DNA from: Glaciecola sp. MH2013
GTDB lineage: Bacteria > Pseudomonadota > Gammaproteobacteria > Enterobacterales > Alteromonadaceae
Assembly: GCF_015595035.1 (NCBI RefSeq)
Contig: NZ_JADNRN010000002.1
Location: 262,647 to 326,646, forward strand
Direction of reading: 5' to 3'
DNA length: 64,000 nt
Both the position numbers and the translations under genes were made by a program. This document shows positions 1-64,000 of the stretch, piece after piece. The notes under the pieces are model-generated. The model had not been told where the DNA came from. It saw only the letters and a list, made by a program, of their open reading frames with translations, and made no database searches. The number at the start of each line of letters is the position of its first letter. Position 1 is the first letter of the stretch.

Positions 1-212
1 GCGCGCATTTCCATGCCGTTGTTTATCGTAACCGGGCGAATTGGTGCATGCGGGAATACAAATTTCACCCCTAAACTATCGTCTAGTTTAAGCTCTGGCG
101 CTATTGGTGCAAAGCCGTTGCCAGAATCACCAAGACCATGCAACCATATAATGGTGGCTTTGTGCTCTCCTTTGGCTTCAACGACAACACTATCAAGTAA
201 GGTATCGGTCAT
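1..212 (-). CDS. alpha/beta-hydrolase, phospholipase/carboxylesterase family (N-terminal part; gene runs off the window edge)
   Basis: Minus-strand ATG at 212-210, 3 nt past the cyaY stop. Translation MTDTLLDSVVVEAKGEHKATIIWLHGLGDSGNGF... carries the HGxGDSG-type carboxylesterase N-terminus. The overlapping plus-strand ORF 13..330 has no recognisable motif. Confidence 0.5.
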   Translation of the reverse strand, partial: MTDTLLDSVVVEAKGEHKATIIWLHGLGDSGNGFAPIAPELKLDDSLGVKFVFPHAPIRPVTINNGMEMR

Positions 213-215
213 GAC

Positions 216-539
216 TTATCCTTGTAAATTAAAAGTGAGCTCTTTTTCTGCTTGTTTGCTTACCGCAGCATCAAAGAAGCTAAAGAACTCGGCGCCGGTG
301 CGCTCATCGATCCATTTGCCTTCTTCATAGTTGAAGTGATGCCCGTTAAACTTAGTCGCAACCCATAACTGCTGTAACGGTGGCTGCTTATTTAATATGA
401 TTTTTGTTTGATTTGGCATCGTCATGGTTAAGATACCGCCAGCGCCTTCGTAATCAATGTCTACTTCACACTCATCTAAAGCTTCTTCTATTGCAATAAA
501 TAAGTCATCTATCATTTGGTGATAATCTGCATCTTTCAT
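216..539 (-). CDS. cyaY: iron-sulfur cluster assembly protein CyaY (frataxin homologue)
   Basis: 107 aa; MKDADYHQMIDDLFIAIEEALDE...WVATKFNGHHF matches the CyaY/frataxin family in length and acidic N-terminal helix. Confidence 0.85.
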   Translation of the reverse strand: MKDADYHQMIDDLFIAIEEALDECEVDIDYEGAGGILTMTMPNQTKIILNKQPPLQQLWVATKFNGHHFNYEEGKWIDERTGAEFFSFFDAAVSKQAEKELTFNLQG

Positions 540-652
540 AGTATGGTTTCCATTTAACGCACTTTATATGAGCTTATGTTAACATTGAGCTTTGCAACAA
601 GGCTAACAAAGTCTTGTGAGTATTTGAGATAAATTAAAAGAATAATGCCTTT

Positions 653-1351
653 ATGACATCCTTAACAAACACGCCTTCATCAAGCGTTCATGCAAATACA
701 ACTGCACAAGGCCAAAGCGCTTATGCACTGGGTAACCTGTTCATTGTTGCTGCCCCCTCTGGTGCGGGAAAATCAACGCTTATCAAGTCAATACTCGCCA
801 AATCAACGGCAGATCAACCCATGCAACTTTCCGTTTCGCATACCACACGTAAACCAAGGCCCGGCGAGGTTAATGGCGTGGATTATCATTTTGTCGATCA
901 TGCTCAATTTGAAAGCATGATCGCTGCCGATGCGTTTTATGAATATGCTGAAGTGTTCGGGAATTACTATGGTACCTCCAAAGAGGCCATTAGCGACAAG
1001 CTGGGTCAAGGGGTTGATATCTTTCTTGATATAGACTGGCAGGGTGCACGCCAAATTAAAAAGCAGAATGCCTCAGTTGTTGGCATATTCATTGTGCCGC
1101 CTTCAATTGAGTCACTTCGTGAGCGACTTACCGGTCGGGGTCAAGATTCTGAAGAAGTGATTGCCGGCAGAATGGCTGAAGCAAAATCAGAAATGTCGCA
1201 CTATGATGAGTTTGATTTTGTTGTCGTAAATGACGACCTAGAGAAAGCCAAAGATAACTTTGAATGTATAGTGAAAAGTTGTCGCAACCGCCTAGCGGTG
1301 CAAAAAATTCGACATAATGCACTTTTTGAGCAATTATTAAGCGAGAAGTAA
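653..1351 (+). CDS. gmk: guanylate kinase
   Basis: P-loop GAGKST and conserved Gmk core; sits immediately upstream of rpoZ-spoT. N-terminal roughly 25 aa may be a start-codon overcall. Confidence 0.9.
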   Translation: MTSLTNTPSSSVHANTTAQGQSAYALGNLFIVAAPSGAGKSTLIKSILAKSTADQPMQLSVSHTTRKPRPGEVNGVDYHFVDHAQFESMIAADAFYEYAEVFGNYYGTSKEAISDKLGQGVDIFLDIDWQGARQIKKQNASVVGIFIVPPSIESLRERLTGRGQDSEEVIAGRMAEAKSEMSHYDEFDFVVVNDDLEKAKDNFECIVKSCRNRLAVQKIRHNALFEQLLSEK

Positions 1352-1433
1352 GTGCTTTCACTATGCAATGAGCATAAATTGCAGTATACTTCGCGACCTT
1401 TTTGAAACCCATTAAGATTTTTCGGAGCAATAA

Positions 1434-1706
1434 ATGGCACGTGTAACAGTTGAAGACGCCGTAGACCAAATTGGCAACAGATTCGATTTAGTATTGGTTG
1501 CTGCGCGTCGCGCAAGACAAATTGCTACAGAAGGTAAAGACCCACTAGTAGAAATGGGTAACGATAAACCAACTGTTGTTGCACTTCGTGAAATTGAACA
1601 AGGCTTGGTCACTGCTGAAACAGTTGAGCAATCTGACCTTCACGATCAACGAGAGCAAGAAGCTGCCGAGTTCGCCTCTGTCGCTAGCATTCTTTCTGAA
1701 AGCTAA
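1434..1706 (+). CDS. rpoZ: DNA-directed RNA polymerase subunit omega
   Basis: 90 aa; [30 protein letters not shown] is the canonical RpoZ N-terminus. Confidence 0.95.
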
Positions 1707-1768
1707 GATTGAAGCGCTAAATTGGTGGTTTATTAAGCCAGTTTACAGCTTAGAATAAATTAATATCA

Positions 1769-1797
1769 AAACGCCGATGTAAATCGGCGTTTTTGCG
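1769..1797 (+). terminator. rho-independent terminator/attenuator between rpoZ and spoT
   Basis: Hairpin ACGCCGAT-GTAA-ATCGGCGT followed by TTTTGCGTTT. Confidence 0.5.
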
Positions 1798-1864
1798 TTT
1801 GCAAAGCAAGAAAATAACCGTATTCTAGCACTATGATTACCAGTGACTACGACCTCAGATATCC

Positions 1865-3976
1865 GTGTATCTTTTTGAAGGCTTAAAAGCCAAAGTAAGT
1901 AAATACTTACCCGTTGAGCAAGTTGAGTATATTCAAGCTGCTTATGTACTTGCGCGCGACGCTCATGATGGGCAAACGCGAAGTAGTGGCGATCCTTACA
2001 TTACTCACCCAGTTGCTGTGGCGGGTATCTTGGCCGATATGCATCTTGATCACGAAACGCTAATGGCAGCGTTGCTTCACGACGTAATCGAAGATACACA
2101 TTATAGTAAAGATGATTTGAGTTTAGCCTTCGGCGAGACCGTGGCTGAACTTGTTGAAGGTGTCAGTAAGCTCGATAAGTTACAATTCAGCAGTAAGCAG
2201 GAAGCTCAGGCCGAAAACTTTCGTAAAATGCTGATGGCGATGGTGCAGGATATACGCGTAATACTTATCAAGCTGGCTGATCGCACGCACAACATGCGAA
2301 CATTGGGCTCTCTGCGCCCCGACAAACGCAGACGCATCGCCCTGGAAACTATCGAGATCTATTCTCCGATGGCTCACCGCTTGGGTATTCACGATATTAA
2401 AAATGAGCTAGAAGATTTAGGCTTCCAAGCGATGTACCCTATGCGGCACAGAGCCCTTCGTTCTGCAGTGAATCAGGCACGCGGCAATCGAAAGAAAATT
2501 ATCGAAAAAACACAAAGTGAGTTAGAGCAACGTCTCAAGTCTTATAACATTGACGCTAAAGTTATTGGGCGCGAAAAGCATCTTTACTCAATTTATCGCA
2601 AGATGAAGAACAAAGAACTGTCGTTTACTGAAGTCATGGATATATACGGTTTTCGAATTATCGTAGATTCAGTTGATAATTGTTATCGCGTATTGGGGGC
2701 GATGCACGGCCTTTATAAGCCCATCGAAAATCGCTTCAAAGATTACATTGCTATTCCTCGTACGAATGGTTACCAATCCTTGCATACCTCGCTGAAAGGG
2801 CTGCATGGTATTCCGGTTGAAGTGCAAATACGTACCGAAGAAATGGACCACATGGCCGACAAAGGTGTCGCGGCACATTGGCTATACAAAGAGACAAATG
2901 ATAAAGGAACCACTGCTCAATTGCGCGCAAACCAGTGGATGCAATCATTGGTTGAACTTCAGCAACGTTCTAGTACATCGGTTGAATTTATTGAAAGCGT
3001 TAAGTCAGATTTATTCCCGGAAGAAATTTACGTATTCACACCAAAGGGCACTATTGTTGAGCTGCCGATGGGGTCAACAGCCGTCGATTTTGCTTATGCT
3101 GTGCATTCTGATGTGGGCAATACCTGTGTAGGAGCACGAGTAGAGCGTCGTAATTATTCTTTAAGTAGACCCCTCGAGAATGGTCAAAGCGTCGAGATTA
3201 TTACTTCCCCTCGTGCTAAACCGAATGCTAATTGGCTTAACTTTGTAGTGAGTGCTCGGGCACGTTCGAATATACGCCACTTTCTTAAGCAACAGCAGTC
3301 TGAAGATGCCATTAACATGGGTAATCGTCTTTTGCGCCACGCTCTTGGTACGACTAAGTTAGATGAAATAGAACAAGAAGAAATCGACAGAGTCGTAAAA
3401 GAAACAAAGCATGAAAGCTTCGACGACTTGTTAGCGAACATTGGTATGGGTAATGAATTAAGTGCTATTGTTGCACGTCGGCTTGTAGGCGAAAATGCCG
3501 AAATCACGCAGAAAAAGGCCAACGTTGCTATTCGTGGCACTGAAGGTTTATTAGTGCATTTCTCACGCTGTTGTCACCCAATTCCAGACGATGAAGTTGT
3601 TGCGATTTTGTCGCCAGGACGCGGTATCGTAATCCACCAAACAGGCTGCAACAACATACGCAAACTCAGCAAAGAAGAACCACAACGTGTATTACCGATG
3701 GAATGGGATGAAGATCCTCAAGGTGATTTTAAAGCCGCACTACGTTTAGAGTTGTTTAATCATCAAGGCACTTTGGCCGCGTTAACAAGTACCATTGCCG
3801 GCAGTGAGTCCAGTATAGTGAATTTGCAAACTGAAGAGCGTGAAAACAACATTTATGTGATAGACATCGAGCTTACCACTAAAAACCGTATCCATTTAGC
3901 GAAGGTAATGCGAAAAATTAGAGCGATGCCCGAGTTACAGCGAGTGTCTCGCCACAGTCAATATAAACCACAATAA
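1865..3976 (+). CDS. spoT: bifunctional (p)ppGpp synthetase/hydrolase SpoT
   Basis: 703 aa; MYLFEGL...YITHPVAVAGILADMHLDHETLMAALLHDVIEDT (HD domain). Colinear in order and motif with enterobacterial SpoT as recalled, including the TGS and ACT regions. Confidence 0.95.
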   Translation: MYLFEGLKAKVSKYLPVEQVEYIQAAYVLARDAHDGQTRSSGDPYITHPVAVAGILADMHLDHETLMAALLHDVIEDTHYSKDDLSLAFGETVAELVEGVSKLDKLQFSSKQEAQAENFRKMLMAMVQDIRVILIKLADRTHNMRTLGSLRPDKRRRIALETIEIYSPMAHRLGIHDIKNELEDLGFQAMYPMRHRALRSAVNQARGNRKKIIEKTQSELEQRLKSYNIDAKVIGREKHLYSIYRKMKNKELSFTEVMDIYGFRIIVDSVDNCYRVLGAMHGLYKPIENRFKDYIAIPRTNGYQSLHTSLKGLHGIPVEVQIRTEEMDHMADKGVAAHWLYKETNDKGTTAQLRANQWMQSLVELQQRSSTSVEFIESVKSDLFPEEIYVFTPKGTIVELPMGSTAVDFAYAVHSDVGNTCVGARVERRNYSLSRPLENGQSVEIITSPRAKPNANWLNFVVSARARSNIRHFLKQQQSEDAINMGNRLLRHALGTTKLDEIEQEEIDRVVKETKHESFDDLLANIGMGNELSAIVARRLVGENAEITQKKANVAIRGTEGLLVHFSRCCHPIPDDEVVAILSPGRGIVIHQTGCNNIRKLSKEEPQRVLPMEWDEDPQGDFKAALRLELFNHQGTLAALTSTIAGSESSIVNLQTEERENNIYVIDIELTTKNRIHLAKVMRKIRAMPELQRVSRHSQYKPQ

Positions 3977-4006
3977 AGCGCTTCAGTGCTTGAAAAAGGA
4001 AAATAA

Positions 4007-4393
4007 ATGTCAAAATCAATCATTCAAACTGATAATGCGCCGGCGGCGATTGGTACTTATAGCCAAGCTGTGAAAGCAGGCTCTACGGTGTATTTGTCGG
4101 GCCAAATTCCCTTGGTGCCAAGTACGATGCAAATGGTATCGGACGATTTTTCTGAGCAAGCTGTTCAAGTTTTTGAAAACCTTAAATCGGTTTGTGAAGC
4201 GGCTGGTGGCGATACCTCAAACTTGGTGAAAGTAAATATCTTTCTAACCGACCTCGGGCATTTCGCTAAAGTGAACGAGATCATGGCACAATATTTTAGC
4301 GAGCCTTATCCTGCTCGTGCAGCCATTGGTGTATCACAACTACCAAAAGACGCACAAATTGAAATTGATGGCGTGATGGTATTGCCTGAATAA
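4007..4393 (+). CDS. ridA: RidA/YjgF-family reactive-intermediate deaminase
   Basis: 128 aa; N-terminus [25 protein letters not shown] is typical of RidA; conserved position after spoT. Confidence 0.85.
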
Positions 4394-4477
4394 GCCTGCT
4401 TTGCTATTTGGAAGCACAAAGCTTACTTACTCGTTGTAGCTTCAGACATTAGATATCTACTTGCAAGAGAACAATCC

Positions 4478-5170
4478 ATGAATCAAAGCATGTCACCGGA
4501 GCGCTACAAGCGCATTCGTCAAATGCTAAAAACTCGCCAGCCAGACTTAAGCGTTTGTTTGGAAGAGGTAACCAAGCCACATAATGTATCTGCTGTTATT
4601 CGCACTTGTGACGCTGTAGGCGTACATAAAATTCACGCCGTGTGGGATGAATCTGAAAACTTACGCAAAGGCACCGCGATGGGTAGTCAAATTTGGGTAA
4701 AGACACAGCCGCACAATACTATTCAATCGGCGGTTGCTGAATTGAAAAAACAAAACATGCAAGTACTGGTAACTCATCTTGATGACACCGCTTGTGACTT
4801 TCGCGATATAGACTATACCAAACCAACGGCTGTCCTTTTGGGGCAAGAGAAAACAGGGGCTACCGACGAAGCGATTGCGCTTGCTGATCAATCGATCATA
4901 GTGCCGATGGTGGGTATGGTGCAATCGCTGAACGTCAGCGTCGCGGCGGCTGTAGTAATGTATGAAGCGCAGCGCCAGCGTGAGTTAGCTAGCATGTATG
5001 ACAAAAGTAGCTTATCAGAACAAGAGTGCCAAGATATATTATTCGAAGGCGGTTTTCCGATATTGTTTCAGCAGTGCAAGCGCCGAGGATTAGCTTTCCC
5101 GCACATCAATGGCAACGGCGAAATTGAGGCCGATGATGCATGGTGGAAAGCGTTGCAATATTCAAGTTAA
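4478..5170 (+). CDS. trmH: tRNA (guanosine18-2'-O)-methyltransferase, SpoU/TrmH family
   Basis: 230 aa SpoU-type methyltransferase in the conserved spoT-trmH-recG arrangement. Confidence 0.85.
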   Translation: MNQSMSPERYKRIRQMLKTRQPDLSVCLEEVTKPHNVSAVIRTCDAVGVHKIHAVWDESENLRKGTAMGSQIWVKTQPHNTIQSAVAELKKQNMQVLVTHLDDTACDFRDIDYTKPTAVLLGQEKTGATDEAIALADQSIIVPMVGMVQSLNVSVAAAVVMYEAQRQRELASMYDKSSLSEQECQDILFEGGFPILFQQCKRRGLAFPHINGNGEIEADDAWWKALQYSS

Positions 5171-5299
5171 GTTTCCCTAGGCTGAAATTTATTTCCCAAA
5201 GTAATGGTCTAGTGCTGTGAATGAATTCACTTCACTAGTTTTTCGGTCTTGCTTACAGAAAGTGGCAAGCGAAAAGTTAAACACACTTAAGGAACAAAC

Positions 5300-5941
5300 A
5301 TGAAAAAATGGTTATTAATCGCGGCGCTGGCTATTAGCACATCGATGGTGAGCACGGCATTTGCACTAGACCGTACTGTTATCGCAGACAAAGCAGAAGA
5401 TGTTACACCGATCCTCATTGGTAGTTCAGCGCCAAATGTAACGGTTAAAACAAGCGATGGCTCACCTGTAAGCCTAAAAGCCTTGTACATGCAGAAGCCG
5501 ACCGTCGTTATTTTCTATCGAGGTGGTTGGTGCCCCTATTGTAGCCGTCAACTTGCTGAATTAAAGTCGATTGAACAAAATCTAGTTGATGAAGGTTACC
5601 AAGTGCTAGCGATTTCACCTGAGTCTCCGTCGCGCTTGCAAGAGCAAAAGTTAGAAACCGAATTCGCAGTGACCTTAATTTCTGATGATTCACTTGCAGC
5701 GATCCGCGGTTTTGGCGTTGGTTTCTACGTGCCTAATGACACGCGCAAGCTTTACAAAGATCGCATGAATGTAGAGCTAACCGCCGACACAAGTGAAAGA
5801 GCGGTTCTGCCTGCACCAGCCATCTTTATCTTAGACCAGCAAGGCAAAGTGCAGTTTAGCTATGTTAACCCTGATTATAGCGTTCGCCCATCTGCCGATT
5901 TGGTATTAAGCGCTGCAAAATTAGTTAAAAAAGAATCGTAA
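5300..5941 (+). CDS. periplasmic peroxiredoxin-like (AhpC/TSA-redoxin fold) protein
   Basis: Signal peptide MKKWLLIAALAISTSMVSTAFA; thioredoxin-fold motif FYRGGWCPYCSRQLAEL. Confidence 0.7.
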   Translation: MKKWLLIAALAISTSMVSTAFALDRTVIADKAEDVTPILIGSSAPNVTVKTSDGSPVSLKALYMQKPTVVIFYRGGWCPYCSRQLAELKSIEQNLVDEGYQVLAISPESPSRLQEQKLETEFAVTLISDDSLAAIRGFGVGFYVPNDTRKLYKDRMNVELTADTSERAVLPAPAIFILDQQGKVQFSYVNPDYSVRPSADLVLSAAKLVKKES

Positions 5942-6412
5942 AATGAGTTGTTAGGCTCTTTTAATAAATTGGCATTGTCATCATGATTGGTGGCATTGTC
6001 TATTTATTGCTCAGTAGGGGCTGTAGCGCTAGATAGCTTGATTTTTTAATCATCGCTTTTTATATGCCTGTCTTTAAGATTTTACCTTCTAATTTTATTT
6101 TTGCTCTTTTGTGAAGGATAAAAAATCAATTAAAATCAATGCTATATGTGTTTTTTGTTCACTGCCAATCTCCTGCTAATTATATGGTTTTTTAGTTTTA
6201 ACTGATCATTTGTGTCAATGCACAAATTATTTCGATCGATCTAAAAAGCATCTACGTAAAACTCTACTAATATTAGACGGCGACTTGCTCGTTTCGGGAA
6301 AACTAGCATCCGTAGTCGTAGCGTAATTCAGCGGTCAGCGCTTGAGTTAGTCATTAGCGCTGTCGCAAAGCAGTTAACACACGATTTTAGTATCTATAAA
6401 GAGGAAAACTTA

Positions 6413-7270
6413 ATGAAAAAGATTGGCTTGGCTCGAAAGAGTCTTATTGCGGTAACCTTAGCTGGTGTTTTTGCTTTTGGCGCAGCAGCAAAAGATGTTG
6501 CTAACAGCGTTGTTGATGCTCAAAGAGCCGCGCTCGAGAAGAACACTGACGGCAAAGGCTTTGGCCCTCAATCTCCGCGCGACATCGATCAAAAATACGG
6601 TACTAATCTTCGTAAGTTTGGCTTTGCTCCAAATCGCAGCGAGATGAACCTTTGTAACATTCACTTCCATAAAAACGCTGAACATAAAGGCGGAAATTTC
6701 ACGACTTACGCTGGAAATGGTGATGGTAAAGGTAAAAACACGGGTTTTGTATATGACGGCAAACTCAGTTCAGCGCAAATGAAAAAAGTGGGTAATAATG
6801 TATGTGCCGCAAAGGGCGATCCACTTCAGTCTGGCGATACTATTGAAGTTCACTGGGTATTCTCAGCAGCTCAAGTAAGCCCCGGCCCTACACTTGGCGC
6901 ATGTTTAGCCGATAGCACAATGAACCCAGGTTTACGTGTAGAAGGTCAGGTATTTGTTTTGGCAAATGATAAAAACGCGCTTAATTTTGGCGAGTTGGCT
7001 GAGCTAGAGCGAGTGAACGGTTATCATCAGGCGCCAAATATCCCAAGTAACACAGGTGTGCCGGTTGAGTACTTAGGCTCTACCACTGGCCCTTCGTTCA
7101 ACGAAGCAGGTTCGCCACTACAAGTTAGCTGGAGCATGCGCCCTGAAGTAGCAGTACTGGATATCAATTCTGTTGCCACATGGTGTGAAGACAATGTATT
7201 CAACGAAGATCATGCACATGGCGTTCGTAACTTAGTAACAAACCCTAAGTTGTTATCACCAATCAACTAA
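6413..7270 (+). CDS. secreted hypothetical protein with His-rich putative metal site
   Basis: Signal peptide MKKIGLARKSLIAVTLAGVFAFGAAA; motifs QSPRDID, NIHFHKNAEH and EVHWVF. RBS AAGAGGAAAACTTAATG; 460-nt AT-rich upstream region. Confidence 0.6.
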   Translation: MKKIGLARKSLIAVTLAGVFAFGAAAKDVANSVVDAQRAALEKNTDGKGFGPQSPRDIDQKYGTNLRKFGFAPNRSEMNLCNIHFHKNAEHKGGNFTTYAGNGDGKGKNTGFVYDGKLSSAQMKKVGNNVCAAKGDPLQSGDTIEVHWVFSAAQVSPGPTLGACLADSTMNPGLRVEGQVFVLANDKNALNFGELAELERVNGYHQAPNIPSNTGVPVEYLGSTTGPSFNEAGSPLQVSWSMRPEVAVLDINSVATWCEDNVFNEDHAHGVRNLVTNPKLLSPIN

Positions 7271-7326
7271 GTTAGCATTTAAACACATTGATGAGTCTAT
7301 AACGAAGCTCGTTAAGACCGTAATAA

Positions 7327-7353
7327 GGCGATGATTATTCATCGCCTTTTTTT
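7327..7353 (+). terminator. rho-independent terminator
   Basis: GGCGATGA-TTAT-TCATCGCC followed by TTTTTTT. Confidence 0.55.
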
Positions 7354-7462
7354 GTGTTTGCGGTATAAGCCCTATCTTCAATAGTGTGGTGATTTTCAAG
7401 AGGGTGAATATAAGAGAACTAGTATTAGTAAAACAAACCATGTAGTCTTTTCTCACAGTTTA

Positions 7463-8524
7463 GTGTTATCACTATTTATTAAAAGGATTTTAATCTGCTA
7501 TGCAAAAGCCCATCATTTTTCTCATCGCCTTCGTTTCTTTTTTACACATGCTAACAACCAGCAAAGTGATTTCTTTCAAGCGGAAGCGGAAATCGAAAAT
7601 CAATATACTTGTTTTAGCCGGCCTTTTGATAACTACGACTCATGGTTAGCAATGATGGAAAGCAAGATGAAAAAGCGAGCGAAAGACGAGAAGGAATTTA
7701 AACGTCGTTCATTCAACTTCAAACAGATGTTTCCTCGCGCGAAGTACGAGGATTACAAAGAACGTATCGACTGCATCATTTTTACCTATAAGGTGAATGG
7801 TGAGGAAGTGAAAGGCTATGCATTGCGTCCGAAAGGAAGCGCCAAACTGCCGATCATTTTCTACAATCGCGGCGGAAATGGAAATTTTGGTGCGGTTGTA
7901 TTCGGTGCGAAAATGGCGCGCCTGATGCCATTAGCTGAGCAAGGATTCATTGTTGTAGGTAGTCAATATAGGGGCACAATGCAACAAGGTGGTTTATTTA
8001 AAGATGAGTTCGGCGGCGCGGATGTGGATGATGTGGTGTCGCTAGTACATAAATTAAAGTATTTAAAGAACGCTAATAATGATGCTATCGGTATGTATGG
8101 TTCTAGCCGGGGTGGTATGCAGACAATGTTGGCCTTGAAAGAGCTGCAATCTACGGTAAAAACTGCGGTACTTAGCGCGGGTAACTATGATTTACTTAAT
8201 CAAATCAAGTTTCGTCCTGAAATGGAAATGGTCTATGAAAAGCGTATTCCAAACTACGCTACGCAAAAAGAAGCACAATTGAAAGCCCGCTCGGCGCTGT
8301 GTTGGTCTGAAGAAATCGACAGAACAATTCCTATTTTACTGCAGCATGGCACCTTGGATAAAAGAGTTAACGTACAAAATTCTATTGCCTTAGCAAAGAA
8401 GTTTGAGGAAACCCAAAGGCCACATCAGTTAAGCCTTTATGAAAATGATGACCACGGCCTTAGAAAGAATAAAGAAGCTGCAGATAAAGAGGTGATTGAG
8501 TGGTTCAAAGAGCGATTACGATAA
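7463..8524 (+). CDS. alpha/beta-hydrolase, S9 (prolyl oligopeptidase/dienelactone hydrolase-like) family
   Basis: Nucleophile elbow GSSRGG (GxSxG); C-terminal acid/His region. True start is probably downstream (MMESKMKK...) of the listed ORF start. Confidence 0.6.
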   Translation: MLSLFIKRILICYAKAHHFSHRLRFFFTHANNQQSDFFQAEAEIENQYTCFSRPFDNYDSWLAMMESKMKKRAKDEKEFKRRSFNFKQMFPRAKYEDYKERIDCIIFTYKVNGEEVKGYALRPKGSAKLPIIFYNRGGNGNFGAVVFGAKMARLMPLAEQGFIVVGSQYRGTMQQGGLFKDEFGGADVDDVVSLVHKLKYLKNANNDAIGMYGSSRGGMQTMLALKELQSTVKTAVLSAGNYDLLNQIKFRPEMEMVYEKRIPNYATQKEAQLKARSALCWSEEIDRTIPILLQHGTLDKRVNVQNSIALAKKFEETQRPHQLSLYENDDHGLRKNKEAADKEVIEWFKERLR

Positions 8525-8583
8525 TGGCTTCAGTTGAACCAGCCCAGTCTTTTGAAGCAGTAACTTTTAGTGCATATTAGCGT

Positions 8584-9810
8584 CTAAAATTCACCAGCAG
8601 CAAGCACCTTCTTAAATTCGTCCGACGCCAAATAACTTTCGGCTGTGCCTGCATCTAACACATCTTGTGGCGTTAAGTTCTGATTGAAGCGAGTTTTTAC
8701 TTCGCGAAATGACGTTGTCAGATTTTCAAAATCACCCTCTAAATCTTGAAGTGCAATCAGTGTCCAGTAGAGGTCTTCGAAGTTAGGCTCTTTAGCAATG
8801 CCTAATTTTGCTTGCTCGATTGCGGCCTTATTGTCGCCTAACAAATATAGCATGTTAGCTTTAAGGTTAATAAGTGCCGCGTCTTCCCCCCAAAATTCAA
8901 TTGCTTTATCGACAGATTTTGCAGCACTTTCATTGTCTCCAACAGTTACGTGGTAATCAATAAGCATGAACGATGTTGACGGGTCGTCGCCGAAATAAGT
9001 ATTCAGTTTACCCAAGGCATTCATATATGACTCGTCACTTACGTTTTGACCTATTAATACTTCCAATTCAACAATCGCTCTATGTGACTGAATACTTTCA
9101 GGAAGCGTCTGAATTAATTCCAGTACTTCTGGGAACTTCCCTTGGTTTCGCAGTGTAAGCATTTTTACAAACTTTGCGGTAGTTTCTTTGCTGTTCTCTT
9201 CTTTCCCAAGCAGGCGAGCAATAAAACGATTTTGCGTGGGTAGTAAGAGTTGGGTTGTACCCGCCACTGAATCCGACACAATGCCGCCTTTAGATGCGTA
9301 AAACAAATCAATAATTTTATTGGCATCGTTAAAAAAAAGAAGCATAAATTCATGGCCACCATCACTATGATCAAGCCTCACCATGGGGCGGTTACCGAAG
9401 AGTTCCGTTTTTACAGGGCCTCTGTATTTGAAAGTAGCCGATGCTTGCTGCGGTAAAATAAATGATGACTGTATAAAAGTGCGCGCAAATTCGGTCGTTC
9501 GATATTGCTGAGCCAATGCACGCTTAATGTTTGCTTCAGTGTCTATTTTCGATATTACTAATCCACCAAAATCAATTAAATCAAAGAAATTAGCAATATC
9601 ATCAACATTTTGCTTGTTCAGAGCTTCCACGAAGGCAATGGCAGTTTTAGCTTGTTCTTCTGTCACTTCTGCACTTTTAAGACTCGCCTTTGCATCATCA
9701 GCTAAGCTTTTGAAGCTCAATAGACTGAGCGCTAACACTAGCATCGTGAACAGGCTCGTTACTGACAATTTATATGAGATTTTGGCGCGATTTTCGCAAT
9801 TTACAAACAT
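8584..9810 (-). CDS. secreted TPR-like repeat protein (hypothetical)
   Basis: Probable start MFVNCENRAKISYKLSVTSLFTMLVLALSLLSF (signal-like); helical repeat-rich body. The longer ORF to 9942 is likely an overcall. Confidence 0.5.
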   Translation of the reverse strand: MFVNCENRAKISYKLSVTSLFTMLVLALSLLSFKSLADDAKASLKSAEVTEEQAKTAIAFVEALNKQNVDDIANFFDLIDFGGLVISKIDTEANIKRALAQQYRTTEFARTFIQSSFILPQQASATFKYRGPVKTELFGNRPMVRLDHSDGGHEFMLLFFNDANKIIDLFYASKGGIVSDSVAGTTQLLLPTQNRFIARLLGKEENSKETTAKFVKMLTLRNQGKFPEVLELIQTLPESIQSHRAIVELEVLIGQNVSDESYMNALGKLNTYFGDDPSTSFMLIDYHVTVGDNESAAKSVDKAIEFWGEDAALINLKANMLYLLGDNKAAIEQAKLGIAKEPNFEDLYWTLIALQDLEGDFENLTTSFREVKTRFNQNLTPQDVLDAGTAESYLASDEFKKVLAAGEF

Positions 9811-9954
9811 TCTTAACACTCGATAGTTAGGTTTCCTGAACGAATAGTACGTTTTGAGGAATATTTTCACAACCTGTATCCCTGAACGGCTAGCTAAAAA
9901 TGTGATGTCTGGTAAAGTTCGTAGTATCAATAAAAAGAACAAGAATGAGATTGT

Positions 9955-12030
9955 ATGAAGTCACTGGCCGATACGCCGGTTACTAGCCTCAAAGGCGTGG
10001 GTGCAAAAGTTGCTGAGAAGCTTAAAAAGCTTCGTTTGGTGACCCTACAAGATATTATTTTTCATCTGCCTGCCCGCTATGAAGATAGAACGCGTATTTA
10101 TGCTATTGCCGACTTGCATGCATATCTTCACGTGTCCATTCAGGGCGAAATTATGGCTGCCGACATTCAGTACGGTCGTCGTAGAATGCTCTTAGTCAAA
10201 GTCAGTGACGGCACTGGAACAATAACCCTGCGCTTTTTCCATTTCTCGGCTGCGCAAACTAAGTCGCTCAGCATTGGCACTACGATTCGAGCTTTTGGTG
10301 AAATCAAAACGGGCAAAAGCAATCTTGAGATGATGCACCCTGAATACAAGCTAATTGATGAAGGGCAAGATAGTGCTTTAGAAGAATCATTGACTCCTGT
10401 TTACCCAACTACTGAGGGCGTGAAACAGCTAACCTTGCGGAATTTAACCGAGCAAGCCCTTAAGCAACTCGATAAGGGTGCATTATTGGAGTTGCTACCA
10501 GCCGGCTTGTATGAAAACCAAGTGTCACTGACCGATGCATTACATTTAGTACACCGCCCCCCGCCAAGTGTAATAATTGAAGATTTGGACGAAGGCCGAC
10601 ACCCTGCGCAAAAGCGCTTAGTGATAGAAGAGCTTTTGGCTCATCATTTGAGCATGCTAAAAGTACGCTCACAATCAAATGCCGACCCAGGTATTGCCAT
10701 TCCAATTGATACTAAATTAAAGCAAGACTTTTTAGCAACCTTGCCATTCAGTCCCACTGGCGCGCAATCACGAGTTGTGGAAGAAATTGAAGCGGACATC
10801 CAAAAACCCTTACCCATGATGCGTTTAGTGCAAGGTGATGTGGGGTCGGGTAAAACACTAGTGGCCGCGTTGGGCGCTATGTCGACCATTAGTGCAGGTT
10901 ATCAAGTAGCGCTCATGGCACCCACTGAATTGCTAGCTGAGCAACATGCTAATAATTTCAGTGCGTGGCTAACACCCTTAGGAATTCGTGTTGGTTGGCT
11001 TGCTGGTAAGCTCAAAGGCAAAGCGCGCGCAGAGACACTCGAGAACTTATCACAGGGAAATATTGATATTTTGGTGGGCACTCATGCTATTTTCCAAGAG
11101 CAAGTAGAATACAAAAACCTGGCATTGGTGATTGTTGATGAGCAGCATCGTTTTGGCGTGCATCAGCGCTTGGCGCTGCGAAAAAAAGGCGAGAAATTGG
11201 GAAAATTTCCACATCAACTTATTATGACGGCAACGCCTATACCGCGTACGCTCGCGATGACTGCCTATGCCGATCTTGATACCTCAATTATCGACGAATT
11301 ACCGCCGGGCAGAACCCCTGTCACCACCGTAGTGCTGCCTGACTCTCGCCGTGCCGATGTGATTGAAAGAGTTCGCCAAGCTGCGATAGACAATAATCGT
11401 CAAATATACTGGGTGTGTACGCTTATTGACGAATCCGAAGTATTGCAATGTCAGGCTGCTGAAGATGCCGCCATTGCCCTTCGCACAGCACTTCCAGAGC
11501 TTAAAGTTGGTTTAGTTCACGGTCGCTTAAAGTCGGCTGAAAAACAGCAAATAATGGACGAATTTAAACAGGGTGATCTCGATTTACTTGTTGCCACCAC
11601 CGTGATTGAGGTAGGCGTTGATGTACCCAACGCAAGTTTAATGATTATCGAAAATCCAGAGCGACTAGGGTTAGCGCAATTGCATCAATTAAGAGGCCGC
11701 GTGGGCCGAGGCTCCGTAGAGAGCCATTGTGTGCTGATGTATTCGGGCCCACTATCAAAAACGGCGAGCAAGCGTTTAGGCGTGTTGCGAGAGTCTAGTG
11801 ACGGTTTTTATATCGCCGAAAAAGACTTGGAGATACGTGGGCCCGGTGAAATGCTAGGCACTAAACAAACCGGTATTGCTGATTTGAAAATTGCTGATTT
11901 AATACGTGATGCAGAGCTCATTCCAGATGTGAAGAATATGGCTGAATATGTTTGGGCACAGTATCCATCTCAGTCACAAGCCCTTATAAACCGATGGCTT
12001 GCGTATAAAGAAGAGTATGGAAATGCGTAA
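9955..12030 (+). CDS. recG: ATP-dependent DNA helicase RecG
   Basis: 691 aa; wedge domain; Walker A GDVGSGKT; DEQHRFGV motif. Confidence 0.95.
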   Translation: MKSLADTPVTSLKGVGAKVAEKLKKLRLVTLQDIIFHLPARYEDRTRIYAIADLHAYLHVSIQGEIMAADIQYGRRRMLLVKVSDGTGTITLRFFHFSAAQTKSLSIGTTIRAFGEIKTGKSNLEMMHPEYKLIDEGQDSALEESLTPVYPTTEGVKQLTLRNLTEQALKQLDKGALLELLPAGLYENQVSLTDALHLVHRPPPSVIIEDLDEGRHPAQKRLVIEELLAHHLSMLKVRSQSNADPGIAIPIDTKLKQDFLATLPFSPTGAQSRVVEEIEADIQKPLPMMRLVQGDVGSGKTLVAALGAMSTISAGYQVALMAPTELLAEQHANNFSAWLTPLGIRVGWLAGKLKGKARAETLENLSQGNIDILVGTHAIFQEQVEYKNLALVIVDEQHRFGVHQRLALRKKGEKLGKFPHQLIMTATPIPRTLAMTAYADLDTSIIDELPPGRTPVTTVVLPDSRRADVIERVRQAAIDNNRQIYWVCTLIDESEVLQCQAAEDAAIALRTALPELKVGLVHGRLKSAEKQQIMDEFKQGDLDLLVATTVIEVGVDVPNASLMIIENPERLGLAQLHQLRGRVGRGSVESHCVLMYSGPLSKTASKRLGVLRESSDGFYIAEKDLEIRGPGEMLGTKQTGIADLKIADLIRDAELIPDVKNMAEYVWAQYPSQSQALINRWLAYKEEYGNA

Positions 12031-12937
12031 GGAAGATGGGCAAAACAGCCAAGAAAACCAAGGTAAAAAAGGTATAGGAATAGTCATTCTTGTAGAAGAT
12101 ACCGACCGAATTGAGCCAGAGCAAGCCGCAAAAGTGCTATCGGCTGAAACCGGTTTTCCTGTAGTCACGGCTGCCTATATACAGCGTACTACGGGAAGCG
12201 CTAAAAAGGCGAATACCAAGACCAAAGCTAAAGTGAAAGAAGCAGTCGCGCTTTGGCAACTCGTCTACGCTGCAGAAGGCTTAGTGTTGCGTTTGAGCAA
12301 TGAACCTACTTGGGGCGACATACGCGTTGACTTCGCTTCTAGCGCATTGCTTTATCGCAAGCAGCATGGCGGTGGCCGCAACGAGGCGATTGCTAAAGCT
12401 ATCGGAATAAAAGGCAAAGAAAGCTTGTCAGTGATTGATTGCACAGCAGGGATGGGTAGTGACAGCTTTGTCATGGCCTCAGTAGGGGCAAAGGTGACTA
12501 TGTTAGAGCGAAGCCCTGTGATTAGCGCCTTGCTTGAAGACGCCTTAAAGCGCTTAACCGTAGCCAGTAGTAGTGATGAAAGTGGCTTTTTAGAAGAGCT
12601 TTCGGCTAATCTTGAATTGGTAAAAGCGAACGCGACTGACTACATCAATCAACAATCAATAAAACCCTTGGCCGATGTGATTTATCTCGACCCAATGTTT
12701 CCTCATAAAAAAAAGTCGGCCTTGGTAAAAAAAGAGATGCGAGCCTTTCAACAACTACTTGGCGCGGATACCGATAGTAGCGAATTACTTGAAGCGGCGT
12801 TGAACTATGCAGGCAAACGAGTCGTAGTAAAACGGCCTAGTTATGCTGAAGCAATTGCGCTGCCGAGTGGCAGAATGCCTACTACGGCAATAGAATCTAA
12901 AAAGCATCGATTTGATGTGTACATTCAACACTGCTAG
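12017..12937 (+). CDS. rsmJ: 16S rRNA (guanine1516-N2)-methyltransferase RsmJ
   Basis: ...VIDCTAGMGSDSFVMASVGAKVTMLERSPV...VIYLDPMFPHKKKSALVKKEMRAFQ...VVVKRP is near-colinear with E. coli RsmJ (YhiQ) as recalled. Start uncertain: ATG at 12017/12023 overlaps the recG stop; the ORF also opens from TTG at 11999. Confidence 0.85.
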   Translation: MEMRKEDGQNSQENQGKKGIGIVILVEDTDRIEPEQAAKVLSAETGFPVVTAAYIQRTTGSAKKANTKTKAKVKEAVALWQLVYAAEGLVLRLSNEPTWGDIRVDFASSALLYRKQHGGGRNEAIAKAIGIKGKESLSVIDCTAGMGSDSFVMASVGAKVTMLERSPVISALLEDALKRLTVASSSDESGFLEELSANLELVKANATDYINQQSIKPLADVIYLDPMFPHKKKSALVKKEMRAFQQLLGADTDSSELLEAALNYAGKRVVVKRPSYAEAIALPSGRMPTTAIESKKHRFDVYIQHC

Positions 12938-13010
12938 GGTAGTGAAACGAACACAATGAAATGCAAGCTGCTCACTAAGAGTGGTGGCGTAAGCAAACAA
13001 CGGAGATATT

Positions 13011-13484
13011 ATGATTGAAGTAGGCGCAACCTTACCAGAAGCGGTATTTAGCGTATTAGAAAATGGCGAAATGAAAAACCCGAATACAGGCACTTTGTTT
13101 AATGGCAAAAAGGTGGTTTTGTTCGCTGTTCCGGGTGCGTTTACACCCACCTGTTCAGCCGCTCATTTGCCCGGTTACGTAGCATTAGCGGATAAGATAA
13201 AAGCCAAAGGGGTTGATGAAATCATTTGTATTTCAGTTAATGATGCTTTTGTGATGGATGCTTGGGGTAAATCGCAAAATGCGTCAGAAATGACTATGCT
13301 AGCAGACGGTAATGGTGCATTTACTAAATCGATTGGTCTCGATATGGACACTGATGCCTTTGGTGGTGTGCGTTCTATTCGCTACAGTATGATCGTTGAT
13401 GATGGTGTAGTGCGCGCCTTGAATGTAGAAGAACCAGGTCAATTCGAAGTTAGCGACGCAGATACTATTCTGAAGCAGCTATAA
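13011..13484 (+). CDS. peroxiredoxin, Prx5 (PrxV) subfamily
   Basis: 157 aa; FAVPGAFTPTCS peroxidatic-cysteine motif. Confidence 0.85.
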   Translation: MIEVGATLPEAVFSVLENGEMKNPNTGTLFNGKKVVLFAVPGAFTPTCSAAHLPGYVALADKIKAKGVDEIICISVNDAFVMDAWGKSQNASEMTMLADGNGAFTKSIGLDMDTDAFGGVRSIRYSMIVDDGVVRALNVEEPGQFEVSDADTILKQL

Positions 13485-13526
13485 ACGCGTTATACTAAGG
13501 CATATCTATTCGTAAACGGTTAGTGT

Positions 13527-13988
13527 ATGTCGTCACTTGAGCTCAAAATTCCACCCGTCGTAGTGTTTCTCATTGCGACGGTTTTTTTATATTTCACGCC
13601 TTCCATTGGCAATTATTCTGTGTTGCTGGGCGATAATACCAAAATTGTTTCGCATCTTATTTTTGCACTTGGAATAGTGATCGGCGCCTTGGGCGTAGTT
13701 ACTTTTAAAAAAGCCAATACGACAGTGAATCCCGTTGAAATAGAAAGAGCCTCTTCTTTGGTTACCACCGGCGTATTTCAAATGACTCGAAACCCAATGT
13801 ACCTTGCAATGGCCATCGCCATTTTCTCGATGAGTGTGCGTTTCGATAATGTTGCTGGTGCCTTTTGGGTGCTTCCTTTCTGTGTATTTATCACGCGTTT
13901 TCAAATTATGCCGGAAGAGCGAAACTTGCTTGCAATATTTGGTGATGACTTTATCCAATACAGTCAAAATGTGAGGCGTTGGCTATAA
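13527..13988 (+). CDS. isoprenylcysteine carboxyl methyltransferase (ICMT/PEMT)-family membrane methyltransferase
   Basis: Multi-TM protein with VTTGVFQMTRNPMYL and C-terminal EE..L motif. Confidence 0.7.
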   Translation: MSSLELKIPPVVVFLIATVFLYFTPSIGNYSVLLGDNTKIVSHLIFALGIVIGALGVVTFKKANTTVNPVEIERASSLVTTGVFQMTRNPMYLAMAIAIFSMSVRFDNVAGAFWVLPFCVFITRFQIMPEERNLLAIFGDDFIQYSQNVRRWL

Positions 13989-15199
13989 TGCAGGAAGTTT
14001 CAGCGAATCAACAAGCCGACGTGATTGTTATTGGAGCAGGTGCAGCAGGCTTGTTTTGTGCAATAGAGGCGGGTAAGCGCGGGCGAAAAGTAGTGGTTAT
14101 TGATCATGCCAAGCGCTTAGGTGGAAAAATACTAATGAGTGGTGGTGGGCGCTGTAATTTCACCAACATGTATGCCTCACATGAAAACTTCATTTGTGAA
14201 AATCCTCACTTTTGTAAATCAGCTTTGAGTCAATACACACAGTGGGATTTTATCGCATTAGTAAACGAACATGGCATTGCTTATCACGAAAAAACCTTAG
14301 GCCAATTATTCTGTGATCACAGTGCAAAAGACATCGTCGATATGCTACTCGCAGAGTGCAAAAAAGCCAATGTGGTCATTAAAAATAGAACGGAAGTGTC
14401 GACGGTGGCTGAAGTTACCGATACTGAAGGCTTTCGATATGCGGTAGAGACCAGTCAGGGAACTATGTTGTGTGAGTCTTTGGTAATCGCAACGGGTGGC
14501 TTAAGCATGCCAAAACTGGGTGCAACACCTTATGGTTATAAGGTAGCCGAGCAGTTTGGCCTACCAATCATTCCTACTAAGGCTGCGCTAGTACCTTTTA
14601 CCTTGCACGAGCAAGATAAAGCGGTTATTGGTGAACTAAGCGGTATTTCAGTAGATGCGAATGCTCAGTGTAATAAGGTAAACTTTAACGAAAATATCCT
14701 CTTTACTCACCGCGGATTGAGCGGCCCAGCTGTCTTGCAAATCTCGAGTTACTGGGAGCCGGGGCAGGCAGTCGAGTTTAATCTTTTCCCGAATGGTGAT
14801 TTGCTCAACGACCTGCAGCAACAGCAGCAAGACTCTCCCGATACTCAACTTTCAACCGCACTATCGAAACACTATCCAAAGCGTTTCGTAACTGCTGCAC
14901 TACCCTACTTTGATGTGGCAAATAAACCGCTTAAACAATACACGCCAAAAGAACTAGCGAGTGCTGCCGAGGCATTTACTCAATGGCAGCTCAAACCAAA
15001 TGGCACTGAGGGTTACAGAACCGCTGAAGTCACGCTAGGTGGGGTCAACACAGATTATATTTCATCAAAAACAATGGAAGTGAAACAGCAAAAAGGGCTA
15101 TTTTTTATTGGTGAGGTACTTGATGTCACTGGCTGGCTTGGCGGATATAACTTTCAATGGGCATGGTCGAGTGGCTATGTTGCTGGGCAAGTTGTTTAA
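13979..15199 (+). CDS. HI0933/BaiN-family NAD(FAD)-utilising flavoprotein
   Basis: VIVIGAGAAGLFCAIEAGKRGRKVVVIDHAKRLGGKILMSGGGRCNFTN is the family signature. Confidence 0.85.
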   Translation: MAIMQEVSANQQADVIVIGAGAAGLFCAIEAGKRGRKVVVIDHAKRLGGKILMSGGGRCNFTNMYASHENFICENPHFCKSALSQYTQWDFIALVNEHGIAYHEKTLGQLFCDHSAKDIVDMLLAECKKANVVIKNRTEVSTVAEVTDTEGFRYAVETSQGTMLCESLVIATGGLSMPKLGATPYGYKVAEQFGLPIIPTKAALVPFTLHEQDKAVIGELSGISVDANAQCNKVNFNENILFTHRGLSGPAVLQISSYWEPGQAVEFNLFPNGDLLNDLQQQQQDSPDTQLSTALSKHYPKRFVTAALPYFDVANKPLKQYTPKELASAAEAFTQWQLKPNGTEGYRTAEVTLGGVNTDYISSKTMEVKQQKGLFFIGEVLDVTGWLGGYNFQWAWSSGYVAGQVV

Positions 15200-15373
15200 T
15201 TTTGCGGAGTGACAATAAAGTTAGCTAAATTGATATCGTTTAATTGGAATTGTTAATGGTTTTTATACTTACCGAAAAAGAGAAATATTACATAGAACAT
15301 GCATGCAGCACAGAAAAGAAGAGCAATAATATTTTTGGCACAGCTGACTACCTAGTGAAAGCTTGGAGGCCTA

Positions 15374-16276
15374 TTACCTATTTATATCGGCAAGTTTGTC
15401 GACGAGAAAATCAATAAAAACCCGAACTTTGGGTGTAATCACATTTGATTTAGGGTAAACTAACCAAACAGCAGCATTGTCTTCAACAAAATAATCTGGT
15501 AGCACTCGCGCTAAGGTTCCCTCAGCAATTTCAGTATTTACATTCCATAGGGAACTCATACAAATGCCGACACCAGCCAATGCAGCTCTGCGAATGGTTG
15601 CTCCGTCGTCACATACAATACTATGCTTTGCCTTATTTGGAGGGAAGGTACAATCTCGCTGCGCAGTTTTGCACTTTAATTTTCGAGGTTTTGAATTAAT
15701 AAACAATATCAGCTGATGATTATCCAAGTCTTCGGGTGTCAATATTGAAGAGTGTTTGCTTAAATAGTCAGGAGATGCGCATAGAATTCGAGTATCTTGA
15801 AATAATCGCCGCCCTATTAGGCTGCTGTCTTCAACCGCAGAGTTTCTTAACGCTAGATCAAACCCGCCGTCGATTAGATTCACCTGTGTATCAGATAACT
15901 TTAATTCCAAATTGACATCAGGATACATATCTAAAAATTCGGGCAATATAGGTGCTATGTAGCGCTCAGCAAAGGTGCTAGAGGCTGCAAATCTTAATGT
16001 TCCACTTACTTTGGGATTTCTTCGCCCCAGAGCCGCCAATGAAGCTTCTTCTTGCGCAATCATTTCTTGCGCAAACGGCAAGAACTCTGCCCCCTCAATT
16101 GACAAGGTTACCTTGCGAGTTGAGCGGTGGAATAAGTCTGCCCCCAATTCGAGTTCCAATTTGGCTAAGCGAGCACTTGCAACTGCGGGGCTGAAACCTA
16201 GACGGCTTCCTGCCGCGCCAATGTTCAATAGTTCTGCGGCCAATACAAAAAGTTTAATACTTTTAGTATCCATCAA
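15374..16276 (-). CDS. LysR-family transcriptional regulator
   Basis: N-terminal HTH (MDTKSIKLFVLAAELLNIGAAGSRLGFSPAVASARLAKLE) plus LysR substrate-binding domain; divergent from kefG. Confidence 0.85.
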   Translation of the reverse strand: MMDTKSIKLFVLAAELLNIGAAGSRLGFSPAVASARLAKLELELGADLFHRSTRKVTLSIEGAEFLPFAQEMIAQEEASLAALGRRNPKVSGTLRFAASSTFAERYIAPILPEFLDMYPDVNLELKLSDTQVNLIDGGFDLALRNSAVEDSSLIGRRLFQDTRILCASPDYLSKHSSILTPEDLDNHQLILFINSKPRKLKCKTAQRDCTFPPNKAKHSIVCDDGATIRRAALAGVGICMSSLWNVNTEIAEGTLARVLPDYFVEDNAAVWLVYPKSNVITPKVRVFIDFLVDKLADINR

Positions 16277-16375
16277 TTATCTCTTAAAACTAAATACTGA
16301 TTATAAATATACCTCATTTATATAATTTATCAAAAATATTATGGTGAGGTATCAATATTTTATCGAGCCCATTAA

Positions 16376-16984
16376 ATGAAAAAAGTCTTAATTAATTTTG
16401 CACACCCAGTTAAATCACGTTCCAAGATCAATAAGGCACTATGTGATGCTGTTAAAGGCATAGAGGGAGTAACATTAAACGATCTGTATGCTAACTATCC
16501 CGACTTTATGATTGATACAGAACGAGAGCAACGCCTGTGTGAAGAGCACGACATTATCATTTTTCAGCATCCGCTTTATTGGTATTCCACGCCAGCAATA
16601 GTCAAAGAATGGTTTGACTTGGTATTAGAGCACGGTTGGGCATATGGCTCTATGGGAAAAGCACTTCACGGTAAATTATTTTTCCAATGCATATCAACCG
16701 GTGCAGATTCCTCATCGTATCAGCCAGCAGGTTATAACGAATATACCCTCAAACAGCTTCTTGCTCCTGTAAAAGCGACAGCCAAACTATGTGGCCTAGT
16801 TTGGCTTCCTCCTTTCGCTATCACAGGGGTACACCAAGGTCTTTCAGCTGACAAAATAGAAAACCATGTTAACAGATACAAACATACCATTATTACTCTG
16901 CGAGACTCCTTAGTCGATGTACATGAGCTCTCTCAACAAGATGAACTTAATGTTCTTCCAACTAAAAAAGAAGGAGCAAAATAA
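16376..16984 (+). CDS. kefG: glutathione-regulated K+-efflux ancillary protein, NAD(P)H quinone oxidoreductase-like (KefG/KefF)
   Basis: Flavodoxin-like fold; adjacent and co-directional with kefC (2-nt gap). Confidence 0.8.
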
Positions 16985-16985
16985 A

Positions 16986-18836
16986 ATGGAATCTTTTTTA
17001 CTGCAATTCTTCATTTTTCTCGCGGCAGCAGCGGTTTCGGTTCCTATTGCGAAAAAGCTAGGTTTGGGCTCAGTGCTTGGATATTTGGTTGCTGGTATTG
17101 TGATTGGCCCATTTGGAGGTTCACTAATTCATGATGTGGAAGATATAATGCATTTTACTGAATTTGGTGTCGTAATGATGTTGTTTTTAGTTGGCTTAGA
17201 ATTAAAACCATCGTTGTTATGGAAGCTAAAGACTCCTATTTTAGGTATTGGAGGCTCTCAAGTACTGCTAACTAGCGTATTTATCACCTTAGTCAGTATT
17301 ATATTTTTGCCGTGGCAACAGGCTATAGCCGTTGGTTTGATTTTGTCGCTATCATCAACCGCAATCGTCTTACAGACACTCCAAGAAAAAGGCAAAATGA
17401 AAACAGAGGCTGGCCAGTCAGTTTTTGCGGTCCTTCTCTTTCAAGATCTAGCTGTAATTCCGATGTTAGCAATTATTCCTTTGCTTGCGACTTTATCAAT
17501 TGCCGCAAGCGGTCAGCACGACTCCGTTTTATTTGATATCAGCCATTTACCCGCTTACTTGCAATTTGTTGTCACTATCGGCGCGATAGCAGCTGTGCTT
17601 TTGTTAGGAAAATTTGCTTCTCAACCGGTGTTTCGAATAATTGCAAGAACGGGTGTTAGAGAAGTGTTTGTTGCAGCCGCTTTGTCGCTTGTCATTGGCA
17701 CTTCATTATTAATGATGATGGTTGGATTATCCCCTGCTTTGGGTGCTTTTCTTGCAGGTGTCGTGCTGGCTGATAGCGAGTTTAGACATGAGCTTGAAAG
17801 TGATATTGAGCCTTTTAAAGGCCTTTTACTTGGAATTTTCTTCATTTCGATTGGTGCAAGTTTAAACTTTACACTTATCGGCGATAACATGGCCTTAGTT
17901 CTTGGCTTGGCAGCTGGGTTAATAGCAATTAAGTGGGTCATTTTAATAGCAATTAGCTTTGTTTTTCGTATCGGTAAAAAAGATCGAGGTTTGTTTGCAA
18001 TTGCTTTGGCTCAGGGGGGAGAGTTCGCATTCGTGCTGTTCCAAGTAACGAAGAGTTCGGGGGTACTGCCCGTATCAGTTATTGAGCCTCTGATATCTGC
18101 GGTTGCTATCTCGATGTTTATGGCGCCAGTCATGTTTGTCGTTCATGAAAAACTAAGTAAGAAGAATGTTGAGATAAACCATGATAGTAAAGATGATGAG
18201 ATTTCAAATCATGAACACAGAGTCATTTTAGCTGGTTTCGGCCGTTTAGGTACTGATATTGGGCGTTTTCTGCTGTCAGCAGGTATCAAACCGGTCATTC
18301 TGGATCATGACTCATACAATGTAGAAGTACTTCGAAAATTAGGTTTCGAAGTGTACTACGGAGACGCAACAAGGCTTGATTTGTTAGCAGCTGCTGGTGC
18401 GTCACAAGCTGATATGTTAATTGTGAGTTTTGCAGATACGGATGCTACCAAAAAATTGGTAGAGCTTGCCAACAAACACTACCCGCACTTGGAAATAGTG
18501 GTAAGTGCAAGGGACAGAGAAGCCACCTTTGAATTGATGGATCTTGGCGTTAGTAATATCTACAAAGAAACATTTGGTAGCGCTATTGCAATGGGCCAAA
18601 CAGTAATGACTAACCTAGGAGTTGATCCATATGAGGTGCATCGACTGAAGCATATTTTTAGTAAAAAAGAAGCACAAATGCTACCCGAGTTACATCAAGA
18701 ACGAGCGCAAGAAGAGAAATATGTTTCGGCTTACAAAAGGCATCACGAAGAGTTAGAAATTTTGATGAACGAAAAAAACAATAAAAATCTAATTGAACTA
18801 GATAAAGCTTGGACAGCAAAAAATCCGGAGCAATAG
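16986..18836 (+). CDS. kefC: glutathione-regulated potassium-efflux system protein KefC/KefB (CPA2 plus RCK/KTN)
   Basis: ATG at 16986 ([44 protein letters not shown]); C-terminal Rossmann KTN domain (ILAGFGRLG). Confidence 0.9.
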
Positions 18837-18847
18837 CAAAACAAGTC

Positions 18848-18875
18848 CGCAGAGAGCCGCCCTTGGCTCTCTGCG
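18848..18875 (+). terminator. putative terminator hairpin after kefC
   Basis: CGCAGAGAGCC-GCCCTT-GGCTCTCTGCG, an 11-bp stem; weak U tract. Confidence 0.4.
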
Positions 18876-19157
18876 CCTGCAATTCTGTCTCACATATACA
18901 CTACAGCTAGCTATCAACTTTTCAATAAATAGACTGAGCATTACGGTTTGTAAGACGATCATTTAGTTTCTTTCATAAATCCGATCACAAAATAGCAATA
19001 TGAGATAGGTTCAAACACCTTAGACATTATATAAAAAAACTAAATACTAATTATTCAAACTGCTTATTTATAAAAAATTTCATAAGTATTATTGTTTATG
19101 CATTCCAACGAGTGCAGCGATAGTGTACTTCGATATGAGTTTTTGAAAGAGGCATGT

Positions 19158-19937
19158 ATGAACCTAATTGCATCAGTAAATTATCACGTTAATAAAAACC
19201 AAATTCAGTCTTTTCAGTTCGATGTAGATGGTATTCAGGGCAAGCTTATTTCGCCAGAACTACAAGAAACTCAAGTGCAAGTACGAGATATTAGAAACAC
19301 TAAAGCTGAGTTCTCTATTGATGTAGACGGACTCGTATTTTTGAATGCCAAATCAGAAGTAAACGACTTCAACAAACCAGGTTGGAAGAAAACTTATGAT
19401 AGCGAAATAAGTCAGCTACTAGAGAAAAGCATCGGCGCACAAGACGTGCTTGTATTTGACCATACTGTAAGAATTGATGACTCAGAAGCGATTCGCAAGC
19501 CCGCTAGAAATGTGCACAACGATTATAGTGAAAAAGCTGCTTATGAACGTTTGAGTGATTTGGTCGGAGCGCATCAGGCTTTGAAATATAAAGATGGAGA
19601 ATTTGCTTTCGTCAACATTTGGCGTCCTATCGAAGAAACCATAAAAACCTCCCCACTTGGTTTTATAAAACCCTCCAGCGTTAATATAAATGATTGGGTG
19701 GATATCGAGCTAATCTATCCCGACCGAAAAGGGCAAATTTTAGGCCTCGTCAACAATCCGAAACACGAGTGGTTTTATTTATCAGACATGACTCCTGAAG
19801 AAGTCATTGTTTTTAATATATTTAACAGCAAAGGCAAGCCTCACCTCGCTCACAGCGCACTTGATGTAGTTGGTCAATCAAAGGCTAGTGCGCCAAGGAA
19901 AAGCATAGAAACAAGAACCCTAGTGCGCTATGCCTAG
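19158..19937 (+). CDS. hypothetical protein, possibly CmcJ/NvfI (AsaB-like) hydroxylase family
   Basis: Start chosen at ATG 19158 behind SD AGAGG. Motifs FDHTVRIDD...HNDYSE...FVNIWRPIE loosely resemble that family as recalled; unverified. Confidence 0.45.
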   Translation: MNLIASVNYHVNKNQIQSFQFDVDGIQGKLISPELQETQVQVRDIRNTKAEFSIDVDGLVFLNAKSEVNDFNKPGWKKTYDSEISQLLEKSIGAQDVLVFDHTVRIDDSEAIRKPARNVHNDYSEKAAYERLSDLVGAHQALKYKDGEFAFVNIWRPIEETIKTSPLGFIKPSSVNINDWVDIELIYPDRKGQILGLVNNPKHEWFYLSDMTPEEVIVFNIFNSKGKPHLAHSALDVVGQSKASAPRKSIETRTLVRYA

Positions 19938-19978
19938 CATCGATCAAGCATCACAAGATATTACTAAAAAAGGAAATA

Positions 19979-20827
19979 ATGATGAAATATGAAAACTTCT
20001 GTACCTTCACCACAAAGCAAGCTTCTGGGATATTGACTGTTACCTTCGACTTTGGCGAAACCAATGTTCAAGGGCAAGAAATGCTTGCTGATTTAAACAG
20101 TTTGGCAATGCGTCTTGAAAGGGATCGTGACACAAAAGTAGTGGTGTTCCAATCTGCCAATCCTGAAATATGGGTTTGTCACTATGATACTGAGCTATTG
20201 AAAGATATGTCTACAGAAGCCGTTTCGCGAGACGAAGCAACGTTGTTAGATTTACAGTCTGTTTGTGAACGTTTGAGCAAAGTTCCTCAAGCGACTATCG
20301 CTAAATTAGAAGGTTTTGCACGCGGTGGTGGTCATGAATTAGCCCTAGCGTTGGACATGCGTTTTGCTGCCAGAGGTAAATACAAGTTGATGCAAATGGA
20401 AGTTGCAATGGGCATTCTTCCTTGTGGTGGAGGGGCTTCTAGAATGGCTCGTCAAACGGGCCTTGGTAAAGCACTTGAAATAATCCTAAGTGCACGCGAT
20501 TTTGATGCTGATGAAGCAGAGAAATTCGGCACAATCAACAAAGCATTAGCACCAGACGAAATTGGTAAATATGTTGATAACCTCGCAAACAGAATTGCTA
20601 AATGGCCTGCCGAATCGATTAATGCTTGCAAGCAAATGGTTTATGAATCAATTGATAAACCAATAGGTGAAGCGTTAAAAGCCGAAGCTTATTGGCTTTA
20701 CCAAGCAACAAGCAAAACGCCAGCCGTAAAGCGCTTTGCAATCGCCGACGAGCAACGCCTCGAGCACGATATGGAAACGCAGCGCAACTGGAATGACGTT
20801 GTTATTAACGTTCAAGACATAAATTAA
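19979..20827 (+). CDS. enoyl-CoA hydratase/isomerase (crotonase) family protein
   Basis: LEGFARGGGHELALALDMRFAA oxyanion-hole region. Confidence 0.8.
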   Translation: MMKYENFCTFTTKQASGILTVTFDFGETNVQGQEMLADLNSLAMRLERDRDTKVVVFQSANPEIWVCHYDTELLKDMSTEAVSRDEATLLDLQSVCERLSKVPQATIAKLEGFARGGGHELALALDMRFAARGKYKLMQMEVAMGILPCGGGASRMARQTGLGKALEIILSARDFDADEAEKFGTINKALAPDEIGKYVDNLANRIAKWPAESINACKQMVYESIDKPIGEALKAEAYWLYQATSKTPAVKRFAIADEQRLEHDMETQRNWNDVVINVQDIN

Positions 20828-20841
20828 GTAAGGATGTTGTC

Positions 20842-21753
20842 ATGACAGTAAATTATCTGAAACAAGCACAAGAACTTGCGCTACCGTCACGAGAAGAGAT
20901 GCTGCTGCGTTCGTCATCAGTTGAACAGTTTTGGTCAAGTAATAGTAAATTGTTGGAGTTAGCTTGGGCAGAGTGGGACGAGCAACAAAGCATGGATTTA
21001 GTCGCTTTAGGTAACGAACTGCTAGACGAGCGTTTGATGGTTGCAGTGCAGAATGCTTGGAGAAATCCTAATACAGAACAGAGAGTTAGAGCTTTATGGG
21101 AAGAGGTTACTCCAAATGTATATACATGCCAGTTTTTTAACCCTGAAAAGCTAACATTATTACGTAATTTTTTGGAGAGTGCTTGGGATGCAAAGATACC
21201 AATGCGCCCTCCCTATGGAATTGTGTTGAATAGAGGGGGCGCTATGCTTGACCCTAGATCCTCGGGTTACCTTGCCGCTCCCTCTTTTCAGACATTCTAT
21301 AGAACATTAATAGACTTATACATGAGACCTATTGCCAGAATGTTGTTCCCCGAAATTATGGGCTATGACTCGCAAAGCTTTGGCTTTTCAATTAAGTACC
21401 AGCCTACCACTGATACATCGATTAGGCCTCATACTGATGCGTCGTCGGTGACTTTAAACATTAACCTGAATTTACCTGATGAAAGTTTCACAGGGTCATC
21501 AGTGGACTTTTTTGATACTAGTACAAAAGAGACAAAGTCACTTATGTTTGCTCCAGGCAGCGCAATGATACATCGTGGTTCAGTACCTCATACAGCGTTG
21601 CCAATTACCAGTGGTGAGCGCACAAACTTTGTGCTTTGGCTATTTGGTGAGCGAGGCAGTGTAGCAAGGGGTTTGAAATCTGATGCAAGGGTTGATGCTT
21701 CGGCACGCTGGATACTGGAAAGGCCAAAGCAAGATAACTTTGCACCATTCTAA
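20842..21753 (+). CDS. putative 2OG-Fe(II) oxygenase-superfamily protein
   Basis: H-x-D ...H arrangement (IRPHTDAS ... MIHRGSVPHTALPITSGERTNFVLW). Confidence 0.5.
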   Translation: MTVNYLKQAQELALPSREEMLLRSSSVEQFWSSNSKLLELAWAEWDEQQSMDLVALGNELLDERLMVAVQNAWRNPNTEQRVRALWEEVTPNVYTCQFFNPEKLTLLRNFLESAWDAKIPMRPPYGIVLNRGGAMLDPRSSGYLAAPSFQTFYRTLIDLYMRPIARMLFPEIMGYDSQSFGFSIKYQPTTDTSIRPHTDASSVTLNINLNLPDESFTGSSVDFFDTSTKETKSLMFAPGSAMIHRGSVPHTALPITSGERTNFVLWLFGERGSVARGLKSDARVDASARWILERPKQDNFAPF

Positions 21754-21787
21754 TTAACGTACAAACAACGAGATAAGGAAAATTGAA

Positions 21788-22030
21788 ATGTTAGGTGAAA
21801 ATCATTCATTAATTAACGAGTTTCCATCACTTTCTACCAAAATAGAAGCGTTAAACAAAAGTGATGAATTATTCAAAGCTAAAGCGGCTCAATATGATGC
21901 ATTAGATGCAGAGATCCGTAGTTTAGAGTTACAAAACTCACCAGCCGATGACGCTACTATGCATGAACTTAAGCAGCAACGAGCCAAACTCAAGGACGAT
22001 TTATATCAATGCTTGCTAAGGGTTGACTAG
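21788..22030 (+). CDS. DUF465 (YdcH-like) family protein
   Basis: 80-aa helical protein with the YdcH-like pattern ...ELFKAKAAQYDALDAEIRSLE...LKQQRAKLKDDLYQCL. Confidence 0.7.
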   Translation: MLGENHSLINEFPSLSTKIEALNKSDELFKAKAAQYDALDAEIRSLELQNSPADDATMHELKQQRAKLKDDLYQCLLRVD

Positions 22031-22068
22031 TAAGTAATGTTGCGCCGAAAAATACTAGGAGAAAAACG

Positions 22069-23484
22069 ATGAGCATTGTTCAAACTCAAGTGCTAGTTTT
22101 AGGTTCTGGGCCCGGTGGATATTCTGCCGCATTTAGAGCTGCAGATTTAGGATTAGAAGTTTTGTTGGTTGAAAAGTATCAAGACCTTGGTGGTGTTTGT
22201 TTGAATGTTGGTTGTATTCCTTCTAAAGCATTATTGCACACCGCTAAACTCATTGATGATGCAGGGAAATCGAGTGAGCATGGCTTAACATTTGCAAAAC
22301 CGGAAATTGACCTTACCAAGATAAATACCTGGAAACAGTCCGTCGTATCCAAGTTGACTAGCGGTGTAGCAGGGATGGCAAAAGGCAGAAAAGTCGAAGT
22401 CATCAACGGCGATGGGCAATTTGTATCGCCAACTTCATTGAAAGTGAGCAATGATGATAGTGTCACGCTTATCAATTTCGAATATGCCATTATTGCTGCA
22501 GGGTCATCGGTAGTCGAATTGCCATTCATGCCTTATGAAGATAACAGAGTCATGAATTCGACATCTGCATTGGAGTTAAATGATATTCCAGAAAGCTTGC
22601 TTGTACTTGGTGGTGGAATAATAGGCTTGGAAATGGCCACTGTATATAGTTCTCTTGGGTCGGAGGTGACCGTTGTTGAATTTGCCGATCAGTTAATACC
22701 GGCCGCTGACGCCGATTTGGTGACGATTTACAGCAAATACAATAGGCAAAAGTTTAAGCTGATGTTGTCTACCAAAGTAACTGGCGTTACGAGTAAAAAA
22801 AGTGGTTTAGAAGTTGTCTTTGAAGGAATGAGCGCGCCAACAAAGCCAATTACCTATAACAAAATATTAGTTGCAGTCGGTCGGAAGCCAAATGGTGCGT
22901 TGTTAAACGCAGAATCGGCAGGCTTTAAAGTTGATGACAAAGGCTTTATTGAAGTTGACCACCAAATGCGTACAAACCTTGAACATATTTTTGCCGTCGG
23001 TGATATTGTCGGCCAGCCTATGTTAGCGCATAAATCGGTCCATCAGGGGCATGTTGCTGCAGAAGTAATTGCGGGCAAAAATCACACATTCGATCCACGT
23101 TGTATCCCATCTGTTGCTTATACCGACCCTGAACTTGCCTGGGTTGGCGTGACTGAAAAGGAAGCCAAAGCGTCTGATATAAATTATCAAGTTGCTAACT
23201 TCCCTTGGATAGCTTCGGGTCGTGCTATCGCCTCAAGCAGGTCTGAGGGAAAAACTAAATTAATCACCGACAGCACAACTGGGCGGGTAATTGGCGGCGG
23301 CATTGTCGGACTAAACGCTGGTGAGTTATTGGGAGAAATATCTCTTGCTATAGAAATGGGCGCGACTGCAGAAGACATTGCCCTAACTATACATGCGCAC
23401 CCAACCCTGAATGAATCAGTGGGCATGAGTGCAGAGATTATAGAGGGTACGATCACTGACTTACCTCCTCAAATGAACCGTTAA
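22069..23484 (+). CDS. lpdA: dihydrolipoyl dehydrogenase (E3); stand-alone, no E1/E2 genes adjacent
   Basis: 471 aa; FAD site GSGPGGYSAA; redox-active GGVCLNVGCIPSKALL; NAD site and C-terminal dimerisation His. Confidence 0.9.
   Translation: MSIVQTQVLVLGSGPGGYSAAFRAADLGLEVLLVEKYQDLGGVCLNVGCIPSKALLHTAKLIDDAGKSSEHGLTFAKPEIDLTKINTWKQSVVSKLTSGVAGMAKGRKVEVINGDGQFVSPTSLKVSNDDSVTLINFEYAIIAAGSSVVELPFMPYEDNRVMNSTSALELNDIPESLLVLGGGIIGLEMATVYSSLGSEVTVVEFADQLIPAADADLVTIYSKYNRQKFKLMLSTKVTGVTSKKSGLEVVFEGMSAPTKPITYNKILVAVGRKPNGALLNAESAGFKVDDKGFIEVDHQMRTNLEHIFAVGDIVGQPMLAHKSVHQGHVAAEVIAGKNHTFDPRCIPSVAYTDPELAWVGVTEKEAKASDINYQVANFPWIASGRAIASSRSEGKTKLITDSTTGRVIGGGIVGLNAGELLGEISLAIEMGATAEDIALTIHAHPTLNESVGMSAEIIEGTITDLPPQMNR
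23425..23484 (+). repeat. copy 1 of a 60-bp imperfect direct repeat (native lpdA 3' end)
   Basis: ATGAGTGCAGAGATTATAGAGGGTACGATCACTGACTTACCTCCTCAAATGAACCGTTAA, about 52/60 identical to 24420-24479. Confidence 0.8.
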
Positions 23485-23518
23485 ACTTATTGAATTAAAT
23501 TTGAAAAAGGAACCTACT

Positions 23519-24331
23519 ATGAGGAATTTAGTTTATACGTACACTTTGATCACGATATTATTCTCAGCCTCGACCTTGGCGGATAACAAAACGGTAAAAG
23601 TCATTGAGTCGAATGAAGTAGAGTGGGGTCACTTAAATCCGCTAAGAGGAGAGTTAAGTCCCGGCGCCGCAAACCTGTGGGGAAATAGAGCTGAGGATTC
23701 TGCAACAGGAATGCTAGTTCGGTTCAATAATGGGTTTCAATCTCCTCCTCACATTCACAATATTTCATACCGCGGCATTGTGATTGAAGGTCAATTGCAT
23801 AACGATGATCCAAAAGCTGAAAAAATGTGGTTGCCCACAGGGTCTTTTTGGACGCAGCCTGCGGGGCAAAACCATATTACAGCGGCAAATAGTGAGACTA
23901 ACCTGATCTACCTAGAAATTGACTCTGGTCCTTATTTAGTTAAGCCATCAAGCGAGAAATTTGATAACGGGGAACATCCCATAAACCTCCACATTGACAA
24001 TCTCGTTTGGATGGAACACAAACAATTAGGTTTCATTGATGCTGAAGGTGTAAGGACTGCTTTTGTTTGGGGGGAACCTTCTAAATTGTCTGGATCAATG
24101 CTCAAAATTCCTAGCGGCTTTAAAGGAGCTATAAAAACAGAAGCAAGCGAATTTAGATCAGTGATTATTACTGGAGTAGTCAATTACAGCGACGGCGAGC
24201 AAAACAAAACGACACTAAATGCAGGTAGCTATATCGAGTCTTCTGGACTAAACACTCACGTTATCGAAAATAAAAGTAATAAAGAAGCTATTATCTATTT
24301 ACGAACTGACGGCCCCTATCGAGTATATTAG
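23519..24331 (+). CDS. secreted hypothetical protein (possibly cupin-like beta-sandwich)
   Basis: ATG 23519 behind SD AAGGA; signal peptide MRNLVYTYTLITILFSASTLA; bracketed by the lpdA-tail repeat. Confidence 0.6.
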   Translation: MRNLVYTYTLITILFSASTLADNKTVKVIESNEVEWGHLNPLRGELSPGAANLWGNRAEDSATGMLVRFNNGFQSPPHIHNISYRGIVIEGQLHNDDPKAEKMWLPTGSFWTQPAGQNHITAANSETNLIYLEIDSGPYLVKPSSEKFDNGEHPINLHIDNLVWMEHKQLGFIDAEGVRTAFVWGEPSKLSGSMLKIPSGFKGAIKTEASEFRSVIITGVVNYSDGEQNKTTLNAGSYIESSGLNTHVIENKSNKEAIIYLRTDGPYRVY

Positions 24332-24419
24332 CTGGAAGTAACTTCCCGTCCCAATGTATATAAAAACTAAAGCTAACTTTGGCACTAACCGTAAGTTAAA
24401 AGATAATCATTGAGCGGAA

Positions 24420-24479
24420 ATGAGTGCAGAGATGATAGAGGGCACAATCATTGATTTACCTCCTCAAATGAAACAGTAA
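24420..24479 (+). repeat. copy 2 of the lpdA 3'-end repeat (degenerate orphan tail, MSAEMIEGTIIDLPPQMKQ*)
   Basis: ATGAGTGCAGAGATGATAGAGGGCACAATCATTGATTTACCTCCTCAAATGAAACAGTAA; reading frame and stop preserved. Confidence 0.8.
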
Positions 24480-24598
24480 GCTCAAGCTCTATTATCAAAT
24501 AAATCTAAAAAGTAATTCAATTATTTGGTTGGTTATCAAACGTAAAGATAAGAGATAACATACATCCAATCAAAAAAGCAGGTTTACGGGAGCATTTC

Positions 24599-25585
24599 AT
24601 GAAAGCGATGATAGTAAAGAATTTTGGCTCAGCAGATGTATTTGAAGTTGCTGAGCTTGCAAAGCCGAGCGTTAAAGAAGGCCATATATTGGTCAAAATT
24701 ATGGCCTCTAGTGTAAACACCGTCGATACAATGATTCGGCAAATGGGCCCTGACTTACCTCTTTCGCCAGCAGCACCTGCAATTTTGGGAATGGATTTCG
24801 CTGGTATCGTTGAAGAAGTCGGTGACAATGTTGATGTATTCCAAGTTGGTGACGAAGTCTATGGTTGTGCTGGAGGTTTAACTGATTTGCCCGGTACACT
24901 AGCGGAGTATATTGTTGCTGATGCAAATCTAGTTGCAAAGAAGCCTAAGAATTTGACCATGAGAGCAAGCGCTGCATTACCATTAGTGGCGATCACTGCT
25001 TATGAAGGTCTCAAAAGAGCTGCGGTTAGCAAAGGTCAGAAAGTACTTGTGCATGGCGGTTCTGGAGGTGTTGGGCACATTGCTGTGCAGTTGGCAAAGC
25101 ATTTTGGTGCGGATGTTTATTCAACCGGGGGAGGTGAAAAACAACTTTCGCTTATTGAAAAACTGGGCGCAACTCCTATCAATTATGTTAATGAATCAGT
25201 CGCGGATTATGTCACTAAATACACCAATAATATTGGCTTTGATGTCGTTTTTGATTCAGTAGGCGGTCAAAATATGTTGAATTCATTTGATGCTGCAAAA
25301 TTAAATGGTCAAGTGGCTTCAACGGTATCCCTCGTAGAAATTGATTTGTCTACAGCGCACTTTAAAGGTTTGTCTTTACATGTTGTCTTTATGCTTATTC
25401 CAATGCTTCACAATGTAAATCGGGAGATTCATGGAGCAATTCTAGAAGAAATTGCGAAGATAGTTGAAGCGGGTGAACTTATGCCAGTACTAGATGAAAG
25501 CGATTTTACACTTGAAGACGTGGCTAAGGCACATCAAAGACTAGAGAGTGGAAAAGCTATGGGTAAAGTGGTTATTAGTCATTAG
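24599..25585 (+). CDS. zinc-type alcohol dehydrogenase/quinone oxidoreductase (MDR superfamily)
   Basis: 328 aa; GroES-like N-terminal domain; Rossmann VLVHGGSGGVGHIAVQLAK. Confidence 0.85.
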   Translation: MKAMIVKNFGSADVFEVAELAKPSVKEGHILVKIMASSVNTVDTMIRQMGPDLPLSPAAPAILGMDFAGIVEEVGDNVDVFQVGDEVYGCAGGLTDLPGTLAEYIVADANLVAKKPKNLTMRASAALPLVAITAYEGLKRAAVSKGQKVLVHGGSGGVGHIAVQLAKHFGADVYSTGGGEKQLSLIEKLGATPINYVNESVADYVTKYTNNIGFDVVFDSVGGQNMLNSFDAAKLNGQVASTVSLVEIDLSTAHFKGLSLHVVFMLIPMLHNVNREIHGAILEEIAKIVEAGELMPVLDESDFTLEDVAKAHQRLESGKAMGKVVISH

Positions 25586-25622
25586 TATTCTATTTGAAAA
25601 CATCAACACCGAAGGACAACAC

Positions 25623-26438
25623 ATGAAAACGATCTTAATTACGGGCGCAACAGATGGAATCGGATTTGAAACCGCCAAGCTATTTGCTGCCCATGATCAT
25701 CAGTTGATATTGCATGGTCGTAGCCAAGAGAAGATGAACGCAACGCTACAAAAAATACATAATGCATTCCCAGATGTAAAAATTGAGGGCGTTTTGGCTG
25801 ATTTGTCTAAGTTTGGTGATGTTGCTTCATTGCTAAACATCGTTAATGCAAAATACAGTAGCATTGACGTAATTGTTAATAATGCTGGGGTTTTGAAGTT
25901 ACCGAACCCAATTACTGAGAATGGCTTAGATGCCCGTTTTGTTGTCAACACGATAGCGCCAATTATTATTACAAGAGGCTTGTTACCGATTTTGTCAGAA
26001 CAAGGCCGAATTGTTAACTTATCCTCTGCGGCACAATCACCTGTGCAAAATGATGCAATTACTGGAAAGCTACCACTGGGCGACGATATGCAAGCTTACG
26101 CACAGAGCAAACTAGCATTGACGATGTGGGTTAGAGCTACAACAAACGCTTTCGGTTCATCACAGGTGAATGTAGCCGTGAACCCAGGTTCATTGTTGGC
26201 TTCTAAAATGGTCAAAGAAGGTTTTGGCGTTGCTGGCAATGATCTGAGTATTGGCGCACAAGTGCTATTTGATGCTGCACTATCGAATAAATTTAGAGAT
26301 GCCTCAGGAAAGTACTTTGACAATGACATTGGAGCTTTTTCAGAACCTCATCCGTTTGCATTAATACAAAGGAACTGTGATGAACTAATGGTTGCCATAG
26401 AGAAGGTTATAAACGAATATTTCACAACTCCTGCTTAA
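25623..26438 (+). CDS. short-chain dehydrogenase/reductase (SDR)
   Basis: ATG 25623 behind SD AAGGA; TGATDGIGFETAK cofactor motif; catalytic YAQSK. Confidence 0.85.
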   Translation: MKTILITGATDGIGFETAKLFAAHDHQLILHGRSQEKMNATLQKIHNAFPDVKIEGVLADLSKFGDVASLLNIVNAKYSSIDVIVNNAGVLKLPNPITENGLDARFVVNTIAPIIITRGLLPILSEQGRIVNLSSAAQSPVQNDAITGKLPLGDDMQAYAQSKLALTMWVRATTNAFGSSQVNVAVNPGSLLASKMVKEGFGVAGNDLSIGAQVLFDAALSNKFRDASGKYFDNDIGAFSEPHPFALIQRNCDELMVAIEKVINEYFTTPA

Positions 26439-26887
26439 AACAAATTGTGAAACAATGATACAAATTCGATAATGAGAAATGCAATAGTTTCGAGTCAATT
26501 GTTTATATAATTCGAACCAAGAATAAGGACACTGTTCGAGGCTATTGCAATCACAAAAGAGTAATCGAGTTCTTATTTATCTGTGATTAATAAATATGAT
26601 TTGAATCGCAAGGCAATTATACAGAATGTGTTACAGGCTCCATTAGTTCTAATTTATGAAACTAACACCATACTTCTTTTAACACTACTCAAATAACTAG
26701 TAAACCATATCGTTCTACTCATTTTTTTGTTAGTAAAGAGTGTATGCTAGAATTTTTGCAATTACTTTATTGTTACAAATCTAAGTTTTACACCAACTTT
26801 ATTGTCACTTCCCAAAGCGTAAAGCTATGCGCCCATGATGGTCGTGGCGACTCAGTTGTCGCTGAAAACTAACAAATGAGCTGAAAA

Positions 26888-28222
26888 ATGAATATTGAAT
26901 CTTTACAAACTGACTTTGATGAACTCATACAAACCGCGATGGTGTCTCTTAGTAGCGGATTAACCTACTTACAACTCGCTGTGATCTTCGTTATTTATGC
27001 ATCCGCTTATGGGCTTTCATTTAAACTAAGACATAGTATTGGCGTTACGCACAATGCGCCGGTTGAAGCAGCTCATGCAACAACGAAGTTGCTGTATCGC
27101 TTGGGAGATATGATTTTCCCGGTGTTAGCAATATCGCTGCTAAAAATATCGACTCTGGTCGGCGAAAGTCTGCAATTCTCCCCTTGGCTTATTCAAACGG
27201 CGTTCACCATTGCAATTTTGATATTCGTCAATTCGCTCATAACGGCATTTGTAACTAAGAAAAACCTTGCGCGAGCTTTCCGATGGGTTTTGTTACCCAT
27301 ATTATTTTTACACTTAATTGATGTGCTACCATTTATTGTCGCCGTACTTGAGAGTATGTCGATAGAGCTTGGTAATTTAAGTATTTCGGCATACGGAGTG
27401 GCTAGGGTTGTTATTTTTGGCGGCTTTTTATTCTGGTTGGGGCGAGAGTCCAATGCCTTCGGTAAAGCCGTGATAAAGAACCAAAAGAGCTTGGATGTAC
27501 CAACAAAAGAGGTATTTACCAAGTTATTTGAAGTAGGTTTGTTTTGCATCGTTGTGCTGCTGCTAATGAACATTATGGGCATCAACCTGACTACCTTTGC
27601 CGTATTTGGTGGCGCCTTAGGCGTAGGTATCGGTCTAGGCCTTCAAACCATCGCTTCAAACTTCATCTCGGGTATTATTATTTTACTCGATAAGTCACTC
27701 ACAGTCGGCGATTTTGTTGAGCTTGACGACGGCCAAAAGGGCTTCGTTCGAGAATTTAGAATGCGTTATGCCGTGCTTGAAACTTATGACGGCAAAGACA
27801 TCCTGGTTCCGAATGAAAAATTCATCTCATCTTTGCTGACTAACTGGACTCATAAAGATCCCAAGCAACGTTATCGTGTGGATTTTTCAGTTCCCTACGC
27901 GACCGATATTCGCCAAATGGTTGAGTTCATCAAAGTGGCTGTCGCAGAGCATCCACAAGTGATCAGCGGTGAAGATGTACCCTTTGAAGAACGCCCCGAC
28001 TGCGAGATTGACAGTTTTGGTGATTCTGGGGTGAATATGTTTGTGGAATTTTGGATGTTAGGTATTGATGATGGTAAAAATCGCGTGGGCGGCGACTTAA
28101 TGCTCATCATTTTTGAAACACTGAGAGCCAACGGCATAGAGATCCCATTCCCGCAAAGAGAAGTTAGAATTTTAAACGAAGATACAAATGCGACTTCGAT
28201 GAGTAGAGAAGCGGATAAGTGA
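26888..28222 (+). CDS. mechanosensitive ion channel, MscS family
   Basis: N-terminal TM helices; MscS beta-domain VGDFVELDDGQKGFVREFRMRYAVLETYDGKDILVPN. Confidence 0.85.
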   Translation: MNIESLQTDFDELIQTAMVSLSSGLTYLQLAVIFVIYASAYGLSFKLRHSIGVTHNAPVEAAHATTKLLYRLGDMIFPVLAISLLKISTLVGESLQFSPWLIQTAFTIAILIFVNSLITAFVTKKNLARAFRWVLLPILFLHLIDVLPFIVAVLESMSIELGNLSISAYGVARVVIFGGFLFWLGRESNAFGKAVIKNQKSLDVPTKEVFTKLFEVGLFCIVVLLLMNIMGINLTTFAVFGGALGVGIGLGLQTIASNFISGIIILLDKSLTVGDFVELDDGQKGFVREFRMRYAVLETYDGKDILVPNEKFISSLLTNWTHKDPKQRYRVDFSVPYATDIRQMVEFIKVAVAEHPQVISGEDVPFEERPDCEIDSFGDSGVNMFVEFWMLGIDDGKNRVGGDLMLIIFETLRANGIEIPFPQREVRILNEDTNATSMSREADK

Positions 28223-28376
28223 CTTCTCTTAATTACACAATTTCCCTAGGCAGCTATTTATTGCTCTCAATATGGTGCTTATTCTTGAAAAGGTGGGATT
28301 ATTCACCCTTATTCAACTAGAATTCTTAGCATGACTTAACAAGAATAGCGTCGTGTATTTAGCTTTGGAGAGCAGT

Positions 28377-29090
28377 ATGAAATTTGGTGATTACCTTCGC
28401 ACTTGTCGAGAAGAAAAAAATTGGACTCAACCAGAGGCCGCCGCAAAAATTGAAATAGAGCAGTCTTACTTGTCGAAACTGGAAACGGGGAAGTCGTTTC
28501 CATCAGAAGATATTTTTGAGCGGCTTGTCGATATTTATAAAATAGATTTAGATAGCTTCTACGCCAAGATTCATAATGATGAGTTGGAAAAACTCAAGAG
28601 TTTGAAGCAGGTGAGAAGTGCCATATTAAGGCAAAATAACCAACAGAAAAAAGATGAGCGTATTTGGTTGATTTGTGGCTTGGTTATGTTAATTGTTGGC
28701 GGTGCCTCCCTTGGTCATGCACTTATTCCTCCACAAGCTACAACAGAAAATCTTTATCGTTCGCAGGGTGAATTAAATCCCGACGAAGCGCTTGATACTT
28801 TTAGTGTTCTGAAAATGCGCCCTCCTGCAGAAGTGCAAGGCATAGACAATTCAGAACAAAGAGCACGACAAAAAGAGCTACTAAAGCGTATCCATCAATT
28901 AGAAGAAAGAACTTATGATGACCGAGGGGACGCTTACGTGAAAAAAACACTGGCTGGGCGCCGCTATTACGAGAGAGTAAGTAGTCGTACGGTAATGCGC
29001 TATTCTGGCCACAAGTGGTTCTTGATCCCTGCATGTGCGTTTTTGCTGGGCGCGCTTGGCAGTTTTTACATCAGTCGCCGATGGAAGTAG
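28377..29090 (+). CDS. membrane-anchored XRE-family HTH transcriptional regulator
   Basis: ATG 28377 behind SD GGAGAG; HTH GDYLRTCREEKNWTQPEAAAKIEIEQSYLSKLETG; two predicted TM helices (WLICGLVMLIVGGASLG and WFLIPACAFLLGALGSFYI); convergent with rtcA. Confidence 0.65.
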   Translation: MKFGDYLRTCREEKNWTQPEAAAKIEIEQSYLSKLETGKSFPSEDIFERLVDIYKIDLDSFYAKIHNDELEKLKSLKQVRSAILRQNNQQKKDERIWLICGLVMLIVGGASLGHALIPPQATTENLYRSQGELNPDEALDTFSVLKMRPPAEVQGIDNSEQRARQKELLKRIHQLEERTYDDRGDAYVKKTLAGRRYYERVSSRTVMRYSGHKWFLIPACAFLLGALGSFYISRRWK

Positions 29091-29122
29091 CATAAAACTA
29101 GTTTAGGGTTGTTTTTGTTCCT

Positions 29123-30154
29123 CTATAAGTTAACTTTCCACAGCATATCGTTAACTTGGGTAATTTCTATATTACAGCCCAATATTTGCTTAATAACGGC
29201 AATATTCGTTGTTGTGTGTAAGCTTGGTTTTGTTGTTGTAAAACTGCCGCTCCCAGCGATAGCAATTAAGATAAGCAACTGGTCGGCGAGATACTCTTCT
29301 ACGGCGGCTTTGGCATGTATGAACTTATTTACTCGTCCCACAGCACGTTTGGCAACTTTCTCTGATGATAAGCCATGCTCGCCAACAACCTCAAATATAC
29401 TACGATGAGTTTGGCTTTGAATGCTAAGCTGGAAGCTGTTACCAGGGCCAGGAGAATCTATCTGGTGAACTTGATTTAAGGCGTTCTGCCAACCAAGAAG
29501 CTTCTGAGCCGTGGCAATTTCTCTTTGGCCTATGCTGACTGGCAATAAACTCACCAAGGCATCAAGAGAACAGTTGTCTATATCGTTAGCGAAGTCGCCA
29601 CCCGAATCACTTAAGAAAAAAGGCTTGAGTGTTACAGATGGCTTCACATTAAGTTGCCATTTACCGCCGCCAGCAGGATAGAATCCCAGTTTTGAAGTAC
29701 TGACGCGACAATTTACCCCCATACCTTTTATTAAGGGCAAATATGATTGCTCGAAAAAGCTTAATGAAGGAGACATACCATTGTGTGTGCCGCCCTCAAA
29801 TACGACTGTTGAACTTTCTTTTGCCAAGGATAACACTGGTAAAATGGTCTGGCAGACCAATGTGGTACTTCCGGCGCTGCCAATAGCAAATCGATAATTC
29901 CCTGGTTTAACAGTGCGTGGTGAGAACCGAATTCGAGTAGCTCCCAGTTCCACACCTTCTGTTATAGCATCAGAAACCTCTTGTGCTGCCAAAACAGAAG
30001 TAAGGTGCTGACGTAATAGTCCAGGCTTTTTCCGACCAGCACGAATATTTACTAATTCAATATTCTGCTGGGTAAACATCGATAAAGTCAGGGCTGTTCT
30101 TAGCACCTGACCACCACCTTCTCCTTGAGCACCATCAATTATCATATAGTCCAT
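29123..30154 (-). CDS. rtcA: RNA 3'-terminal phosphate cyclase
   Basis: MDYMIIDGAQGEGGGQVLRTALTLSMFTQQNIELVNIRAGRKKPGLLRQHLTSV matches the RtcA N-terminus; 343 aa. Confidence 0.9.
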   Translation of the reverse strand: MDYMIIDGAQGEGGGQVLRTALTLSMFTQQNIELVNIRAGRKKPGLLRQHLTSVLAAQEVSDAITEGVELGATRIRFSPRTVKPGNYRFAIGSAGSTTLVCQTILPVLSLAKESSTVVFEGGTHNGMSPSLSFFEQSYLPLIKGMGVNCRVSTSKLGFYPAGGGKWQLNVKPSVTLKPFFLSDSGGDFANDIDNCSLDALVSLLPVSIGQREIATAQKLLGWQNALNQVHQIDSPGPGNSFQLSIQSQTHRSIFEVVGEHGLSSEKVAKRAVGRVNKFIHAKAAVEEYLADQLLILIAIAGSGSFTTTKPSLHTTTNIAVIKQILGCNIEITQVNDMLWKVNL

Positions 30155-30172
30155 TTTAACTCCTTATAACTA

Positions 30173-31396
30173 TTAACCTTTTACACAAACAATTTGCTTC
30201 AAGGTATAAACGACTTCAACAAGATCCTTCTGTGCTTCCATAACCTTTTCGATGTCTTTGTATGCGTGTGGTATCTCGTCTATGACTGATTCGTCCTTCC
30301 TACATTCAACACCTTCGGTCGCAGCAATTTGATCTTTCACATTGTAAATCTTCTTGGCTTTAGTTCTCGACATCACACGACCAGCACCGTGGCTGCAGCT
30401 ATTAAAGCTTTCTGGATTTCCCAAGCCTCTTACGATGAAAGAGCGAGCGCCCATACTTCCTGGAATGATCCCCATTTCGCCTTTTTCAGCCCTTACAGCC
30501 CCTTTTCTGGTAACGTAGCATTCTTTGCCAAAGTGACGTTCGCGCGAAATATAATTATGGTGACAATTTACAGCAAGCTCAGCAGTCGAAAATGGCACTG
30601 GCAACTGTTTTCGTAACGCAGCTATTGCATTGAACATCATAACTTCACGATTTTTCGCTGCGAAGTCTTGAGCCCACTCTACGGCTTCAACATAGTCGTT
30701 GAAATAGTCGCTTCCCTCCTCAAGGTAAGCCAAGTCCATATCCGGCAGGTTTATTTGATGGCGCTGCATTTCTTTCTTCGCTAATTCAATAAAATAGCTA
30801 CCAATGCGGTTTCCAACACCGCGACTACCTGAGTGAAGCATTATCCACACAGCATCATTTTCATCTAAACAAAGCTCCAAAAAGTGATTCCCTGTTCCCA
30901 TCGTGCCAAGGTGTTTAACGTTGTTACTTTTCTCGATCGCCGGGTGCTTGGCGCAGATCCGTTCAAAGCGAGCTTGCAACTTCAACCACTCTCCGGCAAC
31001 AAGGTCTGGAATGTTATGCCAAGCACCTCTATCTGCTCGCCCTCGACCACTTGTTCTACCATGGGGAACGGCTGCCTCAAAAGCGTGCCTAATTGCAGAT
31101 AAGTTATCAGGCAACTGGCTAGCCTTTAGGGTTGTTTTAGTTGCTACCATGCCGCAACCAATATCAACACCAACAGCAGCTGGTATAACAGCATCAACAG
31201 ATGGAATAACACTCCCAATCGTTGCGCCCTTGCCTAGATGTACGTCTGGCATCACTGCAATGTGCGAATGTACCAGTGGCATTGATGCTATATTTTTTAA
31301 TTGCTGCTGAGCTTTTTCTTCAAAAGGGACTCCCTTAGTCCACGCTTTGATTGGTGCGCTTCCTTCATTCTCTATCACGTTGTAGTTCTTACACAT
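30173..31396 (-). CDS. rtcB: RNA-splicing ligase RtcB
   Basis: 407 aa; ...KAWTKGVPFEE...HIAVMPDVHLGKGATIGSVIPS...GTMGTGNHF...HSGSRGVG...HGAGR metal- and GMP-binding motifs. Confidence 0.95.
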   Translation of the reverse strand: MCKNYNVIENEGSAPIKAWTKGVPFEEKAQQQLKNIASMPLVHSHIAVMPDVHLGKGATIGSVIPSVDAVIPAAVGVDIGCGMVATKTTLKASQLPDNLSAIRHAFEAAVPHGRTSGRGRADRGAWHNIPDLVAGEWLKLQARFERICAKHPAIEKSNNVKHLGTMGTGNHFLELCLDENDAVWIMLHSGSRGVGNRIGSYFIELAKKEMQRHQINLPDMDLAYLEEGSDYFNDYVEAVEWAQDFAAKNREVMMFNAIAALRKQLPVPFSTAELAVNCHHNYISRERHFGKECYVTRKGAVRAEKGEMGIIPGSMGARSFIVRGLGNPESFNSCSHGAGRVMSRTKAKKIYNVKDQIAATEGVECRKDESVIDEIPHAYKDIEKVMEAQKDLVEVVYTLKQIVCVKG

Positions 31397-31423
31397 TATA
31401 ATTTCCTTAAATATTCTTTTTTA

Positions 31424-32578
31424 TCAAGCTATGTTGACGGTGCCATTCATTAGGCCTTCCAAGCCACCGTAAACAGTCAAGCTATCAATTCTTTCAGCCA
31501 CCTTTTCAAGGGCTTCGAGCTCCTTTAGCCGCATCAATGTTGGGTTGTTTTCCATGACTTTTGCGGTGTTATGCAAGCTTCTTGTTGCAGAGGTTTCTTC
31601 ACGTCTTTTTATTACGTTTGCCTCTGCCGCTTTTTGCGCTTCGACTACCTGATTCAATATTGCTTTCATCTCACCGGGCAAGATGATGTCTTTCACTCCA
31701 ACACTTACAAGTGATACACCAACATCTGCTAGCCGCTCGAATGCCAGTTCTTTAACTGTCTCATTCACGTACAATTTATCTAACAAAATATCATCCAAAG
31801 ACTTAGTGCCGACGGCTTCCCTCAATGCTAACTGCAGTGCCTTATAAATAAAGTCATCTACTTTATCGACACTACGTGCTGCTAACTCGGCATCATCTAC
31901 TTTGATACTTGCGCTTAAATTAATTCGCAAACTCACTCTGTCTTTGCTCAAAATTTCTTGCCCAGAAATCTCAAGCAATTGAGTTCTACAATCAAAAGAC
32001 TTCAATTCAATGTCGTGATTAAACTGCCAAAACCCATGTTGACCAGGAGATAGCTTTCGCAGCAATTGACCATTTACATAAAGTAAGCCGATATGATTTT
32101 TGTCTACATTCAAATCAGCAATTGGTTTAACTGCTACGGTGCGCTCGCTTCTAATGAGACGTGACGCTGCATTGGCACCAGCTCTGTTGACTAGAAAAAG
32201 CGTTTTATCATCAACATCGATACTTTCATCAATAGAAATTTTTTCTACCCTTATATCGCCAGCATCTTTCCAAAGATATAGATGCTCACTTGGCGCCACG
32301 ATACCTCTGAGTAAATCGTCAACGTAAAGCAAACCCACTTCTGTACTTTTTAGCTTCCAATGAGATATATGCTCTGCGAATACTGTTTGATTACGATATA
32401 AGCGTTCAGCGTTTTTTTCGGAAAAGAACAGGGTATTGATGTCAAAATAGATAAACTCAAATTCATTCTTGATGTCCCAGATTCTGTGTCTTCCTGGTTT
32501 TATTACGCTGTTAAACTGTTGATTTTTGTATGCCAAAACTCTTTGGTTTTCTGCTACTACTAGTGTTTTTATGAACAT
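31424..32578 (-). CDS. cytoplasmic SPFH/band-7 (slipin-like) domain protein, first gene of the rtc operon
   Basis: C-terminal half has the SPFH core and coiled coil (...GVKDIILPGEMKAILNQVVEAQKAAEANVIKRREETSATRSL...). N-terminal roughly 200 aa holds an internal duplication (VGLLYVDDLLRGIVAPSEHLYLWKD / IGLLYVNGQLLRKLSPGQHGFWQFN) and no TM helix. 27 nt upstream of rtcB on the same strand. Confidence 0.7.
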   Translation of the reverse strand: MFIKTLVVAENQRVLAYKNQQFNSVIKPGRHRIWDIKNEFEFIYFDINTLFFSEKNAERLYRNQTVFAEHISHWKLKSTEVGLLYVDDLLRGIVAPSEHLYLWKDAGDIRVEKISIDESIDVDDKTLFLVNRAGANAASRLIRSERTVAVKPIADLNVDKNHIGLLYVNGQLLRKLSPGQHGFWQFNHDIELKSFDCRTQLLEISGQEILSKDRVSLRINLSASIKVDDAELAARSVDKVDDFIYKALQLALREAVGTKSLDDILLDKLYVNETVKELAFERLADVGVSLVSVGVKDIILPGEMKAILNQVVEAQKAAEANVIKRREETSATRSLHNTAKVMENNPTLMRLKELEALEKVAERIDSLTVYGGLEGLMNGTVNIA

Positions 32579-32759
32579 TAAAAAATTCCTTATTTAGTCC
32601 TCTTTGAAGAGGGGGTTAGTAAGTGTTAAGTACTTGTTCGATAAGGGCCTGAAACATAACAACCACGGGGAGCGTCCTGCTTGCCATAGCGCATTTGTTC
32701 TTGGCGTTTACCCAACATTGGTAATCACAACTTACTAACGCTTAGTTACTTATCATTGT

Positions 32760-32831
32760 ATAAAGGATGGGAATTGAACCCATAACCCTCGAATTAAAAA
32801 TTCGATGCTCTACCAATTGAGCTACCTGTAT
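32760..32831 (-). ncRNA. tRNA-like element A (72 nt; Lys-UUU-like anticodon loop; AU-rich acceptor stem; no CCA)
   Basis: Minus-strand read ATACAGG-TA-GCTC-AATTGGTA-GAGC-A-TCGAA-TTTTTAA-TTCGA-GGGTT-ATGGG-TTCAATT-CCCAT-CCTTTAT gives a full cloverleaf with G18G19 and a TTCRANY T-loop; one acceptor mismatch; A1:U72. Confidence 0.75.
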
Positions 32832-32898
32832 TTAAGGAAGGATTCGAACCTTCGCCAATAGCCCTATGCTATTGCTCTATCCTCTGAGCTACTTAAAT
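32830..32898 (-). ncRNA. tRNA-like element B (69 nt; non-canonical anticodon loop CATAGGG with A33; 3-nt variable loop)
   Basis: ATTTAAG-TA-GCTC-AGAGGATA-GAGC-AATAG-CATAGGG-CTATT-GGC-GAAGG-TTCGAAT-CCTTC-CTTAAAT; perfect 7-bp AT-rich acceptor; overlaps element A by 2 nt. Confidence 0.7.
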
Positions 32899-32901
32899 GT
32901 T

Positions 32902-32970
32902 TATTAAGATGGGACTCGAACCCATGACCTTCGAAAAAATTCGATGCTCTTCCTCCTGAGCTACTTAATA
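32902..32970 (-). ncRNA. tRNA-like element C (69 nt; anticodon arm collapsed to TCGAA-TTTT-TTCGA, 4-nt loop)
   Basis: TATTAAG-TA-GCTC-AGGAGGAA-GAGC-A-TCGAATTTTTTCGA-AGGTC-ATGGG-TTCGAGT-CCCAT-CTTAATA; same T-stem as element A; cannot decode. Confidence 0.7.
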
Positions 32971-33060
32971 TCTGTTTGATCAGGTATACGCATTCGCAGA
33001 GCTCAGCGCACCGGGGTGATGTTTTGAATCACACCCACTTAATCAGACGAATAGGTATTT

Positions 33061-33076
33061 ACAAGTCACGTGCCAG
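33061..33076 (-). promoter_or_regulatory. putative sigma-54 (-24/-12) promoter for the tRNA-like, SPFH, rtcB, rtcA transcript
   Basis: Minus strand reads cTGGCACgtgacTTGTa: a perfect -24 TGGCAC with a -12 TTGT (consensus TTGC) at correct spacing. It lies between divergent rtcR and the operon, as in the RtcR-dependent enterobacterial rtc promoters. No other GG-N10-GC candidate in the intergenic region. Confidence 0.35.
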
Positions 33077-33211
33077 CTTTTACTTTTATTTTAAATTTGT
33101 AGTTAAGTTATTGTTTTAATTTACTTAAGTATGTTTTTTTGTGACTTTCGTAGGTTTTTAATTGAAATTCAAAGAATAAAAAAGTACTGTTTTGGATATT
33201 AAAGTATCTAT

Positions 33212-34825
33212 ATGGATAGTGTTGTGAAAGATGTAGTTGTTGTTAGTTTGATTGGCACACAATTAGATTATGTAGGTAAGAGAGTTGACCGATGGGCCAA
33301 GTGGCGACCTAACGTCAGCCTCTGCAGCCAAGATGATTTGGTGATAAATCAGCTTCACCTTTTGCATGATAACCATAGTAATCGTCTCGCTAACGATGTC
33401 ACCGTCGACATTGAATCAGTCTCTCCAGAAACCGAAGTTAGTCTGCATAGTGTTAATTTTCAGAATCCATGGGATTTTGAAGAAGTTTACGCGAAACTGT
33501 TTGATTGGTGCCTTCAGCAAGATTTTGATACCGACAAAAATGACTATTTATTCCATATAACAACAGGGACACATGTTGTTCAGATATGCAGTTATTTACT
33601 TACCGAAAGTCGCCACTTCCCAGGTCGTCTCATTCAGACATCACCTGATCATAACAATAAGAACAAATCGATTGGTCGGATACAAATTATCGATTTAGAT
33701 CTATCTAGGTATGATCAACTCGCGACGAGATTTGATGTTGAACACCAAGAAGGTAAAGAGTTCTTAAAAGGGGGCATTGAAACCAAAAATAAAGATTTTA
33801 ATAATCTCATTGGGCAAATTGAGAAAGTGGCGATTCGCTCAAAAGATCCGATGTTACTCACCGGACCTACAGGTGCAGGAAAGAGTCAGTTAGCTACGCG
33901 AATATTTCAGCTAAAAAAGAAACGTTCAATGCTGAAAGGCACGCTAGTGTCGGTGAACTGCGCGACCTTGAAGGGTGAAAATGCTATGGCCGCATTGTTT
34001 GGCCACACAAAGGGCGCTTTTACTGGCGCTTTAAAAGCGAGGGATGGGTTTTTACTTACTGCGAATGAGGGGGTTCTTTTTCTAGATGAAATAGGTGAGC
34101 TTGGTTTGGAAGAGCAAGCCATGCTGTTACATGCGATTGAAAACAAGAGCTTTCATCCTGTTGGAAGTGATGCAGTAGTTAACAGTGGTTTTCAACTCAT
34201 TGCAGGCACGAATAAAAATCTGAAGGAGGAAATTAAAAAAGGTGCTTTTCGAGAAGATTTGCTTGCGAGAATAAACCTTTGGACATACGAACTACCAGCT
34301 CTTAAAGATAGGAAGGAAGACATTCCTGCAAATGTTGATTATGAGATTGAGTTGTATTCCCAAAAGTCGGGGCATCGAGTGCAGTTCAATAAGGAAGCTA
34401 AAAGTCGTTTTATTGGCTTTGCAGTATCTAATAAAGCCACATGGTCTGGAAACTTCAGAGATTTAAGCTCGGCAATAACACGGCTTTGCACCTTGGCAGA
34501 TTCATCAAGAATTACTATTGCAGATGTTGAAGACGAGATTGAGAAATTAACGCGCGCTTGGAGTTCATCGGGTGAACAAACTCACACTGATATTTTAAAT
34601 AGCTATTTATCAACAGAGCAGATTCAGCAACTTGATAAGTTTGATGCACAACAACTGAGTTATGTTTTGGCGGTTTGCCAGCGACACACTAGCATGGCAT
34701 CTGCCGGCAGAGAGTTGTTTGATGTTAGCCGAACATTTAAATCTCAACCGAATGATTCAAGTCGTTTACAAAAGTATTTGAATAAATTTGGTTTAAAGTG
34801 GAGAGATATCCGAAGTATCGATTGA
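33212..34825 (+). CDS. rtcR: sigma-54-dependent transcriptional activator RtcR (CARF, AAA+, HTH)
   Basis: 537 aa. N-terminal CARF-like VVVSLIGTQLDYVGKRVDRWAKWRPNVSLC; Walker A GPTGAGKSQLA; GAFTGA sigma-54 contact motif; near-colinear with E. coli RtcR as recalled. Confidence 0.9.
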   Translation: MDSVVKDVVVVSLIGTQLDYVGKRVDRWAKWRPNVSLCSQDDLVINQLHLLHDNHSNRLANDVTVDIESVSPETEVSLHSVNFQNPWDFEEVYAKLFDWCLQQDFDTDKNDYLFHITTGTHVVQICSYLLTESRHFPGRLIQTSPDHNNKNKSIGRIQIIDLDLSRYDQLATRFDVEHQEGKEFLKGGIETKNKDFNNLIGQIEKVAIRSKDPMLLTGPTGAGKSQLATRIFQLKKKRSMLKGTLVSVNCATLKGENAMAALFGHTKGAFTGALKARDGFLLTANEGVLFLDEIGELGLEEQAMLLHAIENKSFHPVGSDAVVNSGFQLIAGTNKNLKEEIKKGAFREDLLARINLWTYELPALKDRKEDIPANVDYEIELYSQKSGHRVQFNKEAKSRFIGFAVSNKATWSGNFRDLSSAITRLCTLADSSRITIADVEDEIEKLTRAWSSSGEQTHTDILNSYLSTEQIQQLDKFDAQQLSYVLAVCQRHTSMASAGRELFDVSRTFKSQPNDSSRLQKYLNKFGLKWRDIRSID

Positions 34826-34848
34826 TAAATAGCTTTGCAACATAACGC

Positions 34849-37398
34849 CTATTTCACTAGTCCATCTACAAAGTTTTTGATATCTGTATTACTGAATGGT
34901 TTAGATAGCAGTTCTACATTTTCAAAACCTTCCTTTTTGATGCCCTGAAGTTCACTATATCCTGTAACGAAAATGAATGGGATGCACAGTTCTTTAAGGT
35001 GCTTGGCGATTGAAATGCTGTTTTCGCCTCCTAAGTTAACATCAAGTATGGCAAACGAGATGCTTTCCTTATTGATGATTTTAATAGCGTCAGCAGAGCT
35101 AGCGGAGACGAATACCTTTTTAACACCCAGAGCATAGAGTGTGTCTTCAAGGTCTAAGGCAATAATCATATTGTCTTCGACAATCAACGCACTAGATAGA
35201 GCATTTCTTGCAGTAGGTGAGCTAAGTGTGTGTTCTGATGAATTTTCGTAAGGTTTTGGTTGCGCATCTGTTGTTACTACAAATTTACTGGGGACACTCA
35301 GTGTTACATCTATTCCATTGCCATGCGCTATTACATCTGCGGTTCCATTTAAGTCGAAGGGAATGGAGCGACTTATAATAATCGAACCGAAACCTTTTTT
35401 AGTAGCCAGTTCATTTTCATAACCAGATTCCTGCCAATCAATCGTTAAATCCTTGTTGTGCGATAAACTCCATTCAATTTTTATTTGTCCACGATCGTTT
35501 CGCAAAGCGCCATGTTTAACAGCGTTTGTTACTAACTCGTGAACAACCAATGTAAGGGTAGTGTACGCCTTAGGTAACAGATTTACCGATGGGCCTTCAA
35601 TAATCACATTGTTTTCTATGTTTTCAGTAAAAGGGTTTAACTCTGTTTCAATAAGCTCTTGAAGTGGTGCATGGCTCCAATTGCGTTTAGTAAGGTGGTT
35701 TTGTGCAACCGCAATAGCTTCAATTCTCCCTCCAAGCACTTGCTTAAACTCAGAGATATCTACTGCATTACTGGCCGTTTTTGATATCACCGAGCTAATC
35801 AGACCCAATATGTTTCTTACTCTATGATTCAGCTCGTGAATCAGCATATCTTGCTGTTGTTGTGATTCTCTTATCAAGCGCTCACGTTCATCAATGTTAC
35901 GAATAACAATTTCCATAAGCATTTGTCGGAAAAGCTTTGCTAAGCCAATTTCTTTTTCTAACCAAGGCGCACTGAAGCCTTTCCTTAGCTCTTGCCAAGC
36001 GGCAAAACTTTTTCGTGGTGTTAATCTTGATCCATTTGGGCCCAGACTAACTGGTTTTTCTGGGTTGCCAGCCCATGATATTGCTTGAGTCTCTTCTTTG
36101 CGAAGAAAAATCATGAAGTCTTTGGGATGTCTCGAAATTGGTATTGCGAGCATACCTGCGTAGCGTTCAGAAACGGTCAGTTCTGAGTCTAGAAATGAAG
36201 CTAAATTATCAGAGTAAACTACCTCATTAGTAGGGTAATTATTTAATTCCTTTAGAATAAGCTGAATATCCTCATCACTGATTTCAGCTCCAGTTTGAGC
36301 CATTTTTTTATCGACCCACAAAACAGTGCTATCAGACTGAATGAGCTCATGAAAGCTATCGATATGCGGTACTAAATTGTTATACACAGTCTCTTCATTA
36401 TTCATTGCAGACATAATACTGACTTGAAGGCTTCGAGCTCTGTCAGTATCGACCATACTTGCATTGCGAAGTCGGCCCGCAAGTTCCAATGAAAATACTT
36501 CTCCGTATACCTCTATTATCGACCGCAATTCTAAACTCATATATTTCGCACTATTGTGATGGCAAGCAAACAGCCCCCACAATTCCCCATCAACCACAAT
36601 ACTTAATGAGAAACTAGCTCCTACACCCATATTCTTCAAATACTCAATATGTATCGGCGATACTGCTCTGAGTGAACTAAGAGAAAGGTCGATTGCTTCT
36701 TCGTTACTGTCGTTCGAACCTATTATGTCGATCGTTTCGGCGTCTACATCTTCAATTTGGCGCGTTAGGTTCTTTACGTATAAGCGCCGGGCTTGTTTGG
36801 GGATGTCAGAGGCTGGGTAGCGTAAACCGAAGAAGCTTTCCATTTCGTGAGTTTTATTTTCTGCAATAACTTCGCCTGTACCATCGTTGTGAAAGCGATA
36901 AAGCATGATCCTATCGTAGCCTGTTAGTTGACTAATTTGTTCGGTCGCATGCACAAACAAACTCTGCATTGAATCGGTTTGAGAAAGAGATCTCAGGGTA
37001 TCTCTAAAACTGGGAAGTGACCTTCGTTGTTGTACAGGTTGGTGATATTCAAATTCAACTATTACTAATTCGCCGCTTTTGTGAATACTGATATCGTAGG
37101 ATGTTTTTCGGTCAAAAATAAACTCAGCAAATACGCGTTGTGTTTGCTCTGGTGCAAGCTCTTGAGCGAAGTGTTTAATTTCAGTGAATATTGAAGGGGA
37201 AATTAATTGCTCACTTGGTATTTTGAAGCACTCCTCGATACTCAAATTAGTAAATTTCTCGATATTTTTTGAGCAATAAGCCAAACGCCAATCTTGCGTA
37301 AAGGCAATAAATCCGCCATACGCCTGTATCTTTCCGACTAAGTGAATCGCTTCTTTATCGCAGCTAGATAAGTCGACATTTTTATATGAGTTACTCAT
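34849..37398 (-). CDS. bphP: bacteriophytochrome with HWE/HisKA_2-type kinase and C-terminal receiver
   Basis: N-terminal SSCDKEAIHLVGKIQAYGGFIAF (biliverdin Cys plus IH..G.IQ motif); GAF/PHY; H-box HELNHRVRNILGLISSV; C-terminal REC (ALIVEDNMIIALDLEDTL...FAILDVNL). Start taken at ATG 37398 (MSNSYKN...), which overlaps the upstream kinase stop as ATGAGTAA; the ORF also opens at 37458. Confidence 0.8.
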   Translation of the reverse strand: MSNSYKNVDLSSCDKEAIHLVGKIQAYGGFIAFTQDWRLAYCSKNIEKFTNLSIEECFKIPSEQLISPSIFTEIKHFAQELAPEQTQRVFAEFIFDRKTSYDISIHKSGELVIVEFEYHQPVQQRRSLPSFRDTLRSLSQTDSMQSLFVHATEQISQLTGYDRIMLYRFHNDGTGEVIAENKTHEMESFFGLRYPASDIPKQARRLYVKNLTRQIEDVDAETIDIIGSNDSNEEAIDLSLSSLRAVSPIHIEYLKNMGVGASFSLSIVVDGELWGLFACHHNSAKYMSLELRSIIEVYGEVFSLELAGRLRNASMVDTDRARSLQVSIMSAMNNEETVYNNLVPHIDSFHELIQSDSTVLWVDKKMAQTGAEISDEDIQLILKELNNYPTNEVVYSDNLASFLDSELTVSERYAGMLAIPISRHPKDFMIFLRKEETQAISWAGNPEKPVSLGPNGSRLTPRKSFAAWQELRKGFSAPWLEKEIGLAKLFRQMLMEIVIRNIDERERLIRESQQQQDMLIHELNHRVRNILGLISSVISKTASNAVDISEFKQVLGGRIEAIAVAQNHLTKRNWSHAPLQELIETELNPFTENIENNVIIEGPSVNLLPKAYTTLTLVVHELVTNAVKHGALRNDRGQIKIEWSLSHNKDLTIDWQESGYENELATKKGFGSIIISRSIPFDLNGTADVIAHGNGIDVTLSVPSKFVVTTDAQPKPYENSSEHTLSSPTARNALSSALIVEDNMIIALDLEDTLYALGVKKVFVSASSADAIKIINKESISFAILDVNLGGENSISIAKHLKELCIPFIFVTGYSELQGIKKEGFENVELLSKPFSNTDIKNFVDGLVK

Positions 37399-39634
37399 AG
37401 TGATTGCTCTTTTGGGTTGGAGTATTTGCTCGCATTTGCTTGGCTGAATGAATGTCATTTACGAACGTGGCTTCAAGTAATTCACATACCTGGTTTGATG
37501 AAGGTAGGAGCGGAATAGTTCGACAGGTACGCTGCCAAACAGTTGGTTGCTTGAAAACGGTATCAGTTAACACACAAATCGGAATAACAATACGTTTCGC
37601 CGTAAACTCATTAAACAACAGGGGTATGCTTAATCTTGGAAGTTCATAATCAATTAGAAGAAGTTGAAATGACTCTACCGTAAGTATTTCAGGTATGTCG
37701 GCAGCCTTATCGACAAACATCATCTTGAATGCTTGGGTTGTATTGAAAATTTGCAGTAAGGATGAAATGAGTTTTTCATTTTCTGATGCGACTAATATAT
37801 TAATCGGGTTTGCAAAAGAGCATTGTGTAGCAATGTCTTCCAATTTCTGAGCAAGTTTTTGCTTCTCTGCTTGGTCAATCGATTTGCTTACAAACATTTG
37901 ATACAGATTTTCGGCTATTTCACTTGGGCTTAAAGGTTTGGAAAGTACTAGATCCGTAACCTTTCTGCATTCTGATATAAGCTCGTCATCTACTGAGGCA
38001 GTGATGGCGACAATAACAGCTGTTGATTTGCTATCCTTTATTATCTTCGAAGCTTCCACGCCCGACATAATGGGCATGTGAATATCCATCCAAATAACAT
38101 CAAAATGTCGCTCGGCCGCCTTGTGAATTGCTTCTTTTCCGTTAGAGGCAAAGTCGAAGTCAGAGAAGCCTAGTTGTTTTAATGACTCGTGAAGCACCAC
38201 TTTATTTATTTCATTGTCATCAACAATTAAATGAGAAATCGGATTTGTTGTTGCATATGTTAACATTAATGTAGAGTAGTCGATGGGGTATTCACTTAGC
38301 GTATAAGACGCTCGTAAAACGTCGCTACGGACTGCAATTTGGATTAGCTCGCTCGGTAGAATTGGTTTATACAGTACATGCCAATCAGCGAATTCTTTAT
38401 ATTGATTATTGTCGAGTAAAACACAATTCGCTTTCGCTCGAAGGGCGTCTTTTAATTCATTGCTTTCCTGAAGTGTACCTAGCTCAGCAAAGTCGATGAT
38501 AAGTAAATCGGTTTGTTCGGAATGATTTTCTGAAAGCAGACTTTGCGTTGAATCATACTGTTGAACGTTAATATTCCAATTTGAAAACAGTGAGCGAATT
38601 GATTCGGTTGCTGTTCCCTTTGAGGAAACTAGCTTGATTATTGTTTTATGTTTATGCTCAGCGGTAAATCGAGGTATCCCTTTTAGTCGCACCTTTTTGA
38701 AAGTGAGGTCAAAAAAGAGTTGTGTTCCAAAGTTCTCTTTGCTCTTAGCTTGAATCTTTCCTCCCATCATTTCGACTATTTCTTTGCTAATGTTGAGGCC
38801 AAGACCAGAACCTCTTGCACGAGAATTTTGGCTTGAATTCACTTGATAAAAGGGTTCAAAAACGGCTGCAAGATCTTTCTCAGGAATCCCCACGCCCGTG
38901 TCGGATACTAAGAATCTTACTGAGAGCTCTTCTGCATTTTCCTGTCTGAATATGACCCACACAGAAACGTTACCGTGGTCAGTGAATTTGAAGGCGTTAC
39001 CTATCAAGTTACTGAGCACCTGATACAAGCGTTGAGAATCTGATTTTACGCCAAGCTCAATCAGCCTAGAATCGAAATGGAGTTGAAGTTCGATGTTTTT
39101 CGATTGTGCCGACTGGGTAAATATTCTGACTACGTTTTCGCAAACTTCTAAGAGTCTGAATGGCTCTAAACGCAAAGACATTCCATTTGGAGAGTTATTC
39201 GAGAGATCTATTGCATCAGAAATAACCGTCATCAAAGCACGCGAAGAGACTCTAATTTGGTCCAAGTATCGTTGTATTTTTGGTGATACTGTTTCTTTTT
39301 CAATAACTTCAATTAAACCATTGATGCCATGTAATGGTGTTCGAAGGTCATGACTCACTTTTGCCAAATGCTTCGCTTTATCTTGCGATATTTCTTTCTC
39401 TTGCTCAATTAAACTGCTGTACTTGTCATCATTGCTTTTGATGCTCTGAACATGTAGGTACTGGATGATTATCAAAACCAAAGTTACAAGGATTATCAAG
39501 ATGGACGCTATCACAGGTAACCAATCTGGCTGTTGTGTTTGTATGAATGTATTGAAGCTTGCGAAGGTGAATAAAAGCCACAGTGTTATTCTCACGACAC
39601 TAACTCCTCTTGGGTAACCACCTTCTTGTTGCAT
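37391..39634 (-). CDS. hybrid sensor histidine kinase/response regulator (two TM helices, HisKA, HATPase, two REC)
   Basis: SHDLRTPLHGI H-box; G-box GSGLGLNISKEIVEMMGG; REC LIVDDNEINKVVL...DVIWMDIHMP. Start uncertain (ATG 39634 chosen; ORF extends to 39706 and overlaps bphO). Confidence 0.8.
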   Translation of the reverse strand: MQQEGGYPRGVSVVRITLWLLFTFASFNTFIQTQQPDWLPVIASILIILVTLVLIIIQYLHVQSIKSNDDKYSSLIEQEKEISQDKAKHLAKVSHDLRTPLHGINGLIEVIEKETVSPKIQRYLDQIRVSSRALMTVISDAIDLSNNSPNGMSLRLEPFRLLEVCENVVRIFTQSAQSKNIELQLHFDSRLIELGVKSDSQRLYQVLSNLIGNAFKFTDHGNVSVWVIFRQENAEELSVRFLVSDTGVGIPEKDLAAVFEPFYQVNSSQNSRARGSGLGLNISKEIVEMMGGKIQAKSKENFGTQLFFDLTFKKVRLKGIPRFTAEHKHKTIIKLVSSKGTATESIRSLFSNWNINVQQYDSTQSLLSENHSEQTDLLIIDFAELGTLQESNELKDALRAKANCVLLDNNQYKEFADWHVLYKPILPSELIQIAVRSDVLRASYTLSEYPIDYSTLMLTYATTNPISHLIVDDNEINKVVLHESLKQLGFSDFDFASNGKEAIHKAAERHFDVIWMDIHMPIMSGVEASKIIKDSKSTAVIVAITASVDDELISECRKVTDLVLSKPLSPSEIAENLYQMFVSKSIDQAEKQKLAQKLEDIATQCSFANPINILVASENEKLISSLLQIFNTTQAFKMMFVDKAADIPEILTVESFQLLLIDYELPRLSIPLLFNEFTAKRIVIPICVLTDTVFKQPTVWQRTCRTIPLLPSSNQVCELLEATFVNDIHSAKQMRANTPTQKSNHYE

Positions 39635-40188
39635 AAGGCTCTGAGAGCGGAAAAAGAGTCCAATGCACCAGCAAGTACTTGTTGATAGTGCTCTTCTGTG
39701 GCGCACAGGGAATGAATATAGTTAATTGTGGTGCGGAAGCTATCTATTTTTTGGTGGCCATAGCAATCGTAAAAACGAGTAGCCTTTTGTAATCCGAGTG
39801 TTTTTTTAACTTTTTTACCGATAATCATACCACCAAGAGAAGAGCCCTCAGCGACGTACAGCACTCCTAGGGAAAAGTGTCTAGATGCCGTCTTCTTAGC
39901 GAGTGCTAATTTTGGCAGTGTTGTTCCGCCTAATTCCTGTAAATCTGCCTCCAGCAATCCAGTTTTTACTTTTATTAACGGTAAAGACGAGTGATTGAAA
40001 TATTCGTGTAAATGCGTGGACTCCGCGGCGGCAAACCATTTATGCATAATTTGCATAACCGCTATATAGCTTTCAATAGTTAACGTTGTTTCCATCAAAC
40101 TTCTTAACAAAGGACTGCTATCCAATGCTGTGTGGGCAGAGTGCGTATCTGTTTTTAGCCTTTGATGTGTTGTATTAAAATAATTCAA
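39592..40188 (-). CDS. bphO: heme oxygenase (biliverdin-producing, BphO/HemO-like)
   Basis: 198 aa; N-terminal LKTDTHSAHTALD fits the heme-oxygenase proximal-His helix; heads the phytochrome operon. Confidence 0.65.
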   Translation of the reverse strand: MNYFNTTHQRLKTDTHSAHTALDSSPLLRSLMETTLTIESYIAVMQIMHKWFAAAESTHLHEYFNHSSLPLIKVKTGLLEADLQELGGTTLPKLALAKKTASRHFSLGVLYVAEGSSLGGMIIGKKVKKTLGLQKATRFYDCYGHQKIDSFRTTINYIHSLCATEEHYQQVLAGALDSFSALRALCNKKVVTQEELVS

Positions 40189-40382
40189 ATCTACAAGCTA
40201 CTCTTTAACGGATTGATGTACAAATATAATACATTATTTGCTCTAAAGTTAGTCTAGCACAATACCGTGGAAATATTTGAAGCTCACGCATTTACTTGCG
40301 TCTAGAGCAGCTTGCTTTTGTAAAAGTGACCTTGTATCGCTCTACTCTTTGCCTTACCTTGTATCTGTAGTTTCAGTTTAAA

Positions 40383-40445
40383 AAAAGGACAAAATACATG
40401 GAGCAAGATTGGCACTTGAACGTGATGTGTAAAGAAATCATCGGC
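40383..40445 (+). pseudogene. decayed partial paralog of the downstream DUF1399 gene
   Basis: AAAAGGACAAAATACATGGA is 20/20 identical to the RBS and start of the 41205 gene. The next GCAAGATTGGCACTTGAACGTGA and TGTGATGTGTAAAGAAATCATCGGC match 41392-41432 and 41447-41470 at about 83%, with the intervening segments deleted. Confidence 0.55.
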
Positions 40446-40626
40446 TGGGAAGAAGAAAGAGTGAACCTATGTGTTTTTAGGTTCACGCTACTCTAGGACG
40501 ACTAACAGTGAAATTTATTGCACTCATTTTGACAACACTTCCCACTAATTGCGATTCTTCGGCAGGAGAACATTCTTTGCATACTTGAACCGAATTAGAA
40601 ATGTCGTCTTTTGATATGTCCAGTGG

Positions 40627-40971
40627 TTAAGAGGCAGGAACCAAAAGATAAATTGAGATGGATATAGATACTACGGACACAACAAGAATCATAAAAGCCG
40701 TGATTTTTTTATGAGTATTCAATGCGGTCTTTAATGAAGGCATAGCAACTTTCCTAACCAAGTGGTACACAAAGAAAACTGAAGTGAATAATAAAAATAT
40801 ATAACTAACTTCAGTTACTTGCTTAGTGAGCGGGACATTTTTAAAAGTGAAAAAGTATCCTACAGTAAACAACACAAGCGACACTGGGACGCTCATAGTT
40901 AGCGATGACCATAGCGCGTTAAGAGCGTATCTTGATGCTGCTGTTACTTTAATAATAGAATGACTCTTCAT
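40627..40971 (-). CDS. small membrane protein (hypothetical)
   Basis: ATG 40971 behind SD AGGGGGA; three predicted TM helices. Confidence 0.45.
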   Translation of the reverse strand: MKSHSIIKVTAASRYALNALWSSLTMSVPVSLVLFTVGYFFTFKNVPLTKQVTEVSYIFLLFTSVFFVYHLVRKVAMPSLKTALNTHKKITAFMILVVSVVSISISIYLLVPAS

Positions 40972-41204
40972 ACTTTTTCCCCCTTTTTCGTAGTTTAAGC
41001 AAGTTGTCATTCATTTCCAAGTTATTTATCTATTTACAGGTCTTTATGCTGCGATCGAAATCGTGCTTTAGCCTACCTCGGGTGTATTGAGCAAACTCAG
41101 GGAGGGTGATTTCAGCACTGACTGTTGAAAGGTCGAAAGCATAGACTGATAAAGCTTTTTTCTTTATTGTGAACACTTCATAGTTGCTCAAAAGGACAAA
41201 ATAC

Positions 41205-42014
41205 ATGGATCAGTCTCTTTACAAAGCCATCATGGCGTTGAACATCAGTGATAAGAATGCCGCTTTTACATTCGAAATGCGTTTGGCACGAGAAAATGCA
41301 TGGAGCTTGGATTATGCCAAGCAGGTGGTGCATGAATATAAACGTTTTATTTATCTAATTGCTAGCACTAATCGGTCGCAAACTCCGTCAGATCAAGTGG
41401 ATCAGGCTTGGCACTTGCACATGACTTATACCGATTCGTATTGGAATGTGATGTGTAAGGAGATCATCGGCAAGAACATACATCATGGTCCGACTCGCGG
41501 TGGTGCAGAGCAACGTCAAACATATCGAGAGCAGTACATAAATACCTTACATACTTACCGCGACGTGTTTGGCGACGAGCCTGCATCCATTTGGCCAAGT
41601 GCCGACAAACGCTTTGCCAATGCATCTGAGTTTGTACGGTTGAATAAAGCGGATTACTGGCTTCTTCCAAAATTGGGTTTTCCTAAATTTCTCGTTGCAC
41701 CTTTGAGCGTTGCAGGTTTTTTAAGCTTGGCTTTCGTTAGCTATGCTGCAGGTGACTCGCATGTTGAGTTTAGCAGGCTGTTGACTATTGGCGGCTTGGT
41801 TGTATTCATTGTGTTGATGATTTGGCTTGTTGTTCGTTTGAGCTCATCTTCAAAAAAAGACTCAGGTGCTGACGGCACTGGCGGCTATATTGGCAGTGGT
41901 TCATCATCCAATGCGAATAAGCACGATGCAGCAAATAAAAAAAATGACATCGACGTTGATATCGACAGCGGAGGTAGTGGTTGTGGGTCGGGCTGTGGCG
42001 GCTGTGGTTCTTAA
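41205..42014 (+). CDS. DUF1399 (glycine-rich-domain-protein-like) protein with TM helices and a Cys/Gly-rich C-terminal tail
   Basis: ATG 41205 behind SD AAAAGGA; conserved D..DQAWHLHMTYTDSYW region; two C-terminal TM helices; tail ...DSGGSGCGSGCGGCGS. Confidence 0.6.
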   Translation: MDQSLYKAIMALNISDKNAAFTFEMRLARENAWSLDYAKQVVHEYKRFIYLIASTNRSQTPSDQVDQAWHLHMTYTDSYWNVMCKEIIGKNIHHGPTRGGAEQRQTYREQYINTLHTYRDVFGDEPASIWPSADKRFANASEFVRLNKADYWLLPKLGFPKFLVAPLSVAGFLSLAFVSYAAGDSHVEFSRLLTIGGLVVFIVLMIWLVVRLSSSSKKDSGADGTGGYIGSGSSSNANKHDAANKKNDIDVDIDSGGSGCGSGCGGCGS

Positions 42015-42154
42015 GTGCACTAGTTAAATGTATCTTTAGTCGACAAAATAGTCTTAAAACCAACTTTGGTATATTTACAAACACCCATCAGAAGAACTTC
42101 TGCTGTATCTTATACCAATCTATGTGTGTTGATATTATCTGAAGGATACTTCCT

Positions 42155-45079
42155 ATGAAAAGGCGTTTCACCAAATCGCTTATAAGTTCTATTGTCTTGA
42201 TGTCGTTGTCTATGGCGGCTGCTCACTCGGCAACGCGTAACCCGGCTTCTACAGCGAGCATTAATAAGCAGATTTGGCAGCAAAGTGAGGAGAATCATTG
42301 GTCTTTGCAAAACAATGAGCTGCTTACTAAGGCAAGAGAAACTCAACGAATTGCGCTACCTATATATATAGCAAACACAGCTGAATACACTATGAGTAAG
42401 TCGCGCGTAATGTCGCCGGCACTTTCAGCTAAATATCCGAATATTCAGAGTTACAACATCCAGCATGGTGATGATTTAGGCTACCTTGTTATTAGCAGCG
42501 ACAGCATGAGCGGTGCGTATCAGATTAACGGGCAATGGCACGATATTGCTACCGACTACAGCGCTCAGGCTTCGGGTTACAATGGCGTTAGTTCCCAGCC
42601 AAATGTGCGGATATCGCCCAGTTTCGACAACCAACTAGAGGCGAAGAAAGCGCTGCAGTCACTAGAAGCTTTGCATCAAGAGTTATTAAACGCCAGTATC
42701 CGGCAAGCAAAGGGAGTTAACTCTAGCGACAACTCGTTAGCAGACACTGGTGACACGCTTACTACCTATCGCTTAGCCGTTAGCGCTAGTGGTGAATACA
42801 CAAGTTCAACAGGTGGCACAGTTGAGAGCGCATTGGCCGGTATTGTGACCTTGTTTACGCGCGTGAACCAAGTGGTTGAAAAAGACTTGGCTATCAGCTT
42901 TGAATTAATTGGCAATAATGATCAACTCATTTTCTTAGACGCCGATACCGACCCATTTACGAATGATGACGGAAGTGCCGATATTGACGAAAATCAGGTT
43001 CAAATCGACGCTATCATCGGGTCTGAAAATTATGATATTGGGCATTTACTCAACACTAATGGTGGCGGTTTAGCGGGTTTAGGTGCTTTGTGTGTTAACA
43101 GCTTTAAAGCAAAGGGTTATACAGGATCTCGTCAGCCATCGGGCGAGCGTTTTATTGTTGACTTATTACTTCACGAAGTGGGTCATCAGTTGGGCGGAGA
43201 GCACTCATTTAACGCGAGCGAGAGTAATTGCAATGGAAATCGTTCACGAAGTGGGCGAGCCTCAGTGGAAATTGGCAGTGGCACAACAATCATGTCCTAC
43301 GCCGGCATTTGCAGTTCGCAGAATATTTCGAGAATAAGTACACCTCACTTCCATGCGTTTTCGATAGATCAGATGCGACAAACGATTGATAGAAGAAATT
43401 GTGGTGTTAATACGTCTTTGGCAAATACTGCTCCTTCAATTTCACTTAGTGCTAATAACTACCTTATTCCAGCGCTAACACCATTTTTACTTGATGCAAC
43501 AGTGACCGATGAGGAGCAATCCGAACTTGAACATATATGGGAACAGGTTGACCCTGGCGGTATCAATGGTGCAACTGCAAACATCACAGAAGCCAGCACC
43601 GACAACGGAGAAAACCCTTTGTTTCGTTCCTTCGAGCCGGTAGCCGAGACTTATCGTTATTTCCCCTCTCTTGCTAGTGTTATATCAGGTGAGTTGGCTC
43701 TGGGCGAAGTCTATCCAAATACTAATAGGGAACTTAGCTTTCGCTTAGTTTCACGTGACCAAGCTGCAGGTGTCGCTACTGCAAACGTCACTGTGGAAGT
43801 GGTAAAGACCTCTTCTGCCTTCTCGCTAAGTTCTCAAGCTTTTGATGAAACATGGGAAAGTAGCACCACCCAAGAATTAAGGTGGAATACCGGAGACTCT
43901 GAGCTTGCACCGATCAACTGTGCCGCAGTTGATGTGCTGGTGGATGCCGATCAAGACAATCTATTTGAGTTAGCAATTGCGTCAGATATACCTAATACAG
44001 GTAGTGCCAGTATTTCTGCTCCTAATATTAACTTGGATTCATCTCGCCTAATGCTGAAGTGTTCGACGAGTGTTTTCTTCAGTTTGAGTAGTGGTGAAAT
44101 TAACTTTGTCTCGGTAGACGATATGATGCCAATGATAACTGGGCAGACATCTGCAGTGTCGGCGCCCGAGGATACCAACTATACAGTTACCCTCGCTGAC
44201 TTAGTCGTGAGTGACGGTGACAGCTCTTACCCTGATGATTTTACCTTAGAGGTTCTCGATGGTGACAATTACTCAGTGAATGCAAATCAGGTAACTTTCC
44301 TACCTGATTTCAACGGTGACTTAAGTGTGCAGGTTCAGGTTAATGATGGCATGCTCGATAGTAATGTGTTTGACTTTGTAATTTCTGTCAGCCCTGTGAA
44401 TGATGCGCCTATCATCAATGGGCAAAATCAACTCAGTGTGGATGAAGATCAGACTGTTATCCTGAGCGTCAATAATTTAAGCGTAAGCGATATCGATAAT
44501 AGCTTAAGTGAATTGAGCTTGGTGTTGAGTTCAGGTGAAAATTATAGTTTTAGTGGCAGCACTGTTATTCCCGACAGCGACTTTTTTGGTAGCCTGACAA
44601 TTGATTTGCGTGTTAGCGACGGAACTGATGTAAGTGATAGTTTTGCGCTTGAACTCAATGTAGAAAATGTCAACGATGCGCCTGTCGCGGAATCGGATTC
44701 GGTTGTTTTACTACAAGGCTCCGGTTCAACGAATATCAGTGTATTGCAGAACGATATTGATGCCGACAGCGCTGCTGGTGATACTCTCACGGTTGTAGCC
44801 ATCAGCTACTCAGGGCAGGGCGCTGCTAGCTTTGACGCAAGCTCAGTCAACTACCAAGCCAGTGCCAGCTTCATCGGAAGTGAAACGATCACCTATACCA
44901 TAGAGGATGCAGCTGGCGAGCAAGCAAGTGCAACTATAAATATACGCGTAAATGAAATACCCGCTAGTACTCCGGAAGAAAGCCCCGCGAGTGATAGTTC
45001 GGGTGGTTCGATACCAATGACCTTGATTGCCCTGCTAAGTGTGTTTGCATGGCTTAGGAGGTCGTCAAATGCTAAATAA
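42155..45079 (+). CDS. secreted metzincin zinc metalloprotease with cadherin-like/VCBS repeats and a GlyGly-CTERM sorting signal
   Basis: Signal peptide; HEVGHQLGGEH (HExxHxxGxxH); several roughly 100-aa repeats ending VNDAPI/VNDAPV; C-terminus SSGGSIPMTLIALLSVFAWLRRSSNAK (GG, hydrophobic helix, RR). Confidence 0.8.
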   Translation: MKRRFTKSLISSIVLMSLSMAAAHSATRNPASTASINKQIWQQSEENHWSLQNNELLTKARETQRIALPIYIANTAEYTMSKSRVMSPALSAKYPNIQSYNIQHGDDLGYLVISSDSMSGAYQINGQWHDIATDYSAQASGYNGVSSQPNVRISPSFDNQLEAKKALQSLEALHQELLNASIRQAKGVNSSDNSLADTGDTLTTYRLAVSASGEYTSSTGGTVESALAGIVTLFTRVNQVVEKDLAISFELIGNNDQLIFLDADTDPFTNDDGSADIDENQVQIDAIIGSENYDIGHLLNTNGGGLAGLGALCVNSFKAKGYTGSRQPSGERFIVDLLLHEVGHQLGGEHSFNASESNCNGNRSRSGRASVEIGSGTTIMSYAGICSSQNISRISTPHFHAFSIDQMRQTIDRRNCGVNTSLANTAPSISLSANNYLIPALTPFLLDATVTDEEQSELEHIWEQVDPGGINGATANITEASTDNGENPLFRSFEPVAETYRYFPSLASVISGELALGEVYPNTNRELSFRLVSRDQAAGVATANVTVEVVKTSSAFSLSSQAFDETWESSTTQELRWNTGDSELAPINCAAVDVLVDADQDNLFELAIASDIPNTGSASISAPNINLDSSRLMLKCSTSVFFSLSSGEINFVSVDDMMPMITGQTSAVSAPEDTNYTVTLADLVVSDGDSSYPDDFTLEVLDGDNYSVNANQVTFLPDFNGDLSVQVQVNDGMLDSNVFDFVISVSPVNDAPIINGQNQLSVDEDQTVILSVNNLSVSDIDNSLSELSLVLSSGENYSFSGSTVIPDSDFFGSLTIDLRVSDGTDVSDSFALELNVENVNDAPVAESDSVVLLQGSGSTNISVLQNDIDADSAAGDTLTVVAISYSGQGAASFDASSVNYQASASFIGSETITYTIEDAAGEQASATINIRVNEIPASTPEESPASDSSGGSIPMTLIALLSVFAWLRRSSNAK

Positions 45080-45482
45080 AACGATCATAGTTGGTATATT
45101 AACACTTAGTCTCAGCTCGCTAAGTGGCTGCTCTGAAACTGAAAGTGCTGACCCAGAGGATGTTGCACTTGAGGGTAGTGCTCTCGAGGGTGGCGAACTC
45201 GCGTTGAGTGAAGCGCAAGAGTCTGCTATACAAGCCCTTTCAGAAAGCGATCTGAGCCTCTTTGTTATCTTGGGAAGACAAACCAATATTCCAGGTGCTA
45301 GCGCTTATCAACACAGCAATGACGAGCTGGAAAAACACTGTGGTTTTAAAGCTATCGCTCATGCCGATGTATTCGAGGGTAAGGAGGAGTTTGCATCCTT
45401 AAAAGCCAAAAGTGCCTACGCAGTCGCGTATAATAAAGTGGTTTTGCCTGTTTGTATCGAGAAGATTGAAAATGGCCGATAG
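45069..45482 (+). CDS. lipoprotein (hypothetical)
   Basis: MLNKTIIVGILTLSLSSLSGC lipobox; start overlaps the protease stop by 11 nt. Confidence 0.55.
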   Translation: MLNKTIIVGILTLSLSSLSGCSETESADPEDVALEGSALEGGELALSEAQESAIQALSESDLSLFVILGRQTNIPGASAYQHSNDELEKHCGFKAIAHADVFEGKEEFASLKAKSAYAVAYNKVVLPVCIEKIENGR

Positions 45483-45576
45483 TGCATAACTTTCGAAGAT
45501 GGTATTATTGAACACGGATGTGAGCAACTAGCTTAGGCGCTGCTGTATAGCGATTTTAGGAACAGCAATAAGCGGA

Positions 45577-46587
45577 ATGGAAACGATGGAGTCTAACAGA
45601 ATTGCATGGATCGATATGGCTAAAGGCCTTACGATCTTTTTGGTTGTTTTCCACCATGCTTTTATGGGTGCCAAAAATCTTGGCTTGGTTAGCTCCTCCG
45701 TTTTCGAACTCTATGAGTTGTCCCGTCCTTTTCGTATGCCGCTATTCTTTTTAGTTGCCGGTTTATTTACCAAGAGTGCGCTACAAAAGCCTTTCACCGT
45801 ATTTGCTAGGCAAAAGTTACTGTATTTTCTGTATTTCTATGTACTGTGGAATACCATCTCAGTCGTTATAAGAGCGTCATTATCTTCATATACGAATAAC
45901 CAAGTTGAATATAGTGATGTGTTTTATCTACTTTGGGAGCCGACTTTTAATCTATGGTTCTTATACGGATTGCTTCTCGCCTTTTTCAGTCTGTATGTCT
46001 TAATGCGATTTGGAGGCGTAGTAATACTCACAAGTTTTTGCTTGCTATGCATCTCTTATGAAGTGAGTGGCTTGGCGAGTCTTCCATTCATTTTTAAGGC
46101 AACGATTATGCTGTTTCCCTTCTTCGCAATTGGAACAATCTTTTCTGCTGCATTAATAGAATATATCGACCAAAAAGCCAATTTAGTCGTTTTTATTTTA
46201 CTCAGCATTCTTTGTATAAGTGCTGATTTCTATATCAAAAACGAGTATTGGGATAGCGTTTTTTATTATCTATCCGCGTTGGTCTACGCCATCACGATGT
46301 TAACGCTGATGAAGCGCCTACAGAAAACTGTTTTGAGAGGCGTTTTATTATACATCGGGCAACATTCACTGAGTATTTATCTCATGCACTTTCTACCCGT
46401 TGCAGCCGCTAATTTTATGCTTATTCGCCAACTTGATATGTCGCAACCGCTGCTTACATCAACGATATCCAGCGTAGTCACTGTTGCACTTTGTATTTGG
46501 GGTTTCAAAGTGCTTAATAGCAATAAATACTTGCGATACTTAGTGAAAAGCCCGCTGTTAAGGGAGCGTCAGCAAGCGGATTTGTAG
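45577..46587 (+). CDS. acyltransferase-3 (OpgC/OafA-like) family membrane protein
   Basis: About 10 TM helices; N-terminal IAWIDMAKGLTIFLVVFHHA typical of acyltransferase_3. Confidence 0.7.
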   Translation: METMESNRIAWIDMAKGLTIFLVVFHHAFMGAKNLGLVSSSVFELYELSRPFRMPLFFLVAGLFTKSALQKPFTVFARQKLLYFLYFYVLWNTISVVIRASLSSYTNNQVEYSDVFYLLWEPTFNLWFLYGLLLAFFSLYVLMRFGGVVILTSFCLLCISYEVSGLASLPFIFKATIMLFPFFAIGTIFSAALIEYIDQKANLVVFILLSILCISADFYIKNEYWDSVFYYLSALVYAITMLTLMKRLQKTVLRGVLLYIGQHSLSIYLMHFLPVAAANFMLIRQLDMSQPLLTSTISSVVTVALCIWGFKVLNSNKYLRYLVKSPLLRERQQADL

Positions 46588-46684
46588 TATGCCAGCAAGC
46601 AGTGGCGAGTGGAAAATAACTTGCCAATACGAATTTGTTCATTTAACATCCGCGCATTAATCAATGCGAACGCCAAAGCATTTT

Positions 46685-46720
46685 TGCGCTCAGCTAAGTA
46701 AAGTGCTCAGCTAAGTCAAG
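46685..46720 (+). repeat. tandem direct repeat (2 x about 17 bp, GCTCAGCTAAGTmAAG) upstream of rtcB2
   Basis: TGCGCTCAGCTAAGTAAAG TGCTCAGCTAAGTCAAG TGCGCAG; adjacent near-palindrome CGCATTAATCAATGCG at 46651-46666. Confidence 0.5.
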
Positions 46721-46963
46721 TGCGCAGTTGATGAGCTCGTATAAAACACCCATCTCTACACTAAACTGGAAAGGAGTACATAAAATGCAAAACACATCAT
46801 TATCCTTTTCAGGTCTTGATCAGTAGACGCACCAAGCTCTCGGTAAACGAGGTACTGTGTTCTAACACTATAATTAGCTTCATTTAACGACTGAAGTTTC
46901 GTGCGAAATTAAAAGACCTTTCAAACATATTTCAAATATTATCCTCTTGAAAGGAAAAACATT

Positions 46964-48124
46964 ATGGGCAATTCCGTCCAAAAATTATCAAATAATGTCA
47001 GCCTTGTTGCGTCTACGAATACGTGGATAGAGAGTCTGGCGATACAACAGATGTTAAAAACATCCGAACTTAGAGGTATGCGAGCGGTTGCTGGCATGCC
47101 CGATTTACATCCAGGAAGAGGCTACCCGATTGGTGCTGCTTTCTTCAGTACGAGGCGTATTTATCCAGCTTTAGTTGGTAACGACATTGGTTGCGGTATG
47201 GCGCTTTGGCAAACAAGTGCGAAGGTAAGCAAGGTTAACCTTGATAAGTTAGCAAAGAAATTTGAGCATGTAGAACAAGCGCTGGATGCATCATGGAAAG
47301 ATTTAATCGCTAGTCGAAAGAAGACCAAGGACATTGAAAGCAGCCAATTCGATCATGCCCTAGGCACAATTGGTGGCGGCAATCATTTTGCAGAGTTTCA
47401 AGCGATTGATGAGATTTATGATGCTAAAGCAATTGAAGAGCTTGGGTTGAGCAAGAAACACTTACAACTGTTAGTTCACTCCGGTTCTCGAGGTCTTGGT
47501 CAGTCTATACTTGTCGAGCATATTACTGAGTACAATCACGATGGTTTGTGCGAGTCGCAAGTCGACTTTACCGACTATATGCATAAGCATGATGAGGCTG
47601 TGCGCTGGGCAGAACTCAATCGCGAATGTATTGCGCTTCGCTTTTTGAAGGCAATTAGAGCTAAGGGGCAATGTTCACTGGATGTAAACCATAACTTGGT
47701 GTCGGCCAAAATCATTGATGGTCACCATGGTTGGTTGCATCGTAAAGGGGCTACGCCAAGCGATCAGGGTTATGTTGTTATACCGGGTTCTCGAGGTGAC
47801 TACAGCTATTTAGTTAAGCCAACGCCCTCTGAAAATAGTGAGTTGAGTCTATATTCTCTTGCTCATGGGGCGGGTAGAAAGTGGAAGCGTGGAGAGTGCC
47901 AAGGTCGCTTAAGTCATAAGTACAAACGTGATGACCTCTATCGTACTGAACTAGGCAGCAGGGTGGTATGTGGTAACAAGGAGCTTTTATACGATGAAGC
48001 GCCTCAAGCATATAAAAAGTGTGAAACAGTTATTGCCGACATGCTTGATGCGGGCTTAATCGAATTGGTTGCGCGCCTGCGACCTGTACTCACCTTCAAA
48101 ACTAATGGGAGCTGCTCCTCATGA
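46964..48124 (+). CDS. rtcB2: RtcB-family RNA ligase paralog (RtcB2)
   Basis: 386 aa; [17 protein letters not shown]...[10 protein letters not shown]...HSGSRGLGQ...AHGAGRK RtcB motifs. 4-nt ATGA overlap with prfH. Confidence 0.85.
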
Positions 48125-48735
48125 TGCTATTGCAATTATCAGCAGGACAAGGGCCAATCGAGTGTTGTAAAGCACTGGGTTTGGCTCTGGCCAAAATAGA
48201 AAAAGACGTAGCGCAACAGCAAATGAAAATGGAGCTGATTAACAGAGTACCTGCAGCTGAAAAGGACTGTTACAAATCCATTTTACTGCAGTTTGAGGGC
48301 GCTTCGGAACAGGTTATTAGTTATCTTCAAAGTTGGCAAGGAGCGCTCCTTTGGGTTTGCCAAAGTCCATATCGGCCAAAGTATAAACGTAAAAATTGGT
48401 TTTTCAGTGGTGAGGTATTTGAACTCAATAGTAGCGAGTTCGATCCATGTATTGAATACAAGGCATGCCGAGCATCTGGGGCTGGTGGTCAACATGTTAA
48501 TACCACTGACTCGGCTGTTCGTGCTACTCACTTGCAAACGGGATTAAGTGTTCGAAGCGAGAGCGAACGAAGTCAACATGCTAATAAGAAAATGGCACGT
48601 ATACTCTTATATCAAAAACTTGAAGAACAAAAACAAATCAACCAAACTCAGGATGAGAAACAGCGTTGGATGCAACACTGGGAGCTGCAACGTGGCAATC
48701 CCGTGAGAAGGTTCAAAGGGAGTAAATTTACTTAG
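48121..48735 (+). CDS. prfH: peptide chain release factor H (RF-H)
   Basis: 204 aa; GGQ motif in [29 protein letters not shown]; short RF2-like without the full codon-recognition domain; coupled to rtcB2. Confidence 0.85.
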
Positions 48736-48833
48736 ATAAGAATAAGAAGGCAGTTAAGGAGCCCCGTAAGTAGGGCTCCGAACTGTGTTTTGACACTAAT
48801 GCTGAGATGAATTAGGTCTGATTTAAGCCCGAC

Positions 48834-49514
48834 TTAGGCCAGTTTTGCAACCAACTTTTCGGCTAAGGCTTTAGATGATGCCGGATTCTGGCCTGTTAAT
48901 AATAGTCCATCTTCAACAGTATATTCAGCCCAATCATCTGCTTTACTGTATATAGCGCCAAGTGCTTTTAGGCCATCTTCAATGAGCACAGGAACAATAT
49001 CGCTTAGCTCAACCGCAGCTTCTTCGCCGTTAGTGAAGCCGGTTACTTTTTTTCCTGCAACAAGTGGCGTGCCGTCTTTGGCTTTGGCGTTTAAAAGCAC
49101 CGCGGGTGCATGACAAACTGCTGCGACAGGTTTTGAGTTTGCATAAAAGTTCTCAATGAGAGCAATCGAGTTCTTATCTACACGCAAGTCCCACAGTGGA
49201 CCGTGGCCGCCCGGGTAAAAAATTGCATCAAAATCATCAGCCTTTACTTCACTTAGTTTAACCGTGTTAGCAAGTGCTTGCTCTGCTTCTTTGTCACTTT
49301 CAAAGCGGCGAGTATCATCCGTGAGGAAATCATCTAAGCTGCTTTTTGGATCAAGAGGTGGTTGCCCGCCAGCAGGTGAGGCAAGTGTTAGTTCAAAGCC
49401 TTTGTCTTTCATTACATAGTATGGCGCGGCTAATTCTTCTAGCCAAAAACCTGTTTTCTCTCCGGTATCGCCAAGTTCGTCATGTGACGTTAGTACAACA
49501 AGAATCTTTTTCAC
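48834..49514 (-). CDS. DJ-1/PfpI-family (type 1 glutamine amidotransferase-like) protein
   Basis: 226 aa; nucleophile elbow AAVCHAP. Confidence 0.85.
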   Translation of the reverse strand: MKKILVVLTSHDELGDTGEKTGFWLEELAAPYYVMKDKGFELTLASPAGGQPPLDPKSSLDDFLTDDTRRFESDKEAEQALANTVKLSEVKADDFDAIFYPGGHGPLWDLRVDKNSIALIENFYANSKPVAAVCHAPAVLLNAKAKDGTPLVAGKKVTGFTNGEEAAVELSDIVPVLIEDGLKALGAIYSKADDWAEYTVEDGLLLTGQNPASSKALAEKLVAKLA

Positions 49515-49672
49515 GTGTGCTTCCTCTAATTAAAATAAGTTATGTATTGATAAGTACTTTACGAAGCGTATTTTAGAACATTATCTGGAGTTTATAATTA
49601 GGCTTGTTGTTAAATCATTATTGCATATGTGCAATAATGACACATTTGCAAAGCTCTTATGAGGCGTATTTT

Positions 49673-50542
49673 ATGTTTATGGGTGTTGAAGAATTCGTAG
49701 CCCTTGGGCAAACCCACAACTTCTCTTCCGCGGCAAAGCGTTTGGGGGTATCGACTTCCTTGGTCAGCAGACGAGTTGCGGCGTTGGAAGAAAAAATGGG
49801 AGTGCGCTTGGTAAATCGCACTACAAGAGTGGTAAAACTGACTGATGCTGGCTATGAATACTTCAATCGTTGTAGTGTAATATTGCAAGAGATGGAAGAG
49901 GCAAACAGTGCAGTAGTATCTGAGTCGCAGGAATTTGAAGGGAGAATTCGAGTCTCTGCTGCTGGCGATTACGCAGAACGTTTTGTCGGCCCTAGTTTGG
50001 CTCGCTTTGCTATGCAGCACCCGAAGTTACAGATTGAAATGGACTTTAACTCACGTAATGTTAATTTGATCGATGATGGTTTTGACTTCGCTATTCGTTA
50101 CGGAGAGCTCAGTGATTCTAGTTTAGTCGCACGCCCTCTGACCACGCGGAACTTGGTGGCGGCAGCGTCGCCCACTTATATTAAAAAGTATGGTGTGCCG
50201 AAGCATCCAAATGATCTAGCGCAGCATCGTTGTATTATTTCTGTTCGCGACACTTGGCATTTCAATGAGAATGGCAATGCCTTGAGTGTGAAAGTACCCG
50301 TTGCTTTTCAGTCGAACAGCGGCGCAAACCTTGTTGCCACCGCACTTACGGGCTTGGGTATTGTATACCTTCCTCAGACTACCTTGCAGGAAAGCTTAAA
50401 TAACCAAGGCTTAGTATCAATAATGGAGAGCTACTGCGCGACCAATATTCCAACTTGGTTGGTATACCCGTCGAAGCGCTTTTTGCCACGTAGGGTGCGA
50501 GCAGCCTTAGACTTTCTGCAAGCGGATTTAAAAAGTCTTTAG
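49673..50542 (+). CDS. LysR-family transcriptional regulator
   Basis: HTH MGVEEFVALGQTHNFSSAAKRLGVSTSLVSRRVAALEEKMGVRL; divergent from the DJ-1/PfpI gene. Confidence 0.85.
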   Translation: MFMGVEEFVALGQTHNFSSAAKRLGVSTSLVSRRVAALEEKMGVRLVNRTTRVVKLTDAGYEYFNRCSVILQEMEEANSAVVSESQEFEGRIRVSAAGDYAERFVGPSLARFAMQHPKLQIEMDFNSRNVNLIDDGFDFAIRYGELSDSSLVARPLTTRNLVAAASPTYIKKYGVPKHPNDLAQHRCIISVRDTWHFNENGNALSVKVPVAFQSNSGANLVATALTGLGIVYLPQTTLQESLNNQGLVSIMESYCATNIPTWLVYPSKRFLPRRVRAALDFLQADLKSL

Positions 50543-51034
50543 GCTATCTAAGCTGAATGTTTCTATATCAAGCTTTATATGATGCTTTTCCGCCAAAGTG
50601 TTCAATGCGGCTTGATCTAAGGCTAGTTGGTCCATAATGATTGTGTTGTCATCAAGCTCCCAGAGTAATCTTGAACCTGCATAGCTGTATTGAATCGCTG
50701 TCATAGCAACAACATCACCTGAGTCGGCAGCACTTTTTAGCTTCATCATCTTTCGATGGATTTTATTCAACACCTGTTTGAGCCGCCAAACGTAATATAC
50801 TTCGGTCATGAAATCGTGATGTTTTATTTTATTCAGTGCAAACCCAACTATAGCACTCGTGATCACTACTCCGGTTAAATTCCAATGAAAATGACTCCCG
50901 CTTTCATCGGGATAAAGTGCGATAAGTGTTTGTGATATACCTAGGCTCCCAATAAGCAATGCCGCTATGCAAGCAATTATGAGATAGTTTAGGTGTTTTC
51001 TATAGCGGCGTTTGTCAACTTTAATGAGTTTCAT
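50528..51034 (-). CDS. membrane protein (hypothetical)
   Basis: 168 aa; three N-terminal predicted TM helices followed by a soluble C-terminal domain. Confidence 0.4.
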   Translation of the reverse strand: MKLIKVDKRRYRKHLNYLIIACIAALLIGSLGISQTLIALYPDESGSHFHWNLTGVVITSAIVGFALNKIKHHDFMTEVYYVWRLKQVLNKIHRKMMKLKSAADSGDVVAMTAIQYSYAGSRLLWELDDNTIIMDQLALDQAALNTLAEKHHIKLDIETFSLDSLKTF

Positions 51035-51194
51035 TTAGGATTTTTTCAGCATTGCATTAAGATAATGACCCGAGTATAAATCATGTTGATAAGAAGCGGA
51101 AAAATATTGATTCACCTATGTCATTCTTTGCGCCGTCATAAATATGATAGTGCTAGGATTATTCAGGTGTATCGTTAAAGTTAACTAACAAGGA

Positions 51195-51761
51195 GTGCTC
51201 TTGCAGATTGTACTAATTCGCCACGGAAAGCCACAGAGCGCGAGTAATGACAGGATGTGTGCTGCTGGTTTTGTGGCATGGGTTAAGCGCTACGCTTTTT
51301 CTAAAGTTGCAAGCACAAGTCGACCACAGGAAGACCTTTCCTCGCGTTTCTCTGAACACTTTTGCATCTCAAGTGACTTAATTAGAGCAATAGATTCGGC
51401 AAAGATTGCCTTTGATCACGAGCCCGCCGTGACTGAAAAACTGTTACGGGAAATGGATATTCCTCGCTATAAAATAGCTGGAAAATTGCGTGCATTTACA
51501 TGGGTATACTTAAATCGAGCTTTGTGGATGCTTGGCAAAAAAGGCCCATTCGAGTCTTATAGTGAAGCTAGGGAGCGCTCGAGAAACGCGGCGGTTTTGC
51601 TGCAGCAATATGCCACGGAGAAACAGAGCATTGTCGTGTTCGGACATGGTTACATGAACTTGCATTTACGGGGCGTTTTAAAAAAGCGGGGCTGGAAAGT
51701 TGAAGAAAAAAGTAATGATTATTGGGGCGTATCGGTCTTAAATAAGGCGACCGAAAATTAG
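51195..51761 (+). CDS. histidine phosphatase superfamily (PGAM/SixA-like) protein
   Basis: IVLIRHGK RHG catalytic motif near the N-terminus; non-ATG start. Confidence 0.6.
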   Translation: MLLQIVLIRHGKPQSASNDRMCAAGFVAWVKRYAFSKVASTSRPQEDLSSRFSEHFCISSDLIRAIDSAKIAFDHEPAVTEKLLREMDIPRYKIAGKLRAFTWVYLNRALWMLGKKGPFESYSEARERSRNAAVLLQQYATEKQSIVVFGHGYMNLHLRGVLKKRGWKVEEKSNDYWGVSVLNKATEN

Positions 51762-51791
51762 ATTTTTGCCAACCAACCGAAGGATGAGGAA

Positions 51792-52943
51792 ATGCCAGAG
51801 CCTTTTAAAAATATGATAAATCTTGATCTAATTGCGCACATGGCTGATGCTTTTGATAAGGCCTCAGCGGCGCTAAAGTATCACGATTTTTCAGCAGCAA
51901 AATTTGTGAGCTTAGCTGGGCATGAATTGGAAACACTTGAACTGAAACAGCGTGCAGATCAAATATGCACATCAATGAAGCAAACTCTCCCTAGCGACTT
52001 TCTTCTAGCCGCTGCCATTATTCATTCGAGCTTAGCGCCGGTGCAATTGAATCAGAATACTGACGACATTGGTGACGAAGGTATATCGGGTTGGGGGATT
52101 TGGCCTATCACGACTTATGCTGGCTTGTATGGCATTGAGTATTTTGATGAAGGTTTGCGGCTGTTAAAAGAAGCCACCAAGAGACTTTCATCAGAATTTG
52201 GTATTCGTTACTTCATTCTAGCCGATCCTGATCGCTGTATGGCAACCATAAAAAAATGGGCAGCCGACGAGAACTACCATGTACGAAGACTTGCGTCAGA
52301 AGGCAGTAGACCAAGGCTACCATGGGGGATGCAGCTACCGATGTATGTTAACGACCCGTCACCCTTGTTGCCGCTACTCGATAGTTTAAAGGATGATAGT
52401 GAAGAATACGTCAGGCGTTCGGTTGCCAACAACCTTAATGATATTGCTAAAGATCATCCAGATGTAGTAGCGGAAATAGCCACAAAATGGTTGAAAGATG
52501 CTAATAAGAACAGAATAAGAATGGTAAAGCATGCGTGTAGAACGCTCTTAAAACAAGGCCACCCGGTAGTGTTAGATGCTTTTGGCTTTTCACCAATCGA
52601 TACGTCGACAGCCAAGTTAAGCCTCGATAAGAGTGAAATTAAAATGGGTGAGAGCATTACTTTTACATTTGAACTGCCTGCTTTTTCAGTTACTAAAAGC
52701 AAAACTAAGCAACAAAACCTGATGATCGATTACGTTATTCATCATCAAAAGGCGAACGGTAAAACTACGCCCAAGGTATTTAAGTGGAAGAATCTTAGCG
52801 ATACTGACGGAAGCGCTATATCGGCCTCAAAAACGCATGTGTTCAAGCCGATCACCACCCGCGTTTATCACTCTGGAGAGCATTTCGTAGAGATACTTGT
52901 AAATGGTGTTTCTGCCGGGAAGTCAGGCTTTATGTTAAGCTAA
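51792..52943 (+). CDS. DNA alkylation repair enzyme-like (HEAT-repeat) protein with C-terminal extension
   Basis: YHVRRLASEGSRPRLPWG and surrounding helical repeats resemble the AlkC/AlkD family as recalled; about 130 extra C-terminal residues. Confidence 0.5.
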   Translation: MPEPFKNMINLDLIAHMADAFDKASAALKYHDFSAAKFVSLAGHELETLELKQRADQICTSMKQTLPSDFLLAAAIIHSSLAPVQLNQNTDDIGDEGISGWGIWPITTYAGLYGIEYFDEGLRLLKEATKRLSSEFGIRYFILADPDRCMATIKKWAADENYHVRRLASEGSRPRLPWGMQLPMYVNDPSPLLPLLDSLKDDSEEYVRRSVANNLNDIAKDHPDVVAEIATKWLKDANKNRIRMVKHACRTLLKQGHPVVLDAFGFSPIDTSTAKLSLDKSEIKMGESITFTFELPAFSVTKSKTKQQNLMIDYVIHHQKANGKTTPKVFKWKNLSDTDGSAISASKTHVFKPITTRVYHSGEHFVEILVNGVSAGKSGFMLS

Positions 52944-52960
52944 TCGCGCTGCGCTGATGC

Positions 52961-53000
52961 AAAAAAAAGCTCGATTATAGGGGTCTATAGTCGAGCTTTT
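52961..53000. terminator. bidirectional rho-independent terminator between convergent genes
   Basis: A8-GCTCGATTATAG-GGGT-CTATAGTCGAGC-T4. Confidence 0.5.
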
Positions 53001-53026
53001 ATCGTGTTCTCTAGCGTACGAGAAGC

Positions 53027-53632
53027 TTAGCTTTTATATTTGATTGAGCAGCCATAGGGAGGGGTGAGTTTCTTTTCGGGTGAGCCTCCGGCTTGTAAAG
53101 CATCCATTCCTGCAACTACATAGTTTGTCGCTTTAGGAATATCAGCAGGATTGGCCGACTTGATACTATCGATAGCACCTGCGTAACGTAAGTCACCTTC
53201 AGGGTCGATAATATACATATGTGGCGTGGTCTTCGCAGCGTACATCTTACCTACTGTACCATCTGGATCGAATAAAACGTGCGAAGGCTTAGCATTCCTG
53301 CTTTTAGTTAATTCGTTTGCTTCAGAGGCCTCAACATAGCCCTGTTTTCCTGGTGCCGACGAGATGATAGAAAGCCATACAACATCGTCTTCGGTGTACT
53401 TTTCTTGTAGACCTTGCATATTGTCACTTCCGTAATGCTTCACTACGTAAGGGCATTGATGGTTAGTCCATTCAAGTACAACATATTTTCCGGCATAGTC
53501 AGATAAGCTCACTTGCTCACCTAGGCTGTTTTGCAGTGTGAAATCAGGTGCTGCTTTATCTACCTTCGCAGCAAAAACCTGAGTACTTAGAAGTGCTGCA
53601 CATGCGAGAGTTATTAAACCTTTAGTTTTCAT
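53027..53632 (-). CDS. periplasmic thioredoxin-fold protein (DsbD-partner-like thiol:disulfide oxidoreductase)
   Basis: Signal peptide MKTKGLITLACAALLSTQVFA; motif HQCPYVVKHY. ATG 53632 behind SD AAAGGAG; overlaps the dsbD stop. Confidence 0.7.
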   Translation of the reverse strand: MKTKGLITLACAALLSTQVFAAKVDKAAPDFTLQNSLGEQVSLSDYAGKYVVLEWTNHQCPYVVKHYGSDNMQGLQEKYTEDDVVWLSIISSAPGKQGYVEASEANELTKSRNAKPSHVLFDPDGTVGKMYAAKTTPHMYIIDPEGDLRYAGAIDSIKSANPADIPKATNYVVAGMDALQAGGSPEKKLTPPYGCSIKYKS

Positions 53633-55763
53633 TAGAAAGCTCCTTTTGGGCTTGATTAAGGGCATCTACTACTATCCCTGGGGTTAACATTTGGGGTAAA
53701 ACTTTGGTTGAGCTGCGACCTGCATAAACGACATATAGCGGCACGCCAGCCCGTTCATATTTTTTAAGATAAGCTAATATTTCATTATTCTTGTTTGTCC
53801 AATCTCCTACCATATATTGAGTATTTGCTTGTGACAGAGCTTGTTTAACAGCATCTGTATTTAATGCCACTTGTTCATTTACTTTGCAGGTAATGCACCA
53901 GTCAGCAGTCATATTAACGAGTACGACTTGTTGTGAATCCTTTAATTCGTCAAGAGTCGCCTCTGAAAACACAAGCGAGTTGGTCTGCGACGCTTTTTCA
54001 CGCTGATCCCCTTGATTGAGCGCTGTAAGTCCAGCGTTCGGAAGAAAGGGGAAGAGAATCAGTAGCACTATGATTATGCTAAAGACAATGTTTACAATTC
54101 CTTTTGTTCGTGAGCTTAACCAAGTAAAGAGGCTGAAACTCACAAGGGCACACAAGAGAATAAACTGCGCAATTATTCCTTGCTGCGCTGCGTAAACCCA
54201 ACATAGCCATGCAACAGTAAAGAGCATCGGGAAGGCTAGAAAGTGTTTAAAAGTAAGCATCCATTGTCCGGGTTTTGGTATGCATTTTCTTATATTCGGT
54301 AGCACAAATAGCAGTGTAAGAGGCAGTGCAAAACCAATGGCCAAAGCATTAAAGATAAGCAAGGTTATTAGTGGGCTGCTCACAAAGGCCACACCTAGCG
54401 CGGCGGCCATAAAAGGTGCTGTGCAGGGCGAGGCAACAACAACGGCCAAGAAACCCGTAAAAAAATGACTGCGGGTATTATCGCCAGTGATCAGCTTACT
54501 ACCAAAACCTGCCATGCTTGAACCGAGCGAAAACACATCAAGTAGTAACAAGGCTATGAAGGTAAACAAAAATGCTAATAGCCATATAATTGCTGGGGAT
54601 TGCATATGGAAGCCCCAGCCAAGTTGCTCACCGCTTTGCTGCAAAATAATGATCAGCGCCGCAAAACCATTGAAACAAACAAGTACTCCTAAAGCGTAAG
54701 CGAGCTTTTGTGACCAACTTAACATTTCATGCTGCAGTGAAATTGCCTTCATTGATAATATGGGGAGCACGCAGGGCATTATGTTTAGGATTAAGCCCCC
54801 TAGAAAAGCAAAAAACAATACACCAATGAATACGCCTGCAGTCATTGCTTGAGAAGTCATCGCACTTTCTATTGCGCTCGAAGCTGGCATGGCCCTTACA
54901 TAAAAGGCTTCATCTTGATTACGAACTAAAAATTGCAGTGTACTGGCATCTTGTGAAAGGCTAGTGTCATCGAAGTACGCCCCTCTTGGTAAAATGACGC
55001 TGGTTTGGCCGTCTATGCTTGCATGTTGCTGTGCAGCTGCGTGGTTGATGAGGTCGTTTCGAAAAGGAAATACACTAAGATCACTAGTATCAAAGCCTGA
55101 TGGGGCTGCAAATTCAATTGCGATAGTGTCTTCATTGATTTCAAAGAATCCAGTGGTAGCTTCTTGTTTCGGAAGCTGTTGCCGTGTTTGTTCAAACAGC
55201 CAAGCCATCGACGTATTTTCTGCGCTATTACTGATTGGCAAGTTCATACTGAGTGTCGCCCAGCCAGGAATGCAGTCTTCCTTACACACTAACCATGAAA
55301 GTTCAGCACTGATGGTTATGTTTTCTCGGTCGCCTGCCAGCATTGGGTCTACTGTGATCGGCACCATCAATAAATGCCTGCCGCTGTAGCCATAATTAAC
55401 CAAATGGGCAACAGGTATTGCGTAGGGAGTCGGCCACAAAATTTCACCGAAATTAACACCCTCAGTGGCTTGCCACTCTATTTTGGGTGCTTCCCCGCTA
55501 TCACCAGGATTCAGCCAGTAAGTATGCCACTCTTCTTCAGGCGACATTTCAATGGCAATGTATTGTTGGCCTCCTGGAATAATGGCTGATTTTTCACTGA
55601 TCAGAGCAACTTCTATGTGCGGGCCTGTGGCTTTGCTGGATTCAGCAGATGAAGCTGTTTCAGCTTGTAGTGAAAGGCTCAACAAGCCGCTTATCAGGAG
55701 CAAAGTAAATAAGCAGCGCTTGGTAACACGATCAGCTTGCCTAAGTAGTTGTAGCAAATTCAT
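53622..55763 (-). CDS. dsbD: thiol:disulfide interchange protein DsbD
   Basis: 713 aa; N-terminal periplasmic alpha domain; TM core with CVLPILSMK; C-terminal thioredoxin domain ADWCITCK. Confidence 0.9.
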   Translation of the reverse strand: MNLLQLLRQADRVTKRCLFTLLLISGLLSLSLQAETASSAESSKATGPHIEVALISEKSAIIPGGQQYIAIEMSPEEEWHTYWLNPGDSGEAPKIEWQATEGVNFGEILWPTPYAIPVAHLVNYGYSGRHLLMVPITVDPMLAGDRENITISAELSWLVCKEDCIPGWATLSMNLPISNSAENTSMAWLFEQTRQQLPKQEATTGFFEINEDTIAIEFAAPSGFDTSDLSVFPFRNDLINHAAAQQHASIDGQTSVILPRGAYFDDTSLSQDASTLQFLVRNQDEAFYVRAMPASSAIESAMTSQAMTAGVFIGVLFFAFLGGLILNIMPCVLPILSMKAISLQHEMLSWSQKLAYALGVLVCFNGFAALIIILQQSGEQLGWGFHMQSPAIIWLLAFLFTFIALLLLDVFSLGSSMAGFGSKLITGDNTRSHFFTGFLAVVVASPCTAPFMAAALGVAFVSSPLITLLIFNALAIGFALPLTLLFVLPNIRKCIPKPGQWMLTFKHFLAFPMLFTVAWLCWVYAAQQGIIAQFILLCALVSFSLFTWLSSRTKGIVNIVFSIIIVLLILFPFLPNAGLTALNQGDQREKASQTNSLVFSEATLDELKDSQQVVLVNMTADWCITCKVNEQVALNTDAVKQALSQANTQYMVGDWTNKNNEILAYLKKYERAGVPLYVVYAGRSSTKVLPQMLTPGIVVDALNQAQKELSNEN

Positions 55764-55905
55764 GCAGAGTTTCTTCTCAACTAAGTATCATTAATGTATA
55801 TAAAATAGTGTAAAAATCCACCAAGAATAAAATGATACGCATAGAGTGGGTATTCGTATCTACTTTTTCACGATCTTTACATTCGAATAATGGAACGGTG
55901 AGAGT

Positions 55906-56382
55906 ATGAAAAATGGTTTGCGGTTTACCTGCTTCGTAATTTGTGCGCTTTTGTGCCCTGTAGTTGCTGCTATATATACTGTTGAAACTAAGGAAATAGA
56001 GATGCGTCAACTTTCCGATTTTCAATGGAAGCACAGGGTAGTGGCTTCGGAATGGCCAGCGGACAAGCAAGCACAAAGAGAGCTACTGCAATTATTAACT
56101 CGTTTATCGGAAGATCTTAAGGAAAGAAAATTATACTTCTTCTTTTTCAGTGGCGAACTTGGCTATGAGCTTAGTCTCTATCTCAAGGAAAATCAGCCGC
56201 CGTCGTTTGAGCCTATATTGAATAAGAAGCTTGAGGAGGCCTTACACAACCAACGAAAGCAACATCACACTGTGTTGATCGGGCTCGATGGTGGCCGGAA
56301 ACAGGTTTACGATAGCTTTAACTTGGAGGCTATCGTTGCTGATATCGAGCGAATGCCCATGCGTAGAGCAGAGCTCAAATAG
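55906..56382 (+). CDS. secreted hypothetical protein (DUF4174-like)
   Basis: Signal peptide MKNGLRFTCFVICALLCPVVAA; 158 aa. Confidence 0.45.
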   Translation: MKNGLRFTCFVICALLCPVVAAIYTVETKEIEMRQLSDFQWKHRVVASEWPADKQAQRELLQLLTRLSEDLKERKLYFFFFSGELGYELSLYLKENQPPSFEPILNKKLEEALHNQRKQHHTVLIGLDGGRKQVYDSFNLEAIVADIERMPMRRAELK

Positions 56383-56400
56383 TATTGACTATATTTTTAT

Positions 56401-57069
56401 TCACTTCTTCCCAAATGCCTTAGCAAGGTACTCGCTAAACGCCGGCTGCGCAGCTTTGCGTTCTGCTGCAACTTTTTGTACTTCAGGCATGGCGTTGAGT
56501 TTGTTCATTAAGTCTTTTGCGCCCGGAGCCTCATCTAAAAGATCGACATCGAATAGTTTTTTCGCTACCGACGACGCTAGATCTGCCGAGTATAAAAAGA
56601 AAATATCAGCGGCCGTAAGCTTATCGCCAGCGATGTAGGGACCAAAACTTGCTGCGCGGCTTAAGGCCTGCATACCGATATACAGCGCACGCTTCACTTC
56701 TTTCTTAGTTACTTCATGCACGGGAACACCCCAGAAGGCTTCGGTATGGCAACGCCGTGCAGGCAACTCAATATATAGCTCAATCATTTTGACGAGTTCT
56801 TTGATGCGGGCTTGTTCATAAGAAGAACCTGGATATAAGGGATGCTGTTGGTTGAGGCTATCAAGGTATTCCATGATGACATTTGTTTCTATTAGTATGC
56901 CGTCACTTGTTTGTAGAGCTGGCACCTTGCCAGTAGGACAAACGGCTAAATACTCAGGGCTTTGATTTGGGTAAGTGAGTACTGCTTCGTAATCAATCCC
57001 TTTTAAATCCATCGCTAGTTTTAGCATGTTGTAGTAGTTACTAACATCAAACCCGTATAGTTTCAGCAT
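56401..57069 (-). CDS. glutathione S-transferase
   Basis: ATG 57069 behind SD GGAGA (MLKLYGFDVSNYYNMLKLAMDLKGIDYEAV); thioredoxin-like N-terminal domain and helical C-terminal domain. Confidence 0.8.
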   Translation of the reverse strand: MLKLYGFDVSNYYNMLKLAMDLKGIDYEAVLTYPNQSPEYLAVCPTGKVPALQTSDGILIETNVIMEYLDSLNQQHPLYPGSSYEQARIKELVKMIELYIELPARRCHTEAFWGVPVHEVTKKEVKRALYIGMQALSRAASFGPYIAGDKLTAADIFFLYSADLASSVAKKLFDVDLLDEAPGAKDLMNKLNAMPEVQKVAAERKAAQPAFSEYLAKAFGKK

Positions 57070-57351
57070 TACTTTCTCCAAATCATTAATGTATTCATAA
57101 ATTTGGCGTGAAAGGGCAACATTTGCAAGTTTGAAAGAATGATGGAGAACTATCATTGCAGTGAAGTTTGTTTAAGCGCGCTCTTGCAAATAGAGTACTG
57201 TTGTGTGAAGTTTTTAGAGGGGATTTTCGTTATATTTACATCTTATACCGAGTGACGAAACTCAAACAAATGCCTATAATCAACCCGGATCTGAAATAGA
57301 AAAGTTATTAACAGGTCTTATAGTCTTTCCACTACTTTCAAGGTTTAAAAA

Positions 57352-57786
57352 ATGCACATTGTTTGTGAACACTGCGGTGCTACCAACCGAGTTCCCGAAG
57401 ATAAATCATACACCGATGCCAAATGCGGAAAGTGCGGTGAAGTTGTATACGCTGGCTCACCCGTAAGTTTGGATGATAGTAGCTTTTATCCTTACATTGA
57501 AAAGAACCATGCCCCAGTTATTGTTGATTTTTGGGCTAGCTGGTGTGGTCCTTGTAAAGCCATGGCGCCGGTTTTCGAGAAAGTCGCGACCGAATCAAAC
57601 AGTATTTTGTTTGCAAAAGTGAACACTGAAGATGCTCATGCAGTGTCAGCAGATGCAGGTATCCGTTCGATACCAACCTTGATCTTCTTTCATAAAGGAA
57701 AGGAAATTGATCGCATTTCTGGAGGCTTGGGCGAAATGCAGCTAAAGCAATGGATAATGCAAGCGGTAAACAAATTAACATCCTAG
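57352..57786 (+). CDS. trxC: thioredoxin 2
   Basis: N-terminal zinc finger CEHCGATNRV...CGKCGE plus WCGPCK active site. Confidence 0.9.
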   Translation: MHIVCEHCGATNRVPEDKSYTDAKCGKCGEVVYAGSPVSLDDSSFYPYIEKNHAPVIVDFWASWCGPCKAMAPVFEKVATESNSILFAKVNTEDAHAVSADAGIRSIPTLIFFHKGKEIDRISGGLGEMQLKQWIMQAVNKLTS

Positions 57787-57846
57787 ACTGACAAAGATAA
57801 GTACGTTATAACTGGTTGAATAATTTCACAATAATGAGCGTTAGCA

Positions 57847-59628
57847 TTGGATAATCTAATTATACCTTTAGTCGTTGTTGGCTTGATTTCGATAGCTTGT
57901 CAGTTTTTAGCTTTCAAAATAAAGGTACCAGCGATTCTGCCGCTGCTGGTTGCTGGTATAGTTGCAGGGCCGGTCACTGGGCTTATTGATGCAGACGCTT
58001 TGTTTGGCGATCTCCTCTTTCCAATTGTATCTCTTTCAGTAGCGATCATACTCTTTGAAGGCGCACTTACCCTAAAAACGGGTGACATTAGTGGGCATGG
58101 CTCAATGGTACGAAATCTATGTACTATTGGCACCGTAGTTACCATGCTAGTAGTTGCACCTGCAGCCCATTTTGCCCTTGATTTGTCATGGGAAATGTCT
58201 TTTCTGTTAGGCGCTATCGTTACTGTGACTGGTCCTACGGTTATCGTACCGATGTTACGGACGGTAAGGCCAAGCACTAAAATAGGGAACATATTGCGTT
58301 GGGAAGGGATTGTCATCGACCCAATCGGCGCACTGCTGGCGGTGCTCGTTTTCGAATATATTGTGGCAACGCAAAATGCGGTTTCGCACACACTCTTTGC
58401 TTTTGGTATCACCGTATCTATTGGCTTTGGTATTGGCATTGCCGCAGGCTATTTTATGGGCCTAGCGCTAAGAAAACATTGGATCCCGCATTATCTTCGC
58501 AACACGGCTGTATTAACAATTATGCTTGGAGCCTTCGCTATCTCGAACGTGATGGCACATGAATCTGGTTTATTAACCGTTACCATTATGGGTATGTTGC
58601 TAGCTAACATGAAAGATGTGGAAGTGGACGACATACTTGAATTTAAAGAGACTTTAAGCGTGTTACTCATTTCGGGTCTATTTATTTTATTGGCCTCGCG
58701 CATTGAATTAAGTGCCATTTTGAATGTGGGCTGGGGCGCAATTATTGTGCTTTTGGCGGTCATGTTCATAGCGCGTCCCGTGGGTGTGTTTTTGTCATCA
58801 TTTGGCACTGGCTTGACTGTAAAAGAGCTCAGTTTACTCGCGTGGATTGCGCCGCGCGGTATTGTTGCAGCAGCAGTGTCGGCCTTATTTTCTTTGAAGT
58901 TGGAAGCCTTAGACTATGCGCAAGTAGACGTGTTAGTACCTATGGTGTTTTTAATAATCATTGCCACTGTTGTGGTACAGAGTCTAACAAGCGCAAAGGT
59001 AGCTCAATGGCTAGGTATGCGTGCCCCTGCACCAAATGGTTACTTAATTTTTGGAGGGGCGCAGTTTAGTCGCATGTTTGCGAAAGAACTGATGAATCAT
59101 AATATTCCGGTATGTCTGGCCGACACTAACTGGGAAACTATAAAATTAGCTCGAATGGACGGCGTGCCCACTTATTTTGGCAATCCAATGTCGGAACATG
59201 CCTCACGAAACCTAGATTTAACCGCTTTTGGCTCGGTACTGGTGATGTCTCCTTATCGCCAACTCAACCCGCTGGTGACGTATCATTTCGAGCACGAAAT
59301 GGGCAAGGGCTCTGTGTTGGGCTTGAGTAATAACGAAGCGCAACAAAGGCCAAGTCATCAAGTGTCTGAATCGTATAATAAAAAATTAGGTTTGTTCGCA
59401 AACGATGTTACCTATGGTCGTTTGGCTGGGCAAACCTCTAAAGGGGCGGTTATCAAAACTACGGGTATCACCGACACCTTCAGTTATGATGCTTATAAAG
59501 AAGAATATAAGGATCGTTGTCTACCACTGTGCGCTATTGATGCTGACGGAAAGTTACAAATATTCACTACGTCAAATAACCTGCTACCAAAAGCGGGCTG
59601 GCAAGTCATCAGTCTTATTAGTAATTGA
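57847..59628 (+). CDS. Na+/H+ antiporter, CPA1 (NhaP-type) family, with C-terminal soluble domain
   Basis: 593 aa; 12-13 TM helices; CPA1 core. Confidence 0.85.
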   Translation: MDNLIIPLVVVGLISIACQFLAFKIKVPAILPLLVAGIVAGPVTGLIDADALFGDLLFPIVSLSVAIILFEGALTLKTGDISGHGSMVRNLCTIGTVVTMLVVAPAAHFALDLSWEMSFLLGAIVTVTGPTVIVPMLRTVRPSTKIGNILRWEGIVIDPIGALLAVLVFEYIVATQNAVSHTLFAFGITVSIGFGIGIAAGYFMGLALRKHWIPHYLRNTAVLTIMLGAFAISNVMAHESGLLTVTIMGMLLANMKDVEVDDILEFKETLSVLLISGLFILLASRIELSAILNVGWGAIIVLLAVMFIARPVGVFLSSFGTGLTVKELSLLAWIAPRGIVAAAVSALFSLKLEALDYAQVDVLVPMVFLIIIATVVVQSLTSAKVAQWLGMRAPAPNGYLIFGGAQFSRMFAKELMNHNIPVCLADTNWETIKLARMDGVPTYFGNPMSEHASRNLDLTAFGSVLVMSPYRQLNPLVTYHFEHEMGKGSVLGLSNNEAQQRPSHQVSESYNKKLGLFANDVTYGRLAGQTSKGAVIKTTGITDTFSYDAYKEEYKDRCLPLCAIDADGKLQIFTTSNNLLPKAGWQVISLISN

Positions 59629-59684
59629 ACATTTGAAAATGCAACTTGTGATTGTGAGCACAAGCTGCATTGGCTTACAGATCG

Positions 59685-60221
59685 TTAAATGGCTTCATCA
59701 TCGACTTTACTTCTTAGCGCAAGCACTGCGCTTCGAGCAAACTCAAATAATGCGTAAATCGTTATGCAAGCTACCATTAGTATGAATGCACCTTCAAAAA
59801 CAGTATTTGGCCAGTCATCAGCCGCTATCGAGTACAATAGGATGGCGAAATACAGAGCCCACGTAATTGAGGTAGTGCTTTTGGCCATTTTTATCTCTTT
59901 TGTCCACTTTCTTTCGATCTCATTAAAATGGGTACCCTCTCCTGAACCAGACTGATCATAGGCCCAACTTTTAGCCTCTACTACCGACTCGCCTGCAAGC
60001 AGAGAGATTCGCATTTCTCCTTGCATCATCGAGAGAACTTCGACTCTTACGGTGATCTGCTCCAACGACGGATCAAGCTCAATGATATGATCGTTTTTAA
60101 ATTTCCAATTGAAGGACTCAGAAACAAGCTTGTTGTTTATGAATACTTTTTCCGATCCGACATATCCAAGTTCCACTTTTATATCATAGCCCTTATAGCT
60201 AAAACTGAGCGCTGTCATCAT
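59685..60221 (-). CDS. membrane protein (DUF2975-like), downstream of the small HTH regulator
   Basis: 178 aa with 2-3 TM helices; 3-nt gap to the HTH gene (YozG-type pairing). Confidence 0.5.
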   Translation of the reverse strand: MMTALSFSYKGYDIKVELGYVGSEKVFINNKLVSESFNWKFKNDHIIELDPSLEQITVRVEVLSMMQGEMRISLLAGESVVEAKSWAYDQSGSGEGTHFNEIERKWTKEIKMAKSTTSITWALYFAILLYSIAADDWPNTVFEGAFILMVACITIYALFEFARSAVLALRSKVDDEAI

Positions 60222-60224
60222 AGT

Positions 60225-60446
60225 TTAGTTTCCTTGTTCTTCATTGGTCTGGTACTCAAGAATGTCGCCAGGTTGACACTCAAGTACTTCACATATTAAT
60301 TCTAGTGTACTGAAACGTATCGCCTTGGCCCTGCCAGCTTTCAATACGCTTAGATTTTGAGGTGTAATTCCAATTTTCTCAGCCAATGTATTCAGTTTCA
60401 TTTTGCGCTGAGCAAGCACTACATCAAGATTCACGATAACTGGCAT
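60225..60446 (-). CDS. small XRE/Cro-type HTH transcriptional regulator (YozG-like)
   Basis: 73 aa; LNTLAEKIGITPQNLSVLKAGRAKAIRFSTLELICEVLECQPGDILEY. Confidence 0.8.
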   Translation of the reverse strand: MPVIVNLDVVLAQRKMKLNTLAEKIGITPQNLSVLKAGRAKAIRFSTLELICEVLECQPGDILEYQTNEEQGN

Positions 60447-60501
60447 AAGCCCCCCTTAGCCACATATCCAGTTCCAACTGTAAAAATGCAGCTGATAGTT
60501 T

Positions 60502-61011
60502 TCATATTATAAACTTGCTCTCATCTTCCATATCTCGCGCCACTTTGAATACCGCGGCTACCATGTGCAGAGCGTATCCAGCAGCAAAGCCAACAAGATT
60601 TACATGTTGAAGATAAGTGACAATATCAAGTTCAGCGTCTGGATCTCCCGAGCTTGCTACGAAGCTAACTGAAAAGTGAACTGCAGGCTCGATGACCAAA
60701 GAAAACAGCATAATTAACCGAGCTAAGGTGGTCACTAAGAACAGATTTTCTTTGGTAAACAAATGCATCTGCATGTAGCTTTGGATAATTTTTTTGATAA
60801 ATAGGAAAAACACAATACCTGCGGAGGCGTGAAGAACTATATTGAGAAATACAGGGCTTTCGACGAGTTTATGGGCTTTATTATCAATAATTATCGCTAT
60901 AAGAGCCACCCAGCCTACAAAGGCTAAAAACCCGAGATAAAAAAGGTATTTGTTCACCACTTTACTGTGTTGTTGTCCATACTTTTGAAATGCAATCATT
61001 GTATTCTCCAT
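60502..61011 (-). CDS. membrane protein (hypothetical, 4 TM)
   Basis: 169 aa, hydrophobic. Confidence 0.5.
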   Translation of the reverse strand: MENTMIAFQKYGQQHSKVVNKYLFYLGFLAFVGWVALIAIIIDNKAHKLVESPVFLNIVLHASAGIVFFLFIKKIIQSYMQMHLFTKENLFLVTTLARLIMLFSLVIEPAVHFSVSFVASSGDPDAELDIVTYLQHVNLVGFAAGYALHMVAAVFKVARDMEDESKFII

Positions 61012-61278
61012 CAGTTTGATGAGACTACTCTAATTATTTTAATTTTATATTGCAATAAAAAATTAATGATAAACGATAAATAATTATCTTTTTTTGGGGT
61101 TTTTGTGTTCTCGCGCGATAGTTGTAAGGAATTCAGCAAGTACAAACTATTACTCGAAATTCCATAGCTAATCCTCTATCATATCGCTACTCTCAAGTAC
61201 GCTTGGAGCATAAATATTTTGTTTGAGGCAAGGTGCCTTAATGTATTTTAAACAACTACCCCACAAGGACGTTTTACT

Positions 61279-61908
61279 ATGCGTAAATCTCTAATATCAT
61301 TTGCTGCTCTCGCTCTTTTTAGCGCAAACCTTATGGCGCAAGAAGATAGCGACTATACTCAATATTATAATCCTAATGGTTGGAGCTATAACATCGCTTT
61401 GTCTCATGTTGGATTGGATTCTGATACCGCAGGCTCTCAAGGCATCGAGGATACAGCTATAGCTATTGGCTTTGGTTTTAATTACCGTGAGTCAAGCTGG
61501 GTAACCAGCATTGATGCTGACTTTATCTTATACGATGACAACAATGAGTTTTCTGAAGTTGTGGTTGGCGATGGCCTTTTCAATAACGGTGACATTTCTA
61601 CAGAGTCGTCAGAAGCCTCTGCGCTGGCATTATCTGTCGCGACTGGTTATGAGTGGCGTTTTGGTCAAGACGACCGAGCTTCTGCTATTTTGCAAGGCGG
61701 TTTTAGTGGCGTTTTTGCATCAGAGCGTTCAATTGCTAATTGTTCAAATTGTGGCTCGCAAGATATCGACATTGATGGTGGTGCCTTCATCGGTGGCAAA
61801 CTCGCCTTCAATCAAGAGAGTTTTTCTGTTGGCTTAAATGTGCGCCAGTATGTTTCAGGTGACGGCCTATCAAGCATGGTTGGTATCGTGTTTGACACTC
61901 AATTCTAA
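61279..61908 (+). CDS. outer-membrane beta-barrel protein (OmpW/OmpA-like small barrel)
   Basis: Signal peptide MRKSLISFAALALFSANLMA; alternating amphipathic strands; C-terminal ...VFDTQF. Confidence 0.6.
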   Translation: MRKSLISFAALALFSANLMAQEDSDYTQYYNPNGWSYNIALSHVGLDSDTAGSQGIEDTAIAIGFGFNYRESSWVTSIDADFILYDDNNEFSEVVVGDGLFNNGDISTESSEASALALSVATGYEWRFGQDDRASAILQGGFSGVFASERSIANCSNCGSQDIDIDGGAFIGGKLAFNQESFSVGLNVRQYVSGDGLSSMVGIVFDTQF

Positions 61909-62049
61909 TTAGCGGTTGTTTTTACCTGTCGTGAAATAAAGAGGCGAATAGGCCGAAAGTCACATTTATACAAAAGTACATCTGGCACATTCGCGCGTAC
62001 TATGAGTTGAGTATTCTAATCCTGTCAACTAAACAACAGGAAACGACAA

Positions 62050-62496
62050 ATGAAAACACTTAACACACTAGTTCGCACTACTTTATTGGCTTCAACACTT
62101 ACTCTTGCTGCTTTTGCCTCACAGGCTAGCGAGTTGGAAGTGAACTTTATCAATATCGACCGTCCAGTAGGTCAACTATTAGTGGCGATATATGATTCCG
62201 AACAGGCCTACACTGAAAAAGCAACTCCGTTAAGGTGGGCAAAAGCTGAAGCTGTCGGCGATACCGTAACCATGTCTTTTGATGATCTTGAAGACGGTAC
62301 CTATGCACTCATGCTTATTCACGATATTAATAGCAACGGAAAAATGGACATCAACGCTATGGGCTTGCCACAAGATGGTTATGGTTTCAGCAATAACGTG
62401 GGTATGTATGGATTACCGCCATTTGAAGCCGCTTCTTTTGAGGTAAAAGAGTATGCGAGCATTGATGTTGTAGTAAGAAAGCCTGTTAATTTGTAA
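62050..62496 (+). CDS. DUF2141 family secreted protein
   Basis: Signal peptide; motifs DGTYALMLIHDINSNGKMDINAMGLPQDGYGFSNN typical of DUF2141. Confidence 0.7.
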   Translation: MKTLNTLVRTTLLASTLTLAAFASQASELEVNFINIDRPVGQLLVAIYDSEQAYTEKATPLRWAKAEAVGDTVTMSFDDLEDGTYALMLIHDINSNGKMDINAMGLPQDGYGFSNNVGMYGLPPFEAASFEVKEYASIDVVVRKPVNL

Positions 62497-62565
62497 ACTT
62501 TGCTTAAAGCTTCTACAGAACACTACCGATTATCTGGGTTCGAGTAATATCGAACCCAGGTTTCT

Positions 62566-63339
62566 TTGTTTGATGGTAAATACACGGTTATCATCACACT
62601 ACTTATGCTCGATAGGGTAACTCAAAACTCATGCAGGTTGTTAATGTGGTTAAATAAATCAAAAGTGAGCAAAGAAGCAATGAGCGCTTACAGAAAAGCG
62701 CTATCAACATCTGTTCCCCGACATGTGATTATTGATAATTTGTTTGCAACCGCCATGCTTGATCAGGTTGTAGAAGCTTTATCTGAGCCACACCACTGGC
62801 AAACTCAACAGCACACTTATTCAGCGTTATATGTTGATGACGAGCAATGGCAAGGAGCGATTGAGAGTGAGCGCTTTGTAAAACGGGATCGCTGGATAGC
62901 TAATAAAGCGAGTGCAAATAGTGGTGCAGATAAACTTGCAACTGAGTTTTTAGCGTTCTTGCGAAGTAACGAGTTTATGTCTTTTCTGTCAACGGTATTC
63001 AAAGTGCATATTAGCGACTTGAATCTTGCAGACCCTAAGCTTAATAGCAATTACTTTCGTTTGAAGCCCGGTGATTTCGTAAATGAGCATGCAGATGACT
63101 CACCCGGTAGAGAAATTTGTATGCTCTTGTATCTCAACAAAGCTTGGTGCAAGGGTGATGGTGGTGAACTGGTTTTTTCAGGAAAGGATAATGAATTAGT
63201 CAATATTCCTCCCGTGTATAATCGTTGCGTTTTGTTTGACCCGTCCTCAGAGGGTTCAGAACACTGGGTGAACGCAATGGCCTCATCTGGTAACGCTAGT
63301 TATCGATACAATGTGACTAGTTGGTACTGGACGGAGTAG
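62566..63339 (+). CDS. 2OG-Fe(II) oxygenase, prolyl 4-hydroxylase-like
   Basis: HADDSPGREICMLLYLNKAWCKGDGGELVF (H-x-D ... GGEL). Start probably at an internal Met (62644 or 62680). Confidence 0.6.
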   Translation: MFDGKYTVIITLLMLDRVTQNSCRLLMWLNKSKVSKEAMSAYRKALSTSVPRHVIIDNLFATAMLDQVVEALSEPHHWQTQQHTYSALYVDDEQWQGAIESERFVKRDRWIANKASANSGADKLATEFLAFLRSNEFMSFLSTVFKVHISDLNLADPKLNSNYFRLKPGDFVNEHADDSPGREICMLLYLNKAWCKGDGGELVFSGKDNELVNIPPVYNRCVLFDPSSEGSEHWVNAMASSGNASYRYNVTSWYWTE

Positions 63340-63793
63340 GGTATTTGGAGACATATTTTGAACTAGCCAGCCTCGGGTAAGATGAGTTAGTTATGATTTA
63401 GTCTGATACTAAAATCAGTAGCTAAACGTAAACATTGCTGTATCAATTAGTTGAGCGTCACTATCCAGACTTTCAAGCGCAGTTCTCTCATCAAGGAAAG
63501 TCGTTGCCACATCATCCAAAAAACTTTAACTTTGGCGCTTAACACATGGGGAGCATAAGGGGCTTGAACATTCCATATTCTGAGGAAAGACGCTTTATAT
63601 CTCTTTATAGAGATTTCATTACTAACAGTCAGCTTGCTCATTCACCTTAACGACAAAGATCTCGCAAATCTCACTGATACCAACAAATAGCAAACACAAA
63701 ACTACCCGCAAATGCAGCTGTCATGCACGCTAGTCTATAATGTTAATTTGCCATATACTCAGCAGCAAATTAGACAAGGAGGGTTCTTACACT

Positions 63794-63871
63794 ATGTTTA
63801 TGCTTTCAACACTCGCCTTTCTTTTATTTATCCTTAGCATTGGGGCACTACTCGGGATATTTGTTCTTTGA
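63794..63871 (+). CDS. small hydrophobic ORF (25 aa, single TM: MFMLSTLAFLLFILSIGALLGIFVL)
   Basis: Strong SD AAGGAGGG 10 nt upstream of the ATG; TATAAT box at about 63735. Below the cutoff of the supplied ORF track. Confidence 0.3.
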   Translation: MFMLSTLAFLLFILSIGALLGIFVL

Positions 63872-64000
63872 AATTCTACTAGAAAGCATTATGGCTGTAT
63901 TCGAGTTTATCGGTTCGATATTCAATTTTTAGTGCTGCTTGGCTAAAGCAATTTATAACAAGGCAAACCAGTTCGCAGGTATCGCTGCCGGACTCACTAG

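Follow-up and report, generated by a model that had tools for sequence, protein, structure and literature searches.

The RtcB2-PrfH system of Escherichia coli ATCC 25922 (PDB 7SA4; PMC9304027, PMC9223846, PMC13166195) is described as an rtcB2 gene followed by prfH with overlapping stop and start codons, the same order as in the locus analysed here. According to PMC9304027, the substrates of E. coli RtcB1 are tRNAs and not 30S subunits. A related release factor, PrfH-CT from Capnocytophaga gingivalis (PDB 9MOR/9MQ4; PMC12829566), shares the RRD and GGQ domains; this protein (CgPrfH) ends in a basic tail of about 26 residues, which lets it rescue intact non-stop ribosomes. A Salmonella system, named beside that of E. 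coli in an earlier note on this DNA, was not found in the RtcB2-PrfH literature examined, which covers E. coli and Capnocytophaga. The papers on RtcB2 and PrfH function are silent on how cells time the production of these proteins.

The same two genes are known from Pseudomonas aeruginosa under other names. PA5471 (ArmZ) is an RtcB-like protein of PRK09588 (=NF007153) and is co-transcribed with PA5470 (prfH) under the 13-aa PA5471.1 (PMC3516279, PMC12057347). The PA5471.1 leader mediates induction by ribosome-targeting stress, as shown in P. aeruginosa only (PMC12057347); an amber mutation at its codon 3 is activating, and codons 3-4 matter (PMC13041342). The RtcB2 homologue of this species has gained a second role as the MexZ anti-repressor (neither mexZ nor mexXY is present in the DNA analysed here), and the Pseudomonas literature has viewed the well-studied stall-sensing leader in front of these two genes as efflux-pump regulation, "unique to MexXY". 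Attenuators of the ermC/ermB, msrD and bmrCD type likewise consist of a short upstream open reading frame (uORF) in which a stalled ribosome selects between alternative helices, one of which masks a downstream Shine-Dalgarno (SD) sequence or forms a terminator.

We analysed a 64-kb stretch of the genome of Glaciecola sp. MH2013 (the window). We consider it likely that positions 46621-48735 are explained as a whole by one transcription unit, in which an RtcB2-PrfH repair pair is preceded by a stall-sensing leader that unmasks the rtcB2 SD.

The rtcB2-prfH pair and the RtcR module

The gene pair comprises:

46964..48124, + strand, rtcB2 (386 aa), RtcB2-type 3′-phosphate/5′-OH RNA ligase
48121..48735, + strand, prfH (204 aa), release factor H of the short (EcPrfH-type) subfamily

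Both open reading frames are exactly as the earlier note had given them. The ATGA overlap that it described is seen at the junction, TCATGATG, with the prfH start at 48121; with the second ATG at 48124, which is the start chosen in the nr entry (203 aa), the overlap is 1 nt. Among related loci, prfH lies immediately 3′ of rtcB2 in 79 of 80, and the two genes overlap in 70 of 75 (by ATGA in 48 and by 1 nt in 22).

The ligase scores 559 bits on NF007153 (cut-off 407) and 536 bits on TIGR03073 (cut-off 272), whereas the RtcB1 encoded elsewhere in the window stays under both cut-offs (176 and 142 bits) and is 30% identical to it; the ligase is therefore not a canonical RtcB1. Identity to the prfH-linked RtcB2 proteins of 75 loci is 50-78%. 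In alignment, D74, C77, N140, H141, H172, H243 and H301 correspond to D95, C98, N202, H203, H234, H329 and H404 of the Pyrococcus horikoshii enzyme, and all seven catalytic residues are invariant across 76 RtcB2 sequences. The metal- and GMP-binding motifs are thus intact, as had been claimed, including the guanylylated histidine, H301, which is H294 in E. coli RtcB2. In its model scores, catalytic residues and adjacency to prfH, the protein agrees with RtcB2 as defined by NF007153/PRK09588 and TIGR03073 and by cluster 2 of PMC9304027.

The downstream protein scores 245 bits on TIGR03072 (IPR017509), against an equivalog cut-off of 166.65, and lies far under the cut-offs of the RF1, RF2 and ArfB models. 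Alignment to the E. coli ATCC 25922 PrfH, which the earlier note had proposed as a check, gives a match from end to end: both proteins have 204 aa, and the window protein spans EcPrfH residues 1-201 of 204 at 47% identity (E=1.3e-54, residues 1-203, against PDB 7sa4 chain 8, the cryo-EM structure of E. coli PrfH). The RF2 profile is aligned at positions 119-315 only and RF domain 1 is absent, so that the protein is not a normal RF2 fragment. The GGQ motif is G122-G123-Q124.

Nearly all ribosome-contact residues are kept (R85, R90, K91, N92, S53, H186, R191, G11 and P12, plus the GGQ). E. coli PrfH and the window protein share residues that contact the A1493 phosphate, h18/S12 and C1914, apart from the replacements given below. 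In the pocket for the 3′-phosphate of cleaved A1493 (E. coli G10-P12, R83, H86, R88 and R189), G11, P12, R85, R90 and R191 are conserved, and in the h18/S12 patch (E. coli K89 and N90) K91 and N92 are identical. The C1914 pocket (E. coli R52, S53, R181 and H184) has identical S53 and H186 and two replacements, K52 for R52 (K in 32 of 77 family members) and W183 for R181 (W in 41 of 77); Trp is also found at the latter position in CgPrfH. Lys87 stands at the position of E. coli His85, and Tyr88 at that of His86, which contacts the 3′-phosphate. These four variants all occur elsewhere in the family, Tyr88 in only 5 of 77 members. Tyr88 was considered as a sign of loss of function, and this was rejected because of that recurrence; Tyr could still form a hydrogen bond to the phosphate.

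The basic C-terminal helical tail of the PrfH-CT subfamily (225-250 aa in total) is absent from the 204-aa window protein. Its alignment to CgPrfH (E=6e-38) covers chain residues 5-205 of 231, where the window protein ends, one residue past the region aligned to EcPrfH. The main task of the pair might be the general rescue of drug- or stress-stalled ribosomes, as for PA5470 with azithromycin, instead of defence against colicin-E3-type rRNases. In P. aeruginosa the leader family responds to numerous ribosome-targeting agents, relief of macrolide stalling is reported for PA5470, and 4-azaleucine induces E. coli ykfJ. Furthermore, no E3-like toxin or immunity gene was found in the window: the 54 window proteins scanned against Pfam contained no ribotoxin or immunity domain, although several of the ORFs had no match at all and short immunity-sized ORFs lay outside the scan. 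The past exposure to rRNA- and tRNA-targeting toxins that the earlier note read from the two modules gains no support from the window. However, EcPrfH is inactive in vitro on intact ribosomes (PMC9304027), activity on intact stalled ribosomes is tied to the PrfH-CT tail that the window protein lacks, and the residues that read the 3′-phosphate of cleaved A1493 are, Tyr88 apart, conserved. We therefore regard general rescue as the doubtful alternative and favour a role in the repair of cleaved ribosomes.

A second RNA-repair module lies upstream in the window:

29123..34825, both strands, RtcR module (context), with rtcR, a sigma-54-like site, a tRNA-like array, an SPFH gene, rtcB1 and rtcA
29123-30154, − strand, rtcA, NF003246 381 bits (cut-off 352)
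30173-31396, − strand, rtcB1, RtcB Pfam 428 bits
31424-32578, − strand, SPFH gene, divergent from rtcR
32758-32970, − strand, tRNA-like array inside the RtcR-controlled operon
33060-33075, − strand, sigma-54-like site TGGCAC-N5-TTGT, with 1 mismatch (the window has just two such sites)
33212-34825, + strand, rtcR, NF038308 762 bits (cut-off 650)

The RtcR-regulated module named in the earlier note is thus present, with rtcR and the divergent SPFH gene, rtcB1 and rtcA; an RtcR equivalog, an RtcA cyclase, a canonical RtcB and an operon-facing sigma-54 promoter were all found, as in RtcR-RtcBA systems. The statement that the two modules lie within 15 kb is approximate: it holds from the end of rtcR to the start of rtcB2 (12.1 kb) and not from rtcB1 to rtcB2 (15.6 kb). 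Both modules encode an RtcB-family ligase with the same catalytic residues; RtcB1 differs in being linked to RtcA and controlled by a sigma-54 activator whose sensor domain is of the CARF type. The reading of the second locus as an RtcB2-type ligase coupled to release factor H, apart from the RtcR-regulated RtcB1 and RtcA, is supported.

Judged by sequence, the two window proteins have their orthologues in the characterised E. coli pair. The gene pair is an ordinary, already annotated copy of the known RtcB2-PrfH ribosome-repair pair, since an identical PrfH is in nr as "peptide chain release factor H [Glaciecola sp. MH2013]". The genomic neighbourhood of the pair differs between E. coli ATCC 25922 and Glaciecola. 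The neighbouring genes, including a LysR-type gene, are not syntenic with rtcB2-prfH in other genomes, with only weak LysR matches of 21-29% identity. A genomic island was considered and rejected; the operon and its flanks have a GC of 0.43-0.45, and neither a tRNA nor an integrase gene is adjacent.

The leader upstream of rtcB2

The region between the promoter and rtcB2 contains the following features:

46621..46649, + strand, predicted sigma-70 promoter of leader-rtcB2-prfH, TTGCCA-17 nt-TAACAT (consensus scan)
46650..46670, + strand, conserved initial-transcribed box (ccGCGCattaatcaatgcg), the near-palindrome of the earlier note
46688..46721, + strand, lineage-specific 17-bp tandem duplication in the 5′ leader, 16/17 identity
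46766..46775, + strand, segment 1, CTGGAAAGGA, holding the uORF SD; pairs with segment 2
46785..46826, + strand, 13-codon leader ORF (MQNTSLSFSGLDQ, then stop), PA5471.1-type, with its SD at 46770-46775
46803..46817, + strand, segment 2, TCCTTTTCAGGTCTT, within the uORF; pairing partners are segment 1 for the 5′ part and segment 3 for the 3′ part (AGGTCTT)
46913..46924, + strand, segment 3, AAGACCTTTCAA; pairing partners are segment 2 for AAGACCT and segment 4 for CCTTTCAA
46947..46955, + strand, segment 4, TTGAAAGGA, rtcB2 SD region, masked by segment 3 in the predicted default fold

Of 73 related leaders, 42 carry the same composite promoter signature (−35, 16-18 nt, −10, 0-2 nt, GCGC), where shuffles would give 0.27, and a GCGCxC...TTCAAT box follows directly after the −10 in most loci. 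A generic promoter and terminator scan gave no enrichment over shuffles; the promoter at 46621-46649 is thus credible through comparison with other loci only, and the transcription start of the unit is a putative one, predicted near 46655-46658. A constitutive-type sigma-70 promoter also precedes the P. aeruginosa leader.

The earlier note had suggested that a 2 x 17-bp repeat and a near-palindrome at 46651-46720 might be an operator of rtcB2-prfH, that is, a DNA site for a repressor or activator. The sequence features are real: the repeat copies (46688-46704 and 46705-46721) are identical at 16 of 17 positions, and short palindromes are found at 46716-46731 and about 46652-46669. Dimeric regulators can bind tandem repeats, and prfH is followed, 0.9 kb downstream, by a LysR-type gene. 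The operator role itself is not supported, because the repeat unit occurs neither elsewhere in the window nor at any of the 80 related loci, the best relative being 63% identical, and lies at least 39 nt downstream of the −10 of the conserved promoter, within a lineage-specific insertion that lengthens the distance from the −10 to the uORF to 135 nt, compared with 37-86 nt at other loci. The near-palindrome, for its part, coincides with the GCGC...TCAAT box immediately after the −10, which is conserved as initial transcribed sequence, and the lack of synteny noted above extends to the LysR gene. An operator at this site is consequently extremely unlikely, and expression is most likely governed by the leader.

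The earlier note missed a conserved upstream element at 46762-46955, which is probably an RNA switch and contains a uORF. Equivalent uORFs of 13-15 codons are present at 55 related loci in gamma- and betaproteobacteria. Covariance model R1, which covers the 5′ module of the family (SD block, loop and CCTTTGCAGGTC block) and was built without the window, matches 46762-46826 over its full length with 47.4 bits (E=1.1e-13), the sole match in the 64 kb; an Rfam search (E<=1) of 46300-49100 gave no match. The same family is present in the yafP-rtcB2 gap of E. coli (47 bits), where it is unannotated.

In sequence and layout (a sigma-70 promoter, then a short ORF preceded by an SD of its own, then rtcB2), the element falls into one family with PA5471.1, the P. 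aeruginosa leader of armZ(=rtcB2)-PA5470(=prfH). Both have a 13-codon leader ORF before an RtcB2-family gene and prfH. The SD block is GCAAAGGAGG in P. aeruginosa and GGAAAGGAG in the window, and the in-ORF block is CCCTTTGCAGG and CCTTTTCAGG, respectively; the PA14 primer sequences carry the same segment 1, 2 and 4 motifs. A partner that masks the SD is likewise common to the two leaders. The spacer from leader to gene is about 249 nt in P. aeruginosa and 179 nt in the window, and the conserved block is read in a different frame. The leader is unmentioned in the searchable RtcB2-PrfH literature, and its conservation outside P. aeruginosa may already stand in the primary PA5471.1 report (Morita 2009, PMC2715736).

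Hardly any variation is seen in the family core, CTTTGCAGG. Many stall sensors, among them ErmCL and TnaC, work via the nascent chain, and ...SFAGL.R is well conserved within the marine clade, so the uORF might encode a specific arrest or sensor peptide, with the peptide constrained and the pairing pattern incidental. However, 31 leaders translate this 9-mer as F-A-G and 24, PA14 among them, as L-C-R; because different clades read the core in two frames, the constraint is on the RNA. Third codon positions inside it are without variation while uORF codons 2-6 vary freely, the complements of CTTTGCAGG covary, and the P. aeruginosa substitutions Q3K and F4L leave basal expression unchanged. An arrest peptide is accordingly very improbable, and we return to the pairing of the RNA.

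Alternative pairings and the proposed mechanism

The four segments are predicted to form the mutually exclusive pairings 1:2, 2:3 and 3:4. Helices 1:2 and 3:4 are both present in the minimum free energy and centroid folds of the window leader, with a pairing probability of 0.99 for helix 1:2. Across 49 leaders helix 1:2 is 91% paired; in the family, pairing reaches 87% for helix 3:4, which shows U-A/A-U/C-G covariation, and 97.4% for helix 2:3, which shows compensatory changes. Pair types are U-A, U-G and C-G at columns 58/106 and U-A, A-U and C-G at columns 116/160. Slid registers of the three helices were 17-51% paired, a control that is inflated because the helices were defined from the same sequences; the observed covariation score was reached by 0 of 500 shuffles. 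Segments 3 and 4 of the window are register-shifted relative to the family alignment, and therefore the support for the window's 2:3 and 3:4 pairings comes from single-sequence folding and not from covariation. The folding z-score of the whole leader is only −1.67.

The duplexes of segment 3 have energies of −7.9 kcal/mol with segment 2 and −8.1 kcal/mol with segment 4. In the window fold without a ribosome, p(3:4) is 0.92 and the accessibility of the rtcB2 SD is 0.16. Masking a ribosome at codons 1 or 4 lowers p(3:4) to 0.08-0.23 and raises p(2:3) from 0.06 to 0.74-0.87, whereas masks at codons >=6 leave the pairing unchanged. The gain in SD accessibility is modest at equilibrium, to 0.39 at best, and when the ribosome sits at codon 1, some re-pairing of segment 2 with the rtcB2 SD itself is predicted. 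At 48 other loci, the SD is opened only by stalls at codons 1-4 (Wilcoxon p=8e-12). This early-stall prediction is matched by the activating codon-3 amber of P. aeruginosa, and the constitutive clinical deletion of nt 16-22 in that species takes out precisely ACCCTTT, which is the segment 1-pairing half of segment 2.

On this folding model, the leader would act on translation initiation. The published P. aeruginosa model instead has premature transcription termination and no SD masking, with the segment 3/4 hairpin serving as a terminator after complete translation of the leader (PMC13041342, PMC12057347); Rho entry sites could also become exposed when the leader is untranslated. Against this, no intrinsic-terminator-like site is predicted on the + strand of the window at 46588-46963, and helix 3:4, in the window and at most loci, contains the SD, ends 8-10 nt before the ATG and is not followed by a U-tract. 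According to a 2025 review, the transcriptional mechanism is still to be confirmed. Termination in place of masking is rather unlikely here, even though the two are not mutually exclusive, and we continue with masking of the rtcB2 ribosome-binding site.

The transcription unit at 46621-48735 would thus comprise the sigma-70 promoter, a leader of about 300 nt, rtcB2 and prfH. By default, segment 1, with the uORF SD, would pair with segment 2 and segment 3 with segment 4, so that rtcB2 would be poorly translated. A ribosome held on the first four or so uORF codons, as would be expected if its decoding centre were damaged or drug-bound, would occupy segment 1; the freed segment 2 would then pair with segment 3 and release the rtcB2 SD. 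The leader probably switches the operon on in this way upon ribosome stalling. By analogy it may work like PA5471.1, and rRNA-cleaving toxins may be its natural trigger. The effective stall is predicted to be early and peptide-independent, which sets the leader apart from the ermC-type attenuators, and its genes repair the ribosome, whereas theirs modify the drug target or export the drug. PrfH would be translated through ATGA coupling to rtcB2. By homology, it would enter the A site when the 16S rRNA of a ribosome is cleaved after A1493, recognise the 3′-phosphate end and release the peptide, after which RtcB2 would religate the 16S rRNA on the freed 30S subunit.

Implications for rtcB2-prfH operons

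The gene pair alone is one more annotated member of a characterised family. The comparative data join the RtcB2-PrfH repair literature with that on the Pseudomonas leader; they place the constraint on RNA pairing and not on the peptide, and they account for the constitutive clinical deletion. We lean slightly towards the wider reading that the PA5471.1-type leader is an ancestral RNA switch of most gamma- and many betaproteobacterial rtcB2-prfH operons, which makes them self-inducing, and that the MexXY circuit is a late add-on. If so, ribosomes unable to decode, through cleavage of their 16S rRNA or a drug-bound decoding centre, would stall early in the uORF and unmask the ribosome-binding site of rtcB2, inducing the operon that repairs them. 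The leader would then not be a peculiarity of Pseudomonas and MexXY but would extend to the operons of E. coli and Glaciecola, and the MexXY induction circuit of P. aeruginosa would be younger than the damage-sensing repair circuit. This provides a testable model for the sensing of decoding-centre damage, for which E. coli, with its leader present but unannotated, would be a suitable organism.

The rtcB2-prfH pair and its surroundings

Two overlapping genes lie exactly where an earlier note had placed them:

46964-48124, plus strand: rtcB2, 386 aa
48121-48735, plus strand: prfH, 204 aa

The junction (TCATGATG) is a 4-nt ATGA overlap, or 1 nt if translation begins at the second ATG, the start of the 203-aa nr entry. 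With 559 bits on NF007153/PRK09588 (cut-off 407) and 536 bits on TIGR03073 'release_rtcB' (cut-off 272), the ligase clears both RtcB2-type models, whereas the second RtcB of the window (30173-31396, minus strand; 30% identical to the rtcB2 product) falls below both cut-offs, so the ligase is not a canonical RtcB1. Neither is PrfH a normal RF2 fragment: it reaches 245 bits on TIGR03072 'release_prfH' (cut-off 167) and stays far under the RF1, RF2 and ArfB cut-offs. Because the protein is already in nr at 100% identity ('peptide chain release factor H [Glaciecola sp. MH2013]'), the pair is of a known, annotated kind, and the identification, though correct, is ordinary.

The E. coli PrfH cryo-EM chain 7sa4_8 aligns with residues 1-203 (E=1.3e-54), and the longer C. 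gingivalis PrfH matches at E=6e-38 with a C-terminal tail absent from the window protein, which by alignment assigns the latter to the short, EcPrfH-type subfamily (PMC12829566). When the contacts described in PMC9304027 are mapped onto an alignment of 77 PrfH sequences, the window protein keeps G11, P12, S53, R85, R90, K91, N92, H186, R191 and the GGQ motif, while its K52 and W183 are frequent family variants. Residue 88 (48382-48384) is Tyr (5/77 members; His in 69/77) in place of Ec His86, whose side chain touches the 3'-phosphate of cleaved A1493 (PMC9304027). The P. horikoshii and T. thermophilus RtcB structures, aligned with the rtcB2 product, locate its metal ligands and nucleotidyl-histidine at D74, C77, N140, H141, H172, H243 and H301, all seven invariant across 76 prfH-linked RtcB2 sequences.

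In a comparison set of 80 loci (contigs of one genome per species), rtcB2 is directly upstream of prfH in 79. The 75 intact pairs have an ATGA overlap (48), a one-base overlap (22) or a 2-5 nt gap (5); the prevalence of overlap indicates that translational coupling is ancestral, as Baranov et al. (2006) already proposed. In three loci (L030, L033, L036) only partial RtcB2 tblastn matches precede an intact prfH; these may be pseudogenes or frameshifts, recalling the E. coli K-12 deletion. The compared loci do not share conserved flanking genes, and the GC content of the operon is that of its surroundings. No plus-strand terminator is predicted after prfH; a minus-strand terminator-like hairpin (48661-48680) lies inside its 3' end, about 150 nt downstream of a convergent DJ-1/PfpI gene.

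Core-chromosome genes (gmk, spoT, trmH, recG) occupy the left part of the window. The two RNA-repair modules are separated by 12 kb that encode an M12B metalloprotease, an acyltransferase and a light-sensing cluster (34849-40188, minus strand), in which a hybrid histidine kinase and a haem oxygenase accompany a bacteriophytochrome (PAS-GAF-PHY-HWE kinase-receiver). A Pfam scan of 54 window proteins detected no ribotoxin or immunity domain. In the RtcR-regulated module, an SPFH/Band-7 (HflK-like) gene (31424-32578, minus strand, 384 aa) lies between the promoter region and rtcB1-rtcA. Three head-to-tail tRNA-like elements (32758-32970, minus strand) follow the sigma-54-like promoter (33060-33075) and precede SPFH-rtcB1-rtcA, which puts them inside the RtcR-controlled transcript. 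Two score 70 and 59 bits as Rfam tRNA; the array, overlapped by weak partial YrlA (Y-RNA-like) matches, has AU-rich acceptor stems, no spacers between units and a shortened anticodon loop in one unit, with no Rsr/Ro60 gene nearby. Its units may be Y-RNA-like or act as decoy tRNAs.

Predicted promoter, leader ORF and conserved blocks

A blastn comparison of the 400 nt upstream of rtcB2 with the other loci revealed a 25-nt block (46794-46818). Pseudoalteromonas, Catenovulum, Paraglaciecola, Vibrio and others share it at 92-96% identity and a similar distance from rtcB2, although their RtcB2 proteins are only ~77% identical. The block is contained in a short upstream ORF (uORF), and similar uORFs of 13-15 codons precede rtcB2 in nearly every locus. 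The features of the leader are:

46621-46649, plus strand: predicted promoter, TTGCCA-17-TAACAT-cc-GCGC, composite signature
46785-46826, plus strand: uORF of 13 codons, MQNTSLSFSGLDQ, with a good SD
46766-46775: segment 1, uORF SD; recurring block ACTG(T/C)AAAGGAG
46803-46817: segment 2, within the uORF
46913-46924: segment 3, downstream of the uORF; recurring block G(A/G)CCTGCCAAT
46947-46955: segment 4, rtcB2 SD; recurring block GGA(A/T)TGG

The uORF peptide is MTxTSxSFAGLxR in marine gammaproteobacteria, MQxLITLCRSRLA in Pseudomonas and relatives, and ...ALCRPFQD in enterobacteria. Translated in one frame, the invariant uORF nucleotides CTTTGCAGG encode F-A-G (31 leaders), in another L-C-R (24); such conservation in two reading frames places the constraint on the RNA inside a translated ORF rather than on the peptide.

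The promoter signature (TTGnnn, 16-18 nt, TAnnnT, 0-2 nt, GCGC) precedes the uORF in 42 of 73 loci, where chance would give 0.27. A GCGCxC...TTCAAT box follows the -10 at 46650-46670, with an equivalent in 42 loci of many genera. It may provide start-site context, form a 5' stem or serve as a protein site. The earlier note had proposed an operator made of a 2 x 17-bp repeat and a near-palindrome. Both elements are real, as are the small palindromes, but the regulatory reading is wrong and gives way to membership of a leader family. The near-palindrome is the conserved box immediately after the -10. The repeat (46688-46721, 16/17 identical) lies further downstream, within an insertion that lengthens the 5' leader to 135 nt versus 37-86 nt elsewhere. 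Being downstream of the promoter, with a unit found in none of the other loci, it is a transcribed, lineage-specific part of the leader and an unlikely operator.

A covariance model of the 5' module (R1), built from 51 leaders with the window left out, matches the window, searched in full on both strands, only once (46762-46826, 47.4 bits, E=1.1e-13) and also matches 12 loci outside its training set, E. coli among them. In Corallincola platygyrae (L028) the model scores 58 bits at 5723-5786, directly upstream of prfH (6001-6603); the 12.6-kb locus has no rtcB2 and is thus a leader-prfH unit without ligase. The rtcB2-prfH loci of Comamonadaceae (L035, L038, L041, L042, L045, L051, L054, L067, L069) and Undibacterium (L055, L058, L070, L073) have uORFs of 19-20 codons (MQKNTTSLWAGSAVAGL.. 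and MRLLQNLSPSLGLVF..) that R1 does not match. Their leaders retain a stretch complementary to the SD region of rtcB2 (e.g. TCCGGTTTCAA / TTGAATCTGGA) and therefore look like an analogous, sequence-divergent class.

Predicted pairing switch

The four blocks are complementary in the pattern 1:2, 2:3, 3:4. Over 49 aligned leaders with the variable middle taken out, pairing reaches 91% (1:2), 87% (3:4) and 97.4% (2:3), compared with 17-51% after a shift of the 3' partner by 1-3 columns; none of 500 column shuffles attains the observed covariation score or percentage of paired cells, in a test whose helices were defined from the very sequences tested. Compensatory pair types are found at columns 58/106 (U-A 24, U-G 15, C-G 8) and 116/160 (U-A 14, A-U 8, C-G 8, U-G 6). 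The 2:3 and 3:4 helices of the window are register-shifted relative to the family and so fall outside these counts. Both the MFE and centroid folds of 46755-46975 contain helix 1:2 (CUGGAAAGGA/UCCUUUUCAG) and helix 3:4 (CCUUUCAA/UUGAAAGG), which hides the rtcB2 SD; the whole-leader folding z-score is only -1.67.

Ribosome occupancy was modelled by masking a 30-nt footprint at each uORF codon.

Table. Predicted helix probabilities and rtcB2 SD accessibility in the window leader
State; p(1:2); p(2:3); p(3:4); SD accessibility
Ribosome absent; 0.99; 0.06; 0.92; 0.16
P-site codon 1; 0.00; 0.87; 0.08; 0.15
P-site codon 4; 0.00; 0.74; 0.23; 0.39
P-site codons 6 and later; 0.00; at most 0.04; at least 0.92; 0.15-0.16

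The predicted equilibrium shift in SD accessibility is modest in the window, where segment 2 may instead pair with the rtcB2 SD when a ribosome occupies codon 1. In 48 other loci accessibility rises only with stalls at codons 1-4 (mean gain 0.106, versus 0.003 from codon 6 on), and a gain of at least 0.05 is found in 33 loci for early and 1 for late stalls (Wilcoxon p=8e-12).

In the mechanism we propose, a constitutive-type promoter would produce a leader-rtcB2-prfH mRNA in which helices 1:2 and 3:4 form by default and rtcB2 is poorly initiated. A ribosome that stalls in the first few uORF codons would occupy segment 1, leaving segment 2 to pair with segment 3 and opening the rtcB2 SD; prfH translation would then follow by coupling. 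Since no transcription terminator is predicted in the leader, it probably acts at translation initiation. Cleavage of 16S rRNA would be a natural trigger.

Relation to the Pseudomonas aeruginosa leader

In P. aeruginosa, PA5471 (ArmZ), described as a representative of UPF0027/PRK09588 and an RtcB-like RNA ligase, shares a transcript with PA5470 (prfH) under the control of the 13-aa leader PA5471.1; translation of this leader monitors ribosome function (PMC3516279, PMC12057347). By analogy, stalling on the window leader would induce rtcB2-prfH. The PA14 leader, as given by primers in PMC13041342 (CCGCAAAGGAGGTTACATCG ATG ATT CAG TTC TCT ACC CTT TGC AGG C and, at armZ, CATGGATTGGATT ATG GGC), has the segment 1, 2 and 4 blocks of the window leader. 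A clinical deletion of leader nt 16-22 that gives constitutive expression (PMC12057347) removes exactly ACCCTTT, the segment 1-pairing part of segment 2, and leaves GCAGG, the partner of segment 3, in place, which is consistent with the helix model. Activation by an amber at codon 3 and a cca mutant effect mediated by codons 3-4 (PMC13041342) agree with the predicted early stall.

In E. coli, a leader probe is at least 80% covered in 3,939 of 5,426 complete genomes, with no annotated feature over the leader; the PGAP note on RtcB2 pseudogenes cites mexXY. There the operon comes shortly after dinB-yafNOP, one product of which is the ribosome-dependent mRNA interferase YafO. Enterobacterial leaders (L057, Escherichia ruysiae, ~4700-4850; L063, Klebsiella) carry a ~60-130 nt insertion between segment 3 and the rtcB2 SD. 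E. coli genomes contain further copies (a median of 6 matching places each), so the insertion looks like a REP-like element.

The RtcB2-PrfH mechanism papers (PMC9304027, PMC9223846, PMC13166195, PMC12829566) and the 2006 hypothesis paper mention neither the leader, ArmZ nor Pseudomonas, and no paper in the searchable literature names 'ArmZ' and 'RtcB2' together. The primary 2009 PA5471.1 paper, outside that scope, may already recognise the wider conservation; a 2025 MexXY review (PMC12057347) calls leader control 'unique to MexXY'. As far as the searchable literature extends, the leader family is not yet recognised as a general feature of rtcB2-prfH operons, and the window leader is a member of a family experimentally known in one species.
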